Source: an uncultured Clostridia bacterium
Lineage (GTDB): Bacteria; Bacillota; Clostridia; TANB77; CAG-508
DNA length: 64,000 nt
NCBI GenBank assembly: GCA_944388805.1
Contig: CALXKE010000009.1
Coordinates: 2,734-66,733, forward strand
Direction of reading: 5' to 3'
Both the position numbers and the translations under genes were made by a program. Every line of letters begins with the position of its first letter. Positions within the stretch are counted from its first letter, which is position 1. Below the pieces are notes generated by a model. That model worked only from the letters and a program-made list of their open reading frames with translations. It was not told the DNA's origin and ran no database searches. This document shows positions 1 to 64,000 of this stretch, piece after piece.

Positions 1-85
1 GATTTGTCCGTCCCAAAATCCCTTTTCTTAGTTCTAAAATAGACAACCTCTGAATATATATAATTTAGATTAAAAATTTGGAGGT

Positions 86-388
86 ATGCATATGACGATA
101 GATGAGAGAAAAACAATCAATACAGCTGTAGTACAAAACTTAATACTAGAAAATAGAGGAAAATTAAGTATATCAGGTGTTCTAGATGTTTTAAGTTTTG
201 ATGACCAAGTGATTATGGTGGAAACAGAATTAGGATTATTAACGATAAAAGGTGAAAATCTCAGAATCACGAAATTAAGTATTGATACTTCAGAAGTCAT
301 TGTAGAAGGAAATATTTCTTATTTAGCTTATAGCAATAAAGAAGTAGAGAAAAATAAAGGAAGCATTATTAGTAAAATATTTAAGTAA
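86..388 (+). CDS. yabP: Sporulation protein YabP
   Basis: 100-aa ORF. GGAGG at 80-84 favours the second ATG (92) as the start. The segment GKLSISGVLDVLSFDDQVIMVETELGLLTIKGENL resembles the YabP family. It is followed by yabQ, as in Bacillus and Clostridium. Confidence 0.85.
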   Translation: MHMTIDERKTINTAVVQNLILENRGKLSISGVLDVLSFDDQVIMVETELGLLTIKGENLRITKLSIDTSEVIVEGNISYLAYSNKEVEKNKGSIISKIFK

Positions 389-411
389 GATGTTGCAATA
401 GGGGGAAGATA

Positions 412-918
412 ATGATTTATACACAATTACAATTATTCTTTATATTCCTGATAAATGGTTTATTAATTGGCTTATTATTTGACTTTTTTAGAATATTAAG
501 AAAAGCTATTAAAACAGCTGATTTTATAACCTACGTCGAAGATGCTTTATTTTGGATTTTAACAGGTTTTATTATCTTATATTCTATATTTACATACAAT
601 AATGGTGAAATTCGATTATTCATGTTCTTAGCAATTATACTAGGTATTTTGATATATTTGACTTTCATTAGTAAAATAATATTAAGCATTAGTTTAGGCA
701 TCATAAATGTTGTTAAAAAAATTTTTAGTATAGTATTTAATATAATAAAAATTCCATTTGATTTTTTTATAAAATGGATAAGAAAATTATTTTTAAATCC
801 TATATCATTTATTATCATCAATATTAGAAATTATTTTACAAAATATTTAAAAAATTTTTCTAATACATTAAAAAAAGTAAAAATACCAAATAAATTTGTA
901 AAAAATACAAAAAATTAG
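412..918 (+). CDS. yabQ: Spore cortex biosynthesis membrane protein YabQ
   Basis: 168-aa hydrophobic ORF directly after yabP. The N-terminal LLFDFFRILRK motif is typical of YabQ. Confidence 0.75.
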   Translation: MIYTQLQLFFIFLINGLLIGLLFDFFRILRKAIKTADFITYVEDALFWILTGFIILYSIFTYNNGEIRLFMFLAIILGILIYLTFISKIILSISLGIINVVKKIFSIVFNIIKIPFDFFIKWIRKLFLNPISFIIINIRNYFTKYLKNFSNTLKKVKIPNKFVKNTKN

Positions 919-982
919 AAGGATTTATATAAAATATGTAGAATAATATAAATGTGAAACTTTTGATAAATGGAGATTACTT

Positions 983-1258
983 ATGAAAAAAAATAAAAAA
1001 ATTTTAAGAAATTTATTGATTATAGGAATTGTCGCTTATATAGCATTTGTATTTATAAATCAACAAAAAACTTTAAATGAATATAGTAAAAATGCTGAGG
1101 AATTAAATCAACAAATTGCTTCAGAAGAAGCAACAAATGAAGACTTAAATCAACAAAAAGATAATGTTAATTCTTTAGATTTTATTGAAGAAATGGCTAG
1201 AGAAAAGCTAGATATGTATTATCCTAATGAAAGAGTTTATATGGATCAAGGAATGTAA
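983..1258 (+). CDS. divIC: Septum formation initiator (DivIC/FtsB family)
   Basis: 91 aa with an N-terminal TM segment, a coiled coil and a C-terminal EEMAREKLDMYYPNE motif. Its position after yabP-yabQ is conserved. Confidence 0.75.
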   Translation: MKKNKKILRNLLIIGIVAYIAFVFINQQKTLNEYSKNAEELNQQIASEEATNEDLNQQKDNVNSLDFIEEMAREKLDMYYPNERVYMDQGM

Positions 1259-1398
1259 TCTTTTAGATTATATTCCTTTTTTGGAAAATTTTGTTTATTT
1301 TTTGAATTTTTTGTGATATAATAGGATTTGTATTAAATTCGTTTTTATTCCCATGATATTTAAAATAATAATAATGATATATAAATTTAGGAGGTTTT

Positions 1399-2787
1399 AT
1401 GTTAAATTTAGAATCAATGAATTTAGCTGATTTAAAATTATTAGCTAAAGAACATAATATTAAAAATATTTCAAAATTAAAAAAGGAAGAAATTATAGCG
1501 GTGTTAAAACAAATTTTAGACACATCTTCTACTATTAATCAAGAAGAAAATCATACAGATAATCATAATAATAACAATGAGAATGATGAAGAAACAAAAA
1601 AAGAAACAGTTGAAAGACAATATGATGAAAATGGAGAACCAATTGTAGATTACAAACTAACCAATGATGGGGATGAGATTGTTGAAGGAATATTAGACAT
1701 CATGCCAGATGGTTATGGGTTTTTAAGAGGTGATAACTATTTATCCAGTGAAAAAGATGTTTATATTTCTATGGTACAAATTAGAAGATTTAGATTAGAT
1801 ACTGGAGATATCATAAAAGGAATTTCTAGATTTAGAGATGGTGAAAAATTTCCTTCATTAATATTTGTTGGTGAAGTTAATGGGGAACATCCTGAAAAGG
1901 CTTTAAAACGAAAGAGATTTGACGAATTAATACCAATTTATCCAAATGAAAAGTTAAAATTGGAAACTGTTCAAAATGATTATGCAACTAGAATTATTGA
2001 TTTAATGTGCCCTATAGGAAAAGGTCAAAGAGGAATGATTGTAGCTCCACCAAAAGTTGGAAAAACAACACTTCTTAAAAAAGTTGCCAATAGTATAAGT
2101 CAAAATAATCCAGAAGTAGAATTAATTGTCCTTTTAATTGATGAAAGACCAGAAGAAGTAACAGATATGAAACGTTCTATTAAAGGTCAAGTTATACATT
2201 CAACATTTGATGAATTACCAGAACATCATGTAAAAGTTGCAGAAATGGTTTTAGCGAGAGCAAAAAGATTAATTGAACAAGGAAAAGATGTTGTTATCTT
2301 GTTAGATAGTATTACTAGATTAACTAGAGCATACAACCTTGTCATTCCTTCCTCAGGAAGAACATTGTCAGGTGGTATGGATCCAGCCGCATTACACAAA
2401 CCTAAAAAATTCTTTGGTGCAGCAAGAAATATTGAAAATGGTGGAAGTCTAACAATCTTAGCTACAGCTTTAATTGATACAGGTAGTAGAATGGATGATG
2501 TTATATTTGAAGAATTCAAAGGTACTGGTAATATGGAAGTTCATCTAGATAGAAAATTATCTGAAAGAAGAATATTTCCTGCAATTGATATTAATAAATC
2601 AGGTACAAGAAGAGATGATTTATTATTAACTCCAACTGAAAGAGAAACCGTTTTTGCCTTAAGAAAAGCAATGAATACTATGCCAGTTGCTGAAGTTACT
2701 GAACAAGTTATTAGTGAAATGACAAAAACAAAAAATAATGAAGAGTTTATAGAAAAAATGGATTCTTATTTGCAAAGATTTAAATAA
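1399..2787 (+). CDS. rho: Transcription termination factor Rho
   Basis: 462 aa with a Rho_N-like SAP helix pair at the N-terminus. It has an RNA-binding domain (DGYGFLR), Walker A (PPKVGKTT) and Walker B ([11 protein letters not shown]). An N/D/E-rich insertion lies after the N-terminal helices. Confidence 0.97.
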
Positions 2788-2800
2788 AAAATTTAAATAA

Positions 2801-2839
2801 AAGAAGTAAATTTAAAATAAATTACTTCTTTTATTTTTT
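2801..2839 (+). terminator. Rho-independent terminator after rho
   Basis: Imperfect hairpin aagaagtaaattt/aaattacttctt followed by a T-run (ttattttttg). Confidence 0.6.
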
Positions 2840-3161
2840 GTATAAATATAAAAGGAAAGAGAGAGAATTATAAAAGTTTAGAAAAAATAGATTTATAAAT
2901 TTTATATTTTTTCAATAAAATCTAAATAAATAAAATAGGAAATAGACAAATAATAAATTTTGAAATCGAAAGAGAAGAAGGGGATAAATCTCAAAAGATA
3001 TGAATATTTATCTATATTAAACATTGCACAAAATCAAAGTTTTGCGCAAATGGAGATAGGAGAAAAATATAAAGCAGCCATAAACCTCTACTTTTACTAA
3101 TATCTCCAAAGTGCCTATTTCTCTATATTTGCCTTATTTTACAGACAACAAACTATATGCT

Positions 3162-3192
3162 TAAAAAATAAAAACGGCTTAAAATCGATTCT
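3162..3192 (+). repeat. Degenerate ~31-bp repeat, copy 1
   Basis: taaaaaataaaaacggcttaaaatcgattct. It aligns with 3335-3365 at about 85% identity. Weaker relatives lie near 3486-3510 and 3551-3580. Confidence 0.6.
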
Positions 3193-3334
3193 CGTGCGTC
3201 GTATTTTTAGCACTTTTTTAGGTTTTTTTGTATATCTATATATAGCAGTAATTTTTTTAGAAAAAACTACTTTTAATAGTAATTTTCTAAAATCAATATT
3301 TAACTGTAAATTTTAAACAAGTAATTTATCAACC

Positions 3335-3365
3335 TAAAAATAAAACTGGTTTAAAATTGATTTTA
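3335..3365 (+). repeat. Degenerate ~31-bp repeat, copy 2
   Basis: taaaaataaaactggtttaaaattgatttta. See 3162-3192. Confidence 0.6.
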
Positions 3366-4074
3366 GAAGGTCACTATTTTGTATAATTTTGTATTGTAAT
3401 ACAGTTATTGTAATAATTACAGAATTTATAAAATCATAGTATAAAATGCAGAAATTATATTAATTAGAATATATAAATTTACAAACGAAATTCGTTAAAA
3501 TCAAAATTTATATAATAAATGATTAATTTTACATTTCAATAATTAAAATTGCTTAAAAACGATTTTAAACGTCATTAAACAATAATTTGATTAAAATATT
3601 ATATAAGTTTTATAAAAAAATTATCAAACAACAAATGTTCGCTTTTTTAATATTACTATGTTTGTATTACAAAATTATAATTTTTAAAATTCTAAATATT
3701 TATAAATTATAATTTTAAATTTTTTATAAATTTCTATAAAGTAGTTTTTAAATCTTAAAATTTATTTTTTATATTTAAAAAGTTTTATTTATAAAATTTA
3801 TTGCTACTCTAACAGTAGATTGCACAAAATTTTATTTAATATTTTTTCATAATTCTCATATATTAAAAAATGTGCTATCCCCCCTACTCTACTGTTTTTA
3901 TAAAATATAAAAGATTAGTTGTATTTCAAACTAATCTAGAAATTGTAATTTGTTATTCAAATTTGTTTAATGAATTTGTAATATTTCTTATAGATGTAAT
4001 ATTAGATATATTATCCATATTACACCTCTGACATTTCATATACATATTATAAGTCAAATTATTATTATAATCTT

Positions 4075-5619
4075 TTATATTTTTGTTATATCACTTAATT
4101 TTACTACTATAACATCATTGATAAGTTTTATATATCCTTTATTAGGAAAAACTGGCATTTGCTTATATTCTTCTGTACTAGTTACACCCCTATCATCAGA
4201 ATACTCCCATATATTCCATCCAAGACCTAGATTGTCTTGTAAGAAGACCTGCCATGTCCACATACTAATATTAGATATATCAAAATTTGTCATCTTTAAC
4301 AGTTCATCATTTTGTAAAGAAAAGTTTAATTTTCCTGTGATGACAATTGGCATATCTTTATTTCCTTCATTAATTTCTCTTATTTCCTCTACAATACTAT
4401 TTCCAACTGAATACATTTGTTTATTATATAAATCTGTTGCAACATATGTTGCATTATTTGACAATATATATGTCCAAATAATGATTGAACAGATAAGAAA
4501 AGATATAATATTTAGAATATTATTACATATATTTTCTTTTAATAATTCATTTTGTTTTAACAATAATATGATTGGCAAATATAATGATGAGGCCATTAAT
4601 AAATTGATAGTTCTTGATTGTGCAATGAGCTCAATAGAACATGTAAAAATAGGATATGTCAAAAGCATAAATATCATAGTTATCATCTTGCTTATTGATT
4701 TATAAAGATTTTTTTCTACTATAATGATTACAAAATTTATGATAATCAATATAAATACAATCATATTTAATATATGCCTATACCATGCTTGATTTGTAAA
4801 AATTTCATCTGTAAAATAAAAATCATAAAATGTAATATAAGCATTTTTTATAGAAGCAAATAAATTTGTGAATGTTTCTATACTTAGTATGTTATTTCCA
4901 TTACTATAATCACTTATGCTTAAATTTAAAATACTTGTTATAACAGTTAAACATAGATAATACAAAATCATGCCAATAACAATAATTGATAAATTTATAA
5001 AAAATTCTTTAAAATTTATTTTTTTATCTTCTATGATTTTCAAAATAAATGTTATGGCAAATAAAGCAGTTATATAACATAAATATGCTTGATAAAATCC
5101 TAATGTTGCAATAATGCAAATAATAGCTAGTATAACATTCTTTTTATTTTTTTCCTTGTTCAAAAAATATACCGAAAGTATAGCAAATAAAAGTGCTAAA
5201 CTATATCCAAATGCTGTGTAAGCATACATAAATGTTAATGAAATTGTTGGGGTAACTATCATTAATATGCTAATAGCTATTTTTATGTATGTCTTTTTTA
5301 TTTTTAAGATTTCATTCAAAATAATTGAAGAAAATCCTATTGAAATTATTGATAATGAAGTAGTCAAAATTGATACTACAATCGTTCCTCTAAATAAATC
5401 TGAAAATGGAATTAAAAATCTTCCAAGTGATATTTCCCATCCTTTTGCTAGCATAGATCCATAATGCCAATATCCATCTTCTGCAAGTAATTCTTTTGAA
5501 ATGAGTTCGAAATGAACTAAAAATCCCACAATAATGGTTATTATAAAAATTCTTTTTCTATCTTTTGTAAACCATCTACTAATAGATTTAAAAAGATGAT
5601 CCATTGATATACTTGTCAT
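4075..5619 (-). CDS. Polytopic membrane protein, possibly a GtrII-type glucosyltransferase-domain protein
   Basis: 514 aa with many hydrophobic segments and a soluble C-terminal region of about 100 aa. The N-terminal part (DGYWHYGSMLAKGWEISLGRFLIPF) recalls the GtrII-like glucosyltransferase membrane family. This is a weak call from memory. Confidence 0.45.
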   Translation of the reverse strand: MTSISMDHLFKSISRWFTKDRKRIFIITIIVGFLVHFELISKELLAEDGYWHYGSMLAKGWEISLGRFLIPFSDLFRGTIVVSILTTSLSIISIGFSSIILNEILKIKKTYIKIAISILMIVTPTISLTFMYAYTAFGYSLALLFAILSVYFLNKEKNKKNVILAIICIIATLGFYQAYLCYITALFAITFILKIIEDKKINFKEFFINLSIIVIGMILYYLCLTVITSILNLSISDYSNGNNILSIETFTNLFASIKNAYITFYDFYFTDEIFTNQAWYRHILNMIVFILIIINFVIIIVEKNLYKSISKMITMIFMLLTYPIFTCSIELIAQSRTINLLMASSLYLPIILLLKQNELLKENICNNILNIISFLICSIIIWTYILSNNATYVATDLYNKQMYSVGNSIVEEIREINEGNKDMPIVITGKLNFSLQNDELLKMTNFDISNISMWTWQVFLQDNLGLGWNIWEYSDDRGVTSTEEYKQMPVFPNKGYIKLINDVIVVKLSDITKI

Positions 5620-5669
5620 TTTTCTATCCCCTTTTTTGGTAGTAATTATTTTAAATAAATATAATTTTG

Positions 5670-6545
5670 TTAAACCCCATAATACTCTACACCTAAATTT
5701 TGTAATCTAGCAATTCTTTCATTATAGTTAGGATGTGTAGAATTTAGTGCTTTTAAAAATCCATTTTCAGATGGAATATCCAAACTAATCTTATCGAGAG
5801 CCTTGGCCAGCTGCGTACCATAACCTATTTTAAAAGCAAATTTATCTGCTTCATATTCATTAGCTCTCATTGACATACGCATGAACAAGATACAGAACTT
5901 TGTCCACAACCAAATAAACAGTGTGGAAATGCCACCAAATATCATTATAAAGAATGATGCTATTTTACTTCTTGTATTGATTGCAAATAATGAACAGATT
6001 GCCAAAACTATCCATGAAAGTATTTTTAGAAAAACTAACATTACACATATAAATAAGTTAGAACCTCCAATGATAAGTTGTATTTCAGAATCTCTATTTG
6101 CTAAATGCCCTAGTTCATGTGCAAGAACTCCCATGATTTCTTCATCAGATAATTCAAATAACCCAGAGGTAACACACAAGGTTCTTCTTCCTATTGCACA
6201 TGCATTTGGTGCAGAATCATAGATGACTTTTAACTTTATTGATTTTACCATTTTAGGATTTTCCTTTATTGCTTTATTATATACTATTTCCAGTAAGGGT
6301 ATGATTCTTATTTTCATATCTGCTCTTTTCATCTTTCTCCCATTAGCTAATAAAACCAATACCGCTTCACCTATTGGAGAAAGTGAAATGATAATCCCAA
6401 GAATATACGCAATAAATATCCATTCAATATATGTAAAATCTTGAAATCCTGCAGTAAAAAATCCTATTATTAAAAACAAATTCAAAATGCAAAACAATAT
6501 AGTTCCTATATTAGAAATTCGAAATATTTTATCTATCAAATCCAT
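5670..6545 (-). CDS. M48-family (HtpX-like) membrane zinc metalloprotease
   Basis: 291 aa with an HELGH zinc motif (VLAHELGHLANRD) and a downstream NEYEADKFA glutamate. TM segments flank the catalytic region. The start codon is 3 nt after the ATPase stop. Confidence 0.85.
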   Translation of the reverse strand: MDLIDKIFRISNIGTILFCILNLFLIIGFFTAGFQDFTYIEWIFIAYILGIIISLSPIGEAVLVLLANGRKMKRADMKIRIIPLLEIVYNKAIKENPKMVKSIKLKVIYDSAPNACAIGRRTLCVTSGLFELSDEEIMGVLAHELGHLANRDSEIQLIIGGSNLFICVMLVFLKILSWIVLAICSLFAINTRSKIASFFIMIFGGISTLFIWLWTKFCILFMRMSMRANEYEADKFAFKIGYGTQLAKALDKISLDIPSENGFLKALNSTHPNYNERIARLQNLGVEYYGV

Positions 6546-6548
6546 TTT

Positions 6549-9500
6549 TTACTCCTTTTTTAATTTATCCAAAAATTCTGTTAATTCTGTTTTCTTTGGG
6601 AAAATATATGGTTTTACTTGGAATGTATTTTTTAAAGAATCTGTATAGTATACCGTATTATCTTTCAAAGATTTTAATGATACTTCATCTATTAAGTTAT
6701 TTGCTTCCGTGTCATTAAGTGAAAATACATATCTTTCAGGAAATTTTGGAAGTGTATTTTGTCCATAATACATACATTCTTTTACACTTTGAAATTCAAG
6801 AGAGGTTATAATAAAATTAATTCCATATGAAGAACCATCATCTATTAATTTCATTAATTTACCACTTACATTTTCTTCAGAAGAACTGCTACTACTTCCA
6901 AATCCGAAAAATGATGCGGCATCCATAGGTTTTTCTTCTTTGTCTTCATGATTTGTCTCTTCCTCTAAATAATCACTTTCATTAATTTTATCACCTTTTA
7001 GCATATTTTTGATAAGATCCACATATTGAAAGTTTTTTATAAATACAACTAATTGCTCGTTTGTCATATTTTTCTTAGAATCTAAATAAAAATCATAGGC
7101 TTTTCTAATAAATCGAATAATATCTCCTCTATTCATTGCAATTTCAAATCTGTTTCCAAATTTTAAAAATTCAGTATAATATGATTTTTCAGGTATTTCA
7201 CTATCTAATATTACATCACCATCAATACATAGAATTTTTACATTTTCATTCAATAATAGTCCTAATGTATATAAATTGGTTAGATTTTCATACATTTTTT
7301 CATTTGCTCCACAAATTAGAGTATTGTGCTTACGTTTTTTGTCAAATATTGCATTTAGAGGTGGTGCAACTTTAATTAATGAACCTATTTGTATTGATAT
7401 AGGTAATTCATTTGTTATCTTCTCTGGTAAGACACTTAATAAATCTGTTGTTTTATTTCCTTCAAATGATTGCATATTATATTCAAAGTCTGCAAATTTT
7501 TCGGAGATTAACTCTAAATATTTTTTTTGTGTTTCATCATCACAATAGGCAACTCTTAATCCAATATTATTTTGTTCTGTATATTCCTCATTTAATACAG
7601 CTGTGCCAATTGGTCCTTTCATCATTTCTAATGCTTTATTTTCATTTCTATCTGTAAATAGATATCTTGCATCAAATTCTCCACATTTCAATCCAATTCT
7701 TATTCTCATTTGTTCGATTGTTCCACTATCTAAAGACAATTCAGAAATAATTTTTGTTGATTGTGTTGCCATTAATAAATGTATTCCATATGAACGTCCT
7801 TCTGTAACAATTCTCTTCGTTAATTCTGCACAATGTTTGGCTATTTTACGATTGCTTGCATCATTAAATAATATCTGAAACTCATCCATAATAACCAAAA
7901 TTTTTGGCATAGATTTACCAGATAAACTTATATATTCAGATAATTTAGAGGCATTGACTGATTTGAATTTTTCACTTCTTCTTTCGATTTCTGCAACTAA
8001 ATCTTCTAATATACTTTCTCCAAATTCTTGCATAGCATCTAATGCAAGTAGTTTGATATGTGGTAACCTATAAGAATCATATATTTTGAATTCTGTTCCG
8101 CCTTTAAAATCCATTAAGTATAAATTTAATTGATCTGGTGTATAATGTAGCATTGAACTCATAATTAATGTATGTAACAATGTAGATTTTCCTGAACCTG
8201 TTGCTCCTGCCACTAGTGCATGGTGTGATGATCCTTTTCCAAACACGATTGGTATTATTGTTTCTGCATCACCAATTCCAATTGGAATACTTAATTCTGC
8301 ATTTGTATTTCTGGTGAAAAGTTCTTTATCTAATATATCTTCAAAAGAAAATCCTTTTGATTTAATTTTTACATTTAGTTCTTTATATTTCTTGATAAAT
8401 TCATTTATTTTTGAATATTCTATAGGTTCTTTTATAGAAACCGGTAAACTAAATGGCTCTATTAAATAATTTTTGTTTGTAATTTCTATGCGCGAACAAT
8501 ATTTTTCCATTCTCTCATCAATGTCTATATCTCTACCATATGAATTATATTTTATATCTTTGTTGTGAGCAATTAATGCATAGATACCACATTTTCCTCC
8601 ATTTTTTAATATATTTTGCAAAAGTTCTATACTTTTTTCTTCAAATCCTGATGGGAAATCATATATTGCAATCATATTACAAGTTTCCATTCTAGTTGGA
8701 TTATTTTTATTGTATTCTAATATATTTGCATATTTGTTTCCCAATTTGTTTTGTATTACATCATCTATTTTTTGATTTAGTTTTTCTAAAAATTTTGTGA
8801 TATTTTCTTTATTTGTGTAAATTTGCTCTTCAAAAACTTCTGGACATTCTTTTTTAAAATCCAGGAATTGTTGTATACTACTTCCTTTTTGCTCACAGTC
8901 AATAATTGAAAATTTAATTTTAGAAACAGGAAACATAGATAATAATGACCATATAATGTGTCCAGAAAAATCTAACATTTTTCTTCTGGTCTCTTCTGAA
9001 TAATTTGCTAGAAAATTACAAGAGTTTCCTAAATCCATAAATAGTGGTAATGTAATTTTACCATTTTCATTTCTGAATTCTTTTTGTATTCTTTCATATC
9101 CATAACAATCAACAAATAAATCATTTGGATATTGTATCATACCAATAGGGATTTTACTTAAGTAACTTGCATTTTCTTCTGGCGCAATTCCAAATCTTTC
9201 ATTATATTCAGCTATAATTTCTTTAATATTTTCAATATTATTTTCTAATGTTTCTTCTTCTTTACTATCCATTAAGTTTCTGATATCTTTTGGTAATGCA
9301 ATTCCTTTATTTCGTATGCCTTCACTTATTAAAATATATTTTGAGAAAAAGTTATTAAACTCTATTTTGTTTATCATTTCAAAACTTATATATGGCATGG
9401 TTGCGTATTCAAATCCATTAGTTGTTTGTTGTATATAAACACAATGTGATTTTATCGTTTGGATACTATTTATTAATTCTTTAGATGTTCTTTTTTCATC

Positions 9501-10928
9501 TGGCTTTGAAGAACCTGCTATGATTACATAGATACCACATTTTTGTCCATATGTAATGATATTTTTTAAATAAGATAAGGTTTGCTCATCCATACCATTT
9601 GGAAAATCAAATATTGTAAGTACTTCGATTTTATAATGATAATCTTGATTGTCTTTTTTATATTCAAAAATATCTTTATATTCTGTTCCTAATATTTCTT
9701 GAGAAATATAGTCTACTTTTTCGTTAAGTGCATAGATTTTTTGAATAGCATCTTCCTGACTTACCAAAAATTTTCCATCAAAAAGTTCTGGCATTTTCTT
9801 TTTAGCATCGAAATATGTAGAAACACTATTACCATGATTTTCTATATCAATAATACTAAAAGTTAAGTTTGTTACGTGAATAGATGATAAATATGAAAAC
9901 ATAATTCCTTGTACCATATGGTTTAATGCCATTTTTCCATCTTCATTTTTTTCTATAAATATATCAAAAGGCTCTCCAACTGATGAAATTAATGGAAATC
10001 TTATTTTTTCATCTACAATTATATTTTTGCACCTTTCTGTCATAAAAGAAATTAACGTATTAGATTCTACAAATTCTTTTATATGAAAATCTATATATCC
10101 AGTATACAAAATATTATTTTTAACCCCTTCTAATGTATTTACTTTTGTATATGTTTTTTTATTTTCTTCTATGATATTAGCCATCATATTTATCAAGTCT
10201 GTTGGTAACAATTCATTAAATCTTTTTTCTAATTCTTGTGCAATAGCATATAATGTATCATTATATTTTTTTCTATTTTTTTCTTTAAATTCATTTTGTG
10301 ATTCTATCATTTCTTGTTTTTGTGAATTATGTGTATCTTTCATTTCGGTCATAGTTTCTTCTTCAACAGAATTTAACTCTTTTTCGATTTCTTCTACAAA
10401 ACTTTTTACTGTATTTTCAAGAATGATTAGTTCTTCATAATCTTTTTTTCTTTTTGATGAAAAGATATAGTTTAATCCATTTAAAACAGATGGTAATATA
10501 TCTGTTGAATATTTTTGACTAATTGTTGAAAATTGTTCTTTTATATTTTTTAATATTTCAAAATAGTCCATATCTTTTGCAAATTTATCACTTTTTTTGT
10601 TGGCTAATTCTTCCAATTTTTTCTTTTTTGTTTTTGCGTAATATTTATCAATAGATGACAATTTTTCTTCCATATCTACTATTTGTTTTTGGATTTTATT
10701 TGCTTCTTCAATCATTGATTTAGCATTTCTTTGTAAAGAGTCTATTGCATTTTGACAATCATTTTCAAATTTTTTGTTTTGCGCATTATACTCTGAAAGA
10801 ATTTGATCCATTTTAGACTTATAATCTTTTTGTGCTTTTATAATTTTTTCATCTATCTCTCCTAATAATGCTATTAGCTCATTAATTATATAAATTACTT
10901 TTTTATATGAAATTGGTTTTATTTCCAT
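6549..10928 (-). CDS. FtsK/SpoIIIE-family multi-domain ATPase (EssC/EccC-like, soluble)
   Basis: 1459 aa with a single canonical Walker A (VAGATGSGKSTLLHTL) and Walker B (ILVIMDEFQILF). Two upstream tandem modules and one downstream module have degenerate motifs. The N-terminal ~230 aa look like coiled coil, and no TM segment is visible. Confidence 0.85.
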   Translation of the reverse strand: MEIKPISYKKVIYIINELIALLGEIDEKIIKAQKDYKSKMDQILSEYNAQNKKFENDCQNAIDSLQRNAKSMIEEANKIQKQIVDMEEKLSSIDKYYAKTKKKKLEELANKKSDKFAKDMDYFEILKNIKEQFSTISQKYSTDILPSVLNGLNYIFSSKRKKDYEELIILENTVKSFVEEIEKELNSVEEETMTEMKDTHNSQKQEMIESQNEFKEKNRKKYNDTLYAIAQELEKRFNELLPTDLINMMANIIEENKKTYTKVNTLEGVKNNILYTGYIDFHIKEFVESNTLISFMTERCKNIIVDEKIRFPLISSVGEPFDIFIEKNEDGKMALNHMVQGIMFSYLSSIHVTNLTFSIIDIENHGNSVSTYFDAKKKMPELFDGKFLVSQEDAIQKIYALNEKVDYISQEILGTEYKDIFEYKKDNQDYHYKIEVLTIFDFPNGMDEQTLSYLKNIITYGQKCGIYVIIAGSSKPDEKRTSKELINSIQTIKSHCVYIQQTTNGFEYATMPYISFEMINKIEFNNFFSKYILISEGIRNKGIALPKDIRNLMDSKEEETLENNIENIKEIIAEYNERFGIAPEENASYLSKIPIGMIQYPNDLFVDCYGYERIQKEFRNENGKITLPLFMDLGNSCNFLANYSEETRRKMLDFSGHIIWSLLSMFPVSKIKFSIIDCEQKGSSIQQFLDFKKECPEVFEEQIYTNKENITKFLEKLNQKIDDVIQNKLGNKYANILEYNKNNPTRMETCNMIAIYDFPSGFEEKSIELLQNILKNGGKCGIYALIAHNKDIKYNSYGRDIDIDERMEKYCSRIEITNKNYLIEPFSLPVSIKEPIEYSKINEFIKKYKELNVKIKSKGFSFEDILDKELFTRNTNAELSIPIGIGDAETIIPIVFGKGSSHHALVAGATGSGKSTLLHTLIMSSMLHYTPDQLNLYLMDFKGGTEFKIYDSYRLPHIKLLALDAMQEFGESILEDLVAEIERRSEKFKSVNASKLSEYISLSGKSMPKILVIMDEFQILFNDASNRKIAKHCAELTKRIVTEGRSYGIHLLMATQSTKIISELSLDSGTIEQMRIRIGLKCGEFDARYLFTDRNENKALEMMKGPIGTAVLNEEYTEQNNIGLRVAYCDDETQKKYLELISEKFADFEYNMQSFEGNKTTDLLSVLPEKITNELPISIQIGSLIKVAPPLNAIFDKKRKHNTLICGANEKMYENLTNLYTLGLLLNENVKILCIDGDVILDSEIPEKSYYTEFLKFGNRFEIAMNRGDIIRFIRKAYDFYLDSKKNMTNEQLVVFIKNFQYVDLIKNMLKGDKINESDYLEEETNHEDKEEKPMDAASFFGFGSSSSSSEENVSGKLMKLIDDGSSYGINFIITSLEFQSVKECMYYGQNTLPKFPERYVFSLNDTEANNLIDEVSLKSLKDNTVYYTDSLKNTFQVKPYIFPKKTELTEFLDKLKKE

Positions 10929-10949
10929 TTTTTATTCCTTTCTGTTTTA

Positions 10950-12104
10950 CTACTTATCTTCTAATTCATATCTACATATACCTTTTTCTTTACATTCTTT
11001 TTTGCTAAATCCTACGACTAATGATGTTGTTATTTGTAAAGGATAACTAAATATTTCTAGCATTTCTCCTCCAATTTCAGGATTATTCGTATTACAAACA
11101 ATCGTATATTGTTTTAGATGATTTAATAGTCTTGGTATATATTCTTTATTATTGCTATTTAAAATGTCTATAATAAGTTTAATTCCAATTGTTGTTATGA
11201 AATTGATATCTACAGAAATTCCTGGTTCAAATTTCACAGCCTCTATATCTTCTTTATTGGAATATACATGATGATTTGCTTGAACACGTGAGGACATATT
11301 GGTTCCACTTCCTAAAGCACATTCATAACATGGCATTCCTTTATTCGGTATATGATAAAAAATTTCTCCTGCACATGCCCTCTCCCAAAATCCAAGAGAA
11401 ATGAAATATGATGAATAATATATACTAATTCTATTAGCATATACATCTGCTGCTCTATTATCTGCACAGCCTACAAATATTGTCTCCTCTGGTTTGCAGA
11501 ATTTATCTAAGATACCTTTAGGTAAATTTTCTACTACACCTTCATATTTTTCAATATGTACACTTGGATTTATATTTTTTAATTTTCGTGTTAAGGCATT
11601 TATCTTTAAATCTCCAACATCTTCAATACCACATTGATGTCTACAAATATTATGATATTCCATAATATCTGGATCTACTAATAGAAAATTCCCCACACCT
11701 GATCTTGCAAGTTCCATTGCCACTAAACTTCCTACAGATCCACATCCTAATATAACTGCACGTTTTTTAGACATGATATCTGTTTCTAATATTCCTTTAT
11801 TTCTAGAAAAGATATTTTGATACAAACTATATTCTTCTACTTTTAGTTTTTTACCTTCGCTATAGAACTCTATACTATCATTTGTATAGATAGCACAAAA
11901 TTCATCATTATTTGGCTTACTTCCTTCTGGTAATATATCACATAAAAAATCTCCTTTGTCTTGTAATTCTGTTGGAAATACATTGTATATATTTGTATCT
12001 TCAAAAAATTTTCCATATATTTTATTTGTTGTTCTATCTTTTAGTTGTTTATCTGCAATAAATACTATTTTTTCAATTTCATCGCCAAAAAAATTTTCCT
12101 TCAT
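10950..12104 (-). CDS. ThiF/MoeB/E1-like adenylyltransferase
   Basis: 384 aa with a Rossmann nucleotide loop (AVILGCGSVGSLVAMELARSG), LLVDPD, CRHQ and a CYEC zinc-type motif. An N-terminal extension of about 110 aa is unassigned. The start overlaps the JAB gene stop by 4 nt. Confidence 0.85.
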   Translation of the reverse strand: MKENFFGDEIEKIVFIADKQLKDRTTNKIYGKFFEDTNIYNVFPTELQDKGDFLCDILPEGSKPNNDEFCAIYTNDSIEFYSEGKKLKVEEYSLYQNIFSRNKGILETDIMSKKRAVILGCGSVGSLVAMELARSGVGNFLLVDPDIMEYHNICRHQCGIEDVGDLKINALTRKLKNINPSVHIEKYEGVVENLPKGILDKFCKPEETIFVGCADNRAADVYANRISIYYSSYFISLGFWERACAGEIFYHIPNKGMPCYECALGSGTNMSSRVQANHHVYSNKEDIEAVKFEPGISVDINFITTIGIKLIIDILNSNNKEYIPRLLNHLKQYTIVCNTNNPEIGGEMLEIFSYPLQITTSLVVGFSKKECKEKGICRYELEDK

Positions 12105-12682
12105 AAACTTCCTCCCATATTTTTCTCTTGATTCATTTTCAATAATTCTTCTATGATTTCATCTTTATGTAAGGTACTATACATTTTATCTTTTAATCTT
12201 TCTGGAGATTTTAATTTTAAGTATTCTGGAGGAATAAGTTCATCCCCTACTTCATAGCTTATCCTTTTATATTTACATGGTTGGTCAACATGATACATGG
12301 TAAATCTAAAATCTGGGTCAAGGTTTACTAGTCCTGAAATAGCTCCTTCTTTCCTTATTTTTGCAAATTTTGTGTTTGTACCATCATCTGTATCAGAGAA
12401 GATATCAAAAGAACCAGGATGTCTATGCCATAATCCTATAAGCCCTAATGGTTTATCATATAATTTTGCTATTTTATTGATTAGATGTTCTGTATATTTT
12501 TGATCATATTCAAAATATGTAACTGTAAAAATTGAATTGGGACCTGGATCAATTGTTTCTATAATATACCACTTGTCATCTACTACCGTTCCAAGAAATA
12601 ATCCTCCTGTTTCCGTTTTTATTTTTTCTAGTGTTTCTGTCATAACTGCTGTATATGCTCTATTTGAAAAAATTACTTGCAT
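12101..12682 (-). CDS. JAB/MPN (JAMM) metallopeptidase
   Basis: 193 aa with a conserved Glu (KTETGGLFLG) and a complete JAMM motif H-x-H-x7-S-x2-D (WHRHPGSFDIFSDTD). Confidence 0.85.
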   Translation of the reverse strand: MQVIFSNRAYTAVMTETLEKIKTETGGLFLGTVVDDKWYIIETIDPGPNSIFTVTYFEYDQKYTEHLINKIAKLYDKPLGLIGLWHRHPGSFDIFSDTDDGTNTKFAKIRKEGAISGLVNLDPDFRFTMYHVDQPCKYKRISYEVGDELIPPEYLKLKSPERLKDKMYSTLHKDEIIEELLKMNQEKNMGGSL

Positions 12683-12743
12683 TATTAACCTCCTAAAAAT
12701 ATAAGTGTTTACCTTATGCTATTGGGTAAACACTTAATAAAAT

Positions 12744-13259
12744 TTAATAATTGCCTTCTAAAGCAACATCATCACTTATTTCACCATTCAACCACATTTC
12801 ACATAATACAATCCATTTACATGCCCAGCTTAATGCTGAAGCTGCAGATGTTGATCTATTTTGTCCTGCTTTAAAATATTTAGGATCTGCTGTACAAATA
12901 AAATATTCCTCGTTTCTTCCAAAATTGTCTCTATATATGTGTGGTAGTCCTAATCCTAGTCCTTTTTCTGGTCTAATTGGTAATTTACTTGCAATATCTT
13001 TTAATCTTGGAGATACTGGAAGAATTTGTATAGAACCTCCGAATTCACCTTCTGCAGTATATGGATGATTATTTTTATATATTAACATTAAATCCCATTC
13101 CATACCATTAGGTCCTGAAGGTCTAACTTTTCCTCTCCAATATAATCTTCCTGTTCCATCTTGTAATTGACCTATTTTAAAAGATGGAAAAAATTTTCTC
13201 ATGGCAGTTACTTCTGCTTTATATAATTCTGGATCTCTTTCATACCAATAAAATCCCAT
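12744..13259 (-). CDS. E2/UBC-like protein (prokaryotic E2 family)
   Basis: 171 aa with a UBC-like pattern: LYWRGKVRP..WDLMLIYKNNHPY..ILPVSP..LPHIY..EEYFICTA (candidate catalytic Cys). It sits between the small protein and the JAB/E1 genes. Confidence 0.6.
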   Translation of the reverse strand: MGFYWYERDPELYKAEVTAMRKFFPSFKIGQLQDGTGRLYWRGKVRPSGPNGMEWDLMLIYKNNHPYTAEGEFGGSIQILPVSPRLKDIASKLPIRPEKGLGLGLPHIYRDNFGRNEEYFICTADPKYFKAGQNRSTSAASALSWACKWIVLCEMWLNGEISDDVALEGNY

Positions 13260-13278
13260 TTCTATTTCCCCCTTTATT

Positions 13279-13449
13279 TTATGCTAATTTTCCCTCTGGA
13301 ACAGATATTGCTGGTGTATCTTCTCCTTCTGCTTCTTCTTTGAATTCTACTTCTCCTGTTGGAGTTACAACTACTTCACCGTTTGTTCTTAATGCTTCTG
13401 CTAATGCTCTACGACGTTGAACAATTGCATCATTGTTATTTTCTTCCAT
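13279..13449 (-). CDS. 56-aa acidic small protein (candidate modifier or adaptor)
   Basis: AGGAGGG lies 6 nt upstream of the ATG at 13449. The longer 83-aa ORF would overlap the upstream gene. Sequence: MEENNNDAIVQRRRALAEALRTNGEVVVTPTGEVEFKEEAEGEDTPAISVPEGKLA. Confidence 0.5.
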   Translation of the reverse strand: MEENNNDAIVQRRRALAEALRTNGEVVVTPTGEVEFKEEAEGEDTPAISVPEGKLA

Positions 13450-13471
13450 GTTCATCCCTCCTATATATATT

Positions 13472-14407
13472 CTATTCTGTAACAAATGTTCTAATAATTT
13501 CTCCATTTTCGGCAATTCTTGTTGTAGCAACTCTTAGCATTTCGTCAGCTACTTCTTCACCTTTTTCTACAAGAAGTTTAGCGTATGAGTTATTGTATAA
13601 CTCTCCACCTTCTTGCATAAGTTTTGCTATATCTTCATGTGGTTTTCTAGCTCTTACATCCATATATGTCATAAAGTCTTGCAATTCTTTTAATGCTTCT
13701 TTATCACTGTTTATTGCTTTATTGGCTTTTACTAAATAAATTGTATATCTGGTTAATTTTATAGAAGTTCTAATAATACATTGTACTGCAACAATTAAGA
13801 ATTTTACGACACCTACCAAAAATTGTATAATTCCTGAAAGAATAGAACCACCGGCAGCAGCTTCTACAATTCCTGATATAGCATCTCCAAGAGCTGAGAA
13901 TATTGGTTTTAGTGCAACAAGAAGAGATCCTCCAATGGCTGCAAAAATAATAACTGTAATAATACTGCCCCCACTAGCTCCAATTGCACCACCAATTATA
14001 ACACCTATTAATGTTATAATATATTGAATCATAACTTTATTTCTATTTTTACTTAATTCTTTTTTATCATCATCAAATAATGCTTTACAACAATCAAAAC
14101 ATAAATATTTTCCTGCATATTCCCCACCACTTACAGAACAGGTTTCTGCACATTCTTTACATATATTTTCACCACATCTTGCACATTGTGCTACCGCTGG
14201 ATGATTTGGATGGTTTTTACATGCTGGACCATCAAATTTTGTTTCTCCTGTTGGTGCTGTAAAAGTTGGTATATCATCTTCTGGTGGTGTGAATGTTGGT
14301 ATCTCATCCTCCTTAGGTGGTGTAAATGTTGGTATTTCTTCATTTTCTTTAATATTTTCTTTTACATTAGTTTCTTCTTTTTCATTAACATCTTCTTTTA
14401 TTTCCAT
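13472..14407 (-). CDS. B-box/zinc-ribbon membrane protein with glycine-zipper TM region
   Basis: 311 aa. The acidic N-terminus has three IPTFT(P/A)P repeats. A Cys/His cluster follows (CKNHPNHPAVAQCARCGENICKECAETC...CFDCC), then about 100 aa of G-rich hydrophobic segments (GGAIGASGG, AAIGGS, AAAGGS) and a soluble C-terminal domain. Confidence 0.65.
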   Translation of the reverse strand: MEIKEDVNEKEETNVKENIKENEEIPTFTPPKEDEIPTFTPPEDDIPTFTAPTGETKFDGPACKNHPNHPAVAQCARCGENICKECAETCSVSGGEYAGKYLCFDCCKALFDDDKKELSKNRNKVMIQYIITLIGVIIGGAIGASGGSIITVIIFAAIGGSLLVALKPIFSALGDAISGIVEAAAGGSILSGIIQFLVGVVKFLIVAVQCIIRTSIKLTRYTIYLVKANKAINSDKEALKELQDFMTYMDVRARKPHEDIAKLMQEGGELYNNSYAKLLVEKGEEVADEMLRVATTRIAENGEIIRTFVTE

Positions 14408-14424
14408 TTGCTAATATCCCCCTT

Positions 14425-14694
14425 TTAAAATTCAATATTACTATTGTATTTTTCTACAATACCTTTTAAATGTTCTATTTTGTCACGTGCTTTACATAAT
14501 GATGGCATAGGTTCTAAAAGTTTTTTACTTAATGTTGATAATGCTTTATTAAAATCTGTTCCTTTATCATCAGACCAGTCTATACTATTTGCAAAACTTG
14601 TAATCTTTGAATTTAATGCAAATGCTTTTCTAGCTTCATCATTTATAGCTTGTATTGCTTGTTCTAAACTTTCTATTGAAGTATTTACTCCCAT
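14425..14694 (-). CDS. WXG100-like helical-hairpin protein (W-x-D variant), paralog 3
   Basis: 89 aa, predicted helix-turn-helix hairpin with the central motif SIDWSDDKGTDFNKAL. Confidence 0.5.
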   Translation of the reverse strand: MGVNTSIESLEQAIQAINDEARKAFALNSKITSFANSIDWSDDKGTDFNKALSTLSKKLLEPMPSLCKARDKIEHLKGIVEKYNSNIEF

Positions 14695-14744
14695 TTTATT
14701 TCCTCCTTCGGTTTTTAATTTAATATTTTATTTATGATTGCATT

Positions 14745-15020
14745 TTAAACAATTGGTGTATCATAATCACGTACATACTCTTTTACTTTTTCTAGACCTA
14801 TACGTAATCTTCCCACTTCATTAAATGAGTTATCTAATGTATCAATGCTTTCATCAACAGATTTTTTTACACTCTTAAACTGTTCATCATTCCAGCCTCC
14901 ACTTATCTCATTAAAATTCACATCTACAGCTCGTATAAGTGACAATAACTCATCTAAAACTTCATCACACAACTCTATTGCCTTATCTACTGTTTCTTCA
15001 GTTATCTGCATTTTTGCCAT
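14745..15020 (-). CDS. WXG100-like helical-hairpin protein (W-x-D variant), paralog 2
   Basis: 91 aa with the central motif SGGWNDEQFKSV. Its size and mid-protein Trp turn are like Esx/WXG100 proteins. Confidence 0.5.
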   Translation of the reverse strand: MAKMQITEETVDKAIELCDEVLDELLSLIRAVDVNFNEISGGWNDEQFKSVKKSVDESIDTLDNSFNEVGRLRIGLEKVKEYVRDYDTPIV

Positions 15021-15069
15021 AATTCTCTCCCCTTTCTAAAAAATGATATATTTAATATAAACTTAATAG

Positions 15070-15807
15070 CTATGCATTTAAATATTCTTGTATATATGTC
15101 ATACATTGATTTACACCTGATAATGTATCTGAACTGCTGTCTATTACTTTTTGTTTAAAATTTTTAGAAACTTCTAACAATCTATTCAGACTCTCTTCCA
15201 GCTTTTCTCCTGCTTTTTTTAATGCTTCTAATTTGTCTTTCATTTTATTTAGTTCATTTTTTTCATCTTCTAATTGACTGCTTTTTTGTGCTAATACATT
15301 TTGTAATTCATCTACTTGACTTTTTTGTTGATTTATTGTTGTATTTATTTGCTTTTTTTCAACTTCCAATTGATTGTTCTCTGATTGTTTTTGAGATAAT
15401 TGATAACTTACTTGCGTTATTTGTTGCTGTATATTCGCTTTCTCATTTTCATCCTCTGCATTACTCAATCTACTTTGTAAAATAGACATAGAAGTTGATA
15501 AATTTGAAATTTCATTATTGTTTGTGGCAATTTGATTGTCCATGTTGTTTATTTGTGTATTCAAATGATTCATTTCATTTTCAATATGCATGATATCTGA
15601 TGTTGTTTGATTTACTTCACTCGTTAGTTGTTTTACTTTATCCTCACTTTGCGTTACCAGTTCTTGCTGTTTATTAATGATTTCTTTGCACTCATCTTGT
15701 AGTTGTTCTATATGTTTTTTTTGATTATCTGCTATTTTTTCAACATCATTTCTAAAATTTAATAATGCTTCTTTTACAATTTCTAATCCCTTTTCACTTA
15801 CTTCCAT
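15070..15807 (-). CDS. Coiled-coil protein (Q/N/E-rich)
   Basis: 245 aa, almost entirely heptad-like and helical (NQ..LQ..L repeats). No TM segment or enzymatic motif is visible. Confidence 0.6.
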   Translation of the reverse strand: MEVSEKGLEIVKEALLNFRNDVEKIADNQKKHIEQLQDECKEIINKQQELVTQSEDKVKQLTSEVNQTTSDIMHIENEMNHLNTQINNMDNQIATNNNEISNLSTSMSILQSRLSNAEDENEKANIQQQITQVSYQLSQKQSENNQLEVEKKQINTTINQQKSQVDELQNVLAQKSSQLEDEKNELNKMKDKLEALKKAGEKLEESLNRLLEVSKNFKQKVIDSSSDTLSGVNQCMTYIQEYLNA

Positions 15808-15820
15808 TTGTTTCCCCTAT

Positions 15821-16045
15821 CTATTGTTCATTATATGATTCAAAATTTTTTATATTTTTACTGCACTCTTCTCCTGCATCTATTAATTCTCTTGTACTTC
15901 CAGCAATTTGTTGTATTGCTTTTGTTAATTCTTGAAATTTTTCATCTCTCCATTCAATTCCAGCTCTATTGATTTCATTTCCCAAATTTTGTGTACTTTT
16001 TTTAAACTCTTCTATATCTTGTAATACATGCTTAGAATTTTCCAT
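15821..16045 (-). CDS. WXG100-like helical-hairpin protein (W-x-D variant), paralog 1
   Basis: The ATG at 16045 lies 12 nt after AAGAGGG. The ORF-track start at 16057 is a TTG abutting the RBS. About 74 aa with the central motif AGIEWRDEKFQEL. First gene of the operon. Confidence 0.5.
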   Translation of the reverse strand: MENSKHVLQDIEEFKKSTQNLGNEINRAGIEWRDEKFQELTKAIQQIAGSTRELIDAGEECSKNIKNFESYNEQ

Positions 16046-16081
16046 TACTTCTTTCAACCCTCTTTTAAATTAATACGTATA

Positions 16082-16110
16082 AAGTATATCATAAAATTCT
16101 AAAATTGTAT
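16082..16110 (-). promoter_or_regulatory. Putative sigma-A promoter of the E1/E2/JAB-ATPase operon
   Basis: On the minus strand: TATACA, a 17-nt spacer, then TGaTATACT (extended -10). It lies about 35 nt upstream of the first gene. AT-rich context, so this is tentative. Confidence 0.35.
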
Positions 16111-16181
16111 ATATTTTTACATTTTTTTCATTTTTCTTTATTTTTTTATCGAAATATTATAAAAAGAACTCATCAGAAATA

Positions 16182-16221
16182 GTAGAGTGGCAGATGTTGT
16201 TCTTTCATCTGCCACTTTCTA
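16182..16221 (-). terminator. Terminator hairpin downstream of the PBP gene
   Basis: agtggcagatg / catctgccact 11-bp stem directly after the PBP stop, followed on the minus strand by a U-containing tail. It insulates the downstream operon. Confidence 0.55.
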
Positions 16222-16229
16222 CTTCATTA

Positions 16230-18836
16230 TTATTCAACCTCTTCACTATTTTTTACTACAGAAGTATTAGAAGTAGGTGTACTTGTATTTGTACTTGGTA
16301 CTGTATTTGAAGTGTTGGTTGAAGTATTCGTACTTCCTGCACTATTTGTCGTATTACTTGTAGTAGAATTTGTTGTACTTGTATTGGATGAAGTTGTGTT
16401 ATTTCTATTCGTATTTGTTGTATTTGTTCTATTATTATCAGTCGTGGTATTTGTTCTATCAGTATCTGTTGTTGTATTTGTTGTTATGTTGACTGACGTG
16501 TTTGTTGATGTATTTGTTTCTGGAATTTGATTTTCTAGACTTGGATCTAATGTTAAATCTTCATTAATCACATTTTGATTTGTTTTCTCATTTTGTTTAT
16601 TTTGATTTCTATTTGTTGTAACCGTACTTCCAGAATGTTCTGTACAATTATCTGGCTTTGTTCCCAATAAGAAATATTCTTCATAGGTGTTTGTACAACC
16701 ACTATTTGCAATTCCACCAGAATCTGCACATATGGTTTCTGTTTGTATCCAGCTAGGTTTTTCAAATGTTGCACTAGCTAATCCAGAATGAATATTTCTC
16801 ATAACATTTGCCCAAATAACTCCTGCTGGATTTTGTCTATTAAAATAAATTGTTTCATTTTGATCATATCCAAACCATGTTGCAGCTGTATAGTATGGAG
16901 TAAAGCCACATAACCATCTATCATAGTTTTCATCTGTTGTTCCAGTTTTAGCTGCTACATCCATTCCTGATATAGAACAATAGGTTGCTGTTCCATTTGC
17001 TCCTTTTACAGGTTGTGTTAATATTTCTTTTAAAATATAGGCCACTTGCTTTGAAAATACTCTATGAGTTTCAGGTTTCGCTTCTGCAATCGTTTTTCCA
17101 GATTGATTTGTTATTTCTGTATAGAAAGTCGGTTCTATATATACACCATCATTAGCAATTGTTGCATAAGCTGCCGCCATTTCTAACGGTGTAATTCCTT
17201 TATCTAATCCTCCTAGGGCCAATGATAAACTTTCATCTTTTTCTGTTAAAGTCGTGATTCCCATATCTTTTAAATAAGATATAGAAGTTTTCACACCTAT
17301 TTGTTCCATCATTTCTACAAATGGAATGTTTTGAGAGGATTCTACTGCTCTTCGAACCGTTATTTCTCCTAAATATCCATCATAATTTACAGGATTGTAG
17401 TTTCCAGCAAAAGTTGTTTCTTCATCCGCATACATGGTTGCTGCTGTGAATTTTTTCTTATCAATTCCAGGTGCTAATACAGCTAATGGTTTAATTGAAG
17501 AACCTGTTTGCCTTGTACTTTGTGTTGCTCTATTTAATCCTCTTGCTGTATCTTTTTCTCCTAAGCCACCGACACAAGCGACTACTTGACCTGTTTGATG
17601 ATCTATAATAACCATTGCTGCTTGTGCTGGATCTCCACCTTCTCTTGAAGCAATGTTATATTGACGTTTATTAAATTCTGTTTCTGTTTCATCTTGGATG
17701 TTTGAATTTTGTGTGCTATTAATTGTTAATCCACCTAAATATAAATAGTTTGTAGCAAAATCTTCTGTTATATTTTTCTTATCTGCTATATCTTGAGTTA
17801 TTTCATTAATTAAAGCATCTGTGTGATAAGAATAAATTCCATCATTTGCTTCTACTGTTCCTTGTTTAAAGCTTAATCCGTTATTTACCTCTGATACAGC
17901 TGTATTATACTCTTCTTCAGTAATGTATTCTAATTCTAACATTTTATCTAATACTGTTATTGTTCTGTTTGCGATTTTCTCTGTATTATCTGTTTCATTA
18001 TTAAATGGATTATATGAATTTGGTGAATTGTTAATTCCTGCTAAAAAGGCACATTCCGCAAGTGTCAGATTTTGAACATCTTTACTAAAATAATATTGGC
18101 TACCAGCACCTACACCATATATATTCGGTCCAACATAGATGACATTTAAATACATATCTAATATTTCTTCTTTTGAGAAATAACATTCTAGTAAGTATGC
18201 TTTCCACCATTCTTTTACTTTTCTAGAAATAGAACCACTGTTATCTCCTGTTAAATTTTTTACCAACTGTTGTGTAATAGTACTTCCTCCAAATGAAGAG
18301 TTTCCCATATGTATGACATAATTAATAATTGCTGAGCCTGTTCTTCTAATATCTACACCGTGATGTCTATAATATCTTTCGTCTTCGATGGAAACATAAG
18401 CATTTTTTAAATTTTCAGGCATATCTTCATTTTCAATTTTTATTTTCTTTCTTTCACTGCCAAGTTCTGCAATCACATTGCCATCAGAATCCACGACAAC
18501 AGAATTTTCATTTGTAAACATATCTGTTGTTATCTGCTTCCAATTATATGCAGAAATGCCTAAAATAATAGCTAAGATAATAATGATAATAATAATAACT
18601 GCAATAATGATTTTTTTAATTTTCTTTTTCCTAATAGCTTTTTTATAATCAAAATCATTATCATGATTTTGTTCATTTTTCTTTTTAGCATGCTTATGTT
18701 TTCTAATATTTTTATGTTTATCTCTAGATTTTCTTTCGTTTTCTTCTTCCATGAATTTCTCTCGTTCTTCTTTTTCTTTTTGCATTTCTCTCATAGCTCT
18801 AGGAAGTTCTTCTTCATTCTTTTTATTTTTAAACAT
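16230..18836 (-). CDS. Class A penicillin-binding protein (PBP1A-type transglycosylase/transpeptidase)
   Basis: GT51 motifs EDERYYRHHG, GGSTITQQL and RKVKEW. Transpeptidase motifs SSIKP, SQN and KTGTT. The likely start is MFKNKK at 18836 (the ORF extends to 18935). It has a K/E-rich cytoplasmic head and a T/N/S-rich C-terminal tail of about 130 aa. Confidence 0.95.
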   Translation of the reverse strand: MFKNKKNEEELPRAMREMQKEKEEREKFMEEENERKSRDKHKNIRKHKHAKKKNEQNHDNDFDYKKAIRKKKIKKIIIAVIIIIIIILAIILGISAYNWKQITTDMFTNENSVVVDSDGNVIAELGSERKKIKIENEDMPENLKNAYVSIEDERYYRHHGVDIRRTGSAIINYVIHMGNSSFGGSTITQQLVKNLTGDNSGSISRKVKEWWKAYLLECYFSKEEILDMYLNVIYVGPNIYGVGAGSQYYFSKDVQNLTLAECAFLAGINNSPNSYNPFNNETDNTEKIANRTITVLDKMLELEYITEEEYNTAVSEVNNGLSFKQGTVEANDGIYSYHTDALINEITQDIADKKNITEDFATNYLYLGGLTINSTQNSNIQDETETEFNKRQYNIASREGGDPAQAAMVIIDHQTGQVVACVGGLGEKDTARGLNRATQSTRQTGSSIKPLAVLAPGIDKKKFTAATMYADEETTFAGNYNPVNYDGYLGEITVRRAVESSQNIPFVEMMEQIGVKTSISYLKDMGITTLTEKDESLSLALGGLDKGITPLEMAAAYATIANDGVYIEPTFYTEITNQSGKTIAEAKPETHRVFSKQVAYILKEILTQPVKGANGTATYCSISGMDVAAKTGTTDENYDRWLCGFTPYYTAATWFGYDQNETIYFNRQNPAGVIWANVMRNIHSGLASATFEKPSWIQTETICADSGGIANSGCTNTYEEYFLLGTKPDNCTEHSGSTVTTNRNQNKQNEKTNQNVINEDLTLDPSLENQIPETNTSTNTSVNITTNTTTDTDRTNTTTDNNRTNTTNTNRNNTTSSNTSTTNSTTSNTTNSAGSTNTSTNTSNTVPSTNTSTPTSNTSVVKNSEEVE

Positions 18837-19040
18837 AGATTCACTATCCTTTATTTTTAATTTCTCTAATAGTATAACACAATCACTAAAAAAATCAAAC
18901 CATAAACTTATACTTACTACAGGTGTATTATGCATTATTATTTAAAGCAAAAACTTTGCGCAAAACTTTTCAAATTTCTATTTCTTTTTTAAATGTATTG
19001 AGATATAATACTATATATACCAAAGGAGTGTGAAAAACAT

Positions 19041-20024
19041 ATGATAAAAAGAGAAGAAAATCCTGACTATATTAATTCTTTTTTAGATTATAGTACTACC
19101 ATTTTAAATAAATCCCCTAATAGTATCAAAGAATATAATTATGATTTAATGATGTTTTTTCGATTTATAAAAATTCATTTTCATATGACAGATGAAAATG
19201 ATTTTGCAAAGATTGAAATTAAAGATATTCCTATTAGTGTTGTCAAAAAAATCACTTTAGAAGATATTCATGCATTTATCAGTTATATGGCAATAGAACT
19301 TAGAAGTAAAGCTGCTACAAGAGCTAGAAAAGTATCTACTATTCGAATCTTTTTTAAATATCTCTCACAAAAAGCAAAATTAATAGATATCAATCCTGCT
19401 CAAAATTTGGAAACGCCAAAAGCAGATAAAAGACTTCCTAAATATTTAAATTTAGAAGAAAGTAAACGATTATTAAATGTGACTGAAAATGAAGATAATC
19501 GTAATTATCAAAGAGATTATGCCATTATTACTTTATTTTTAAATTGTGGGCTTCGTTTGTCTGAATTGGTTGGAATTGATATTAAAGATATTGATTTTAG
19601 TGAAGCAAAACTAAATGTTATTGGTAAAGGAAATAAAGAAAGAACGATTTATTTAAATCAGGCATGTTTAAAAGCAATTAGCGAATATTTACAAGTACGA
19701 CCTAAAGAAGGTGTCAAAGTTGATAAATTAAATTCTCATAAGGCCTTATTTTTAAGTGAACGCCGTGAAAGAATTAGTAGAAGAACTGTACAATATATTG
19801 TTAATAAAGAATTGCAAGCTGCTGGTCTTGACACTAATAAATATTCTGTGCATAAATTAAGGCATACAGCTGCTACATTAATGTATCAATATGGAAATGT
19901 CGATATTAGAGCCTTACAGGTACTTTTAGGGCATGAGAGTATTTCTACTACAGAAATTTATACGCATGTTGATAATTCTCAAGTTAGAAATGCAGTGGAA
20001 AGTAATCCTTTAGCAAATTTGTAA
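19041..20024 (+). CDS. Tyrosine recombinase (XerC/XerD-like)
   Basis: 327 aa with an N-terminal SAM-like core-binding domain. The catalytic region has R..HKLRHTAAT..LLGHESISTTEIYTHV. Confidence 0.9.
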   Translation: MIKREENPDYINSFLDYSTTILNKSPNSIKEYNYDLMMFFRFIKIHFHMTDENDFAKIEIKDIPISVVKKITLEDIHAFISYMAIELRSKAATRARKVSTIRIFFKYLSQKAKLIDINPAQNLETPKADKRLPKYLNLEESKRLLNVTENEDNRNYQRDYAIITLFLNCGLRLSELVGIDIKDIDFSEAKLNVIGKGNKERTIYLNQACLKAISEYLQVRPKEGVKVDKLNSHKALFLSERRERISRRTVQYIVNKELQAAGLDTNKYSVHKLRHTAATLMYQYGNVDIRALQVLLGHESISTTEIYTHVDNSQVRNAVESNPLANL

Positions 20025-20125
20025 AATATTATTATATAATACTCCTCAGGCTATTCTATATTATTTTTTATGAAATTACGAATGTAAATAGAAGAATATT
20101 ACAAATTTTAAATTTAATATTCTTT

Positions 20126-21052
20126 TCAGTATCGTATTCTTTTTATAGCTTCTGGAATCATTTCAATGGTATCAGATGCTTTCATGCTAATATCTGTATA
20201 TTTTTCTTGAGCCAATTCTCCTGCCATACCTGCTAAATAGCTACCTGCTGCCACTATCTTTGCATCTGCTTCATGATAACCTAACATACCTACTAAAACA
20301 CCTGATAATACATCTCCACTTCCAGCTGTTGCCATTCCAGGACAACCTCTTTTTACCAAATATGTAGTTGTGCCATCTGTAACAATGGTTGTGCTTCCTT
20401 TTAATAATAAGATAACCTGATATTTTTTAGCAAAGCTTTTCGCAATTTCAATTGAATCTTTCTTTATTTCTTCTATTGGTATTTTTGACAATCGTTCAAA
20501 TTCTTTTAAATGCGGTGTTAAAATCACTTTGCATTTTGTTCTTTGTAAAATATCTAAGTTCATTTGAGATAAAGTATTCAATCCATCTGCATCAATGACA
20601 CAAGGAATTTCTTTTGTTTGCAATATATATTCTAAAATCTTTTCATTGTCTCTACCTTTTCCCCATCCCATTCCAATTGCCACTGCTTTTAATTTATCTA
20701 ATGCTTTATCAATTTCTTCTTTGTTAAATTTCATTTTTTGTTCTTCATCATTTTCTATTGGGTAAATAGTTTGTTCTAGTAGATATGGAGCAATACTGGT
20801 CTCTATACATTTAGGAACAATGACTCTTATCACACCACAACCTGCTCTTAATGCGGTCGAGCTCATATTAGCCAATTTAACAGCTCCTGTATATTCCATA
20901 CAACCTCCTATGATACCTACATATCCATAAGTTCCTTTATGACTATCTTTTTCTCTTTCTTTAAAGATTTCTTTTAAATCTTTATTTGTTAATTCTAAAT
21001 AATTTGTATCCATATTTTCCTTCTTTTTTATATTCATATTTAAAATAACCAA
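20126..21052 (-). CDS. nnrD: ADP-dependent NAD(P)H-hydrate dehydratase (YjeF C-terminal type)
   Basis: 308 aa with KGTYGYVGIIGG and GSGDVLSGV motifs of the carbohydrate-kinase-like Nnr dehydratase. Confidence 0.85.
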   Translation of the reverse strand: MVILNMNIKKKENMDTNYLELTNKDLKEIFKEREKDSHKGTYGYVGIIGGCMEYTGAVKLANMSSTALRAGCGVIRVIVPKCIETSIAPYLLEQTIYPIENDEEQKMKFNKEEIDKALDKLKAVAIGMGWGKGRDNEKILEYILQTKEIPCVIDADGLNTLSQMNLDILQRTKCKVILTPHLKEFERLSKIPIEEIKKDSIEIAKSFAKKYQVILLLKGSTTIVTDGTTTYLVKRGCPGMATAGSGDVLSGVLVGMLGYHEADAKIVAAGSYLAGMAGELAQEKYTDISMKASDTIEMIPEAIKRIRY

Positions 21053-21245
21053 AATAGTTATTCTATACTTTTGTTCTAATTAATTATATATCATAAATTA
21101 AAAATTTTATCAATTAATATTTTATTAAAGTTTTTATGGAAAAAATGCCTATCCATTCAGGAAAGAAACACTGATCCAACAGTGACGCATTTAACTGCGT
21201 CACCTAATCTATTTATTACATTTTTTTATTTTATTTATTAATCAT

Positions 21246-21905
21246 TTAATGTGAATTGTATAGTATAGTAAAAATATTCATTATTAAAGATTCGTATAGA
21301 TTACTGGAAGTTGAAGAAATCAGCTTAATTCCCTCTACATCTTCTAAACTTTTTTCTACTTTCTCCATATCTTGTATGGTTTTTGTTTTTATAATAAAAG
21401 ATGGTGTAAATATATTGTTTTCAGCATTATAGCCTGCTAACAAATCTTGATTATCCTTAAATCTTTGTTTCATTTTTTCTAATTGTTCTTCTGCTGAAAC
21501 ATATGTAATTTCAATATCTTCAGATTGAGTTTTTATTTGATTTTTAATATTTTCTATTCCTTCTTCTGATATATCTTTGTTCATAAAAATTTCTATGGTC
21601 GTATGGTCATGATAATAGCAAATAAATGCAAAGATATGTAAAATAACAAGTAATATAATCAATACACTAGAAATCACTATCATGATTTTTTTTCTTTTCA
21701 ATTTTTTATTTACTCTTTTTAAATAATCAATTTCAATTTTGTCATCATCTTCAATTTGCTTATCTTTTTTGATTTCTTCATAAATCTTTTTACATTCTTC
21801 ACATTTTACTAAATGTTTTTCTACTAGATCTTTAGAAGCCGGATTTAATGTTCCATCACAATATCCAAAAATTAAGTCTTGTACAATTTCACATTCCTTT
21901 TTCAT
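21246..21905 (-). CDS. Anti-sigma factor (zf-HC2) with extracellular FtsX-ECD-like domain
   Basis: N-terminal zf-HC2 pattern (C..H..C..C: CDGTLNPASKDLVEKHLVKCEECK) and a single TM segment. It overlaps the upstream sigma gene by 17 nt. Confidence 0.7.
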   Translation of the reverse strand: MKKECEIVQDLIFGYCDGTLNPASKDLVEKHLVKCEECKKIYEEIKKDKQIEDDDKIEIDYLKRVNKKLKRKKIMIVISSVLIILLVILHIFAFICYYHDHTTIEIFMNKDISEEGIENIKNQIKTQSEDIEITYVSAEEQLEKMKQRFKDNQDLLAGYNAENNIFTPSFIIKTKTIQDMEKVEKSLEDVEGIKLISSTSSNLYESLIMNIFTILYNSH

Positions 21906-22389
21906 TTTCTCTATCTCCTTTCATTTTTTGCTTTCCACGAAAAAAAGTAACTCTAGCCCAATTAGAAGTTTTTCCCATTATCTTCCCTATTTCTTCATAT
22001 TCTAAATTTCCTAATATTCGTAAATACATTACATTTCTAGTTTCTTCATTTAGTTTTTGTATATTTTTTAATAATTCCAATTTTTCTTCTTTTTGACTAA
22101 CCATTTCTTCTATAGACTCTTCCGTAAATAATGTTTTTTCTAAAGTATTCATTGGAACTTCTTTTCTCTTTTTTTCCTTTTTATATTGATTAAACCAAAT
22201 ATATTTTGCTATTTGGCATAACCAAGTGGATAGCTTACATTTATGCTTAAATTTATCAATATTTTCAATCGCTACTAAAAATGTTTCTTGTACGATTTCT
22301 TCAGCTATATCTTTTTTTCCTGTTAAGCAGAATATATATTTATATACAATTTTTGAATATTTATTATATATTTCTTCCATATTCTGCAT
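21889..22389 (-). CDS. ECF-type RNA polymerase sigma factor
   Basis: Sigma-70 region 2 (AEEIVQETFLVA..WLCQIAKY) and region 4 (EYEEIGKIMGKTSNWARVTF). An RBS favours the ATG at 22389. Confidence 0.85.
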   Translation of the reverse strand: MQNMEEIYNKYSKIVYKYIFCLTGKKDIAEEIVQETFLVAIENIDKFKHKCKLSTWLCQIAKYIWFNQYKKEKKRKEVPMNTLEKTLFTEESIEEMVSQKEEKLELLKNIQKLNEETRNVMYLRILGNLEYEEIGKIMGKTSNWARVTFFRGKQKMKGDRENEKGM

Positions 22390-22703
22390 AACCTTTCCTC
22401 CTTTCACTTTATTAGTGTAAAAAGATGTCTTTTTGTTACAATTATTTTAAAAAAAATTATAAAACAATTGCAGACTTTTTTACATTTTTTCTGTTTTTAA
22501 CATTTTAAAGCCCGAGTCATTCCTTTGTATAAGAAAGGCGTGCGTTAACGAAATCAAAGATTTCCAAGATAAAAGCCGATTTTTCCTATACAATAACATA
22601 AGACAATACCAACTTGTATTGTCTTAAAATTTTTTATGTTTTATTTGTTTTTCTGATTATATAAGAAAAATTCGATTTTATCTTGATGATATATAAAATT
22701 TTT

Positions 22704-23741
22704 CTATATTTTTATGTAATGATATTCACATGCACGAATTAATCGATTCATAATGGCAAGTCCTATTCCGTCATTTTTAACTCCTTCAATAATAACAATA
22801 TCTGGTTTAAAAGTATCTACTTTTCTTAAATCTTTAAAGATATTTTGTGCGATTTCATTTAAATTTTCTTTAGAACCATACAAAATTTTATTTTTTACAT
22901 CATAATATTCTGCATTTTCATTACATGAAATAATCAACGGATTTGTATACTTTGGAATTATTTCTTTTATTTCTTTAATCATTTTTTCATTATCTTCACT
23001 ATATACTAATATACAATCTGCTTTTGGTGCATAATGTCTATATTTCATTCCTGGAGATAGTACTTTTTCATCAGTTTCAATATTCTTTAAAATATGTTCA
23101 TCTATTTTTACAATTCCTACGGTTTTCTTTATATCTTCTGGAGAAATTTTACCAGGTCTTAAAATATTTGGAACGCCATCAACTACTCTTACTACTGTTG
23201 ATTCTAAACCAACTTCACATTCTCCCCCATCAACAATGTAATCTACTTTATCCGATAGTTCTTCAAAAATATCGGAAATATTAGTTCCACTTGGTCTTCC
23301 TGAAACATTGGCACTTGGTGCTGCAATTGGAACTCCTGCATAGGAAATTAATTCTTTAGCAATTGGTCCACTTGGCATACGAACACCAACTGTATCTAAT
23401 CCCGCAGTAACAATATCAGGAACAATTTCTGTTCTATCTAAGATAATTGTAAATGGTCCTGGCCAAAATGTTTTCATTAATGTATATTCTATATCAGATA
23501 TATTTTTAGCAATTTTGGATACCATATCAAAATTAGAAACATGTAAAATTAAAGGATTATCCTGTTCTCTTCCCTTTGCTATATATATTTTTTTTACAGC
23601 AGTTTCATCTAATCCATTAGCACCTAATCCATATACGGTTTCTGTTGGAAATAAAACAAGTCCTCCATTTCTGATAATTTCTCCTGCTACTTTTAATTTA
23701 GAATAATCTGTTGTATCTTTTAAATCCAAATATTTTTTCAA
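22704..23741 (-). CDS. tsaC: L-threonylcarbamoyladenylate synthase (Sua5/YwlC/TsaC family)
   Basis: 345 aa with the FPTETVYGLGANG motif and a Sua5 C-terminal domain. Confidence 0.9.
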   Translation of the reverse strand: MKKYLDLKDTTDYSKLKVAGEIIRNGGLVLFPTETVYGLGANGLDETAVKKIYIAKGREQDNPLILHVSNFDMVSKIAKNISDIEYTLMKTFWPGPFTIILDRTEIVPDIVTAGLDTVGVRMPSGPIAKELISYAGVPIAAPSANVSGRPSGTNISDIFEELSDKVDYIVDGGECEVGLESTVVRVVDGVPNILRPGKISPEDIKKTVGIVKIDEHILKNIETDEKVLSPGMKYRHYAPKADCILVYSEDNEKMIKEIKEIIPKYTNPLIISCNENAEYYDVKNKILYGSKENLNEIAQNIFKDLRKVDTFKPDIVIIEGVKNDGIGLAIMNRLIRACEYHYIKI

Positions 23742-23935
23742 TGTTTTACCTTCTTTCTTCGATGTATATTATAATGTATTTTTGTAACTTTATCAAGATT
23801 TATGTAAATATATAATACAAAAAAAATATATATTTTTTACATTTTTTGAAAAATACTGGACATATTTTTAGTATTTGTGATATCATAGTAAAGAACTTAA
23901 GATAAATTTTTTTGTTTTTAACGGAGGTATAAAAT

Positions 23936-24325
23936 ATGATTAAAAATTTAAAAATATTTTCTATAATAGCAATATTAATAATGTTATTATCCTTTACTAC
24001 AAATGTTTTGGCAGTAGATATGGATATTAATGAAACAAATAGTGAAAATACCACTTCAAATACAGATAACACATCATCAAATACATCAAATACAACTAAC
24101 ACAACGAATACTTCAAATTCAACGAATACATCTAGAACAAATACTTCATCAAATACTTCGACATCAACAAGTAATTCTTCGCATACTACAAATACAACTA
24201 CCATTCAAAGTAGTCTACCTGAAAGTAGTTTAGGAATCTCTAATGTGTTATCAATTGTTTTAATTGCAATAGGTGTATTATTAATTTTATTAGCAATTGC
24301 AATTTTAATTAGACTTGGTAAATAG
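23936..24325 (+). CDS. Secreted, C-terminally membrane-anchored T/N/S-rich low-complexity protein
   Basis: 129 aa with a signal peptide, about 60 aa of TSNT/TNT repeats, and a C-terminal TM segment with a basic tail (IRLGK). Confidence 0.6.
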   Translation: MIKNLKIFSIIAILIMLLSFTTNVLAVDMDINETNSENTTSNTDNTSSNTSNTTNTTNTSNSTNTSRTNTSSNTSTSTSNSSHTTNTTTIQSSLPESSLGISNVLSIVLIAIGVLLILLAIAILIRLGK

Positions 24326-24370
24326 TAAATGATTAATTTTTAGATTTTAACTTTTTGGTTAAAATCTTTT

Positions 24371-24410
24371 TTTGTGATATAGGAAAAATGGCTTTTTCCT
24401 ATATCACAAA
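24371..24410. terminator. Perfect 18-bp inverted repeat (putative terminator)
   Basis: tttgtgatataggaaaaa-tggc-tttttcctatatcacaaa, about 45 nt after the 23936..24325 stop. Confidence 0.5.
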
Positions 24411-24561
24411 AACAACGTTGCACAGAAAAATGTTAATAAAGCTCGCTATTGTTCTTTTGAAATTTTTTCATGTATAATTCTCTACCCTTTTTTAGATAAT
24501 ATTAATGAGAATATATTGTCTAATATTATTTTCACTATATTTTAAAGGAGGCGTTTTGATT

Positions 24562-25059
24562 ATGCAAAAGAAATTATTTTTTACATTTGCTATTATCATT
24601 TCTATTATATTTTCTTTTTCTGTATGTTTTGCGGCTGAAGATGTTTTAAAAGATGCAGCAAATACCGTTAGAGATGCAGTTAATAATACTGAAGATGCAG
24701 TAGAAGGTGCTATGCAAAATGCTGGTAATGCTGTAGAAGGAGCTATGAATACTGCTGGAGATGCTATGCAAGATTCTATGAATAAAAGCGAAAATACAAT
24801 GGAGAATGCTGGAAATGCAATCGAAAATACCGGAAATACTATAGAAAATGATATGAACAATGCAACATCTAGAAATACAAATGATGATACTTATACTGCT
24901 ACAAGAACAGGAACTAATGGAAATGCAACTTTTATGGGAATGAATTCAACTGCTTGGACTTGGTTAATTTTAGGTATTGCAGCAATAGCTATTATTGCAG
25001 TTGTCTGGTATTATACAACGAAAATTAATTCTGAAAACAATCATTCAACAAGAGATTAA
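24562..25059 (+). CDS. Secreted/anchored protein with 11-residue repeats
   Basis: AAAGGAGG RBS before the ATG at 24562. It has a signal peptide, 11-mer periodic repeats (DAVEGAMQNAG/NAVEGAMNTAG/DAMQDSMNKSE...) and a C-terminal TM segment. Confidence 0.55.
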   Translation: MQKKLFFTFAIIISIIFSFSVCFAAEDVLKDAANTVRDAVNNTEDAVEGAMQNAGNAVEGAMNTAGDAMQDSMNKSENTMENAGNAIENTGNTIENDMNNATSRNTNDDTYTATRTGTNGNATFMGMNSTAWTWLILGIAAIAIIAVVWYYTTKINSENNHSTRD

Positions 25060-25158
25060 TTATTTAGTTTACAGATAGAAATTTATGAATTTCTATCTGT
25101 TCTATTTTATTATTTAATTATCTATGGTATAATATTCAAAAAATGAAGAGGTAATTTT

Positions 25159-25617
25159 ATGAATACAAAGTTAATCGCAAAAAACCCAACAGCTTATCAT
25201 AATTATTTTATTGAAGATAAAATGGAAGCTGGAATTGTCCTATTTGGAACAGAAATAAAATCTATTCGAGCTGGTAAAGTAAATTTGAAAGATAGTTATG
25301 CCAATATCAAAAATGGTGAAATTTACATATCTGGTATGCATATTAGTCCTTATGAACATGGAAATATTTTTAATAAAAACCCATTAAGAGATAGAAAACT
25401 TTTACTAAACAAAAGAGAAATTAATCGATTAATCGGACTTACCAAACAAAAAGGATATACCCTAATTCCTATTAGTATCTATTTTAAAGGCAATTTTGTC
25501 AAAGTTGAATTAGGCATTGGAAAAGGTAAAAAATTATATGATAAACGTCAGGATATTGCTAAAAAAGATGCTGAAAGAAAAATAAATCAAGCTATGAAAC
25601 AAAAATACAGAGATTAA
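25159..25617 (+). CDS. smpB: SsrA-binding protein SmpB
   Basis: 152 aa. [25 protein letters not shown] matches SmpB. Confidence 0.95.
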
Positions 25618-25639
25618 ATTTAATTTTTAATCTCTGTAT
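25605..25639. terminator. Bidirectional terminator between convergent smpB and the DUF2207 gene
   Basis: 14-bp stem atacagagattaaa / tttaatctctgtat overlapping the smpB stop. Confidence 0.6.
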
Positions 25640-25640
25640 T

Positions 25641-27905
25641 CTAAATTATTCTAGAAACGACCTCCACCGCCGCCTCCGGCCTCCGCCGTCCACCACCACC
25701 AGATGAACCGCCTCCAAAGCCTCCACCTGAACTATATGATGATGAACTTAGACTTGATGAACTATTGCTTATAGCCGTCTGAACACTCTTATTTAATTCT
25801 CTTGTTAAATTTAAATTGATACTTTGATATATTAGTAGATTTGTATCTACTTGACTTGTATCTGTTATATACATTTTCATACGTTTTTCCACTTTATCCG
25901 CACAACCTAATACAGTAGCTGTAACTAAATATTTTTCCCATAATGTTATTTCGGGTAAATCCTTTTCATCAAATTTACTAAAATCTTCTAAGAATCGCTT
26001 ATGTGCTAACCATTTTGAATATGTCTCTTTTCCTTTTGATGTTCTATTTTTCTCTTTACTTCCTATCATTAAGTAAATAATATTTATAACACTGATTCCT
26101 ACAAGATATTCTAGAATTTGTAACCCACAGTCACTTAATCCATAGAATACACCAAATGCCATACATAAACTAATGATATAATTAATTCCAGCAAAAATGA
26201 TGTATGCAATTGTTCCCCCATTTTCTTTAAAATATTCTTTATAACCTACTTCTTCTTTTGTCACTTTCTTAAATTCATCGATTTTATTTATTAATATTCT
26301 AGCATTATATGTTTCATTTCCATAATTTTTTAGATCCTCTATTCTACATTTTTTATCATTTCCAACTATTTTGAATAATACACTTAATACAACAGCTTCC
26401 GCACTAGTACCAGTATATTTTTCGTCTAAAAGATTTAATGTTATATCTTTACTATTTGGAATTTGCTCATAAGATATTATTTTTTTATTGATTAAATTTA
26501 GAATCGTAGCAGAAAATCCTATATTCGTACTTTTTCTTTTCATTAGATATTCTATAACATTTGGATTATCTTCACTTGGAAAGTCTCTATAGTATTGTCC
26601 TTTAAACTTATGCCTTTCATCTATTATCTTTATAAGTTTATATACAGCAAAAACACCTATAATAGAATTAATAATGATAACAAAAATTGTAAACCCCTTT
26701 CTTAATCCAGCTTCTTTCATTTTCAATATTTCTTCTAAATTTTCATATATTTTTAAATATTCTTCCTTTGCTTCTTCATCAAATCCTTCTTCTATTTCTT
26801 CTTTAAAATCTTCTAATCTACTTCGAGTTAAAAAAGCATAATTATCATTTTCTAAACTTTCTAAACTATATTGTAAATTTTGTTTCCAATTTTCATTAAC
26901 CAAATCTTTTGTTTTCTCAATTCTATCTAAGAAGTTTTGTTTTTGCTCACTTTCTTCATCTAACTGATTTACTAATTCTAATGCTGTGTTATAATAATAT
27001 ATTCTTGGATTTTCTTCTAAATCCAGTACAGCTTGACTTGCTTCATTTTCTAATTCTAATTTTGCATTTGCTCTCTCACTATTTGCTGTATCTGCCATCA
27101 TTTGCTCATATCTTAAGATATTTTCTCTTCCATCTACATTTGATTTTTTTGTTGCAAGTGGCACAAGCTCTTTATTAAACATCACTCTTACAGTTTCTGG
27201 TGTATAGCTATCAACATTTGTATCTTCAAAATACAATGTCTTAGAATTTAAAATTTGATTTTTACCTGTTAATGGTCCATGGCTCCATATTCTAACATCA
27301 CTATCTTCTCCCGGTAAGTGTATTAAAACTTGAAAATCTTGTACATCTTCTTCAAAATATTCGCCAAGAACATTCCAATATAATTCTGCCACATCATTAT
27401 GTACTACTACGGCATCAGTTATGGTATATTCTATACAGATAACTTTGTTTTTATCATCTGGGCAATAAATCTTAAAATCTGTGCCAGAACTCCTTTGTGT
27501 AAGTTCATAGACTCCATATTTCCCATTAGATGCACTATTTACTTCTTCATAAGTATTTTCTACATTTCCAATATCACTAATTGAATGAAAATTTTCTTGT
27601 GATATATCATATACTTTTATATCTTTCATAGATGTTCCATTATATATATCTGTATTTCCTGCAAAGTTACTATATATTCCTGTAAAAGTAGTTGCATAAG
27701 TGTTTTCAAAATCAATATCTCTTAATCTACCATTATATTCCCCGTTAAGCCATGCTGCTTCTTTTATGGTTATGGAACCATCTTCATTAATCGTTATATC
27801 TTGGTATAATAGCCTTGTTGTTTCTTCTGATGCAAATACATTATTTGTTAAAAAAAATATAAAAAGAACAGCAATAAATACTAATAATATTCTTATTTTT
27901 TTCAT
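25641..27905 (-). CDS. DUF2207-family membrane protein
   Basis: 754 aa with a signal peptide, a large extracellular N-domain, TM segments and a Gly/Ser-rich C-terminus (SGGGFGGGSSGGGG). Confidence 0.75.
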   Translation of the reverse strand: MKKIRILLVFIAVLFIFFLTNNVFASEETTRLLYQDITINEDGSITIKEAAWLNGEYNGRLRDIDFENTYATTFTGIYSNFAGNTDIYNGTSMKDIKVYDISQENFHSISDIGNVENTYEEVNSASNGKYGVYELTQRSSGTDFKIYCPDDKNKVICIEYTITDAVVVHNDVAELYWNVLGEYFEEDVQDFQVLIHLPGEDSDVRIWSHGPLTGKNQILNSKTLYFEDTNVDSYTPETVRVMFNKELVPLATKKSNVDGRENILRYEQMMADTANSERANAKLELENEASQAVLDLEENPRIYYYNTALELVNQLDEESEQKQNFLDRIEKTKDLVNENWKQNLQYSLESLENDNYAFLTRSRLEDFKEEIEEGFDEEAKEEYLKIYENLEEILKMKEAGLRKGFTIFVIIINSIIGVFAVYKLIKIIDERHKFKGQYYRDFPSEDNPNVIEYLMKRKSTNIGFSATILNLINKKIISYEQIPNSKDITLNLLDEKYTGTSAEAVVLSVLFKIVGNDKKCRIEDLKNYGNETYNARILINKIDEFKKVTKEEVGYKEYFKENGGTIAYIIFAGINYIISLCMAFGVFYGLSDCGLQILEYLVGISVINIIYLMIGSKEKNRTSKGKETYSKWLAHKRFLEDFSKFDEKDLPEITLWEKYLVTATVLGCADKVEKRMKMYITDTSQVDTNLLIYQSINLNLTRELNKSVQTAISNSSSSLSSSSYSSGGGFGGGSSGGGGRRRPEAAVEVVSRII

Positions 27906-28000
27906 TTTTATCCCCCATATATAAATGAATGATATAGGAATAATAACTTAATCCTATATCATTTTTTGTCCATATAATTTGTTGCAAGTATATATTATTT

Positions 28001-28930
28001 TTATATCTTACCAGCTGAACCAAATACATCTCTCATTTTATGAGCAACTGTTTCTTTGATTAATTCTCTTGCTGGTGTTAAGTATTTTCTAGGATCAAAT
28101 GCACTTGGATCTTCTACAAATACTTTTCTAATTCCAGCTGTCATAGCTAATCTTAAATCTGTATCCACATTGATTTTAGAAACACCAGATATACTTGCTT
28201 CATGTAACATTTCATCAGGCACACCTTTTGCTCCTGGTATATTTCCTCCATATTGATTACACATATTAACTAATTCTGGTATAACTGTAGAAGCTCCATG
28301 TAATACAATTGGTGTATTTGGAATTCTTTCTTTAATTTCTTTTAAGATATCAAATCTTAATTTTGCTTCACCTTTAAATTTATATGCTCCATGACTTGTT
28401 CCTATGGCAATTGCTAAAGAATCACAACCTGTTCTTTTTACAAATTCTTCTGCCTGTGCTGGATCTGTGTACATAGCGTCAGATGCTGCTACATTGACAT
28501 CATCTTCTATACCTGCTAATTTTCCAAGTTCAGCTTCAACAACAACACCTTTAGAATGTGCATAATCTACTACTTGTTTTGTTAAGGCTACATTTTCTTC
28601 AAAATCATATTTTGAACCATCTATCATAACAGATGTAAATCCATTATCAATACACATTTTAGCTGTTTCAAAATCTGGTCCATGGTCTAGGTGAATGGCT
28701 ATTGGAACTTCTGGATATTCTTCTACTGCTGCTTGTACCATTTTCATTAAATATCCTATTCTGGCATATTTTATTGCACTTGAAGATGCTTGTAAAATAA
28801 CTGGTGATTGTGTCTCATGAGCTGCATCTGTAATTGCTTGTACAATTTCCATATTATTTACATTGAATGCACCTACTGCAAATCCTTCTTTCATTGATTT
28901 TTCAAACATTTCCTTTGTCGTAACTAACAT
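28001..28930 (-). CDS. fba: Class II fructose-1,6-bisphosphate aldolase
   Basis: 309 aa. GFAVGAFNVNNME, IAIHLDHG and LHGAS motifs. Confidence 0.95.
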   Translation of the reverse strand: MLVTTKEMFEKSMKEGFAVGAFNVNNMEIVQAITDAAHETQSPVILQASSSAIKYARIGYLMKMVQAAVEEYPEVPIAIHLDHGPDFETAKMCIDNGFTSVMIDGSKYDFEENVALTKQVVDYAHSKGVVVEAELGKLAGIEDDVNVAASDAMYTDPAQAEEFVKRTGCDSLAIAIGTSHGAYKFKGEAKLRFDILKEIKERIPNTPIVLHGASTVIPELVNMCNQYGGNIPGAKGVPDEMLHEASISGVSKINVDTDLRLAMTAGIRKVFVEDPSAFDPRKYLTPARELIKETVAHKMRDVFGSAGKI

Positions 28931-29026
28931 ATCTTTTCCTCCTTTTCGGGAATTTTTCCCTATTAAATTTGCTAAGGCTATTTTATTTCTAATTTACAGA
29001 TATGTCAAGAAAAAATGAGAAGAAAA

Positions 29027-29194
29027 TTATTCCTTCCCATAAATATAACTTGAACACATAGATTCTTCTGGCTGTTTTGTATTACAATTTTTAGTTGGTT
29101 CTACTTGAATTGCCTGTAACTTGCATAAATTTTGATTTGTTTCATTATATTTACAAGTTCCTACAGTACAATGTATCTTTTGATTTCCTTCCAT
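29027..29194 (-). CDS. DUF1540-family small Cys-rich protein
   Basis: 55-aa ORF below the ORF-track cutoff, with a GGAGGT RBS 6 nt upstream. Sequence: MEGNQKIHCTVGTCKYNETNQNLCKLQAIQVEPTKNCNTKQPEESMCSSYIYGKE. It fits the C.V..C.YN...C.A..I.V pattern. Confidence 0.7.
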   Translation of the reverse strand: MEGNQKIHCTVGTCKYNETNQNLCKLQAIQVEPTKNCNTKQPEESMCSSYIYGKE

Positions 29195-29273
29195 TTCGTT
29201 ACCTCCAAAAATTTGTATATGAACATCATTTTTTGTTCATACTATTATTATGTGAAATTTTTTTGTTTGTATT

Positions 29274-30041
29274 CTATTTTTGGAGAATATATCTTTTTAA
29301 ATATTTGGCAACACCATCATTTGCGTTCGTATCTGTTACAAAATTAGCAGATTCTTTCACAACCTTTTCTGCATTCCCCATAGCTACTCCAATACCTGCA
29401 TTTTTAATCATATCTAAATCATTGTAATCATCTCCAAATGCAATAATATTTTCGTCTTTTATATTCCATGTTTTCATTAATGATTGTATACTATTCCATT
29501 TAGATACTTCTTGATCCATGATTTGGCATAACTGTCCATTATCTGTAACGATACCTTTACATGTATTGGGTAAAATCTCAAGAAAATCTTGTGGAATAAT
29601 AGCTTTCTCACAAATAATTACTTTATATACTGTTTTCATATCTAATTTTGTTAAATCTATGATTTCTGTTGGTGCTTTTCCAAAAAAATCAGAAGTATCA
29701 AAATTTGAATATAATTTATCATTAATCTCAAAACAAATTTGGTGATATCCAGATTTTTCTGATGTTTCTACTATCTTATACACAGTATCTTTTGACATTT
29801 CTTTCTTATATAATATTTCTTTATCGTTGATTATACAAGCGCCATTATAACAAATAATGGGATTGTCTCTTAGTTTTTGAGGTACATATTTATAAGCGTC
29901 TCTTGGTGGTCGTGCTGTTGCAAATATAATTTTATTCTCTCTTTTTTTAAATTCTAATAAAGTATCTATTGTTTCTTCTGATACAGTTTTATCATTTCTT
30001 AATAATGTTCCATCTAAATCTAATACTAATAATTGGTTCAT
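29274..30041 (-). CDS. Cof-type HAD-IIB phosphatase
   Basis: LVLDLDGTLL motif I and GDDYNDLDM motif IV. An RBS favours the ATG at 30041. Confidence 0.85.
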   Translation of the reverse strand: MNQLLVLDLDGTLLRNDKTVSEETIDTLLEFKKRENKIIFATARPPRDAYKYVPQKLRDNPIICYNGACIINDKEILYKKEMSKDTVYKIVETSEKSGYHQICFEINDKLYSNFDTSDFFGKAPTEIIDLTKLDMKTVYKVIICEKAIIPQDFLEILPNTCKGIVTDNGQLCQIMDQEVSKWNSIQSLMKTWNIKDENIIAFGDDYNDLDMIKNAGIGVAMGNAEKVVKESANFVTDTNANDGVAKYLKRYILQK

Positions 30042-30110
30042 TTTATTTTTCTCCTTATATTTGATTATATATTCCAATTACATATAATTTTCTAAAACTT
30101 TTCTATTTAT

Positions 30111-31430
30111 TTAATTTGTTTCTTTTAGATAATCTTCTGTATTCCAAATAGCATATAAAGGAATATTTAATATGTGCTTATCTAATTTTATATTTAATAA
30201 AGAATATCTTATAGCAATTTTGGGATTATATTCTCTCATATATACTTTTAAACTTTGAGCTTTAACATTAATTCCTGCTTTTGCTTCAACAGGTATTATT
30301 AAATTCTTATAGGCAAACACAAAATCTACTTCACTTTGAAATTCGTTTGACCAATAATAAATTGTATTTACTTTTTTAACATTTCCTAATTCTTGAAGTA
30401 CAAATTGTTCTGTAAGTAATCCATTAAATTCATTATATATTGAATCCTTTTCTATTATGGTTTCATAAGGTAGTTCACATAGAACTCTTAGCAATCCAAC
30501 ATCAAGTAAATATATTTTAAAAGCCCTTAAATCTTCATAGGCTTTCAATGGTTGCTTATCACCACATTTCACTCTGTTTACAACTCTTATTAAACCTGTA
30601 TCTTTTAACCAGTTAATTGAGTTTTCATACTCTCTTGCTCTTGCACCATCTTTTACAACACCATATATAAATTTTCTATTTTCTTTTGCCAATTGTGATG
30701 GTATACTGTTCCAAACATATTGTATTTTTGTTGCTGTACTACTATCTGTATGTTTTGAGAAATCTCTTTCATATGCTTCTAAAATACCATTTTGCACCTT
30801 TTCTACAAGTTCAAAATCTTTTTCCTCAATCCAAGTTTTTACTGCCCTTGGCATTCCACCTATAACAAAGTATTTTTTTAAATAGTCTTTTAATTTATCT
30901 GTGATTATATCTGGCAATGCTTCTAATGCATTTTTTTTAATTATCTCAATTATTGATGTTTCACCATTTGCAATTAAAAATTCTTCAAAATCTAATGGCT
31001 GTAATTCTAAGAAATCTACTTTTCCAACTGGAAATGAAACTTGATCATGAAGAAATACACCAAGTAAACTCCCTGCACAACATATTGCATATTCAGGAGT
31101 TTCTTCTGCAAAATATTTTAAAGATGTAAGTGCTCTTGGTAACTCTTGTATCTCATCAAATATGATTAATGTCTTCTCAGGTTCAATTTTCTTATGATTA
31201 AGTGCTGATAAATATTCTATAATTCTATTTGGTTCTATATTACCTTCAAATAAGTTTGCTATGTTTCCTGCATTTTCAAAATTGATGTATAACACATCAT
31301 CAAAGCATTCTTTCCCAAATTCTTGCAAAATCCATGTTTTTCCTACTTGTCTAGCCCCTTTTAAAATAAGTGGCAATCTATCTTTTTTTCCTTTCCATTT
31401 TTTTAATTCTGTTATAATTTTTCTATACAT
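30111..31430 (-). CDS. AAA-family ATPase with DUF4143-like C-terminal domain
   Basis: 439 aa with Walker A (GARQVGKT) and Walker B (LIIFDEIQ). The C-terminal region is typical of AAA_14/DUF4143 proteins. Confidence 0.8.
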   Translation of the reverse strand: MYRKIITELKKWKGKKDRLPLILKGARQVGKTWILQEFGKECFDDVLYINFENAGNIANLFEGNIEPNRIIEYLSALNHKKIEPEKTLIIFDEIQELPRALTSLKYFAEETPEYAICCAGSLLGVFLHDQVSFPVGKVDFLELQPLDFEEFLIANGETSIIEIIKKNALEALPDIITDKLKDYLKKYFVIGGMPRAVKTWIEEKDFELVEKVQNGILEAYERDFSKHTDSSTATKIQYVWNSIPSQLAKENRKFIYGVVKDGARAREYENSINWLKDTGLIRVVNRVKCGDKQPLKAYEDLRAFKIYLLDVGLLRVLCELPYETIIEKDSIYNEFNGLLTEQFVLQELGNVKKVNTIYYWSNEFQSEVDFVFAYKNLIIPVEAKAGINVKAQSLKVYMREYNPKIAIRYSLLNIKLDKHILNIPLYAIWNTEDYLKETN

Positions 31431-31466
31431 ATTATCAGCCTCCTATTTTATTAATTTTTAATATAA

Positions 31467-31553
31467 ATCACATTTTCTTGACCAATAATTGTAATATTAA
31501 TCACATTTTCTTGACCAATATACCTATATTATATCACATTTTCTTGATCATAT
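31467..31553. repeat. Three tandem copies of a 21-bp core at exact 33-bp spacing
   Basis: atcacattttcttgaccaata at 31467 and 31500, and atcacattttcttgatcata at 31533. They lie 37-123 nt upstream of the ATPase start. Confidence 0.9.
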
Positions 31554-31735
31554 ACAAGTTTTCTATACAAATTTAAAAAATAAGCTAAACAATAGTAGAT
31601 TAGCTTATTTTTATTATCTTAGACAACAAAGTTCTGGGGTAGTAGGGCTGCAATCTTTGATTGCTATGTCGGGTCAGGTTCTTATTTTTTAGTCAAATTA
31701 TACTATGAACTTATTCATCATTGATACAATTTTAG

Positions 31736-32902
31736 TTAACCGTTAGATTCCCTCCATAGTTCTAGTTCTTCGCCTTCTAAATCAAATATGTTTTCCCCTC
31801 CAACAATTTCACCTGTGCTTGCATCAACATAATACTTTCTCGGTCTTTCATCAGGTCTATTTTTATAAGAAACTTCCACTACATAAACCTTTCGTATTTC
31901 TTGAGAAGCTTTATAAACATTGTATTGTAATATTGATCCATCTTCTAATGTAATTGTTCTTTCACCATCATCCATTCCATTTTCTTTTAGGTAAACTTCT
32001 CCATTCATATATTCAATTGACAAAGTTGCTGTTATTTTATCTATTTTGTATTTTTCGGTATTTACTTTGTTGTCAACTTTTTTAGCTATTTTAATAGCTT
32101 CTTTCTCACTAATAACAATTGGATTATTTTCAAATGCTACATCTTGTATATTAACTAAATACACATAATTAATCGTAGGAATAATAGAAATTTCAACACT
32201 TTGATATCTGTTTACAATCCCATCATATTTTTTAGCAAAAGTAGCAAACCAAAACCCTGATTTTTTCTCATCATCTCCTGTTCCATTAGTAAGCTCTACA
32301 AGCTCATATTCATCACCAAAACCATATTCCTTTTTCTTTTCTTTTACTACATCTATTACATTTTCTTTTGTAGTCGCATACTCCTCCATTAACTGGCTTC
32401 CTGTAAATTTAGTATCAATATTACCAATATTAAAACCTTTAAATTTTCCAGTTAATGCATCCACATCAATATATATTTCTCCGTCTAAAACAGTTATTGT
32501 ATATAATAGAGAATAAACATTAGGAATAGCTTTATCTAAAAACATATCTGTTATATCTTCTTCTGAAATTTCAATTCCAAATCTTTTTATTCCTTCTATT
32601 GCTTCTCTTTTTGCTTCTTCTTCAGTTATGATATTTTTTAAATCATCTTCATTAATTTCTATTTTTTCTATATAATTTTCTATTGTTTCTGGTTCTTTAA
32701 AGACTTTTTCATAAACAATACTTCCTGCATAGACAACTCCTGCTGTTAGGCCTATTGCAATGATAAATGTTGCCACCATTTTTAATAATTTATTTTGTTT
32801 CATCTTTTCCTCCGTATCATTTTTTATATTTGATAAAATTTTTTGAAAATTTTTATCAGCATTATATTCTTTTTCAAAATATTCTTTTATATCTTGTTTC
32901 AT
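31736..32902 (-). CDS. Membrane-anchored protein, probable anti-sigma partner (PepSY-like ectodomain)
   Basis: 388 aa with a single TM segment after about 40 aa. The start overlaps the stop of the upstream sigma gene by 1 nt. Confidence 0.45.
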   Translation of the reverse strand: MKQDIKEYFEKEYNADKNFQKILSNIKNDTEEKMKQNKLLKMVATFIIAIGLTAGVVYAGSIVYEKVFKEPETIENYIEKIEINEDDLKNIITEEEAKREAIEGIKRFGIEISEEDITDMFLDKAIPNVYSLLYTITVLDGEIYIDVDALTGKFKGFNIGNIDTKFTGSQLMEEYATTKENVIDVVKEKKKEYGFGDEYELVELTNGTGDDEKKSGFWFATFAKKYDGIVNRYQSVEISIIPTINYVYLVNIQDVAFENNPIVISEKEAIKIAKKVDNKVNTEKYKIDKITATLSIEYMNGEVYLKENGMDDGERTITLEDGSILQYNVYKASQEIRKVYVVEVSYKNRPDERPRKYYVDASTGEIVGGENIFDLEGEELELWRESNG

Positions 32903-33453
32903 TACTGTTCACCTCCATTATTTTTGATTTCGTCACCATACATTTCCCTTATATTTTTTAGCATTCTGTATAGCTTTGTTTTGGCCGTTGTTTCCTTTAT
33001 TTTAAGTTCTTTTGCAATTTCTTTAAAAGTCATTTCTGAAACAAAGTATAAATAAAATATTTTGCCTGTTAATAGGTTCCTTTTAATAATATGTTTCCAA
33101 ATTGTTTCTATATTATCCTTAGTTATCATTTGTGCTTCTATATCTATCTTTGAATCTATTTCAATCATTGTTTCTTCATCATCTTTTTCCTGAAAGATAG
33201 ATATTGTTTTTAATTTATTTTTTACATAAAAATGTTTTCTGATTTTATTTTTGGCAATTCCATGTATAAATGCCTTTAAATCTTTGATTTGTTTTCCATT
33301 TTTTAATGACTTGTATAATTCCATATAAATTTCTTGTATAATATCATTTACGTCTTCTAGATTAGAGCATTTACATATAATATATTTTAGCGTTACATCA
33401 TATGTTTTTTTGTATATTTCTTCAAATTCTTCTGATTCTTTTTGGGTACCCAT
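32902..33453 (-). CDS. Sigma-70 family (ECF-like) sigma factor
   Basis: 183 aa with region 2 (VNDIIQEIYMELYK) and a region 4 HTH (MTFKEIAKELKIKETTAKTKLYR). Confidence 0.8.
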   Translation of the reverse strand: MGTQKESEEFEEIYKKTYDVTLKYIICKCSNLEDVNDIIQEIYMELYKSLKNGKQIKDLKAFIHGIAKNKIRKHFYVKNKLKTISIFQEKDDEETMIEIDSKIDIEAQMITKDNIETIWKHIIKRNLLTGKIFYLYFVSEMTFKEIAKELKIKETTAKTKLYRMLKNIREMYGDEIKNNGGEQ

Positions 33454-33572
33454 GTTCTTTCTCCTTTCACTATATAAGTTCTTAAAAAATGGGAAAGAGT
33501 TTCATTAAAAAGAAAAAAGTAAGTCAAATATTAGACTTACTCTATAATAATTTATTTAATTTTACCATATAT

Positions 33573-34269
33573 TCATGATTCTGTATCACATTTTTCTTTA
33601 ATACATTTTCTAGGTGGTTCTTTAAAGCTCAAATACCAACTGATTCCATTTCTATTATTCTCTATTTCACTTACACGTTCTACAAGTTCTTCATAGGTTT
33701 TAGGTGGTGAAACAATGACTGGTTGATTAGGAATCCAATTGGCTGCTGTCGAACCTTGTGCACAATCTGCCATTTGTAATGCTTGCACAACTCTAATAAT
33801 TTCTGGTATAAACCTTCCTACATTCATTGGATAAATTAAAATTGTCCTAATAATTCCTTTGTCATCTATAATATAGACATTTCTGACGGTTTCTGTATTA
33901 CTAATATCATTTGAAATCATTCCATATCTTCTTGCAATTTCTCCATTTCTATCAGCAATGATTGGGAAAGATATCTTTATACCTGTTCTACAGTATATAT
34001 CATATACCCATGCTAAGTGTGAAGAATTACTGTCTACACTTAATCCTAACAATTCTGTATTTAATTGTTTAAAATATGTATGTGCTTTTGTAAAAGCAAT
34101 CATTTCTGTTGTACATACTGGGGTAAAATCTCCTGGATGAGAAAATAAAATTAACCATTGGCCGTGTATAATCATTTAATGATACTCTCCCCATCGTTGT
34201 ATTTGCTTCAAATTCTGGTGCTCGTTGTCCTATTTTGACATTTCCATTCATCATTAACTCATAATCCAT
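33573..34269 (-). pseudogene. Peroxiredoxin (Prx6/1-Cys-like) split by a 1-nt frameshift
   Basis: The N-terminal ORF (IGQRAPEFEANTTMGRVSLNDY) and C-terminal ORF (GQWLILFSHPGDFTPVCTTE...) join if one base near 34164 is removed (acaCggccaatgg on the minus strand). Confidence 0.8.
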
Positions 34270-34407
34270 AAAATATAGTCTCCTTTCATTTTTATATATT
34301 TTATGGGTTATGGTTTTGTTTGGTTACTGTTAAAAAATAAAACCCTTATTAAATATAATAAAAAGAACTTATCCACATTTTTTATTGACAATGAGATATG
34401 ATAGTGT

Positions 34408-35532
34408 TTATTCAATCTCTTTATCTGACTTACTATCTTCTTCAATCTGTATGTTAGAAATATCTTCATTAAATAAATATTGAATAACTTCTCTCATATT
34501 TTTTATAGAGCCATATAAATTGTTTTTTTGTAACGCATCATATTTTTTTCTAGTTGATTGTAATAATTTTATTTTTTGTTCTTCAGATAGTTTAGAAATC
34601 AAATTTTGCATCATTTGCATTTCTTCTTTTTCGTCTATTTCTATTTGTTCTAATACAATACTATATAATGGTAAAGAATCTGAACCAGCTTCTAATAACA
34701 TTAAACTAGAAAAATAATCCTCATTACTGATAACGGCTTGCTCAAATGTTCTTTGGTTATTGGTCATAATTCTTCCATTTTTCCAAGAATCTATGCTGAT
34801 TTTCTTTCTGATTTCTTCTGGTAAGTAATAATATAATCTTTTATATTGTGTACCTGATATATCAAATGAAAAGCCTTCAAAGTCTTCTTTTAAAATTGAA
34901 CCATAAAGTGACTCTGCCTTAACTTTATAAGATTCTGTTAATTTATCAAAATAGTCTTGTAATTCTTTTAAGCCTTCTGATTTTAAAATATATCGTTTTT
35001 GTTGTTCAAATCTGGTACAAGCCTGTTCAAATTCTTTTTCTCCAAATGATTCTCCTTCTGTACAACATTGAACAAACTGTTCTTCAAACATTTCAGTAAA
35101 ATGTTCATCATTGTCATCTAAAATCACAAATTTTTCTATTTCTTTATGAAGTAATAAGTATAGTTGTATTTCTAACATTCTATTTTGCAAATCATCAGTC
35201 ATATCATCTAAATCCAAATTATATTCTACTCTTAATTTTTCATATAGTGTTCTCAAATTTGCATAATCTTCTGTTCTTTCATCTTCTGTAATTGGATCCT
35301 CTTTGATAGATTTTTTAAATTTGTCTATTGATATAGATTTTCCCCACTTACGCCAAGTAGAAATTAGAACAATTTTAGCCTCATATTTATTTTGAAGCTT
35401 TTGAAGATAATTAAGTGCATTATCATCAATATTTTTATATGTTCTTTCTTTTTTTGTTTGCATTTCTTTATATCTTTTGGTATAATTTGGACTATTTAAA
35501 ACACCATCTATATCTAGAAAAATTACATTCAA
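34408..35532 (-). CDS. Hypothetical protein with N-terminal HAD-like domain
   Basis: 374 aa with an N-terminal VIFLDIDGVLNS motif. The remaining ~200 aa are unassigned. Confidence 0.5.
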   Translation of the reverse strand: MNVIFLDIDGVLNSPNYTKRYKEMQTKKERTYKNIDDNALNYLQKLQNKYEAKIVLISTWRKWGKSISIDKFKKSIKEDPITEDERTEDYANLRTLYEKLRVEYNLDLDDMTDDLQNRMLEIQLYLLLHKEIEKFVILDDNDEHFTEMFEEQFVQCCTEGESFGEKEFEQACTRFEQQKRYILKSEGLKELQDYFDKLTESYKVKAESLYGSILKEDFEGFSFDISGTQYKRLYYYLPEEIRKKISIDSWKNGRIMTNNQRTFEQAVISNEDYFSSLMLLEAGSDSLPLYSIVLEQIEIDEKEEMQMMQNLISKLSEEQKIKLLQSTRKKYDALQKNNLYGSIKNMREVIQYLFNEDISNIQIEEDSKSDKEIE

Positions 35533-35562
35533 TAGTTTGTCCTCCTATTTTTTAGAATATTA

Positions 35563-36147
35563 TTAAATCGTTTTTAATTTTTGTATTTTCATATATATAT
35601 CATACCAACTAAATACTCTTGTCATGTTATCTAATTTCAAATCTCTATTATATCTGCAATCATAGCAAAATATATGTGTATGATTGACAAATGTTGGTAT
35701 GGTCTCTGGGCTATCCTCTATCATAATATCAATTTTTAAAGAGTCGATTTGTTTTGTTTTATCTGGTGAGAAATATAATTCATCATATAAGATATCATTT
35801 TCTTTTAGCCATTTTCTAACAATTTTTCTTGTTTTTTCTCCCTCTTCTGTATTTTTTGTTGTATTATGTCTTGAAGTGATAATATATATATGGTTTCCCT
35901 CTTCTTTTAATTTTCTTATCACTTCACTTGCATATTTTCTTGCTGGTTCATTTTCTATATAGTTCCAAAAATATTCTTTCCTATAATTATCCAAAATTTC
36001 CTTTGTCCAATTAAATTTACGATATTCATATCTATATGGATCTTCAAAACCTTCTAGTTTATTTTCAAATACATATTTTGTAGTTGTATCCATAATATAT
36101 TCATCATCATTTGTTAATACTCCATCTATATCTATTCCTATATTCAT
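35563..36147 (-). CDS. 5'(3')-deoxyribonucleotidase-like HAD phosphatase (NT5C family)
   Basis: 194 aa. IGIDIDGVLT motif I, IITSR and IMIEDSP. Confidence 0.7.
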   Translation of the reverse strand: MNIGIDIDGVLTNDDEYIMDTTTKYVFENKLEGFEDPYRYEYRKFNWTKEILDNYRKEYFWNYIENEPARKYASEVIRKLKEEGNHIYIITSRHNTTKNTEEGEKTRKIVRKWLKENDILYDELYFSPDKTKQIDSLKIDIMIEDSPETIPTFVNHTHIFCYDCRYNRDLKLDNMTRVFSWYDIYMKIQKLKTI

Positions 36148-36637
36148 ATTTTCCTCCTACATCGTTTTATTAGCTTCGTCATAATATCATAAATATTTTA
36201 AAAAATAAAGATGATATTGTTTTATATATAAAAAGAAAAGGAAAACCGTTTAAGACTCTCCTCTTCTTTTAAAAAGCTTTAATTTATAAACATTTAAACG
36301 ATTCTTGTTCCAAAAGGTGCTAAAAGCAAGTTTTGCAATCTTAAAGAACTGTAATTCAAATGGTATTCCCACAACACCCTCTTTTAAAGAGGGATTTCTA
36401 TTTTATATATATTTATTTATATTTCGTTAAATACAAATACATTTGGATTTTCTGCTTGTATATTAATCTCTTTTTCTTTCTTTACTCTACATTGCTATCC
36501 ATATACAGCAAAGGCCTCAAATATGGTCTTTTAGGATTGTCTAGACTATCTAATTCTTGCAATACATATCTTTTGGCAATTCTATATCTTTCTTATCTCT
36601 AATAATTTCTAATTGTTTATGCAGTTCTATTTCCATT

Positions 36638-37450
36638 TTAGAACACTTTCTTATTCAAATTTCCTATGAATTTTGCTACACCATCTTCATTATTGGTATC
36701 TGTTACCTCATCGACCATTTTCTTTATATCCTCTGGAGCATTTCCCATGGCTACAGAATGTCCTACAACTTCAAACATGGTTATATCATTATAGCTATCT
36801 CCTATTGCCACACTATCTTTCAAATCAATTTTTAAATATTCACACAATTTTTTGATTGCATTTCCTTTACTTGTGCCTTTACAAGTAATATCTAAGAAAA
36901 AAGGTTTTTCTTTCGGAAGTTTATCATTTACTAAACATTTTGATAAGTTAACAATTTCTATATTTTTTACATCTTTGATTTCTTCTTTCATATGTTGTAT
37001 CTTTTCTAATTCCAAACTTGAAAAGACGCATTGCGTGATTGGATTATTGATTACAAAATTTTCTATTGGCTCTTCTAATAGAATATCTGTATTATCATCT
37101 GTTTGTTTTCTTACAATTCTTTTTCCATTAGAAATCATAATAAGTTGTACATCATATCTTTCAGCCATATACCATAATGCTATTACTTCTTCATTTTTTA
37201 AAGCATTTAAGTATATCGTTTTCTTTTCTTCATAATCATAGATTTCTCCACCATTACAACCAATCACATAACTACTAGCTAGAGCCTTTTTACTTACCTC
37301 TTCTACATATTTTGTAGGTCTTCCTGAACAAATGACTATATATATGCCTTTTTCCTTAGTTTTACAAATTGCTTCTTTTGTTTTTTCTGTTATTTCTTTT
37401 TTATCATTTCTTAATGTTCCATCTATATCAATAAAAATAATTTTGTACAT
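36638..37450 (-). CDS. Cof-type HAD-IIB phosphatase
   Basis: IFIDIDGTL, SGRP and GDSYNDITMF motifs. Confidence 0.85.
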   Translation of the reverse strand: MYKIIFIDIDGTLRNDKKEITEKTKEAICKTKEKGIYIVICSGRPTKYVEEVSKKALASSYVIGCNGGEIYDYEEKKTIYLNALKNEEVIALWYMAERYDVQLIMISNGKRIVRKQTDDNTDILLEEPIENFVINNPITQCVFSSLELEKIQHMKEEIKDVKNIEIVNLSKCLVNDKLPKEKPFFLDITCKGTSKGNAIKKLCEYLKIDLKDSVAIGDSYNDITMFEVVGHSVAMGNAPEDIKKMVDEVTDTNNEDGVAKFIGNLNKKVF

Positions 37451-37579
37451 GAAATTTCAACCTTTCTATTCTTTATTTCAAAAAAATTCTATCACAAGAA
37501 TTTTAAGTTTACAACAAAAAAGTACAATAAAATGATATTATTGCACCTTTTTCTATTGTATAGAAAGGAATATGAAAAC

Positions 37580-38422
37580 TTATATAAGAATTTCATTATA
37601 TTCCTCTTCTTCAAATTGCTTTAAATACTCAATATATTCTTCTAAACACATATCATGTTCTTTCATATATGTTGCATTGTCGACTCCGACATATCGATAA
37701 TGCCATGGTTCATAGTTTATCATAGTAATATCTTTTTTATCTGTTGGATATCTTAAGGTAAATCCATATTTATATGAATTTTCTATCAACCATTTTTGGA
37801 CATCTGTTTGTTCTTGCTTTTCATCTAATATCTGATAATCTCTAGACACAATATCTACTGCCAATCCTGTTTCATGTTCTCCTGTTCCTGGAATTGCTAC
37901 CCAATAAGATGCAAGTTCTTCTGCTTCTTCAGAACTACCTCCCCATCTTTTATATTCTTTAACTTTATTATTATACAACTTTTGTTGTTTGGCATTTGTT
38001 CGATAACTTGAACAAATAAGAGGTGATAATCCTTCTTTTCTAGCATCTGCTAGCATTTGTTTTAAAGATTCTGCAATTCGTTTATCTACTTGATGACCAT
38101 CTTCCACCTCTTCTAATTCTACTGAATATCCTTCTGGAATTTTATGATTTTTATTTACCAGTAATAATTCCCAATCAGATGTATTGCTATCAATATCTTT
38201 TTCTTTTTTATTTTCATCTTTTCTTATAATAGCTTCTTCCCTATTGGTTGTATTATATAATTCTTTTACATTTACACTTGTTTCTAATGATGCTTGTACT
38301 TCTTTTTTATACATAATATATTTATATACAATAGTAAGAATCAATACAACTAATATCATCAATATAATACAAATATTGGTGTTTATGATATTTCTTATTT
38401 CATTTCCTTCTACTTTTCTCAT
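37580..38422 (-). CDS. M15-family D-alanyl-D-alanine carboxypeptidase (VanY-like)
   Basis: N-terminal TM segment. SSYRT, HETGLAVDI and EPWHYRYVG motifs. Confidence 0.85.
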   Translation of the reverse strand: MRKVEGNEIRNIINTNICIILMILVVLILTIVYKYIMYKKEVQASLETSVNVKELYNTTNREEAIIRKDENKKEKDIDSNTSDWELLLVNKNHKIPEGYSVELEEVEDGHQVDKRIAESLKQMLADARKEGLSPLICSSYRTNAKQQKLYNNKVKEYKRWGGSSEEAEELASYWVAIPGTGEHETGLAVDIVSRDYQILDEKQEQTDVQKWLIENSYKYGFTLRYPTDKKDITMINYEPWHYRYVGVDNATYMKEHDMCLEEYIEYLKQFEEEEYNEILI

Positions 38423-38674
38423 ATGCTTTTTCCTTTATTTTTTATTTATCTGTTATGTGTTTTTATTAGCTATATTTTAACATAAAGTTATATCGATTCG
38501 CAACAACAGTATTTTCCATTTTTATCTATTTATATATTACCATTTTTTTAGAAGAGGTTACAAAAATTCTTCTATATGTACAATAATTTTATTGACTTTT
38601 TTACAATATAGTTTATAATTAAACTAATAAACATTAGTGTCCATAGCTTTTTGGCTATGTTATTCATTAATATA

Positions 38675-38712
38675 GGAGAAAATCTAAATACTGATTTTCT
38701 CCATTCTTATTT
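38675..38712. terminator. Hairpin terminator in the vanY-like/GNAT intergenic region
   Basis: ggagaaaatc-taaatact-gattttctcc followed by attcttattt on the plus strand. It could also end the minus-strand GNAT operon. Confidence 0.5.
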
Positions 38713-38815
38713 AGTAGTATAAGTACTAAAATCTTTTTTAAAATACAATTAATTAAATTTCATATCCATATCCAACTAATGGATAATTTTTTCCGCCTAT
38801 ATATTTGTTATTTAC

Positions 38816-39388
38816 CTACTCAATATATTTATTTCTAATATATGTTTCATTAAATTCACTTTTTAAGATATCCATTAAAATTTTGTCATAATACTTTCCA
38901 TTTAAATAATATGCTTCTCTTAGTCTTCCCACTTCTTTAAATCCACATTTTTTGTAACAAGCAATTGCTCTTTCATTAAATGCAAAAACACTTAATTGTA
39001 TGCTATTTAGATTTAAATAATGGAAACCATAATCTAATATTAATTGGATAGCTTCTTTTCCAATACCTTTTCCTCGATGTTTTTCCTCTCCAATAAAAAT
39101 ACCAAGTTTTGCTGACCTATTGATATAGTTAATATTTTCTAGACTAATGGTTCCTATCATTTCGTCATTTTCTAAGGTTACAATAACAAAATAGTACCTT
39201 GTATTATCATTATCGTGAACATTTTCTAAATATTCCTTCTCACCATTTAAAGTTACCATTAATCCACTTCTTCCTAATCCATCTGTTACTTGAAAATCAT
39301 TTAGCCATTTAGTAAATATTTCTACATCTTCACTATTTCTTGGTGATAAATATATAGTGTCTCCTACTAGTTTTTTAAAATATTTCAT
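38816..39388 (-). CDS. GNAT N-acetyltransferase (RimJ/RimL/MccE-CTD-like)
   Basis: 190 aa with an acetyl-CoA motif (HRGKGIGKEAIQL). Confidence 0.85.
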   Translation of the reverse strand: MKYFKKLVGDTIYLSPRNSEDVEIFTKWLNDFQVTDGLGRSGLMVTLNGEKEYLENVHDNDNTRYYFVIVTLENDEMIGTISLENINYINRSAKLGIFIGEEKHRGKGIGKEAIQLILDYGFHYLNLNSIQLSVFAFNERAIACYKKCGFKEVGRLREAYYLNGKYYDKILMDILKSEFNETYIRNKYIE

Positions 39389-39403
39389 CTTTGCTCACCT
39401 ACT

Positions 39404-40405
39404 TTATTTTTGATTTCGTATTTGTATACTTGCCTTTCCATCCTTAGCTTCTATTTTCGCATATCCTCCAATTGGGAATGTACAAATTGGTGTTGTATGT
39501 CCAAAATCTACATTAGCAATAACAGGTATATCATTTAATTCTGCTTTATTTTTAATTAATTTTATCCATTTTTCATCTGTCATATTGCAGTTTTTCTGTG
39601 CTCTTCCTATTACAATTCCTTTTACAGTTTTTAATGTATGTAATAGAGATTGTAGATTTCTATCAAATTCCATTATGAAGGCATTTCCTGCCATTCCATC
39701 ATCTTCTAAGAATAAGATTTTGTTTTCTACATCTGGCATATATTCGGTACCTTGTAATAGATTTAATGTACATAGGTTACCACCAACAATTTCTCCCTCT
39801 GCCTTTCCTTCATTGATAGTTAAATAACCTTTGTTTTCAAAAAATTCTCTATTTTCTTGGTCAATAAACCAAGCATCATCACTCCATTCTTTAGATGGTA
39901 GTACATCGATTTCTTCATTTTCTTCTATGAACATTTTTTTAAAATATTCTAAAGTATATTCAAATCCTTTTTTCATACCAAAGCTTGAATAATGTGGCCC
40001 ATAATAAGTTATTAGTCCTGTTTTTGCATAAATGGAATCTAATAAAGCTGTGATATCTGAATATCCACATAAGATTTTAGGATTTTCTTTTATTACATCA
40101 TAATTGATATATTGTAATAATTGATTAGAACTGTATCCACCAATTACAGTTAAAATTGCCTTTACATTTTTGTCTTTAAAAGCTTCTTCTAAGTCTTTTA
40201 CTCTATCTTCTATTTTGGCACAATTATAATCATCATCAAAAGAATCCATGACATGTTCTGCAAATGTAACTTTAAATCCTTCCTCTTCTAATCGTTTTGT
40301 TGCAAGTTCTATGCAATCCTTTCCTAAGATTTTCATACTTCTAGAAGGTGCAATGATTCGAATTTCATCACCTTTTTTTAATTTTTCTGGTATGATTGTT
40401 TTCAT
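39404..40405 (-). CDS. S66-family LD-carboxypeptidase (MccF/LdcA-like)
   Basis: 333 aa. IRIIAPSRS, nucleophile GYSDITAL, FLEDD and FGHTTP motifs. Confidence 0.85.
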   Translation of the reverse strand: MKTIIPEKLKKGDEIRIIAPSRSMKILGKDCIELATKRLEEEGFKVTFAEHVMDSFDDDYNCAKIEDRVKDLEEAFKDKNVKAILTVIGGYSSNQLLQYINYDVIKENPKILCGYSDITALLDSIYAKTGLITYYGPHYSSFGMKKGFEYTLEYFKKMFIEENEEIDVLPSKEWSDDAWFIDQENREFFENKGYLTINEGKAEGEIVGGNLCTLNLLQGTEYMPDVENKILFLEDDGMAGNAFIMEFDRNLQSLLHTLKTVKGIVIGRAQKNCNMTDEKWIKLIKNKAELNDIPVIANVDFGHTTPICTFPIGGYAKIEAKDGKASIQIRNQK

Positions 40406-40584
40406 AAAAAATTCCTCCTTTATATATTTATTTCTTTTGACATATATGTAATTTTTGTCATTGTAATAAATTATAATCTATTATAATTTGATTTTTTTAA
40501 TCTGTTTTCTTCATACTGATTATAATATGTTTTTCATATTTTATCTACCTTTTCCATAAATATTTTTCCTTTATTTTAATATAC

Positions 40585-40709
40585 AAAAAACCTCACTAAA
40601 GAAATCTTTTATTAAGACTCCTCTAGCAAGGTAAATTTCCTGCTTTCTGTGTAGAAACCTATTGGTTACTTCATACCGCTCGAGTTTCCTCTAGGTATGC
40701 TCTTAATGT
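40585..40709 (-). ncRNA. Candidate structured 5' leader or riboswitch-like element (class unknown)
   Basis: It lies between a near-consensus promoter and a U6 run. A hand fold gives a closing helix UUAAGA/UCUUAA around 2-3 hairpins. The 3' strand of that helix is shared with a weak hairpin that is followed, 7 nt later, by the U-run. It is less AT-rich than its surroundings. Confidence 0.35.
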
Positions 40710-40715
40710 TTTATT

Positions 40716-40744
40716 ATTTTATCATGGCATTTACCATTTGTCAA
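40716..40744 (-). promoter_or_regulatory. Sigma-A promoter (TTGACA-17-TAAAAT)
   Basis: On the minus strand: TTGACA (40744-40739), a 17-nt spacer, then TAAAAT (40721-40716). The predicted start is near 40709. Confidence 0.5.
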
Positions 40745-40842
40745 TTAAATTATGTAAATTTAATCCTATAACTGTACAAAATTTTATATTTATTAAAAGA
40801 AAAACAGGTAAGAAACTCTCCTCACCCGTTTTTCTTATTAAA

Positions 40843-41499
40843 TTACTTGTGCTTTTTTCTTCTGTCAAAAAATACTAAAACGTTGGATAACGCAAAAATT
40901 GCTACCATAAATACCAAAATCCACTTTATGACTCCTAGATAGCCTATTTGCTTATAATCTAGAAATTTGTAGGCATATTCTCTAGAACCTCCTATTCCAA
41001 AAAATCTTCCTCCCAAAGCATGATATATATATACATATATAACATACCCCCAAGGAATACCTAGCCAGATAAATGGATAAGAATATTTAAGATTACCTTT
41101 TTCATCAAATAGCAAATAATCTCCTATGACCATAATGGGAGAAATGATATGAACAAATATATTTGCCCAATATCTTTCTGGTCTCATGGTATAAGATATA
41201 TCCATTTGAAAACCATTTGGTGCTAGTGCTACTTGATAGGTAATTGCAGTAATCGATATTGCGATTACTATAGCACCTTTTAAGCAATAATATTTGCTGT
41301 CTGACCGGTAATCTTTCTTTAAGATTATAGCTCCCATTATCCTTACAAACATTACTAAGCAAATACTATTACTTAGTAGTGTATAATAAGATAATATTGC
41401 ACTAATTGATATCGTGTGAACAACATTTAATAGTATTCCAGTAAGAAGGCTTAACATCACAAGCAATTTAAAAATAATAGAAACTTTTCTTTCTTTCAT
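40843..41499 (-). CDS. Integral membrane protein (possibly Pr6Pr/FAR-17a-like)
   Basis: About 218 aa from the ATG at 41499 (AAAGGAGG RBS), with six hydrophobic segments. Confidence 0.5.
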   Translation of the reverse strand: MKERKVSIIFKLLVMLSLLTGILLNVVHTISISAILSYYTLLSNSICLVMFVRIMGAIILKKDYRSDSKYYCLKGAIVIAISITAITYQVALAPNGFQMDISYTMRPERYWANIFVHIISPIMVIGDYLLFDEKGNLKYSYPFIWLGIPWGYVIYVYIYHALGGRFFGIGGSREYAYKFLDYKQIGYLGVIKWILVFMVAIFALSNVLVFFDRRKKHK

Positions 41500-41654
41500 A
41501 CGCCTGCCTCCTTTTATATTTTCATTATATACCGCTTTTTCCAAATTGTAAAACAAAATCACTGAGAAATTCAGTGATTTTATTCCTATTTCAATATAAC
41601 ACGTTACTTTTATTTTACATTTGTAGTTCTAAAACTCTATAATTTAAAAATATA

Positions 41655-41999
41655 TTAAAAATAATATTGTTTATTACAATTATGACATTGATAATGAAAA
41701 TCTGTACAAATTTTATAATTTGTATTTTGATAATATTTTAAAATTTCTTCTAAATCTTTTATACATTTATCATGGTAAATATAATAACAATCCTCTTTTG
41801 TATTATATACTACTCTTCCTCTTGGATAATAATCAAAATCGACCTTATATTTGTTTTTATAATACTTTTCCCATATATCCATATGACTTTCAGGAAAGTT
41901 TAAAAAGTCTCCATATAATTCTGCTTCTTCGTTTTCACATTTATGAATTAAAAAATACTTTTCCTTAGAATTTTGAATACAGAAAAATAGTAAAACCAT
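41655..41999 (-). CDS. Hypothetical protein
   Basis: 114 aa with YPRGRVVY and a C-terminal CHNC pair. No family recognised. Confidence 0.4.
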   Translation of the reverse strand: MVLLFFCIQNSKEKYFLIHKCENEEAELYGDFLNFPESHMDIWEKYYKNKYKVDFDYYPRGRVVYNTKEDCYYIYHDKCIKDLEEILKYYQNTNYKICTDFHYQCHNCNKQYYF

Positions 42000-42049
42000 A
42001 TATTCTCCTTTTTATATTTATTATTTTTTTGATAATTTCATCAGCACTA

Positions 42050-42622
42050 TTATATATTCTTAACCACTCTACATGGATTTCCATGTGCTACTGTATTTGA
42101 TGGAATGTCTTTTGTGACAACACTTCCTGCTCCTATTGTTACATTGTCTCCTATTGTCACACCTGGTAATACAACAACATTTCCACCAATCCATACATTG
42201 TTTCCTACTTTGATTGGTTTTCCAAATTCTAGTCCTTGATTTCTTGTTTCTACTTCTAACGGATGTCCTGCAGTATAAAAGCCACAATTTGGTCCAATAA
42301 ATACATTATCTCCAAATTCTACTTTTGCTACATCCAATATTACACAATTATGATTTACATAGAAATTTTCTCCCACATTTGTGTTGTATCCATAATCACA
42401 ATAAAAATTGGATTCTACCTGTAAATTTTCTCCTGTACTCCCTAATATTTTCTTGATAAATTCCTTTCTTTCTTCCATTTTATCTGGACTTATGTGATTA
42501 TATTCATAACACATTTTTTTGCATTTTCTAATTTCTAACATTAATTCTTCACTATTAGCTAAATTATATAATTCTCCTTTATCTCTTTTTTCTTTTTCTG
42601 TCATAATTTTCTCCTTTTTCAT
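42050..42622 (-). CDS. Sugar O-acetyltransferase (maltose/galactoside acetyltransferase, hexapeptide repeat)
   Basis: Mac N-terminal region (GELYNLANSEELMLEIRKC) and LbH repeats (GNNVWIGGNVVVLPGVTIGDNVTIGAGSVV). Confidence 0.9.
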   Translation of the reverse strand: MKKEKIMTEKEKRDKGELYNLANSEELMLEIRKCKKMCYEYNHISPDKMEERKEFIKKILGSTGENLQVESNFYCDYGYNTNVGENFYVNHNCVILDVAKVEFGDNVFIGPNCGFYTAGHPLEVETRNQGLEFGKPIKVGNNVWIGGNVVVLPGVTIGDNVTIGAGSVVTKDIPSNTVAHGNPCRVVKNI

Positions 42623-42676
42623 TTATCTAGTTTTATTATGAACAATCATATCAAAATTATAAATGAAATTTATACA

Positions 42677-43378
42677 TTACTGTATTTGACTAACCAATTC
42701 ATCATATTGATTTTGTAATTCTTCACTATTAAATACAATGTTTTCGCCTTGAATTTCCCAGCCAGATTTATTTTCTGCAAGGAAGTTAATGACTTGTGAT
42801 TCCGTATCGATGACACTCATTGCTTCATCTAAAGATGCCTCTAATTCTGCATTATCTTCTTCTATTGCTGTATCTTCTGATAAGGCAATTTCTTTATACA
42901 AGTCTATATAATAGTCATCTAAATTTTTATTTTCTATGTATGACATAGCTCCTTCATTTGATAATAGTTTTAATACTTCTGTTTTATATTGTTCCATCTT
43001 TTCTTTTGCTTCTTCTAAAAATTGTTTCGTTTGAACAAAATCTGGTCCATCTTCTACATAATTTTCAGGTGTTAATGCATTTACAATTCTTTCATCATTT
43101 AATACATCTGCAATACTAACTGTAGCATTAACAACATCTGCTAAATAATCTTTCATTGCTTTTTCTAAAACACCATAATCTCCTGTGGTTTTTATTTCCC
43201 TTATTTTTTGGTCTATTTTGTCAAAGTCAATATTTTCTGCACGTGTTAGATTTTCAAATTCTAACATTTCTTGTCTCAAAGTATCCTCTTGTTTTAAATC
43301 TTTTACTACTAAAATGCCAATACCTACTACTGCGACTAATACAATAGCTATGATGACTCCAATAATTGCTTTTTTCAT
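42677..43378 (-). CDS. Membrane-anchored acidic helical protein
   Basis: 233 aa with an N-terminal TM segment, then an acidic helical region. No motif recognised. Confidence 0.5.
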   Translation of the reverse strand: MKKAIIGVIIAIVLVAVVGIGILVVKDLKQEDTLRQEMLEFENLTRAENIDFDKIDQKIREIKTTGDYGVLEKAMKDYLADVVNATVSIADVLNDERIVNALTPENYVEDGPDFVQTKQFLEEAKEKMEQYKTEVLKLLSNEGAMSYIENKNLDDYYIDLYKEIALSEDTAIEEDNAELEASLDEAMSVIDTESQVINFLAENKSGWEIQGENIVFNSEELQNQYDELVSQIQ

Positions 43379-43724
43379 TTTTAATTCCCCCTATTTTCAA
43401 ATATACTTTTAGTTTATCAATAACATATATATACTGCAATCTAATTATATGTCCTCTTTCTTCTGTTTTATGCACATTTCTATACTTTTCATAATATATT
43501 CTCTTTTTTTCTCTTTTTATGAATTTTATAAAATTTATTTTTTACGTATAAATCTTTATCTTTTACATATACTATCATTAACATTTAATTTTATATATTA
43601 AATGTCATTATTTCGTTTTAAGACGTTTTAAGACCTCTTTTAGAAGAGGTCTTATCTTTTATCATAAACTTCACTTTTAAGTTAACTATATATGAATTTT
43701 TTATATCTAACAATGTTAAGTTTC

Positions 43725-45947
43725 TTATATTTTCTTTAATCTTAAACTATTTAATGTAACTGTCACACTACTAATGGTCATGCTAAAAGCTGCAAACATA
43801 GGATTCATCGTGATTCCGAATGGAATTAATACACCTGCTGCAATTGGTATCATACAAATATTATAGAAAAATGCCCAAAATAGGTTTTGCTTAATAATTC
43901 GCATTGTTTTTTTACTAATTTGTATTAAGTCATTGATTTTATCCAAGTTGTCTTTCATTAAAACCACATCACTACTATCCATAGCAATATCTGTACCACT
44001 TCCAACAGAAACACCAATATCAGCTTTTACTAAACTAATACTGTCATTAATACCATCTCCGCACATCATGACTAATCCATTTTCTTTGAGTTTTGTAATT
44101 TCTTCTGCTTTTTGTTTTGGTACAACACCTGCAATGACTTCTTCTACGCCAATTTCTTTTCCAATTGCTTTTGCTGTTTTTTCATTATCGCCTGTTAGCA
44201 TTACGGTATATATATTTTGTTTTTTCAACTTATCAATGACTTCTTTGGCATTTTCTTTTATAATATCTTTTACACCAATTAAAGCAATTAAGGTATTCTC
44301 CTTTGCTACGAATAAGATACTATTTCCATCATTTTCTAATATTTCATCATCACTCATTTCATTTTCTTTTATCGTTTTATCAATGTTGATATTGTTTTCT
44401 AACATTAATTTTTTATTTCCAATAAAATACATTTCACCACTATAATTTGCTTGTATTCCAAATCCAGAAATATTTTTAAAATCTGTCACTTTTTTAGAAT
44501 CCAGTAGTATATTTCTTTCTTCTGCATATCTTACAATTCCTCTTGCAATTGGATGTTCTGAATGATTTTCTATATTAGCTACTACTTCTATGATTTCATC
44601 TTCTTTTAAGTTAGAATAGTTAAATATTTGTGCTATACTTAAATGTCCTTTTGTTAAGGTTCCTGTTTTGTCAAATACAATTGTTTTTATTTTATGTGCG
44701 TTTTCTAGAGCTTCACTTGATTTTACTAATATTCCTTTTCTACTTGCTAAGCCTGAAGCCATGACAATGGCAAGTGGAGTTGCTAATCCTAAACTACAAG
44801 GACAAGCTACAACCAATACAGTAATAAAGATATTAATGATAAATCCAATATCTTTTCCTAATATAGCCCATATAACGCTTGCTAAAATAGCAATTAAGAT
44901 AATACCTGGAACAAAATATCCACTAATGGTATCTGCAATTTTTGCAATTGGTGCTTTTGCGTTAGTTGCTTCTACAACCATTCTAACAATTTCAGATACA
45001 GTTGATTCTTTTCCAATTTTTTCTGCCTTGTATTTTATACTACCATCATAATTCATACTTCCAGCAATGACTTTGTTTCCTATTGTTTTCTTTACTGGAA
45101 CACTTTCTCCTGTAATAAAGGATTCATCAATATGTGTTGTTCCCTCCAAGATTTCACCATCTACTGCTATTTTTTCTCCTGGTTTACAAATCACTGTATC
45201 TCCTTTTTGAATCTCATCTAATGTGACTTGTTTTTGCTTTCCATCTTTTTCTATGGTAGCTAAGTTCGGGGTGATCATCATTAAATCTTGTATTGCTTCT
45301 TTCGTTTTATCTTTGTTTCTTCCTTCTACATATTTTCCAATTTTGATAAAGAAGAGGATAATCACAATAGACTCATAATATAAATGATGAACGGCTTCTT
45401 CATTTCCTATAAAGATTTGATAGGTATTATACATACTATATAATAAACTGCTGATAACACCTAACCCAACCAATGTATCCATATTGGGTGTTTTATGCAC
45501 TAAATTTTTATATCCATTTCGTATAATATCTTTTCCTAAAAATATAGCAATAATGGATAAAATAAATTGCACAATGGAAAAGTTAATTGGATGATAATGC
45601 ATATTCAATATTCCAAAAATAGGTAATCCTACCATTTGTCCCATAGAAATATATAAAATTAAAATGGCTAAGATGGTTAACCCAATCAATTTATATTTTT
45701 CATTTGATGCTTTCTTTTTTTCTTTTTCTAATTTGTCAATTCCTAAACTTTCGAAGCCTGCTTTTTCGACAAATTTTTCTATTTGTGGAATATTTAATAA
45801 TTTCTCATCATATTCAATACTCGCATTATTCATAACAAGATTGACAGATGCTTGTTTAATACCTTCTTGTTTATTCAAATACTTTTCTAGTCCATTAGAA
45901 CAAGCACTACAAGTCATTCCATCTATTTTTAACAGAACTTTTTTCAA
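43725..45947 (-). CDS. copA: Copper-translocating P1B-type ATPase
   Basis: HMA domain (GMTCSAC), CPC, DKTGTLT and GDGINDS motifs. Confidence 0.95.
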   Translation of the reverse strand: MKKVLLKIDGMTCSACSNGLEKYLNKQEGIKQASVNLVMNNASIEYDEKLLNIPQIEKFVEKAGFESLGIDKLEKEKKKASNEKYKLIGLTILAILILYISMGQMVGLPIFGILNMHYHPINFSIVQFILSIIAIFLGKDIIRNGYKNLVHKTPNMDTLVGLGVISSLLYSMYNTYQIFIGNEEAVHHLYYESIVIILFFIKIGKYVEGRNKDKTKEAIQDLMMITPNLATIEKDGKQKQVTLDEIQKGDTVICKPGEKIAVDGEILEGTTHIDESFITGESVPVKKTIGNKVIAGSMNYDGSIKYKAEKIGKESTVSEIVRMVVEATNAKAPIAKIADTISGYFVPGIILIAILASVIWAILGKDIGFIINIFITVLVVACPCSLGLATPLAIVMASGLASRKGILVKSSEALENAHKIKTIVFDKTGTLTKGHLSIAQIFNYSNLKEDEIIEVVANIENHSEHPIARGIVRYAEERNILLDSKKVTDFKNISGFGIQANYSGEMYFIGNKKLMLENNINIDKTIKENEMSDDEILENDGNSILFVAKENTLIALIGVKDIIKENAKEVIDKLKKQNIYTVMLTGDNEKTAKAIGKEIGVEEVIAGVVPKQKAEEITKLKENGLVMMCGDGINDSISLVKADIGVSVGSGTDIAMDSSDVVLMKDNLDKINDLIQISKKTMRIIKQNLFWAFFYNICMIPIAAGVLIPFGITMNPMFAAFSMTISSVTVTLNSLRLKKI

Positions 45948-45992
45948 ACTATGTTCCTCCTTCTTTATTATTTTGCGTATATTTCTGATTTC

Positions 45993-46211
45993 TTATCTTA
46001 CAACTTCAAATCCAGCATCTTCAATTGCTTCATAAAAGTCTTCTAGTTTTGCAACTGTTTCATCATATTCTATGTCTGCTAGTTTGTTTTCTAGACTAAC
46101 TTCTGCATTTTTTACCCCTTCTACATTACTTAATACTTTTGTTAATCTTTTTGAACACCCTTCGCAATGCATTCCTTCAATTTTAATTTCAACCTTTTTC
46201 ATATTTGACAC
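45993..46211 (-). CDS. copZ: Copper chaperone CopZ
   Basis: 72-aa HMA domain with GMHCEGC. Confidence 0.9.
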   Translation of the reverse strand: MSNMKKVEIKIEGMHCEGCSKRLTKVLSNVEGVKNAEVSLENKLADIEYDETVAKLEDFYEAIEDAGFEVVR

Positions 46212-46297
46212 CTTTCCTTTCTTTTTCTATATTTTATTAAAATCATATATTATATTTTAGCAAAACTGTAAAAATAGCGTTTTGCATAATTCTTTCT

Positions 46298-46597
46298 TTA
46301 TCGCATTTTTTTGAATAAATTCATAATTTCTTCTGTCACTTCTGTATTCCCTTCTTTTATTTGTTTTGCGATACATCTTTCTAAATGTTTTTCTAAAATG
46401 ACATTTTCTAAACTTTCTAATGCTTTATTAACAGCTAACATCTGCGTTAAAACATCGTCACAATATCGATCATCTTGTATCATTTGCTTAATACCTCTAA
46501 TCTGTCCTTCAATAATATTTAATCTTTTCATTAATTGTTTCTTTTCTTCTTCATCTCTATATGTTTTCTTCTTAGAAGTACAACAATTTTTTTCCAT
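46298..46597 (-). CDS. csoR: CsoR-family copper-sensing repressor
   Basis: RLNIIEGQIRGIKQMIQDDRYCDDVLTQMLAV is typical of CsoR/DUF156. The ATG at 46597 is preferred over the upstream GTG at 46606. Confidence 0.9.
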   Translation of the reverse strand: MEKNCCTSKKKTYRDEEEKKQLMKRLNIIEGQIRGIKQMIQDDRYCDDVLTQMLAVNKALESLENVILEKHLERCIAKQIKEGNTEVTEEIMNLFKKMR

Positions 46598-46622
46598 GTT
46601 CCTCACCTCTCGAAAATATTAT

Positions 46623-46639
46623 ATACCCCCATAGGGTAT
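46623..46639. promoter_or_regulatory. Putative CsoR operator
   Basis: ATACCCCCATAGGGTAT is a GC-containing inverted repeat of the ATACCC-n-GGGTAT type described for CsoR operators. It lies about 25 nt upstream of csoR. Confidence 0.6.
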
Positions 46640-46726
46640 ATGTCAAGATAAATTTTTTCTTTCACAAGAAAAAAAACCTAAAATATTAAACATATGTCTA
46701 ATATTTTAGGTTTTTATTTCTTGTTT

Positions 46727-47263
46727 CTATTTATCTAAATAATCTTGTATTTTTTTCAAGAATATAGTTCTTGCTATAATATCTAACACTGCATAAATAA
46801 TAATCGTAATTCCAACAATTCTAATTGCTAACGTTCTGCTTACTAATATCACAATTCCTACAATGATCATGAATAACGCACACAATACAGTTGTAGTCCA
46901 AAGTCCTGATTTTACTTCTTTCCATACTAAAGATGTTTGAAAATTCCTGATTCCTGAAGCAATTATCCAAATCCCCAATACTACTCTAAAAATCCCTGTA
47001 ATCACATCTGAACAACATAGAACAATCACACCTAACACAGTTGCTACTAATGCAAATGTTAACAAATAATCTTCTTTATCTTTAGATGTAAAATAATCTA
47101 CTAACTTTAAAAATCCCATGATAAATAATACCATACCTAAAAGTATATATATAACAGACATCATTTCAGCTGGTTTTATCATTAACAATACACCTAATAT
47201 AACAAATAGCATAGATATGATAATATCTGTCCAACTTGTTCTTTTTAGAAAATTCTCAAACAC
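46727..47263 (-). CDS. DUF308/HdeD-like membrane protein
   Basis: 178 aa with six TM segments in the repeating pattern of the HdeD family. Confidence 0.6.
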   Translation of the reverse strand: MFENFLKRTSWTDIIISMLFVILGVLLMIKPAEMMSVIYILLGMVLFIMGFLKLVDYFTSKDKEDYLLTFALVATVLGVIVLCCSDVITGIFRVVLGIWIIASGIRNFQTSLVWKEVKSGLWTTTVLCALFMIIVGIVILVSRTLAIRIVGITIIIYAVLDIIARTIFLKKIQDYLDK

Positions 47264-47381
47264 GCCTATCCCTTCTTCCTTTTGTATTTTTTTATAATCA
47301 TATCATAAAAAAATGAATTGTACATATTTTTTTAAATTTTTCTATGATTTTGTCATTCCTTTTTTTAAGATTTCTATTTGC

Positions 47382-47963
47382 TTAGCTAATTCTTCTTTCC
47401 CGTTTTTCCTTTGATACTTTCTTATGCATAACATCTATAATTTCTGCTCGTAAAATACAGGTTAATATTCTTAACATATACTCTATATCTTCGTCATTTC
47501 CGATGGATAATAAACTTGTATTTATATAACAATTATCCTTATCCATATTTTTTAAATCTGCAAATTTTTTTAACTTTATATTTTTATAGATATTGACATT
47601 TTCATTTCTTAATTTGTTAATAATATTTTGAAATAATTTTACTTCTTTCTCGTGATAATTTTTATCTACAAAATAAGAATATAAATCCAATGTTGTCAAA
47701 AATATATCTCCTTCATTTTGTATTAGAAACTCTTTAATTTTTTCTTTTTCATCATTTAAGAAATCTTCTATAATATATTTTAAAGCATCTTCCTTATCTT
47801 CAAAATACTGATAAAAACTTCCTCTTGGTATATTTGCTTCTTCTATCATATTACTAATAGATGCTTTTTCAAAAGTATGTTTTGTAAATTCATTTTTTAG
47901 CGCTTTTTTTATTTTTTCTCTTTTTTCTTCATTTAAATTATAAAACGTAGATTTTGGCATCAT
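47382..47963 (-). CDS. TetR/AcrR-family transcriptional regulator
   Basis: N-terminal HTH (ASISNMIEEANIPRGSFYQYF). Confidence 0.8.
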   Translation of the reverse strand: MMPKSTFYNLNEEKREKIKKALKNEFTKHTFEKASISNMIEEANIPRGSFYQYFEDKEDALKYIIEDFLNDEKEKIKEFLIQNEGDIFLTTLDLYSYFVDKNYHEKEVKLFQNIINKLRNENVNIYKNIKLKKFADLKNMDKDNCYINTSLLSIGNDEDIEYMLRILTCILRAEIIDVMHKKVSKEKRERRIS

Positions 47964-48029
47964 ACACCTCCAAATACATTGCTAGATAACAAAAAATAGT
48001 ACTTCTATAAAGCACTACTTTCCCCTTCA

Positions 48030-48221
48030 TTATGCATCTTTATTTTCTTTTTTAGCAATTACTTCTTTTCCATCATAATATCCGCAGTTTTTGCATACTC
48101 TATGTGGCATTACTGGTTCATGACAATGTGGACAAGTTGTATATGCAGGTTGTTCCTTTTTCCATGTTGATCTTTTTGCATGTGTTCTTGCTTTAGACCA
48201 TCTTCTTTTTGGTTGTGCCAT
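48030..48221 (-). CDS. rpmF: 50S ribosomal protein L32
   Basis: MAQPKRRWSKARTHAKR..CPHC..HRVCKNCGYY. Confidence 0.95.
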   Translation of the reverse strand: MAQPKRRWSKARTHAKRSTWKKEQPAYTTCPHCHEPVMPHRVCKNCGYYDGKEVIAKKENKDA

Positions 48222-48318
48222 CTAAATCCCTCCTTGCTTAAGATATATGTATATATCTATTGTTATTTTTATCGATATTTTAGTCACTATAAGATTATAC
48301 AAGTATTTTCATTTTTTG

Positions 48319-48876
48319 TCAACTGTTGCCACAATATTTTTTGTACAATTCTTGTACTTTTTTCTTTGTTAATACCTTATCTATTCCTTCAATACTGACT
48401 TGTGTAAAAAAATCTGTTAACATATCTTTTAATTTTTCATTAATTAATAATTTTTCTCTTTCTTTTTTCCAATATGTTAGTGGATATTCTTTATTCCAAT
48501 TTTTTCCTTGATAAGTAATTCCTGCTGCTAATTTATCACATATCATTTCAGCCGTATACTTATATGGCATAATAGGTGTCTTTTCTGGTGCATTCATATC
48601 TACCCAATATTCACTATGATGCTTATTTCTTCCTTTATGATGCAACCATGATTCAGAATATCCTTTATCTTGTTTGCAACTTACAATTGGCGAACGATTT
48701 CCTTCATAATATCGTACACTTTCTAAAAATTCTGTTGGAGAATATTTAGATAAATCATGTACAAGTCCTCTCCAAAATAATCCAAGCCTACAACATAATT
48801 TAAAAACTTCCCATTTATGTTTGGTAATTAATATAAAATGTTTTACTACATTTTTAAATTTTATTTTACGTTTCAT
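48319..48876 (-). CDS. Hypothetical protein (DUF5662-like)
   Basis: 185 aa. HDLSKYSPTEF..YYEG..SP recalls the DUF5662 family. From memory only. Confidence 0.45.
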   Translation of the reverse strand: MKRKIKFKNVVKHFILITKHKWEVFKLCCRLGLFWRGLVHDLSKYSPTEFLESVRYYEGNRSPIVSCKQDKGYSESWLHHKGRNKHHSEYWVDMNAPEKTPIMPYKYTAEMICDKLAAGITYQGKNWNKEYPLTYWKKEREKLLINEKLKDMLTDFFTQVSIEGIDKVLTKKKVQELYKKYCGNS

Positions 48877-49038
48877 TTTTCATATTCAGTCCTTTCTTAG
48901 TAGTAAAATCTGATTCATTTTTCTTGCTTAATATGACAATTTACCTTTCTATGTTAAGTCTACTATACTTTTTTTCTAAAATCAATAAATTTTATTTGTT
49001 TTTTTGCATATCATATATAGATTGGAGGTATAAAATAC

Positions 49039-50862
49039 ATGTGTGGTTTTACTGGATTTGTAAATATAAAAGAAAAATTACATGAAAATTCTAAAACAAT
49101 TTTAGAAAATATGAATGAGACATTATCGAAAAGAGGACCTGATGAAGATGGTTATTTTGTTTCAGATAATGCCTATTTGGCACATAAACGATTAATCGTG
49201 ATTGATCCTGATGGCGGAAAACAACCAATGATAGAACATACATCCTATGGAGATTACATTATTTGCTATAATGGACAAATATATAACACAAAAGAACTTA
49301 GAGACATCTTAATCAAACAGGGTTTTACATTTAAAGGACATTGTGATACAGAAGTCATTTTAAAAGGATATATTCATTTTGGAAAAGAAATTGTCCATCA
49401 CTTAAATGGTATTTTTGCTTTTGCTATTTGGAATACAAAAGAAAAAGAACTATTTATGGCAAGAGATCATTTTGGTGTCAAACCATTATTTTATTCTGTA
49501 TTCCATAACACCTTAGTATTTGGTTCAGAAATAAAAGCGATATTTCAATATCCTGGAATCGAAAAAATCTTAGATAGTCAAGGTATATCTGAATTATTAG
49601 GCATTGGTCCTAGCCATACACCTGGTACAACCATTTTTAAAAATATTTATGAACTGAAACCTGCTCATTTTGCTGTGTTTAATGAATATGGTTTAAAAGT
49701 CAAACGATATTGGAAATTACATTCAGAACAACATACGGATAATCTAGCACAAACTTGTAATAACGTTCGTTACTTATTAAAAGATGCAATTGAACGTCAA
49801 TTGGTTTCAGATGTTCCTTTATGTACGTTCTTATCTGGTGGTTTAGATTCTAGTATTATTACAAAATTTGCTGCTGATTTCTACGAAAAAGAAAATTTGC
49901 CACTTCTAGATACCTATTCGATTGATTATGTAGATAATGATAAAAACTTTGTTAAAAGCGATTTTCAGCCAAATTCAGATAATTATTATATAGATTTAAT
50001 GTGTAAAAATTTGCATACCAAACATCATAATATTGTGATTGACACCCCAGAACTTGCCTCTTATTTATATGATAGTATGATTGCAAGAGATATGCCTGGG
50101 ATGGCTGACATTGACTCTTCTTTATTATTATTCTGTAAGAATGTAAAACCAGAGCAAACAGTTGCTCTAACAGGCGAATGCGCTGATGAAATTTTTGGAG
50201 GCTATCCATGGTTCTTTAGAGAAGATGCTTTAAACAGTGGTACATTTCCTTGGTCAATTGCCATTAGTGAAAGGCAAACATTGTTACATCCTGACTTAAG
50301 TAAAAAAGTACATTTAAAAGAATATATTGATTATCGTTATAACGAGAGTTTAGAAGAGGTTGAAATACTAGATACAGATTCTAAAGAAACTGCTGAAAAA
50401 CGAAAAATTTCTTATTTGACTTTAAATTGGTTTATGCAAACATTATTAGACCGCTCTGATAGAATGGCTATGTATAACGGATTTGAACTCCGTGTTCCAT
50501 TTTGTGATTATCGTTTAGCACAATATGTATGGAATATTCCTTGGGAAATGAAGGCTTTAAATGGTAGAGAAAAAGGATTACTTCGTTACATTTGTAAAGA
50601 TTTCTTACCTGCTGAAATTGTAGATAGAAAAAAATCACCATATCCTAAAACACATAATCCTACCTATTTGGCTAAGGTAAAAGATATGTTAACAAATATT
50701 ATGCAAAATCCAAATGCACCGATTAATGATTTATTAAACAGACAATATATTCTAGAAATATTAGATACAAATGGTTCTAGTTTTACTAGACCTTGGTTTG
50801 GTCAATTGATGACTCGGGCCTCAACTCATGGCATATTTGTGCCAGGTAAATATGTGGCTTGA
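49039..50862 (+). CDS. asnB: Asparagine synthase (glutamine-hydrolysing), C-terminus frameshifted
   Basis: N-terminal nucleophile MCGF and PP-loop FLSGGLDSS. The conserved-looking C-terminal peptide LGPQLMAYLCQVNMWLEKYEPKIEI is in the +1 frame (stop at 50888-50890). Confidence 0.9.
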   Translation: MCGFTGFVNIKEKLHENSKTILENMNETLSKRGPDEDGYFVSDNAYLAHKRLIVIDPDGGKQPMIEHTSYGDYIICYNGQIYNTKELRDILIKQGFTFKGHCDTEVILKGYIHFGKEIVHHLNGIFAFAIWNTKEKELFMARDHFGVKPLFYSVFHNTLVFGSEIKAIFQYPGIEKILDSQGISELLGIGPSHTPGTTIFKNIYELKPAHFAVFNEYGLKVKRYWKLHSEQHTDNLAQTCNNVRYLLKDAIERQLVSDVPLCTFLSGGLDSSIITKFAADFYEKENLPLLDTYSIDYVDNDKNFVKSDFQPNSDNYYIDLMCKNLHTKHHNIVIDTPELASYLYDSMIARDMPGMADIDSSLLLFCKNVKPEQTVALTGECADEIFGGYPWFFREDALNSGTFPWSIAISERQTLLHPDLSKKVHLKEYIDYRYNESLEEVEILDTDSKETAEKRKISYLTLNWFMQTLLDRSDRMAMYNGFELRVPFCDYRLAQYVWNIPWEMKALNGREKGLLRYICKDFLPAEIVDRKKSPYPKTHNPTYLAKVKDMLTNIMQNPNAPINDLLNRQYILEILDTNGSSFTRPWFGQLMTRASTHGIFVPGKYVA

Positions 50863-50892
50863 GAAATATGAGCCTAAAATTGAAATATAAAT
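50811..50892 (+). repeat. asnB 3'-end segment, direct-repeat copy 1
   Basis: 82 bp aligning without gaps to 52782-52863 with 7 mismatches. The last 52 bp differ at 1 position. Confidence 0.95.
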
Positions 50893-50895
50893 GCT

Positions 50896-50921
50896 AAAAA
50901 GAACACAGTTGTGTTCTTTTT
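50896..50921 (+). terminator. asnB terminator
   Basis: aaaaagaacac-agtt-gtgttcttttt hairpin with a U-tail. Confidence 0.65.
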
Positions 50922-50950
50922 AGCAAACTCTTATCAGTATTTTAATATTA

Positions 50951-51364
50951 CTATCTTAGGACATTTTCCTTTAACTTTCGAATTGCATAAAGAACAAATT
51001 CTCTATATTCTTTCAAATCAATTTGCCCTGCATCTTCTCCGTTTATAGAAATAGAATTTTTTAAATAGCATATATTTCTTTCTTTTACTAATAAATCATT
51101 AAGATAAAATTCATTATTTGTATTTTTGACTCTCGTCAACATCCATATCCTATTTCCTTTGAATATAGGCATTATCTTAATATCTGTTAGAACAGATTCT
51201 TTATCATATATCACCCTAATACATGTTTTAGCACTATTATAATCCAGTCCAAAAAACTCTGTACTTTTTGTAATATTTGTTGTTCTTCCAAAAAATATCG
51301 GTTTAATTATGCCTAATTCTACTTCTTGTCCTATCTCTAAATTTTTTAATGGTCCTTTTTCCAT
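50951..51364 (-). CDS. Hypothetical protein
   Basis: 137 aa from the ATG at 51364 (AGGAGG 5 nt upstream). No motif recognised. Confidence 0.45.
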   Translation of the reverse strand: MEKGPLKNLEIGQEVELGIIKPIFFGRTTNITKSTEFFGLDYNSAKTCIRVIYDKESVLTDIKIMPIFKGNRIWMLTRVKNTNNEFYLNDLLVKERNICYLKNSISINGEDAGQIDLKEYREFVLYAIRKLKENVLR

Positions 51365-51477
51365 TTTTCCTCCTTGACATTTGTCCATCTAATTTGTTTT
51401 CTTGTTGCTATATATAAACTGCCCTTTATTAGAACAGGAATAAAAAAATAATATACTAAAGTATAGCACATTTTTAA

Positions 51478-51516
51478 TAAAAAAGAAAGAGTAGTAGATA
51501 ATATTGTATCTACTAC
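51478..51516 (-). terminator. Terminator after the ORF6N gene
   Basis: gtagtagata/tatctactac stem followed on the minus strand by tctttcttttttatt. Confidence 0.7.
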
Positions 51517-51581
51517 CCCTAGGTGTCGTCCAAAGACTTCCACCGCAATCCTTGAATATTATAATATATCCTATTATTATC

Positions 51582-51647
51582 TGCAAGTTTTTCCTATGAC
51601 TTTTAAATTGTAATTGCAAGTTTTTCTGAGGACTTTTCAACTGTAAT
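51582..51647. repeat. Tandem 33-bp duplication at the ORF6N gene 3' end
   Basis: tgcaagtttttcctatgacttttaaattgtaat / tgcaagtttttctgaggacttttcaactgtaat. The second copy contains the stop codon. Confidence 0.85.
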
Positions 51648-52572
51648 TGCTTATTTTCTCTATATATTCATCATCTTCTATTCTTGAAATTGCAAAACAT
51701 TTTTTACCCAAATCTTTTAAAGAAGCTCCTATATGATACAGTTCTTTATTATCTATTATAATAAATCTATCATGAAATTTATTGGTATATGCTACTTTTA
51801 AAGTTGGATATTGTTTATTAAATTTATTTATATCTAATTTATTTAGACTAGTATTTTGTAATGTTAAAATTATTACTTCTACATTTCTATTTTTCTTTGA
51901 TAACATTTTCAAAATACTCGCATCTATGTAATTATCTATAATCAAGATTTTATGCTTTGCTTTTTGTATGATATCAATAATCAAATTATAGGCATCATAG
52001 ATTTGTCCTTCAAAAAATATTTTTTCTTTAAATTCTGTTTTTTTCTCTTTTTGTAATTCATTAAATACGATATCGAATTTTTTATCATGTTCTAACATTT
52101 TATATTCTATTTTTGTTAATCTTTCAAATATTTGTGCATTATTTGTAATAAATTTTCTCATTTCTATAAAGGCTCTTATAATATTAATACTAACTTGTAT
52201 CGCTATATCATTCTTTAGAACTCCTGCTAACATTGATATTCCTTGCTCTGTATAAACATATGGTAAATATCTTCTTCCACCATAATTTTCTTTGTTTAAA
52301 CTTGAGGTTCCAAATTGGAACCTCAAGTTTTCCACTTCTTTTTCTGTTAATTGGAAACAAAAATCCTCTGGAAATCTATTAATATTTCTTTTCATAGCTT
52401 TATTTATATTCTTAGTTGTGTACTGATATAACATAGCCACATCACTATCTAACATTACTTGTTTTCCTCTAATCATATAAATTAAGTTTTTAATGTTTTC
52501 CGTTTCATATTTTGTTATGTCTAATTTTTCATCCGTTGGTACCATATTATTTTCTTCATTCATAATTACCAC
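51637..52572 (-). CDS. ORF6N-domain protein
   Basis: GKQVMLDSDVAMLYQYTTKNINKAMKRNINRFPEDFCFQLT is typical of the ORF6N/KilA-N-related DNA-binding domain. The C-terminal HDRFIIID..YHIGASLKDLGKK module is common in this family. Confidence 0.8.
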   Translation of the reverse strand: MVIMNEENNMVPTDEKLDITKYETENIKNLIYMIRGKQVMLDSDVAMLYQYTTKNINKAMKRNINRFPEDFCFQLTEKEVENLRFQFGTSSLNKENYGGRRYLPYVYTEQGISMLAGVLKNDIAIQVSINIIRAFIEMRKFITNNAQIFERLTKIEYKMLEHDKKFDIVFNELQKEKKTEFKEKIFFEGQIYDAYNLIIDIIQKAKHKILIIDNYIDASILKMLSKKNRNVEVIILTLQNTSLNKLDINKFNKQYPTLKVAYTNKFHDRFIIIDNKELYHIGASLKDLGKKCFAISRIEDDEYIEKISNYS

Positions 52573-52781
52573 ATCCTTAATTTGTTGTATGTATTATAGA
52601 ACATATGTTCTTGAATGTCAAGTGTTTTTAATGACCTTTTATAGATAATTGCATTTTTTATCTTTTAGTAAATTTATACTGTTATTTTTTCGTATTTTTA
52701 TTAAAATTCGTACATTGCCATTTTCGAGCAATCCTTACAGCCTCTAACAAAATTGATATGTGTTTTTTTCTGACAGCCAAC

Positions 52782-52863
52782 GACTCGGACCACAACTTAT
52801 GGCATACCTTTGCCAGGTGAATATGTGGCTTGAGAAATATGAGCCTAAAATTGAAATATAAAT
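52782..52863 (+). repeat. asnB 3'-end segment, direct-repeat copy 2 (orphan)
   Basis: See 50811-50892. It encodes ..LGPQLMAYLCQVNMWLEKYEPKIEI* in one frame but lacks the rest of asnB. Confidence 0.95.
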
Positions 52864-52864
52864 A

Positions 52865-53133
52865 TCTATTCTATCATTTCCCATTTTTGCAAGCCATAAT
52901 TTAAAAGGTTCTGCTTTGGGACTTGGTATTGATTCAATCAATCTTAATATCCCTTTTGTATCTAATGTATCTGTTTCACGCATTTTGCCATCTGTAACTT
53001 TCATTTTCAACTGCACGATATTTTCGTGCAGTTGACTTCCTTCTTGTCTTAATTTTCTTTTTAAATCACTCCAATAGTTTCTCGGAATACTGCTACCAGT
53101 TAATGCTGCAATAACATCTACAACACTAAAATA
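52865..53133 (-). pseudogene. Bro-N/COG3617-like prophage antirepressor fragment
   Basis: YFSVVDVIAALTGS...LRLIESIPSPKAEPFKLWLAKMG matches the middle of Bro-N antirepressor proteins. It is truncated at both ends and fused in frame to the intron RT fragment. Confidence 0.6.
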
Positions 53134-53939
53134 ATCTTCTACTGTTGGTATTCCTAAAATTCTAGTGCCTCCACTCTTCTTTGGTATTTCTACTGCTTTT
53201 ACTGGTTTTGGAAAATATGTTCCTGATGACATTCTATTCCAGATTTTATACAAGTTGTTTTTCAAATTTTCCTCAAAATCTGTAATACTTTGTTCATCTA
53301 TTCCATATGTTCCTTTGTTTGCTTTTACTCTATCAAATGCTGTTTTTACTATTTGCTTCGAGATTTTAAACGGTTTCGTTTCTTCCATAAGTTCCTCCTT
53401 CTTTAAAGTTGACTTATTTGTTCAAACTAATAACTTTCAGTCCTTCGCTCCATTTCCATTACAGAAATTTCTTCACTACTACGACCTCATCTGCCCCTAT
53501 GACTACATTGATACTCTTATCTTACAGTTCTTCTGCTTGATATTCTCTCTTAACATTAGCCCGTAGGTTCCCATGTTTCGTATAAATGCCTATATTAAGT
53601 TCATGCCACCTTTGCACCGTTCACCACCTAGTTAGTAAACAGGTTTCCACTAGGCTCTATCCTAGACCGGTTACCACAGTCCAGTTTTGATGAAATCTCT
53701 ATGCTTTCGATGCTTTCGTAGGTGATTCACTTGTTCATTCATCTCCTTAATACATACCTGACAATTTAATCTATTGCCTTTTCTCTAATGCTCAGCACCA
53801 TATCTTTTGAATACAGCCCCTTAGAGTGGTTTGAAAACCCCACCTGTATGACGTTTCCGATAGGCCTACTATCATCATTTATACAATTATCTGTATGTTC
53901 AATCAAATTGTACTACTTGAACATACACTCATGGCGCAC
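53134..53939 (-). mobile_element. Truncated group II intron (5' RNA domains plus first ~85 codons of the RT/maturase)
   Basis: The minus strand starts GTGCGCC at 53939. It is relatively GC-rich and structured up to an AGGAGG RBS. The ORF start MEETKPFKISKQIV..RVKANKGTYGIDEQSI..LYKIWNRMSSGTYFPKPVKAVEIPKKSGGTRILGIPTVED is typical of intron RTs and breaks off after RT motif 1-2. Confidence 0.85.
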
Positions 53940-54231
53940 AGTAACAAGCATATCTCGTTAACATATAGTCTTGTAAATTTCTTCTTGCACCTGATCCTAT
54001 TTGTACCATTTTCGTGACCTCACGAAAATGGTTATCAACTTCTATGCCAGCATTTTCACAAGATTTCATTGCTTTTTTTATTGTTTCAAAAAAGTTTTCC
54101 TATCTTTTGTAACCCAATTGAATTTGCAAATCTCTTGCATACCAAAATTCTATATTTTCTTTTTCTGCTGTGTTAATAATAGAATCAAATTTTTCTTTTA
54201 ATTCTATAAGTTTTGTTTTTTCGAATTCCAT
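53940..54231 (-). pseudogene. dinD-like (DNA-damage-inducible protein D family) 5' fragment
   Basis: MEFEK..IEFWYARDLQIQLGYKR*ENFFETIKKAMKSCENAGIEVDNHFREVTKMVQIGSGARRNLQDYMLTRYACYL. It has an in-frame TAG at 54100-54102 and ends at the intron 5' boundary. Confidence 0.7.
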
Positions 54232-54657
54232 AAATATCACTTCCTTTGAATATTCACTCATAATAACATATTCATATCTTTTATTGTTTTTTGTTACATT
54301 TATTACAATATTTATGATATTACTGTATGATATATTATAAAACATTTGTTTGCGTTTGCCAAGTATTTTTCCTAATATTTATTTTATCTAAACTTAACCT
54401 CTATCGCTGTAACTTTTCCAGCTATATTTAAATCTCTAAAGTACTTTTTCTTTCAAAATACATTAATTTTCTGCCAGTAGTATTTGACAGAGTATAAAAA
54501 ATATGCTATTATATAAATACATTAAGCAATGTACTCTAGTTCGGCTTGTGTATATTGTTTATCCGTATGTGTACCTGTAATGCACATACTTTTTTTATTT
54601 TAAAAAGTAGGAAAGCACCTGTAATACTTCCCTACTTCCGACTATGTAATGACACTA

Positions 54658-54768
54658 TTAGTCTTTACTCTTTTTGTATTCTTCAAGTTTTGATTGAAGT
54701 TTGTTGTTCTTATCTCTTTCAGCTAATAGCTTCTCAACCAATTCTCGAATAAGTTCGGCTTGTGTCAT
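54658..54768 (-). CDS. Possible 36-aa helical small ORF
   Basis: GGAGAGGGGG RBS about 8 nt upstream. Sequence: MTQAELIRELVEKLLAERDKNNKLQSKLEEYKKSKD. An ATG-less partial copy of its 5' end lies at 54539-54566. Confidence 0.3.
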   Translation of the reverse strand: MTQAELIRELVEKLLAERDKNNKLQSKLEEYKKSKD

Positions 54769-54989
54769 ATCATTTATCCCCCTCTCCGTCCTTATGTAAA
54801 AGACTACCTTTTGACAAGAAAGGTTGATAATATATTATAATATATTATAATATTTCATCAACTTATTCAAGCGAACAAAATAAGATTTATTTAATTATAT
54901 AAAATTATACTAAAATCTCTATAATATCTCTGCTACGAATATAGAAAAAACGGTGGAATTGCTTTTAAAAGATTCCACCTTTATTTATA

Positions 54990-56249
54990 TTATAAAATTA
55001 ATCCTATATCTTGTTCATTATAATCTTTTGGGTTTAACCCTACTCTACTTTTCATGTATTTTAGTATAAACAATATAATACATAAGCCAACTATTCCCAC
55101 TATTAAGTAGGATGTACCCGTAGAATAATATTCTAACAATACTCCTCCTAAAAACTTTATTACAATCTCTCCTATATATTGTATAAAATTATTCACAGAT
55201 AAGATTTTCGCTCTATTGTCTGAACTTGTAAAATTTGTAATATATCTTTCTTTTAGCACCCAATATGGTCCTCTAAAGAAATGATGCATAAAATATGCTA
55301 TCATAACAACTATAAGGGTAAAAACAAAATTCAAATTTAAATTCGTAATAATTCCAATCATAATAAAAGATATGAATATAGGAATAGATATAAAAGCTAA
55401 TGTCTTATTTTTAAAAGTGTTATGTATTTTATCTTGATATCCTACTGAAAAACATTGCACAAGTGTTAATATTGCAAATATGATTCCAAAATATTGTGGT
55501 ACTACTTGCAAATCTGTTAATAAACTTTTTTCATAAGTAGTAATCATTGATAAAACACCTGCAAATATTGCTGTAAAAAGAAATAATGATTTTAGTCTTT
55601 CAGATTTAATAATAAATTTAAAGCCTTGTTTAATACCTTTTATCGATTCTAGAATTGTTCTATTTCCCTTTTTTTCTTCTTCTATTTCTTCAAATCTACA
55701 AGCTAAAATAACAGCTAACATTGATACCAAACTAGATAGAACAAGTGGAATGTATGGATTCACCACAAATAAATATCCTGTAAATATTGATGAAATAGCA
55801 CTGAAAATATAACTTAAAGAGGAACCTTTCGCATTTATATTTCCAAATGAATTTTTACCTTTACATTTTTGTGTTGAAGCATATAGTAATGTGTTTCTAG
55901 CAATATCTTTTATGGCATTTCCAAAAGCAGACATAAAATATGCCAAAACTAGAAATGTAAAATTGTTTATAAAAATCATCATTGTTATTTGTATTGTTGC
56001 AAAAACAGTTCCTAATATTAATGCCTTCCTGCTCCCCATTTTTTCAATTAAAATACTGGCAGGTACTTGAAGTACTAATAAAAACAGTGAATATATAGCT
56101 TCAGCATACATTACTTTTGCAGGTGCAATCCCTTTTACTTCTGTCAAAAATAGAAATATAATCGCACTGTAAAACAATGGATCCCATCCAAAACCTTTAT
56201 AGAATGGAAATATTCTTCGATTATATTTCATTGCTTCTTCTTGTTTCAT
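54990..56249 (-). CDS. MFS transporter
   Basis: 419 aa with about 12 TM segments in a 6+6 layout around a central loop. Confidence 0.85.
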   Translation of the reverse strand: MKQEEAMKYNRRIFPFYKGFGWDPLFYSAIIFLFLTEVKGIAPAKVMYAEAIYSLFLLVLQVPASILIEKMGSRKALILGTVFATIQITMMIFINNFTFLVLAYFMSAFGNAIKDIARNTLLYASTQKCKGKNSFGNINAKGSSLSYIFSAISSIFTGYLFVVNPYIPLVLSSLVSMLAVILACRFEEIEEEKKGNRTILESIKGIKQGFKFIIKSERLKSLFLFTAIFAGVLSMITTYEKSLLTDLQVVPQYFGIIFAILTLVQCFSVGYQDKIHNTFKNKTLAFISIPIFISFIMIGIITNLNLNFVFTLIVVMIAYFMHHFFRGPYWVLKERYITNFTSSDNRAKILSVNNFIQYIGEIVIKFLGGVLLEYYSTGTSYLIVGIVGLCIILFILKYMKSRVGLNPKDYNEQDIGLIL

Positions 56250-56460
56250 TCTTTTCTCCTTAGTTTCTATATATTTTTTCGGTTGAAAAATAGTTTAATT
56301 TCTTAATTCTAGTTTATTTTCACATTGAATTATAGTATAACTAAAAAAAATAATCAATATATTAAAAAATACAAATTGCTTGAAATTACAATTCCTTAAA
56401 TATTTTTGTCCCAACACTATTAAAAGTGCTGGGACTTTGGATAAAACATTTCTTTAAATA

Positions 56461-56994
56461 CTACTTAAAATGGTCAGCTAACCTTTCACCTAAAAAAATA
56501 GATAGTGGAAGTCCTGCAATTAATGAAATTACAAATAAAATGGAAAATAAAATAGCTAAAATAGAACCAAATTCGTCAGTAAAATCCAAACATGAATACA
56601 CAAAAAATATCATACCAATATTTGTTATTGACCATATAATTCCAACGATACGAAACATAAACATATCATCTCCCAAAATTGGTTTAATTGATTTTTTTTG
56701 TATGATACTTGATTTGGTGCTTTGTATAGCTTCTAAAAAAATGCCATAAATTCCTATAATCGCAGCAAGTACCATAAATATTAGGAATTCTAAAATACTA
56801 ATTACACATAATGTTATAAATATTATGCCTTTTGTACTTGTAAGCTCGGTATTTCTTAATTCTATTGAACCTATTATGAAAATTCCAAATGAAATAAATA
56901 GAAATGCCACTGAAAGTCTAAAAAATACCATTCCTGCTACATATACATTATTTACTTTCTCGCTTTTCCGTACTAATTTTTCCAAAGAACTCAT
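56461..56994 (-). CDS. Hypothetical membrane protein
   Basis: 177 aa with 4-5 hydrophobic segments. Confidence 0.45.
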   Translation of the reverse strand: MSSLEKLVRKSEKVNNVYVAGMVFFRLSVAFLFISFGIFIIGSIELRNTELTSTKGIIFITLCVISILEFLIFMVLAAIIGIYGIFLEAIQSTKSSIIQKKSIKPILGDDMFMFRIVGIIWSITNIGMIFFVYSCLDFTDEFGSILAILFSILFVISLIAGLPLSIFLGERLADHFK

Positions 56995-57159
56995 GTTTTT
57001 CCTCCTTTAACTTTTGAATCACTTGTTTCTAGTTACTCTATATAAATACCTATCTAGGTTTTGTTTTTAACATTATATACTATTTTCTAGTTCTTTTCAA
57101 TTTGTTAAATTCTCTTTAATTAAAGGGCATCTGAAAAAATTTCAAATACCCTTTTGATT

Positions 57160-57441
57160 TTAGCTTATACAATCATTAAGAAATAATGCAGATGGCACCA
57201 TTTGATGAACTACTACTCCATTACAAGCAACAGTTCTGTTATTACTTTCATCTATTGCTATATAGAAATAAATCGTTTTATTTAGTTCTTGCATTAATAC
57301 ATCTTTTATATTCTTTCTAGCTATATCTTCATTTTCAAGTGTTATTCCTTCTCTATTACATGTAAATATATTTTGTTTTATTTTAAAATCTACTAAATCA
57401 TCTATATCATTAATATTTGCTTTTCTATATACTAAATTCAT
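57160..57441 (-). pseudogene. Truncated GNAT acetyltransferase (N-terminal half only)
   Basis: 93 aa. The start (YRKANINDIDDL) and beta-strands up to VACNGVVV match GNAT, but the acetyl-CoA-binding half is missing. Confidence 0.5.
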
Positions 57442-57714
57442 TTTTATAATCTCCTCGTATAATTTATTATTGTAATATTGTCATAAATAATAACTATTAT
57501 CAATTAATTATTTATAAGAATTTATTTTAATAAAAAAAGATTAGTTTTTCATAGAAAACAATTATTGGCGTTATAATCACACCTTCATCTTTTAACTAAT
57601 CAAACTAATCTTTTCTATTGAGAATTGCTAGTATTAAACAGTTGGAACTAAATAAATTAGCCACATAAAGCGTTATAATTACACCTCAACTTCTTTTAAT
57701 ACATATTCTCAAAA

Positions 57715-57762
57715 AGAGCTATTAGGAATCGAACCTAATTATATCCTCATGTATATAGCTCT
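57715..57762 (-). other. tRNA-derived remnant (acceptor stem plus T-arm, no D-arm)
   Basis: Minus strand: AGAGCTA-tatacatgaggatataa-TTAGGTTCGATTCCTAA-TAGCTCT. It has a 7-bp acceptor pairing, a 5-bp T-stem and a canonical TTCGATT loop. Total length is only 48 nt. Confidence 0.45.
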
Positions 57763-57833
57763 TGGTTTATAAAATTATATTGAATATTATACCTTAAAAA
57801 TATATAAATATCAAGGATATTTGATAAATTTTA

Positions 57834-58157
57834 CTATTCATCTCTTAAATATTTTTCCCAATCCATAAAAGCATGACCTATTCTTAATATTAATGCTTCA
57901 GAATTTTCTTCATCAACTATATAAAATACTATATAATTTCTCACATTAATTTTTCTAATATTTTTATGACCTGTCAAATTTTCACCTAAAATAGGCATAC
58001 TTCCTGCTATATTTTCTAAATCTTTCAATTCTTGTTTAAATAAAAGTTTATATTTATCTGCAATAATATCTCCTGATAAATTATATCGAAGATATGAAAT
58101 AATATTTTCTAAATCTTGTTCTGCTGTTTCTGAAATCTTCACTATATATTTTTTCAT
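57834..58157 (-). CDS. Type II toxin, RelE/ParE family
   Basis: 107 aa. Its size, N-terminal helix (ISETAEQDLENI) and position directly after a small antitoxin gene fit the family. Confidence 0.8.
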   Translation of the reverse strand: MKKYIVKISETAEQDLENIISYLRYNLSGDIIADKYKLLFKQELKDLENIAGSMPILGENLTGHKNIRKINVRNYIVFYIVDEENSEALILRIGHAFMDWEKYLRDE

Positions 58158-58175
58158 ACTATTTACTCCAGTCTT

Positions 58176-58418
58176 TTATATATTATCTATTTTAGAAAAA
58201 GCTTCATCTAGAGAATATACTCTATTTTCTTTTATGTCGTTTAATCCTTTTTGTAGTTTTTCTTTTAAATCTTTTTTACTTTTTATTGTTACCCTATCTG
58301 GAGCTTCTGTATCTACATATGAAAATTTTAAATACTCAATAAAATTTATAACTTGATTTGTAAGTTCTTCTGGTAACGTTTCAATTTCATTATATAATTT
58401 TTGTTTTTCGATAGACAT
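58176..58418 (-). CDS. Type II antitoxin (small helical)
   Basis: 80 aa from the ATG at 58418 (GGAGGT 7 nt upstream). It lies 18 nt upstream of the toxin gene. Confidence 0.6.
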   Translation of the reverse strand: MSIEKQKLYNEIETLPEELTNQVINFIEYLKFSYVDTEAPDRVTIKSKKDLKEKLQKGLNDIKENRVYSLDEAFSKIDNI

Positions 58419-58613
58419 ATAGATTACCTCCATAATAAATTTACAGTATTATTATACCATTTTCTTCTTAAAAAATCTACGCATAAAAAAATTTTTTCTT
58501 TTATATAATTTATATTCTCATTTTTTAATAATATCATAATTAAGAATATTATTAAAAAATTTAGTTAAATTAGAAGAGAACTACATGTGTTGCAGTCCTC
58601 TATATCACAATTA

Positions 58614-59246
58614 TTAATTCTCAATCTGTAATTTTCCCTTCCATAATCTAAAAATTACATCTGCTTGTTTTGCTAAATCTTTTGAGTGAGTTACAATAAC
58701 TACACATTTATTCATTTTATGAGAGCAGTCTTTAAGAATATTTATAATACTATTAGCATTTTCTTCATCAAGATTTCCAGTAGGTTCATCTGCAAGTAAT
58801 ACTGGTGCTTCAGAAGCTAATGCCCTTGCTATTGCTACTCTTTGTTGCTGACCTCCAGATAATTTTAAAACATTTCTTTTTATTTCTTCATCTTTAAGAC
58901 CTACCTTTTCTAATATTGGTTTAGGGGGTAGTTTAGATGCTATTGAAACATTTTCTGCTGGTGTCAAATAATCTATCAAGTTATAACTTTGAAAAATAAA
59001 CGATACATTGTTTTTTCTATGCCTTGCTAATCCATAATTTTCAATATTTTCACCATTAAATAAAATTTCTCCTTTTGTTGGTGTATCAAGACCACCTAGT
59101 AAAGATAAAAATGTAGTCTTTCCACAACCAGAATGTCCTAATATTGCATACATTTTGCCTTCCTCTAAATTGACATTTATATTTTTAAAGACAATACTAT
59201 CCCTTGAATAAGCATATTCTAAATCTTTTACTTCTAATATAGACAT
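58614..59246 (-). CDS. ABC transporter ATP-binding protein (MacB/FtsE-like)
   Basis: GHSGCGKTT, LSGGQQQRVAIARAL and LLADEPT motifs. Confidence 0.9.
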   Translation of the reverse strand: MSILEVKDLEYAYSRDSIVFKNINVNLEEGKMYAILGHSGCGKTTFLSLLGGLDTPTKGEILFNGENIENYGLARHRKNNVSFIFQSYNLIDYLTPAENVSIASKLPPKPILEKVGLKDEEIKRNVLKLSGGQQQRVAIARALASEAPVLLADEPTGNLDEENANSIINILKDCSHKMNKCVVIVTHSKDLAKQADVIFRLWKGKLQIEN

Positions 59247-59262
59247 TTTTCATTCCTCCTTA

Positions 59263-60514
59263 TCAATCTATTTTACTAAAAATATCTCTTGGCTTTATCT
59301 TTGTAATTTGGTAAATAGATATTATTGTAGATACTAATATAATTAACAATCCAATCCCACTTACTATTAACCAATCATGTATATTAACAGTTATATCTAT
59401 ACTTGATGAAATACTATTTATTAGTTTACTTCCTATTACTTTTGTTGCAATAGAACTTGTTACAAAAGATAGTATAAATGCAGGTACTGATATAATTAGC
59501 ACCTCTAATATTTGTTGCCATATTAAATCTTTTTTACTAATTCCAATAGAAAGCAAAATACCTACTTCATTAGTTCTATGTTTTGTCCAAAGATTAAGTA
59601 TTAAAACTATCAATATTACACTAATTATTAAGATAATAGCAATTGCTGTTGACACTATTTTTCTTAACCCATCTAGTGATTCTTTCGTATTTTTATAATT
59701 ACAATCATTCTTTGTAATTTTACAATTATCCCAAGATACATCTTCAATTTCTTTCATCTCTGCGATTAAATCATCTAATTTTTCTGGATCTTCTACTTCA
59801 AAATCTCCATATTGACTATTTTCACTATCTGTTTCATAAATAAGTTTTGAAGTTGTGTTTAAGTCCGTAAAAATAATATTTTCAAATAAATTTGTTGTAT
59901 CCATATATTCTTCTGAATCTGATTTTCTTGTACTAGTAAAGATTCCTATTATTTTAACTTTTTCTTCTACTTCTTTTCCCTCCACATTTTTTAATATTAT
60001 ATAATCTCCTATATTAAGACCATTTGCATTTGCAAAATCTTCATGTACTAACGCAACTTGTTTTGCATCTGGAGTAATTGGATTTCCACTAACTAATTTA
60101 AAACCTTCATCGGTAAAATATGTATCTTTTTCAGAATAACGATTTCCTACAACTCTACCTGCATTTTCATATACTTTTAATCCGTGTATCATCTCTTGTT
60201 TTTAGTTTTTTGTTGTTTATATCGCTATAATAGGCAACTGTATAGTTTCTTAAATTATAGCTATCTGTTATTCCATCTATATTTAATATTTGATTTACTA
60301 CGTTTTCATTTAATCCGTTTTCTATGGTTTTAGCGTTAACTGTAAAGCCACATTTTAGAGCTTTCCTAACATTTGCATTTGCCACATTTGATGATGAGTT
60401 GATTGAAAAGAAAACTATTAGTAAAGTTGACATGATTAAAATAATAGAAAATAGTAACGCTGTTTTTAGCTTTTTCCTTGTTATATATAAATAGGCTCTT
60501 TTTGCAAAATTCAA
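59263..60514 (-). pseudogene. FtsX-family ABC permease split by a frameshift in a homopolymer
   Basis: The N-terminal ORF (TM plus ectodomain start) and the C-terminal ORF (ectodomain plus three TM segments) overlap at 60167-60192. The frames switch within the A5 run (minus strand) at 60199-60203. An intact paralog lies next door. Confidence 0.7.
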
Positions 60515-60530
60515 TATCTATCACCTCTTA

Positions 60531-61844
60531 TTACATTTTTGTTAGAATAATTCTAGGTTTTCTTTTCATAATAGGAATACAAGATAGAATAACAATTGCA
60601 AGTAAAATACTTATTCCTATTACTGAAACCATCATAACTTGTTCATTTTGTATAATTACACTTTCTGCTACTTTTCCAAATGCTTTTCCTAGATTTCCTG
60701 CAATTAATTTACTAAAGAAGTACGAACCTGTAAAAGCTATTCCAGCAATTATCATCATCTCTATTATGAATTGGAACATTATTATTGCCTTCGACTTTCC
60801 AATAGAAAGTAATATTCCAATTTCTCTTCTTCTTTCCTTTATACTCATAAAAACAATAATATTAATAATGCTAATACTTACAATAATAGCTATAACAATT
60901 AAACTTATAATTAGTGTACTTGAATTATCTACTGATTCCTCTGTATTTTGATAAACTTCATCATCTGCATATATATTAAAGTTTTTCCAGTTTATATCCT
61001 TGATACTTTTTACTTCTTGAATAATGCTATCTAAATTTTCTGGATTTGACACATAAAAGTCAACAACATCAAATACTCCATTTCCTGCATCATCATAATT
61101 TACATATAGTTTGTTTGCTAAATCATTACTTAAAAATACATAATCATTATATTCAAAGTATGCTGCTAAATCATAAATTTTCTTGCCATCACTATCATCT
61201 ACTGCATCTGTTATTACTCTAAATATACCAATAATTTTGACATCTACAAACGGATCGTCATTTTGTGGATCATTTACAACTGTTAAAGTATCACCTATTT
61301 TCAAATTATTCTTTTTAGCATAAGCATCACTTACAATAATTGAGTTTTCTGTATCTTCAGTAATATGTTCTCCTTCTACTAATTCAAATATATTGGAAAT
61401 AAAATAATTGCTATATTTTGAATTTATATTTGTAATGCTCATAGTGTGCGAGTCTACTTCATCCCATCCTACAAGGTCATCTTTTGAATGTGGTATGTAT
61501 TTTCCATCTTTTAAGACACAAGCTATGGATTCAACTGTTGCATTATAACCACTTATTCCTTCAATACTTCCAATTTCTTTTATCATATCTTCTGTTATAG
61601 CATCTGATTTTAGATATGTATTGCCCTTTTCATCTGTTTCCATTTCTCCTGAACCATAGTTTCTTTCTATTGAAAAACTTGTACCTGTTGCCTCTTTAAA
61701 TTCTTCTGTTTTTTGTTCTTCAGCATTTAATACTGCTATTCCAGATAAAGTAAGTGTTACAACCATAAAAAGAATTAACAACAGTAAAATACTGATTTTC
61801 CATTTTCTAAATAGATATAAAAAACTTCTTTTCAATAATCCCAT
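60531..61844 (-). CDS. FtsX-family ABC permease
   Basis: 437 aa with an N-terminal TM segment, a large ectodomain and a C-terminal three-TM FtsX module. Confidence 0.85.
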   Translation of the reverse strand: MGLLKRSFLYLFRKWKISILLLLILFMVVTLTLSGIAVLNAEEQKTEEFKEATGTSFSIERNYGSGEMETDEKGNTYLKSDAITEDMIKEIGSIEGISGYNATVESIACVLKDGKYIPHSKDDLVGWDEVDSHTMSITNINSKYSNYFISNIFELVEGEHITEDTENSIIVSDAYAKKNNLKIGDTLTVVNDPQNDDPFVDVKIIGIFRVITDAVDDSDGKKIYDLAAYFEYNDYVFLSNDLANKLYVNYDDAGNGVFDVVDFYVSNPENLDSIIQEVKSIKDINWKNFNIYADDEVYQNTEESVDNSSTLIISLIVIAIIVSISIINIIVFMSIKERRREIGILLSIGKSKAIIMFQFIIEMMIIAGIAFTGSYFFSKLIAGNLGKAFGKVAESVIIQNEQVMMVSVIGISILLAIVILSCIPIMKRKPRIILTKM

Positions 61845-61953
61845 CTTTCTTTCCTCCTTCGCCTTATTTTTTATATTTGTAAAATGGATTTAAGGTGAAT
61901 TTAAGATGTAGTTTTAATAAAGCTAAAAAATAGATAGATTTTACTCTATCTAT

Positions 61954-63306
61954 TTATGGTAATACTATTGTAAATAACACGCCTCTTTTTGTATTTTCAA
62001 CTTTGTACGAAATATTATGATAATCAAAAATTGTCTTTGTAATGTATAATCCTAATCCACTTCCTCCTGTGTTCCTACTTCTAGCTTTGTCTACTCTAAA
62101 AAATGGATTAAATAATTGTTTCAAATCTTCTTTTTCTATATGTATTCCTGTATTTTCTATTTTCATAACTTTATCATTAAAATCAATAAATACCTTTTCA
62201 TTTTTTGGAGAATAAATTACTGCATTTCCTACAACATTTGATATTGCATTTTCAAGTAATCTTTCATCTCCTGTAAATTCGTAATTATCTTGAATATCTG
62301 TTATTATTTCTATTCCTTTATCTTCAGCAATACCTTGATATTTTCTATATGCCTTTTTTATAATATTTGTAAAATTAAGATTTTTCATGTTTAACTTAAA
62401 ATTTTCATCTTTCATCATTGCAACAGATAAAATTTCTTTTATTAAATTTTCCATTTCATTTGCAACTTTTAGAGAATGTTTTAAATATTTTTTCTTATCT
62501 TTATATTCTCCAACCTCACAAATCATTCCCTCTAACTCACCTTTTATGATAGTAAGAGGTGTTTTTAATTCATGTGATACTGCTCTGAAAAATTCCGTTT
62601 GTAATTTCTCTCTTTCCTTTTTTTTTTCAATATCTTTTTGTAATTGTTTATTTGCGACTGTAAGCTCATTTAATGTTTCATTTAACCTTTTAGCCATAGT
62701 ATCTAAATTATTTGCTAAAATTCCTATTTCATCAGTTCTAGATGTATTACATCTCCATGTCATATCTAATTTTGTTAATTTTTTAGAAATATTACTTATA
62801 TCTATAACAGGTTTAGTAATTACTCTGGAAATAATTTGTGCAGAAATGATAGATATTACGAATATTAGTAAAAGTATTGCAGGTGTAATCTTTAAAAATG
62901 TTACCATTATTTGATTTACTATACCTTCTGAAACAGATAAAGATAATATATAGCTTTCATTTGAATCTATAAAAGTAACTCCACTTGAAATCGTCTGTGT
63001 TGTTCCTTCTTCATTTGTTGCTTCTCCGAAACGATAAACTGTATCATTTCCTTTTAATTCTGCATTTGCACTATAATCTATACAAAAATTATATATTTCA
63101 TTTATTCCCTCTTCTAAACTCTTATTTTCCAATTCAGATACTAAATTTTTTATTTCTTCAGTATAATTTGAAAGTGTAACACTTCTATAATTGTTTGGCA
63201 TGACTTTCATAACAATAGCATACATAATGATTCCTAGAAGTATAAATACGCATGTCATCATTAAAAATATTTTTATAGCTAAACTACTTTTTATCTTCTT
63301 TAACAA
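61954..63306 (-). CDS. Sensor histidine kinase
   Basis: Two TM segments flank a sensor loop, followed by a HAMP domain. H-box SHELKTPLT and G2 box GGSGLGLYI. Confidence 0.9.
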   Translation of the reverse strand: MLKKIKSSLAIKIFLMMTCVFILLGIIMYAIVMKVMPNNYRSVTLSNYTEEIKNLVSELENKSLEEGINEIYNFCIDYSANAELKGNDTVYRFGEATNEEGTTQTISSGVTFIDSNESYILSLSVSEGIVNQIMVTFLKITPAILLLIFVISIISAQIISRVITKPVIDISNISKKLTKLDMTWRCNTSRTDEIGILANNLDTMAKRLNETLNELTVANKQLQKDIEKKKEREKLQTEFFRAVSHELKTPLTIIKGELEGMICEVGEYKDKKKYLKHSLKVANEMENLIKEILSVAMMKDENFKLNMKNLNFTNIIKKAYRKYQGIAEDKGIEIITDIQDNYEFTGDERLLENAISNVVGNAVIYSPKNEKVFIDFNDKVMKIENTGIHIEKEDLKQLFNPFFRVDKARSRNTGGSGLGLYITKTIFDYHNISYKVENTKRGVLFTIVLP

Positions 63307-63958
63307 TTCTATATCCCACCCCTCTAACAGTTTCTATATAATCATATCCTAGTTTTTTGCGAATATTTTTAATGTGCGTATTTACTATCTTGTCATCTCC
63401 ATAGTAATCATAGTTCCATATTGAATTTAAAATGTTATCTCTTGTAAATACTTTGCCTTGATTTTCCAAAAATAGCTTTAATATTTCATATTCTCTATAT
63501 GTTAATGGAATCTTTTTATTATCAACAAATACTTCGTAATTTTCTATATTTAAAACCAGATTCTTATATTTCAAAATACTAACATTTTCTTTTCTATTAT
63601 CTGTTCTTCTTAAAATGGCTTCTATATGCTTTAATACTATGGGCATTGAAAAGGGCTTTGTGATATAATCATCTGCTAGTTTATCAAATCCTTTTAATTG
63701 ACTTTCCTCATCTGTTAGTGCTGTTAAAATAATAATTGGTACATTACTATTCTTTCTTATCATTTCACATACTACAAAACCATCAATTTTAGGCATCATG
63801 ATATCTAATAAAACTAAATCAAATTTATCCTTTTGTATAATATTTATTCCATCTAACCCATCATCTGCTGTTTCTACTTTATATCCAGCATTTTCTAAAA
63901 ATGCTTTTATTATATTTTGTATATCTTTTTCATCTTCTACCACTAATATCTTTTTCAT
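63284..63958 (-). CDS. OmpR-family response regulator
   Basis: Receiver domain (LVLLDIMMPKIDG) and a winged-helix C-terminus (VRGVGYRI). It overlaps the kinase start by 23 nt. Confidence 0.95.
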   Translation of the reverse strand: MKKILVVEDEKDIQNIIKAFLENAGYKVETADDGLDGINIIQKDKFDLVLLDIMMPKIDGFVVCEMIRKNSNVPIIILTALTDEESQLKGFDKLADDYITKPFSMPIVLKHIEAILRRTDNRKENVSILKYKNLVLNIENYEVFVDNKKIPLTYREYEILKLFLENQGKVFTRDNILNSIWNYDYYGDDKIVNTHIKNIRKKLGYDYIETVRGVGYRIVKEDKK

Positions 63959-64000
63959 AGATTATCCTCCGAATAAGATTATACAACTTAATTGTGTAGT

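Follow-up and report, generated by a model that had tools for sequence, protein, structure and literature searches.

An E1/E2/JAB conjugation module embedded in a type VII secretion-like gene cluster of gut Clostridia

Eleven genes from an uncultured gut Clostridia bacterium form a cluster that, judging from sequence and from homologous loci, probably encodes a type VII secretion system (T7SS)-like toxin exporter regulated by reversible tagging, with the conjugation module lying inside the core cluster. The export part consists of a soluble ATPase (g10), three W-x-D hairpins (g01, g03, and g04) with a coiled-coil protein (g02), and two membrane proteins, one with a zinc finger (g05) and the other an M48 protease (g11). 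The ubiquitin-style conjugation part consists of g06, a CBASS-type E2 (g07), a JAB peptidase (g08), and an E1 (g09). We found no published description of this cluster in the literature. A sequence-only reading of the window (the whole 64,000-nucleotide stretch of DNA analyzed) had proposed either a defense system or a secretion-related system in which Ubl-type conjugation is coupled to an ATPase. We favor the latter, given the synteny, a rearranged locus with the same partners, and the lack of a match to any named system; we do not favor the former, given the lack of a CD-NTase, the housekeeping neighbors, and the toxins in orthologous loci.

The 11 genes lie on the minus strand between positions 5670 and 16057 in one tight cluster (Table 1). 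We recovered all 11 open reading frames at the positions first reported, arranged head to tail as described, together with every motif quoted at that time (LPHIY..YFICTA, ETGG/HRHPGSFDIFSDTD, GCGSVGS/CYEC, GATGSGKST/VIMDEF, and HELGH). From g01 to g11, the intergenic gaps are 13, 49, 50, 17, 22, 19, 61, -4, 21, and 3 nt, where the negative value is the JAB/E1 overlap and the final one the ATPase-M48 gap. The gaps of 19-22 nt and the 4-nt overlap indicate co-transcription. No terminator-like site was found within 5300-16400 (2.4 +/- 2.1 in shuffles), which is compatible with one transcription unit, the single operon proposed earlier. The g01 frame opens with a TTG at its 16057 end; gene callers favor an ATG at 16045, giving 74 aa. 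After the PBP gene, where a terminator hairpin had been noted previously, there is a 10-bp hairpin (GTGGCAGATG...CATCTGCCAC). By contrast, the promoter-like element proposed at 16.08-16.22 kb has no evidential value because sigma-70-like matches are at chance level in this AT-rich DNA (82 found versus 76.8 +/- 7.9 expected), and promoter-like matches in the upstream intergenic region were not above chance. The neighbors of the cluster are housekeeping genes (PBP, glycosyltransferase, Rho, and sigma factor), not defense genes.

Table 1. Features of the cluster, with positions in the window
Feature	Position	Strand	Description
Upstream intergenic region	16058..16229	-	PBP-gene hairpin and AGAGGG ribosome-binding site ahead of g01; read directly
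g01	15821..16057	-	Predicted helical hairpin, 74-78 aa; W-x-D variant of the WXG100 superfamily; motif EWRDEKF
g02	15070..15807	-	Coiled-coil protein, 245 aa
g03	14745..15020	-	Predicted W-x-D WXG100-like hairpin; GWNDEQF; C-terminal EY..D motif; aligned in A5
g04	14425..14694	-	Predicted W-x-D WXG100-like hairpin; DWSDDKG; aligned in A5
g05	13472..14407	-	Membrane protein: N-terminal B-box-like zinc finger, hydrophobic block 124-218, C-terminal domain
g06	13279..13449	-	Acidic protein, 56 aa; flexible conserved tail ...SVPEGKLA-COOH
g07	12744..13259	-	E2-like, CBASS type; P106-H107 pair and Cys122 invariant
g08	12101..12682	-	Predicted JAB/JAMM metallopeptidase, short form, 193 aa
g09	10950..12104	-	E1-like adenylating enzyme: ~100-aa N-terminal domain, then ThiF domain; Cys4 zinc site
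g10	6549..10928	-	Soluble multi-domain FtsK-family ATPase, 1459 aa
g11	5670..6545	-	Membrane M48 (HtpX-like) zinc protease; HELGH; last gene of the cluster

The ATPase starts with a coiled-coil domain (residues 1-280) that carries the motifs DKYYxKTK and SSKRKKDYEEL. Next come two degenerate domains in tandem (285-575 and 590-872), which arose by duplication (hhalign 5e-60), and then one active-type P-loop domain (873-1145) and a degenerate C-terminal domain, so that Walker motifs occur in only the third of its four nucleotide-binding domains. Pfam FtsK_SpoIIIE matched residues 882-1057 only (1e-27), and the NCBIfam models EccCa (7e-33) and EssC (2e-25) matched below their respective cut-offs. 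We modeled residues 285-1459 with AF2 (pLDDT 78.9) and searched the model with Foldseek. The top match was the EccC cytoplasmic domain (4NH0; 2e-27 over ~1000 columns), followed by ATPases 2+3 of EccC and EssC, with FtsK reaching only 2e-12; the predicted structure fits T7SS EccC/EssC best, ahead of FtsK. The earlier description of a T7SS-style FtsK/SpoIIIE ATPase agrees with the structural match. The transmembrane helices of EssC/EccC are absent, however: no hydrophobic segments were found in g10.

By profile comparison, g01, g03, and g04 are predicted to be three divergent WXG100 proteins. The best PDB matches of the hairpin family profile (A5) were T7SS EsxB/EsxA (4e-5), over the full length and with the Trp in register, and an HMM of toxin N-domains matched g01, g03, and g04 at 2e-8, 2.8e-11, and 3.4e-7, respectively; against Pfam WXG100, g01 scored below threshold (E 0.008). 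The superfamily membership assigned earlier is thus retained, with the motif corrected from W-x-G to W-x-D. Orthologs of g01 were found in most loci. Profile searches with g02 returned coiled-coil-type matches only, and this protein is conserved beside g01 whether or not a locus carries the E1/E2 module, making it a conserved core component.

The zinc finger of g05, placed on the cytoplasmic side, has the binuclear pattern C-x2-H-x8-C-x2-C-x4-C-x2-C-x16-19-C-x2-C and matched Pfam zf-B_box below threshold (0.0017). Its eight zinc ligands are kept in 46/47 homologs, the remaining one being an N-terminally truncated fragment; both homologs from loci without E1/E2 are among the 46. A dedicated E3 role for g05 was ruled out because the zinc finger persists without E1/E2. 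Positions 235-308 in its C-terminal domain are conserved only in module-bearing loci, as compared with a set of 2 sequences without the module. The other membrane protein, g11, matched Pfam Peptidase_M48 at 3e-23 and has four hydrophobic segments; in ~30 loci, its gene adjoins that of the ATPase or sits 1-5 kb downstream, and many of these loci have toxin cassettes in front of it.

The E2, JAB, ThiF/E1, and M48 assignments of the sequence-only reading are supported by Pfam, PADLOC, and NCBIfam profiles and by conserved catalytic motifs. That of g07 is a profile-only assignment, from PADLOC E2 models (3e-10 and 2.5e-9) and a precomputed Pfam assignment (PF26395, E2-CBASS); no solved E2 structure was found by sequence with either the protein or its profile. 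Cys122 is the candidate catalytic cysteine. With 65-92% identity in the best 120 of 205 homologous clusters, g07 is the most conserved component. The g08 protein matched Pfam Prok-JAB above threshold (1.2e-6), PADLOC JAB (1e-10), and NCBIfam 6A-MBL cap2_3 (8e-14) and conserves the E..HxH..S..D motif, and we predict it to be an active JAB peptidase; most of its orthologs carry an additional C-terminal domain of ~150 aa. For g09, matches were obtained with Pfam ThiF (6e-27) and PADLOC CBASS E1-E2 (3e-27), and the best PDB sequence matches were MccB (6e-12), UBA5 (4e-10), and Cap2 (1.5e-8), with PaaA also matching. Its N-terminal ~100 aa are poorly conserved, and its zinc site is formed by C259, C262, C371, and C377. 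No E1 catalytic cysteine was assignable from residue conservation: C203 and C213 are invariant, and Cys244 is not conserved.

The remaining member of the module, g06, had been described simply as a 56-aa acidic protein, which is accurate but missed its probable role: we consider it the likely conjugated modifier (tag) on the basis of its GKLA tail, tandem tag-E2 fusions, and strict co-presence with E2, JAB, and E1. The tail (...VP-x-GKLA) is near-invariant across homologs. GKLA is the exact C terminus in 39/82 of them and is followed by 1-5 extra residues in another 39/82, while the motif is absent in 4/82. Elsewhere, the E2 is fused to several tag units in tandem, every one with GKLA at its end, in a polyubiquitin-like arrangement. 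An AF2 model of moderate confidence (pLDDT 69.5) has a helix, two strands, a short helix, a strand, and the tail; Foldseek matched it to no known fold. There are precedents for both features: Cap2 adenylates the disordered C terminus of a non-beta-grasp protein (10.1101/2022.03.31.486616), and the BubAB Ubl-E2 fusion is cut by its own JAB domain (PMC11601596). Tag-like domains are also part of vWA-TIR proteins that lack E1/E2 in their vicinity; one such protein adjoins an HTH regulator.

Synteny in other genomes, suggested earlier as a check on the juxtaposition, was found: the full module adjoins the ATPase in 44 loci whose flanks were long enough. The operon is conserved in at least 44 species, and many genera are represented, among them that of Faecalibacterium prausnitzii ATCC 27768. 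The same gene order in dozens of species puts the juxtaposition far beyond chance. The module behaves as a unit, with tag, E2, JAB, and E1 all present in 44 loci, all absent in 19, and present as a subset in 0. In the 44 loci it always occupies one site, with the zinc-finger membrane protein on one side and the ATPase on the other, even with ATPase identities of ~30-81%; Blautia glucerasea has a clean module-less cluster in which the order of the flanking core genes is unchanged. The partnership of module and ATPase is also kept in a second clade with another gene order and in the rearranged locus L087/L088, where ATPase, WXG, toxin, tag-E2 fusion, JAB, and E1 are again together. Seventeen positions of g10 are conserved only in module-bearing loci, 15 of them in the N-terminal third and 12 at residues 90-180 of 1459; this N-terminal clustering could partly reflect phylogeny because the 8 ATPases without the module are mutually related.

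Where orthologous loci extend far enough downstream, the ATPase gene is in most cases followed by one for a protein with a W-x-D hairpin N-domain and a variable C-terminal region. We scanned 10 such cargo proteins, and 4/10 matched a toxin or peptidase family, namely the PF15644 glutamine-deamidase toxin (2e-12) or Peptidase_C39_2; others have HExxH-type C-terminal regions, and the L088 cargo carries the ADP-ribosylating toxin domain PF03496. Small unannotated genes then follow. Toxins with WXG-like N-domains and trailing small genes are the signature of interbacterial toxin export. The toxin N-domain HMM found no such cargo gene in the window, where the earlier statement that there is no toxin effector holds; it does not extend to orthologous loci, in which polymorphic toxins come directly after the ATPase.

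We infer the following mechanism. The tag would be g06. In extended or E2-fused tandem precursors, the JAB peptidase would cut after ...GKLA, and the E1 would adenylate the exposed C-terminal alanine, in parallel to Cap2 acting on the disordered cGAS C terminus. The tag would pass to Cys122 of the E2 and from there be attached to a lysine on some part of the exporter, with the ATPase N-terminal domain (K95 or K161) as the leading candidate target. The JAB peptidase may also take the tag off again. We suggest that adding and removing the tag would switch the exporter's assembly or activity; such tagging would be the covalent equivalent of YukD/EsaB, the non-covalent ubiquitin-like protein in T7SSb.

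In T7SS subtypes a-j (T7SSa/ESX, T7SSb, and T7SSc-j; Garrett, Higginson and Palmer 2024, PMC11217815), the ATPase is always membrane-bound, a YukD-like protein is nearly universal, and E1/E2/JAB does not occur. The cluster shares with them a multi-domain FtsK-family ATPase nearest EccC/EssC in predicted structure, several small WXG100-superfamily hairpins encoded beside it, orthologous loci with polymorphic toxins that have a helical N-terminal targeting domain and precede small genes, and a small ubiquitin-related theme (the tag here, YukD/EsaB there). It differs in that its ATPase has no transmembrane helices or FHA domains, starts with a coiled coil, and has Walker motifs in a single domain; its hairpins are W-x-D; and its membrane parts are the B-box-like zinc-finger protein and the M48 protease. 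As noted earlier for the Ess/Yuk membrane core, no EssA/EssB/EsaA, EccB/D/E, or YukD-like protein was detected in the cluster, and YukD, unlike the tag, has neither a conjugatable C terminus nor accompanying enzymes. Zhang et al. 2012 (PMC3482391, table footnote) listed distinct systems of Gram-negative lineages with a YueA-like ATPase of three domains, the middle one active, and solo WXG proteins. These resemble our cluster in the single active domain of a several-FtsK-domain ATPase beside solo WXG-type proteins, and the description fits distant homologs from Bacteroidota (L074 and L075) and Electrothrix (L082), but it makes no mention of E1/E2/JAB, a tag, a zinc-finger membrane protein, or an M48 protease. 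Bil (BilA-D) likewise has a dedicated small modifier gene beside separate E2, JAB, and E1 genes, and Bub (6E/DUF6527; BubAB) has modifier-E2 fusions needing JAB cleavage. Unlike in Bil/Bub, the modifier here is not a recognizable beta-grasp Ubl, the E1 contains just one adenylation domain, a DUF6527 protease is missing, and the module goes together with an ATPase, WXG proteins, and toxins; the E2 keeps its cysteine, where Bub uses serine. PADLOC matched only single E2, JAB, and E1 models and no named system, in keeping with the original impression that the cluster fits none.

Could the cluster instead be an anti-phage defense related to type II CBASS, with E1/E2/JAB priming or restraining an ATPase/membrane-protein effector and no export? 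As with Cap2/Cap3 of type II CBASS (and the related Pycsar and 6A-MBL pathways), a JAB accompanies the E2 and E1, and the presumed substrate would be recognized via a flexible tail with a small terminal residue rather than a beta-grasp fold. The best-scoring models for the E2, JAB, and E1 are PADLOC models derived from CBASS, and the E2 also matches Pfam E2-CBASS. All characterized bacterial E1/E2/JAB pathways are defense pathways (PMC11601596), and the tag-like domain in the vWA-TIR protein that adjoins an HTH regulator points the same way. We nevertheless judge this unlikely. As the sequence-only reading had noted, profile searches and PADLOC found no CD-NTase in the cluster, nor a nucleotide signal, cyclic-nucleotide effector, or other PADLOC component. 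The E2 and E1 are separate, not fused, and the substrate is a dedicated 56-aa protein, sometimes in tandem repeats. The module sits in an export cluster among housekeeping genes, not in a defense island, the E2 had no match in plasmid or phage collections, orthologous loci bear the toxin-export signature, and the core cluster occurs without the module. That E1/E2/JAB is a cassette inserted into a T7SS-like cluster without functional linkage is very improbable: its four genes do come and go together, leaving the flanking core order unchanged, but the insertion point is identical across divergent ATPases, the partnership survives in other gene orders, the ATPase N-terminal motifs are present only with the module, and the genes are separated by 19-22 nt or overlap.

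We also consider it improbable that the E1 alters the C terminus of the 56-aa peptide in the manner of MccB/PaaA, for export as an antibiotic or signal. These enzymes are the nearest solved sequence relatives of the g09 adenylation domain, have a ~100-aa domain preceding it, alike in position and length, and act, as is proposed for g09, on the C terminus of a small ribosomal product; in g06 this terminus is conserved. Against this, an E2 with an invariant cysteine and a predicted-active JAB always accompany the E1, and to our knowledge Mcc and Paa clusters have neither. MccB chemistry needs the Asn that ends MccA, which becomes a nucleotide antibiotic, whereas the tag ends in Ala; tandem tag-E2 fusions make more sense as precursors for conjugation than for an antibiotic; and some species have the core cluster without the module. 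Only the faintest chance is left for a DNA-translocation or conjugation-type FtsK/TcpA system. The active domain is of the FtsK/SpoIIIE family, and structures of the FtsK motor and the TcpA coupling protein are also among the matches of the g10 model, yet the EccC/EssC matches are stronger by 8-15 orders of magnitude and span several domains, the cluster has no relaxase, replication, or other conjugation genes, and the ATPase is accompanied by WXG100-like proteins and toxins with WXG-like N-domains.

We return to the reading of an exporter regulated by reversible tagging. An export motor and a conjugation set in one operon suggest that bacterial protein export may be controllable by covalent tagging.

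The cluster is best read as a type VII secretion system (T7SS)-like toxin export system that carries a module for ubiquitin-style tagging, the tag itself being of a new kind. All eleven minus-strand ORFs listed in the sequence-only reading were recovered, as was every motif it had quoted, and they are packed head to tail as described, with intergenic gaps of 3-61 nt and a 4-nt overlap between the JAB (g08) and E1 (g09) genes. We found 0 intrinsic-terminator-like sites within the cluster, where 2.4 were expected, and the hairpin said to lie behind the upstream PBP gene is present (10 bp). The promoter-like element did not hold up: sigma-like matches (82, compared with 76.8 +/- 7.9 in shuffled sequence) occur at chance frequency in AT-rich DNA and are therefore uninformative. 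Several metagenome samples yielded contigs that encode exactly this set of proteins. The neighbors are housekeeping genes, with PBP1, a tyrosine recombinase, a carbohydrate kinase, and an ECF sigma/anti-sigma pair on one side and a glycosyltransferase and Rho on the other. At its end, the upstream class A PBP has a low-complexity tail of ~120 residues that is rich in Thr, Asn, and Ser. Elsewhere in the window, two ORFs adjoin a group II intron domain (Rfam RF01999, group-II-D1D4-2; 107 bits, threshold 36).

Coordinates of the features discussed, in the window and in loci from other genomes or contigs (L0xx)
Feature	Source	Coordinates	Strand
Eleven-gene cluster	window	5670-16057	-
Class A PBP	window	16230-18935	-
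ORF adjoining group II intron domain	window	51637-52572	-
ORF adjoining group II intron domain	window	52744-53388	-
Group II intron domain	window	53756-53873	-
JAB, long form	L054	4661-5662	
Tag homolog with zinc-ribbon extension	L067	1832-2257	
~300-aa protein	L023	13513-14379	
~300-aa protein	L023	14660-15622	
vWA, zinc-ribbon, TIR protein	L090	4277-6181	
vWA, zinc-ribbon, TIR protein	L091	1980-3884	

The ATPase (g10) has ~60 full-length homologs, and scanning a single genome from each species yielded 80 loci, mostly from Lachnospiraceae, Oscillospiraceae, Acutalibacteraceae, Christensenellaceae, and other Clostridia; among them are the cultured Faecalibacterium prausnitzii ATCC 27768 (L054), which has the full system, and an isolate of Blautia glucerasea. 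To establish gene order, we searched the ORFs of each locus with the window proteins. The synteny check proposed in the sequence-only reading came out in its favor: most loci have the order hairpin, coiled coil, hairpins, zinc-finger protein, 56-aa protein, E2, JAB, E1, and ATPase, and the M48 protease gene adjoins the ATPase gene or sits 1-5 kb further on. The finding is real and conserved. Complete systems were also seen on metagenome-assembled contigs labeled Bacteroidetes, Spirochaetes, Phycisphaerales, and Muribaculaceae (L015, L033, L049, and L059; gut and termite samples), through either mis-binning or horizontal transfer.

Counting loci that extend 4.5 kb or more upstream of the ATPase gene, we found that the 56-aa protein (g06), E2 (g07), JAB, and E1 genes are all present in 44 and all absent from 19, and that no locus has a subset. 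In nine Clostridia loci, hairpin and coiled-coil genes lie beside the ATPase gene and the four genes are missing; in B. glucerasea, the zinc-finger protein gene is followed directly by the ATPase gene. Hence, the four genes make up a single module that sits within a core able to exist without it. In a second clade (L063-L076), the module precedes a shorter ATPase and the hairpins come after the ATPase. Two further metagenome contigs (L087 and L088) unite the same parts in yet another order (FtsK-family ATPase, W-N-D hairpin, toxin, two small genes, tag-E2 fusion, JAB, E1), so the partnership of ATPase and module survives rearrangement. The toxin has an ADP-ribosylating exotoxin domain in L088 and a different C terminus in L087. 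Between toxin and tag-E2 fusion, both contigs encode a protein of 217 aa containing two degenerate repeats that resemble the tag.

The 56-aa acidic protein is the probable tag. Its homologs form 82 clusters of 34-84 aa that share a helix, strands, and a near-invariant tail, VP-x-GKLA, and match no Pfam family. The sequence ends exactly at GKLA in 39 of the 82 and runs 1-5 residues further in another 39, with unconserved additions (KED, RED, TTEV, and others); the motif is absent from four. A profile search of 1.84 billion representative sequences returned 83 relatives, including arrays in which two to four units, each with a P-x-GKLA end, stand in tandem and are fused directly to an E2 domain (P0289, P0299, P0350, and P0321, the last being the fusion in L087 and L088), as well as a single unit fused to an E2 domain (P0326). 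The tandem fusions follow the same pattern as polyubiquitin and the Ubl-E2 fusion of BubAB, which is cleaved by its own JAB domain (PMC11601596). A conserved C terminus with extensions, tandem repeats, and fusions is a feature shared with ubiquitin-like modifiers, and points to putative cleavage after the motif. Separately, a tag homolog from a Holdemania metagenome-assembled genome (L067) runs past GKLA into a 50-residue CxxC-rich zinc-ribbon domain. A tag-like domain (...IQVPDGKLAGG...) also occurs inside a 634-aa vWA, zinc-ribbon, TIR protein in L090 and L091, whose gene adjoins an HTH regulator and a Ser/Thr kinase with no E1, E2, or JAB nearby; this looks like a different, defense-like context for the same small domain.

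We considered whether the tag is a miniature beta-grasp protein and dropped the idea. Its AlphaFold2 model (helix, two strands, short helix, strand, and loose tail) has a moderate pLDDT of 69.5, which limits the test; in a Foldseek search with this model the best PDB match had an E value of 1.7 and no beta-grasp fold was matched. With no structural match, the tag is not a recognizable beta-grasp. Such a substrate is compatible, by analogy, with a CBASS-type enzyme, as Cap2 adenylates the disordered extreme C terminus of cGAS, itself no beta-grasp protein (10.1101/2022.03.31.486616).

The enzyme assignments are supported by profile matches and by conservation across ~50 orthologs. JAB matches Pfam Prok-JAB above threshold (1.2e-6) and PADLOC JAB models (1e-10), NCBIfam Cap3 only at 0.006, and its JAMM motif (E..HxH..S..D) is conserved. 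Among the JAB genes of L012-L061, most orthologs are 320-360 aa long (for example, in L054), and the window belongs to a clade with a short form of 175-193 aa; the C-terminal extension of the long form (~150 aa) matched no Pfam family. E1 matches Pfam ThiF (6e-27) and the CBASS-derived E1-E2 models of PADLOC (3e-27), its closest solved relatives by sequence being MccB (6e-12), UBA5, and Cap2. The nucleotide-binding loop, Asp215/Arg217, and Cys4 zinc site of E1 are conserved, and no thioester cysteine could be assigned by conservation (C244 varies; C203 and C213 are both invariant). E2 was not matched in the Pfam copy that we searched, nor meaningfully by any solved structure in sequence searches with the single protein or a 13-sequence profile. 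Its assignment therefore rests on the CBASS-derived E2 models of PADLOC (3e-10 and 2.5e-9) and on Pfam PF26395 (E2-CBASS), the precomputed annotation of this protein and nearly all its listed homologs. The P-H pair and Cys122 of E2 are invariant. Plasmid and phage collections contained no E2 homologs. M48 (g11) is a Pfam match (3e-23).

The ATPase matches Pfam FtsK_SpoIIIE only over residues 882-1057 (1e-27), and its best NCBIfam matches, T7SS EccCa (7e-33) and EssC (2e-25), both fall short of the curated cut-offs. By hhalign, a tandem duplication gave rise to residues 285-575 and 590-872 (5e-60). An attempt to prove from sequence that the three degenerate domains are FtsK-like did not succeed, as hhalign comparisons to the active domain gave marginal E values of only 0.003-0.08, and a structural match was used in its place. 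The AlphaFold2 model of residues 285-1459 (pLDDT 78.9) has four alpha/beta domains, and Foldseek ranked the three-ATPase cytoplasmic domain of EccC at the top (4NH0; 2e-27, ~1,000 aligned columns), followed by ATPases 2+3 of EccC and EssC (1e-18 to 4e-20), FtsK (2e-12), and then TcpA. Walker motifs are found in one domain only, and the N-terminal domain is coiled-coil. No 19-residue window in the 1,459 residues reaches a Kyte-Doolittle score of 1.6, a scan that detects the helices of g05 (the zinc-finger membrane protein), M48, the glycosyltransferase, and PBP. From the Foldseek ranking and the lack of hydrophobic segments, the ATPase is of the T7SS type, yet soluble. In L023, two ~300-aa proteins between the toxin cassette and M48 resemble degenerate ATPase domains by eye (…YIVMISDLSEMPFF…GKKYGVVFIIGESD…) and could be stand-alone adaptor domains; a Pfam scan of one of them gave no match.

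To see where the module may act, we compared 47 ATPases from module-bearing loci with 8 from module-less loci, a crude comparison uncorrected for phylogeny, in which the module-less loci are few and related. Conservation restricted to module-bearing loci was seen at 17 positions, 15 of them in the N-terminal third and 12 in residues 90-180; beyond residue 465 there are only two (828 and 1243). The 12 in residues 90-180 include L90, D94, K95, L108, R160, K161, Y164, E165, and E180, in the motifs DKYYxKTK and SSKRKKDYEEL. This clustering points to the N-terminal domain as the module's target or docking site, a lead rather than proof, with K95 and K161 as candidate acceptor lysines. The C-terminal region of the zinc-finger protein has a similar module bias, but only two module-less sequences enter that comparison. 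The location of the B-box-like binuclear zinc finger of g05 beside the module had suggested a dedicated E3; this idea is weakened, since loci without E1 and E2 conserve the zinc ligands just as well. Lysines near the W-x-D turn of the hairpins were rejected as module-specific acceptor sites, the motif being alike with and without the module.

The three hairpin proteins (g01, g03, and g04) carry W-x-D at the hairpin turn, an invariant Asp replacing the Gly of W-x-G. Their family profile, run against solved structures, retrieved T7SS EsxB (4e-5) and EsxA (2e-4) first, in full-length alignments with the Trp in register with the WXG Trp. Pfam WXG100 is matched by 5 of 20 family members (best 4e-6), the three window proteins themselves being below threshold. 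The hairpin proteins are probably divergent members of the WXG100 superfamily. Most related loci that extend far enough downstream encode a 230-420-aa protein directly after the ATPase. The N-terminal part of this cargo is a W-x-D hairpin domain (Pfam WXG100, 1e-5 to 1e-3) and its C-terminal part is variable: among ten scanned, two match the PF15644 papain-fold glutamine-deamidase toxin (2e-12 and 2e-8) and two Peptidase_C39_2 (6e-7 and 7e-5), and further proteins have HExxH-type C-terminal regions, by eye only. Small genes follow, and in some loci several such cassettes precede the M48 gene; a Pfam search of these small genes for known immunity families found only DUF7675 and DUF1292. Polymorphic toxin loci of T7SSs are organized in this way (Zhang et al. 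2012, PMC3482391; PMC11217815). No toxin cassette is present in the window cluster, as only 3 nt separate its ATPase gene from the M48 gene, and an HMM built from the N-terminal domains of the downstream toxins matched nothing in the 64 kb beyond g03 (3e-11), g01 (2e-8), and g04 (3e-7).

Could the cluster belong to a system already described? A T7SS shares the multi-domain EccC/EssC-type ATPase. In orthologous loci, though not in the window, there are candidate counterparts of T7SS substrates (which have a helical N-terminal targeting domain and a C-terminal toxin domain, with immunity genes nearby), and these would presumably be exported. However, every described T7SS ATPase is membrane-bound (PMC11217815), through N-terminal transmembrane helices that the cluster ATPase lacks, and a YukD/EsaB-like ubiquitin-fold protein occurs in all subtypes except T7SSd (PMC11217815). 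Among the eleven proteins, we found no Pfam or NCBIfam match to YukD/EsaB-like proteins (although a very divergent YukD-like fold could escape profiles), EssA/EssB/EsaA, EccB/D/E, kinases, or other subtype-specific membrane components. Since its ATPase is not membrane-bound and neither YukD-like nor subtype-specific components were found, the cluster is none of the T7SS subtypes a-j. A table footnote in Zhang et al. 2012 lists distinct YueA-like ATPases with one active domain, together with solo WXG proteins, in Gram-negative lineages, and does not mention conjugation enzymes (PMC3482391). We also observed distant ATPase homologs of an 840-aa class (L074-L086; ~26-35% identity) in Porphyromonas, Capnocytophaga, Prevotella, Fibrobacteria, and Electrothrix, with a W-x-D hairpin gene nearby in three (L074, L075, and L082) and no conjugation module in any; those from Bacteroidota and Electrothrix may be the YueA-like ATPases of that footnote.

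Type II CBASS shares a Cap3-type JAB isopeptidase and the domain type of E1 and E2, but its Cap2 is an E2-E1 fusion, whereas here E2 (171 aa) and E1 (384 aa) are encoded separately, on either side of JAB, and neither Pfam (all eleven proteins) nor PADLOC (all but the ATPase) detected a CD-NTase or nucleotide-activated effector. Bil and canonical Ubl pathways use a beta-grasp modifier, unlike the tag as modeled at moderate confidence, and Bub has a DUF6527 protein, which the cluster lacks, its E2 using a cysteine. MccB and PaaA act on a precursor peptide ending in Asn, have an N-terminal peptide-clamp domain, and are not known to have an E2 or JAB partner. The cluster tag, in contrast, ends in Ala, and E2 and JAB always accompany E1. 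Full-text searches of openly accessible literature on E1/E2/JAB with WXG100, FtsK, or T7SS, on variants of T7SS, and on families of bacterial ubiquitination operons found no description of the combination.

For a T7SS-like exporter with a tagging module, we propose the following scheme. JAB would trim tag precursors after GKLA, E1 would adenylate Ala56, and the tag would pass to Cys122 of E2 and from there onto a lysine in the machine, the ATPase N-terminal domain being the likeliest site, from which JAB could remove it again. In this way, tagging would govern how the toxin exporter assembles or how active it is, the tag playing covalently the part of the non-conjugated ubiquitin-fold YukD/EsaB in T7SSb assembly (PMC12637312). 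We infer all enzymatic steps and the target of tagging. A broader version we hold tentatively, as possible but short of probable: that g06 founds a new class of non-beta-grasp ubiquitin-like modifiers, made as single, extended, or tandem precursors, and that on/off tagging of the export ATPase or its substrates gates secretion.

Why a T7SS needs a ubiquitin-fold protein that is not conjugated is a long-standing puzzle. Here, a T7SS-like toxin exporter, widespread among Clostridia of the gut, contains conjugation enzymes together with a dedicated tag whose precursors resemble polyubiquitin. The bacterial E1/E2/JAB pathways characterized so far (CBASS type II and Bil) all serve phage defense (PMC11601596); if the broader version is true, this would be the first such pathway outside phage defense and the first secretion system under the control of a covalent ubiquitin-style tag. 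As the cultured F. prausnitzii ATCC 27768 has the full system, the question is directly testable. Should tagging control export, secretion would have a new kind of regulatory logic, with a parallel in the removal of ubiquitin by Rpn11 at the proteasome motor; the definition of ubiquitin-like modifiers would widen past the beta-grasp fold; and a likely weapon for interbacterial competition would be identified in abundant gut commensals, F. prausnitzii among them.

Follow-up and report, generated by a model that had tools for sequence, protein, structure and literature searches.

E1/E2-driven conjugation has so far been known for β-grasp ubiquitin-like proteins (Ubls) or, in CBASS, for a whole enzyme (cGAS), and QbsD and Mec+ are known cases of JAB trimming of sulfur-carrier C-termini. 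In operons that encode Cap2 and Cap3, the CD-NTase keeps either Gly or Ala as its C-terminal residue, and the Ala-ended CD-NTase of E. cloacae is conjugated (Jenson et al., PMC10097602). A crystal structure holds the E1 domain of Cap2 together with the E. cloacae CdnD tail ...T-G-R-F-A, which is adenylated at its end, and Cap3 cleaves fusion proteins precisely at the substrate C-terminus (Ledvina et al.). In type II BilA Ubls the residues that follow the conserved Gly are unconserved, and a JAB peptidase exposes the Gly (PMC10557695). YukD is a β-grasp protein that is not conjugated, and the 2006 survey of Iyer et al., which draws a link between YukD and the T7SS, describes other E1/E2/JAB neighbourhoods without the operon considered here (PMC1779556).

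This operon lies on the minus strand of the window, by which we mean the whole 64,000-nucleotide stretch of DNA from an uncultured Clostridia bacterium that was analysed (CALXKE010000009.1:2734-66733), and its features are collected in Table 1. From the comparative sequence evidence presented below, we consider it rather probable that the 56-aa protein encoded beside E2, hereafter the tag, is a dedicated small modifier of non-ubiquitin fold which serves a Cap2-like E1/E2/JAB set and is activated at its terminal Ala. The earlier note on this DNA had also proposed a non-canonical modifier; that proposal gains good comparative support from synteny, from the tail, from poly-tag-E2 fusions and from the finding of no canonical Ubl family, whereas the route that it had suggested, in which a terminal Gly is exposed, fares poorly. 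What would be new is the dedicated mini-tag together with its polyprotein precursors, Cap2-type E1/E2/JAB conjugation being the known part; in the literature searched we found no description of the operon type or of the tag.

Table 1. Features of the tag operon in the window, numbered from the first nucleotide of the window.
Feature	Coordinates	Strand	Remarks
56-aa tag gene (P0001)	13279..13449	-	Stop codon included; no Pfam/NCBIfam family
Shine-Dalgarno AGGAGGG	13456..13462	-	6 nt 5' of the tag-gene ATG; read from the sequence
Codons of the invariant tail P-E-G-K-L-A	13282..13299	-	Terminal Ala is the proposed activation site
Arg-rich helix core R-R-R-A-L-A-E-A-L-R, residues 12-21	13387..13416	-	Conserved; codons
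E2-like protein, 171 aa, Cap2-E2 relative	12744..13259	-	PADLOC CBASS E2 models, best E 2.9e-10
JAB/JAMM metallopeptidase, 193 aa, Cap3 relative	12101..12682	-	Prok-JAB 1.2e-6; PADLOC JAB 1e-10
E1-like adenylating enzyme, 384 aa	10950..12104	-	ThiF 5.9e-27; N-terminal domain of ~100 aa
B-box zinc-finger/TM protein, directly upstream of the tag	13472..14407	-	Weak B-box match, 1.7e-3; position kept in 35 loci
EssC/FtsK-like ATPase, 1459 aa, downstream of E1	6549..10928	-	FtsK_SpoIIIE 1e-27; kept in loci
Operon head, with three small helical proteins resembling WXG100 and one coiled-coil protein of 245 aa	14425..16057	-	Conserved order

The minus-strand ORF translates to the 56-aa acidic protein that the earlier note had described, its stop codon occupies positions 13279-13281, and the strong ribosome-binding site claimed for it is present as the Shine-Dalgarno sequence of Table 1. 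A gap of 22 nt separates the tag ORF from the B-box/TM gene upstream, and one of 19 nt separates it from the E2-like gene downstream. The encoded protein runs from a variable Asn/Asp-rich N-terminus through an Arg-rich helix, a short hairpin and an acidic linker into a P-x-G-K-L-A tail. When the E2 was used as query over one genome per species, 37 loci were recovered at E2 identities of 66-96%, and the occupation of the slot beside E2 by a small ORF proved universal among them: a tag homologue stands immediately 5' of E2 in 37 of 37 loci, and in one (L018) it is fused in frame to E2. Gene order is likewise kept across the loci, as WXG - coiled-coil - (WXG) - B-box - tag - E2 - JAB - E1 - FtsK. 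In the tag alignment A1 (32 sequences) the invariant positions are R12-R14, A15, L16, A19, V26, V28, G32, V34, I48 and V50 in the body and P51, G53, K54, L55 and A56 in the tail, and pairwise dN/dS lies between 0.02 and 0.26 among copies that span 36-57% GC. Searches of the tag against Pfam, NCBIfam and PADLOC returned no family, the sole match being DUF7349 at a sub-threshold E of 0.071. We conclude that the tag ORF is a real and strongly conserved gene, confirmed far beyond what a chance ORF would give.

The premise of an E1/E2/JAB operon holds as well, in that the three proteins match the CBASS E2, Cap2 (E1-E2) and JAB models of PADLOC. The E2 sequence had no match in the local Pfam copy and none in the PDB at E <= 1, and family PF26395.1 is recorded, as a precomputed assignment, on the tag-E2 fused forms; across nine fused homologues E2 has an invariant P-H followed 10-13 residues on by C-T, which supplies the candidate catalytic Cys, and a conserved A-x-K-W helix. 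Against NCBIfam the JAB protein matches TIGR02256 (ICE_VC0181) at 1.3e-9 and Cap3 at 0.006, both under cut-off, and its JAMM motif (E24, H86-x-H88, S96, D99) is invariant in 20 sequences. The E1 gene begins within the end of the JAB gene, with 4 nt shared between its start and the JAB stop. Its product matches the PADLOC Cap2 (E1-E2) models with E values as low as 2.6e-27 in alignments that begin near residue 70, and it has as PDB sequence relatives MccB (the closest, 6e-12), UBA5, Cap2, MoeB and PaaA. Its AF2-modelled core (residues 92-384) superposes on E1 enzymes with Z of about 20, and its invariant elements are G-C-G-S-V-G, the D-x-D...N-x-x-R-x-Q region, C259-x-x-C262, C371 and C377. Both JAB and E1 also match the NCBIfam Cap3, VC0181 and 6A-MBL cap2_3 fusion models, far below the curated cut-offs. 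As judged by these profile matches, E1, E2 and JAB are relatives rather than equivalogs of Cap2 and Cap3, with E1 and E2 split and the catalytic motifs intact; the enzymes look competent by their motifs, and the specificity of Cap2/Cap3 would not be transferable to them with certainty because the scores fall below curated cut-offs.

The N-terminal ~100 aa of the E1 are predicted by AF2 to be beta-rich, in the order b-a-b-b-a-b-b-b-b at pLDDT 70-93, and in this model the strand order is not the classic β-grasp order. Neither this segment nor the tag-E2 fusion matched any family in the local Pfam copy. Alignment to the Cap2 models of PADLOC begins near residue 70, so the domain may be the counterpart of a part of the Cap2 linker domain.

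Type II CBASS is approached in several respects: the E1, E2 and JAB proteins are sequence relatives of Cap2 and Cap3, the putative substrate is not a β-grasp protein, and its flexible tail closes with a small residue that is conserved, the Gly/Ala end of the CD-NTases having its counterpart here in ...G-K-L-A, such that the tag end G-K-L-A and the G-R-F-A of E. cloacae CdnD both fit G-[KR]-[LF]-A. Unlike type II CBASS, the present operon has no CD-NTase and no cyclic-nucleotide effector, as evidenced by the absence of nucleotidyltransferase (CD-NTase) and Cap effector families among the operon proteins; E1 and E2 are encoded apart from each other; the proposed substrate, a dedicated domain, has ~50 aa and no enzymatic part, and some lineages encode it as tandem arrays or E2 fusions; and the gene context comprises an EssC/FtsK-like ATPase and WXG100-like proteins.

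Variation at the end of the tag follows a consistent pattern. Among 142 short family members G-K-L-A is found in 138; the Ala is the very last residue in 97 of the 142, and in 35 it is followed by three more residues; extensions beyond the Ala (3-4 residues) are unconserved and mostly start with K, R or G. Single tag-E2 fusions occur in several distinct clusters (L018, P0053, P0243, P0246-P0250), where the stop codon is lost and ...G-K-L-A runs directly into the M/S-G-F-Y-W-Y... of E2, and in other proteins two to four head-to-tail tags are fused to E2 (P0015, P0022, P0033, P0058, P0068, P0091, P0101). Every unit of these arrays ends P-x-G-K-L-A, E2 begins 0-3 residues past the last Ala, and the arrays are often preceded by a short N-terminal leader, a truncated tag copy that ends P-x-G-[KR]-[LF]-A, with G-R-F-A, G-I-F-A and G-V-F-A as variants. 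The poly-tag proteins form a more divergent branch, and on human-gut metagenome contigs they belong to a rearranged but equivalent operon that runs FtsK-like ATPase, WXG100 protein (WXG100 match 6.8e-6), ADP-ribosyltransferase toxin-domain protein, 217-aa protein, poly-tag-E2, JAB and E1. In sequence, a variable extension, an E2 fusion or a tandem array after the Ala is the layout of polyubiquitin and ubiquitin-fusion precursors, and ubiquitin and bacterial Ubls share with the tag these variable C-terminal extensions, head-to-tail poly-modifier genes and fusions that need maturation by a protease. Conservation up to a fixed Ala, with anything at all after it, points to an endopeptidase that would cut after the Ala and to a need for a free carboxylate at that position.

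AF2 prediction of the tag alone, from 32 sequences, returned a helix at residues 5-22 and a hairpin formed by residues 26-28 and 34-36, the acidic linker and tail being coil; this agrees with the helix-like and two strand-like stretches reported earlier, at low confidence (mean pLDDT 60, pTM 0.31, helix pLDDT about 63). Foldseek found nothing in the PDB at E <= 0.001 for this model, a result of little weight given the low model confidence. The tag had been called shorter than a standard β-grasp domain, in which about 70 aa or more form a mixed sheet wrapped round a helix, and with 56 aa and ~45 conserved positions it does appear too small for one; together with a model that consists of helix, hairpin and coil, this argues with modest weight that it is not a β-grasp protein. 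No canonical Ubl family was matched by the operon proteins in Pfam or NCBIfam, and YukD (PF08817) in particular was not matched by them; YukD (PF08817), ThiS/MoaD and Prok_Ub also gave no match in the 83.5%-complete genome, whereas searches for Multi_ubiq and ubiquitin were uninformative, the control genomes themselves giving no match. The earlier statement that no other protein of the operon ends in Gly-Gly is literally true, though the JAB protein ends G-G-S-L.

With ubiquitin and with BilABCD, Bub and 6E the operon shares the logic of a modifier encoded beside E1, E2 and JAB, and it departs from ubiquitin and the bacterial Ubls in the tag end, which is Ala rather than Gly or Gly-Gly, in a structured part of only ~45 aa and in the lack of a β-grasp in the low-confidence model; from Bil and Bub it differs further in having enzymes that group with the Cap2 (Atg7/Atg3-like) lineage. 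In size the tag approaches Pup (56 versus 64 aa), and both are small and largely disordered, have a helix-forming segment and lack a β-grasp; the tag gene, moreover, lies near an ATPase whose N-terminal region appears from weak profile matches to be coiled-coil. Pup, however, is ligated by PafA/Dop, enzymes of the glutamine-synthetase fold, through the side chain of a C-terminal Glu at a G-G-[QE] end, whereas the tag ends G-K-L-A and its chemistry would be that of E1/E2 on the alpha-carboxylate. Pup_ligase is absent from the 83.5%-complete genome.

The protein encoded directly upstream of the tag, with its B-box and TM segments, is a candidate E3-like adaptor or membrane partner. Of its counterparts in 35 other loci, about 30 have a C-terminus that reads ...F-A-A or ...A-A; the copy in the window ends F-V-T-E, and the copy in L001 is likewise without an A-A end. 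Given the A-A ends elsewhere, E1 could also act on the B-box protein, either in addition to the tag or in its place. The operon head encodes a 78-aa WXG100-like protein, the 245-aa coiled-coil protein and two more WXG-like proteins of ~90 aa, and the WXG100 match of the 78-aa protein, at 0.0084, reaches 6.8e-6 in its L038 counterpart. The ATPase matches T7SS EccC/EssC models below cut-off and is followed in the minus-strand operon by an M48 peptidase gene. YukD/EsaB of the T7SSb offers a parallel, as a small protein whose gene lies beside an EssC-like ATPase and WXG100 genes, and differs in that an E1/E2/JAB set is present here and no YukD family match is found in the genome.

In the scheme that we favour, the carboxylate of the terminal Ala would be adenylated by the Cap2-like E1, and the tag would then be handed as a thioester to the Cys of the invariant P-H...C-T in the stand-alone Cap2-like E2. 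Transfer to a target amine would follow; this amine could belong to a protein lysine, possibly in a product of the T7SS-like locus, or to a lipid, as for Atg8. The Cap3-like JAB would cut after the Ala and so mature the 3-4-residue extensions, the tag-E2 fusions and the two- to four-copy arrays, and it would probably also reverse conjugation. Adenylation, passage as a thioester, the nature of the target and the place where JAB cuts are all inferred. By analogy with Pup and Mpa, the scheme might, speculatively, extend to the FtsK-like ATPase, which would read the Arg-rich helix through its helical N-terminal region, in which case tagging would be coupled to translocation. A bolder view, possible but in our opinion doubtful, would see here a third kind of prokaryotic tag after Ubl/SAMP and Pup: a dedicated non-β-grasp modifier ~50 aa in length, encoded as poly-tags and tag-E2 fusions, activated at Ala by a Cap2-like E1/E2 pair, matured or removed by a Cap3-like JAB, with its helix read by the coiled-coil head of an EssC/FtsK-like ATPase in the way that Mpa reads Pup, and marking proteins for export or for a T7SS-like/immune machine.

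The choice of Ala as the activated residue has to be weighed against the route put forward in the earlier note, in which the tag is a modifier from which JAB strips K-L-A; on this route the exposed Gly53 would be adenylated and conjugated in the manner of ubiquitin, SUMO or type II BilA. The C-proximal Gly on which that route depends is indeed conserved among homologues (140 of the 142 short members), and most Ubls, type II BilA included, use a conserved Gly that is bared when JAB removes a short extension. However, K54, L55 and A56 are as invariant as the Gly, whereas residues past a processing site normally vary, as they do in BilA; conservation stops right after the Ala, and variability, the next unit of an array and the fused E2 begin only beyond it. 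The members that end exactly at the Ala show no sign of a precursor, and Cap2-type enzymes take a terminal Ala. We therefore regard exposure of Gly53 as improbable. Because K, L and A match the Gly in invariance, because variability is confined to positions beyond the Ala and because Cap2-type enzymes conjugate Gly or Ala, the terminal Ala is more likely than the Gly to be the activated residue on these sequence patterns, and the mature end would be ...G-K-L-A.

Whether the tag is conjugated at all bears on three further readings. MccB, the nearest PDB sequence relative of the E1, modifies its peptide but does not conjugate it, and this likeness could mean that the tag is a precursor from which a peptide (a RiPP-like product or a signal) is processed or secreted, the tag C-terminus being modified by the MccB-like E1 and its units freed by JAB and then exported or trimmed by the FtsK-like ATPase and M48 protease, with no protein conjugation involved. 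MccB and PaaA are among the best PDB sequence matches of the E1, alongside UBA5 and Cap2; like the E1 here, MccB has a domain of ~100 aa before the adenylation domain, the N-terminal part of MccB/PaaA being known as a peptide clamp, and MccB/PaaA take the C-terminus of a short non-Ubl polypeptide as substrate, while multi-copy precursors are common for secreted peptides and the locus has T7SS-like export features. Yet MccB/PaaA chemistry proceeds without E2 or JAB on a C-terminal Asn (or Glu-Glu-Asn), whereas the tag ends in Ala and a separate E2 with an invariant Cys, for which RiPP pathways have no need, is always there, even fused to the tag; conservation extends over the whole 45-aa body, beyond a core or leader, and the tag domain also occurs within vWA-Zn-ribbon-TIR proteins. 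We hold a peptide precursor to be quite improbable. Fusion to E2 is a classic sign of physical partnership and could also mean that the tag is a non-covalent partner, that is, a subunit or regulator acting as pseudo-substrate in the E1/JAB site or as an E2 cofactor, while the true substrate is encoded elsewhere in the operon, the B-box protein for instance, an idea in keeping with the A-A ends of most B-box proteins and with CBASS, where the substrate is a functional protein and there is no dedicated tag. A stoichiometric subunit of this kind sits badly with the arrays of two to four copies with truncated leaders, every one of which ends in one shared cleavage-like motif, and the tag tail is universal whereas the B-box proteins of the window and of L001 are without the A-A end, which makes a purely non-covalent role unlikely. 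A sulfur carrier of the ThiS, MoaD or QbsE type, on which the E1 would form a thiocarboxylate and no conjugation would follow, might be suggested by the ThiF/MoeB family membership of the E1 and by the known trimming of carrier C-termini by JAB in such pathways (discussed in PMC1779556). The tag has neither a β-grasp nor a G-G end, E2 is present, and the operon contains no sulfurtransferase, rhodanese or biosynthetic genes, its context consisting instead of FtsK, WXG and toxin genes; we judge this highly improbable.

If the tag is conjugated through its terminal Ala as we propose, E1/E2/DUB machinery would not be dependent on the β-grasp fold, and the polyubiquitin-like tandem genes and tag-E2 fusions would constitute an independent bacterial parallel to ubiquitin precursors. 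A further consequence would be a link between protein tagging and both TIR effectors and a T7SS-like locus of ATPase, WXG and toxin genes. The system is directly testable because one carrier, Faecalibacterium prausnitzii ATCC 27768 (L020), is cultured.

Beyond the operon, some proteins carry the tag behind an N-terminal domain of 110-140 aa to which it is unrelated (P0007, P0008, P0220, P0228, P0236), in others small zinc ribbons follow it immediately (P0006, P0050, P0078), and in a third group it lies inside proteins built as vWA (or helical domain) - tag - G-K-L-A-G-G - zinc ribbon - TIR (P0060, P0076, P0256-P0261). These arrangements suggest that conflict-system proteins use the tag as a portable module. 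Among 1.8 billion representative proteins, a profile of the tag found 99 matches, and a word-indexed search placed the family at no fewer than 605 clusters at 90% identity, all of them unnamed or "hypothetical" and none with a Pfam domain. We discarded P0010 (4633 aa, 32 matches) as a chance match to an unrelated repeat protein with V-P-P-G-R-L-A.

The locus was not found in the 40 relatives examined, 24 of them of the same genus, and therefore appears to be a patchily distributed accessory system. The E2 had no match in the plasmid and phage collections and only two in IMG/VR, and on these grounds we dropped the idea of a phage- or plasmid-borne system. The hosts of the 37 loci are mostly gut and rumen Clostridia MAGs, among gut Clostridia the tag family is common, and one of its members is seen on at least 1000 contigs.

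The E2, and with it the system, was not found in 40 relatives, of which 24 are congeneric genomes. Copies with 66-96% identity to this E2 nevertheless occur in distantly related Clostridia and in MAGs from termite guts that were assigned to other phyla. This distribution points to an accessory island that has spread horizontally, and a tyrosine recombinase gene is also present in the window (see the table below). Faecalibacterium prausnitzii ATCC 27768 (L020, NZ_PXUP01000028.1), a type strain available in culture, carries the operon in full and so provides a practical host for experiments.

A rearranged variant of the operon was identified on three human-gut metagenome contigs (L038, L039 and L040), with the gene order FtsK-like ATPase, WXG100, a 403-aa ADP-ribosyltransferase protein, a 217-aa protein, an E2 fused in frame to head-to-tail tag copies (poly-tag-E2), JAB and E1. 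The 403-aa protein carries an ADP-ribosyltransferase exotoxin domain (PF03496, 4e-23), and the variant ties the tag system to a polymorphic-toxin/T7SS-like setting. The coiled-coil and WXG-like proteins of the window and their homologues in the related loci L001-L037 share the motif E-Y-[LE]-x-x-x-[LF] at the extreme C-terminus, which is similar to the C-terminal export signals read by T7SS ATPases.

In most loci (genes of L008-L036, together with L038) the JAB protein spans 320-355 aa and includes a conserved beta-rich C-terminal domain of ~150 aa; JABs of the window's clade, at 172-193 aa, lack this domain. The long JAB of the L038-type operon terminates in I-L-G-G and that of the window in G-G-S-L.

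The tag is also found within larger proteins of 450-650 aa (P0060, P0076 and P0256-P0261), in which a vWA or helical region is followed by the tag, a zinc ribbon and a TIR domain, and where the G-K-L-A of the tag is followed by G-G. Many divergent single-copy tags (L035, P0011, P0047, P0050, P0056, P0063, P0069, P0077, P0079, P0083 and P0088) begin with a leader of 8-20 aa, the last residues of which also read P-x-G-[KRVI]-[FL]-[AST]. This suggests either that the same protease processes these tags at the N-terminus as well, or that the leaders are relics of tandem arrays. Among the B-box/TM proteins of L001-L037, the C-terminus is R-x-F-A-A, or at a minimum A-A, in ~30 of 35 loci, and this end is kept despite differing residues before it; such a protein could be a second Ala-terminated substrate of the E1, or the A-A end could serve as a C-terminal degron. 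The window copy ends in F-V-T-E, and that of L001 likewise lacks the A-A end.

Features of the tag system and its surroundings
Feature	Location	Strand
Whole system	window 5670-16057	
B-box/TM protein	window 13472-14407	-
Coiled-coil and WXG-like proteins	window 14425-15807	-
Tyrosine recombinase gene	window 19041-20024	+
Rearranged poly-tag operon	L038:3150-12098	
Long JAB	L011:8617-9618	
Long JAB, rearranged operon	L038:9904-10965	
Leader-bearing single-copy tag	L035:7112-7321	

No mention of the Pfam family PF26395.1 was found in the literature searched. Precomputed annotation places this family on the tag-E2 fusions P0243, P0246-P0250, P0253 and P0254, and it may already be a description of the tag-system E2.
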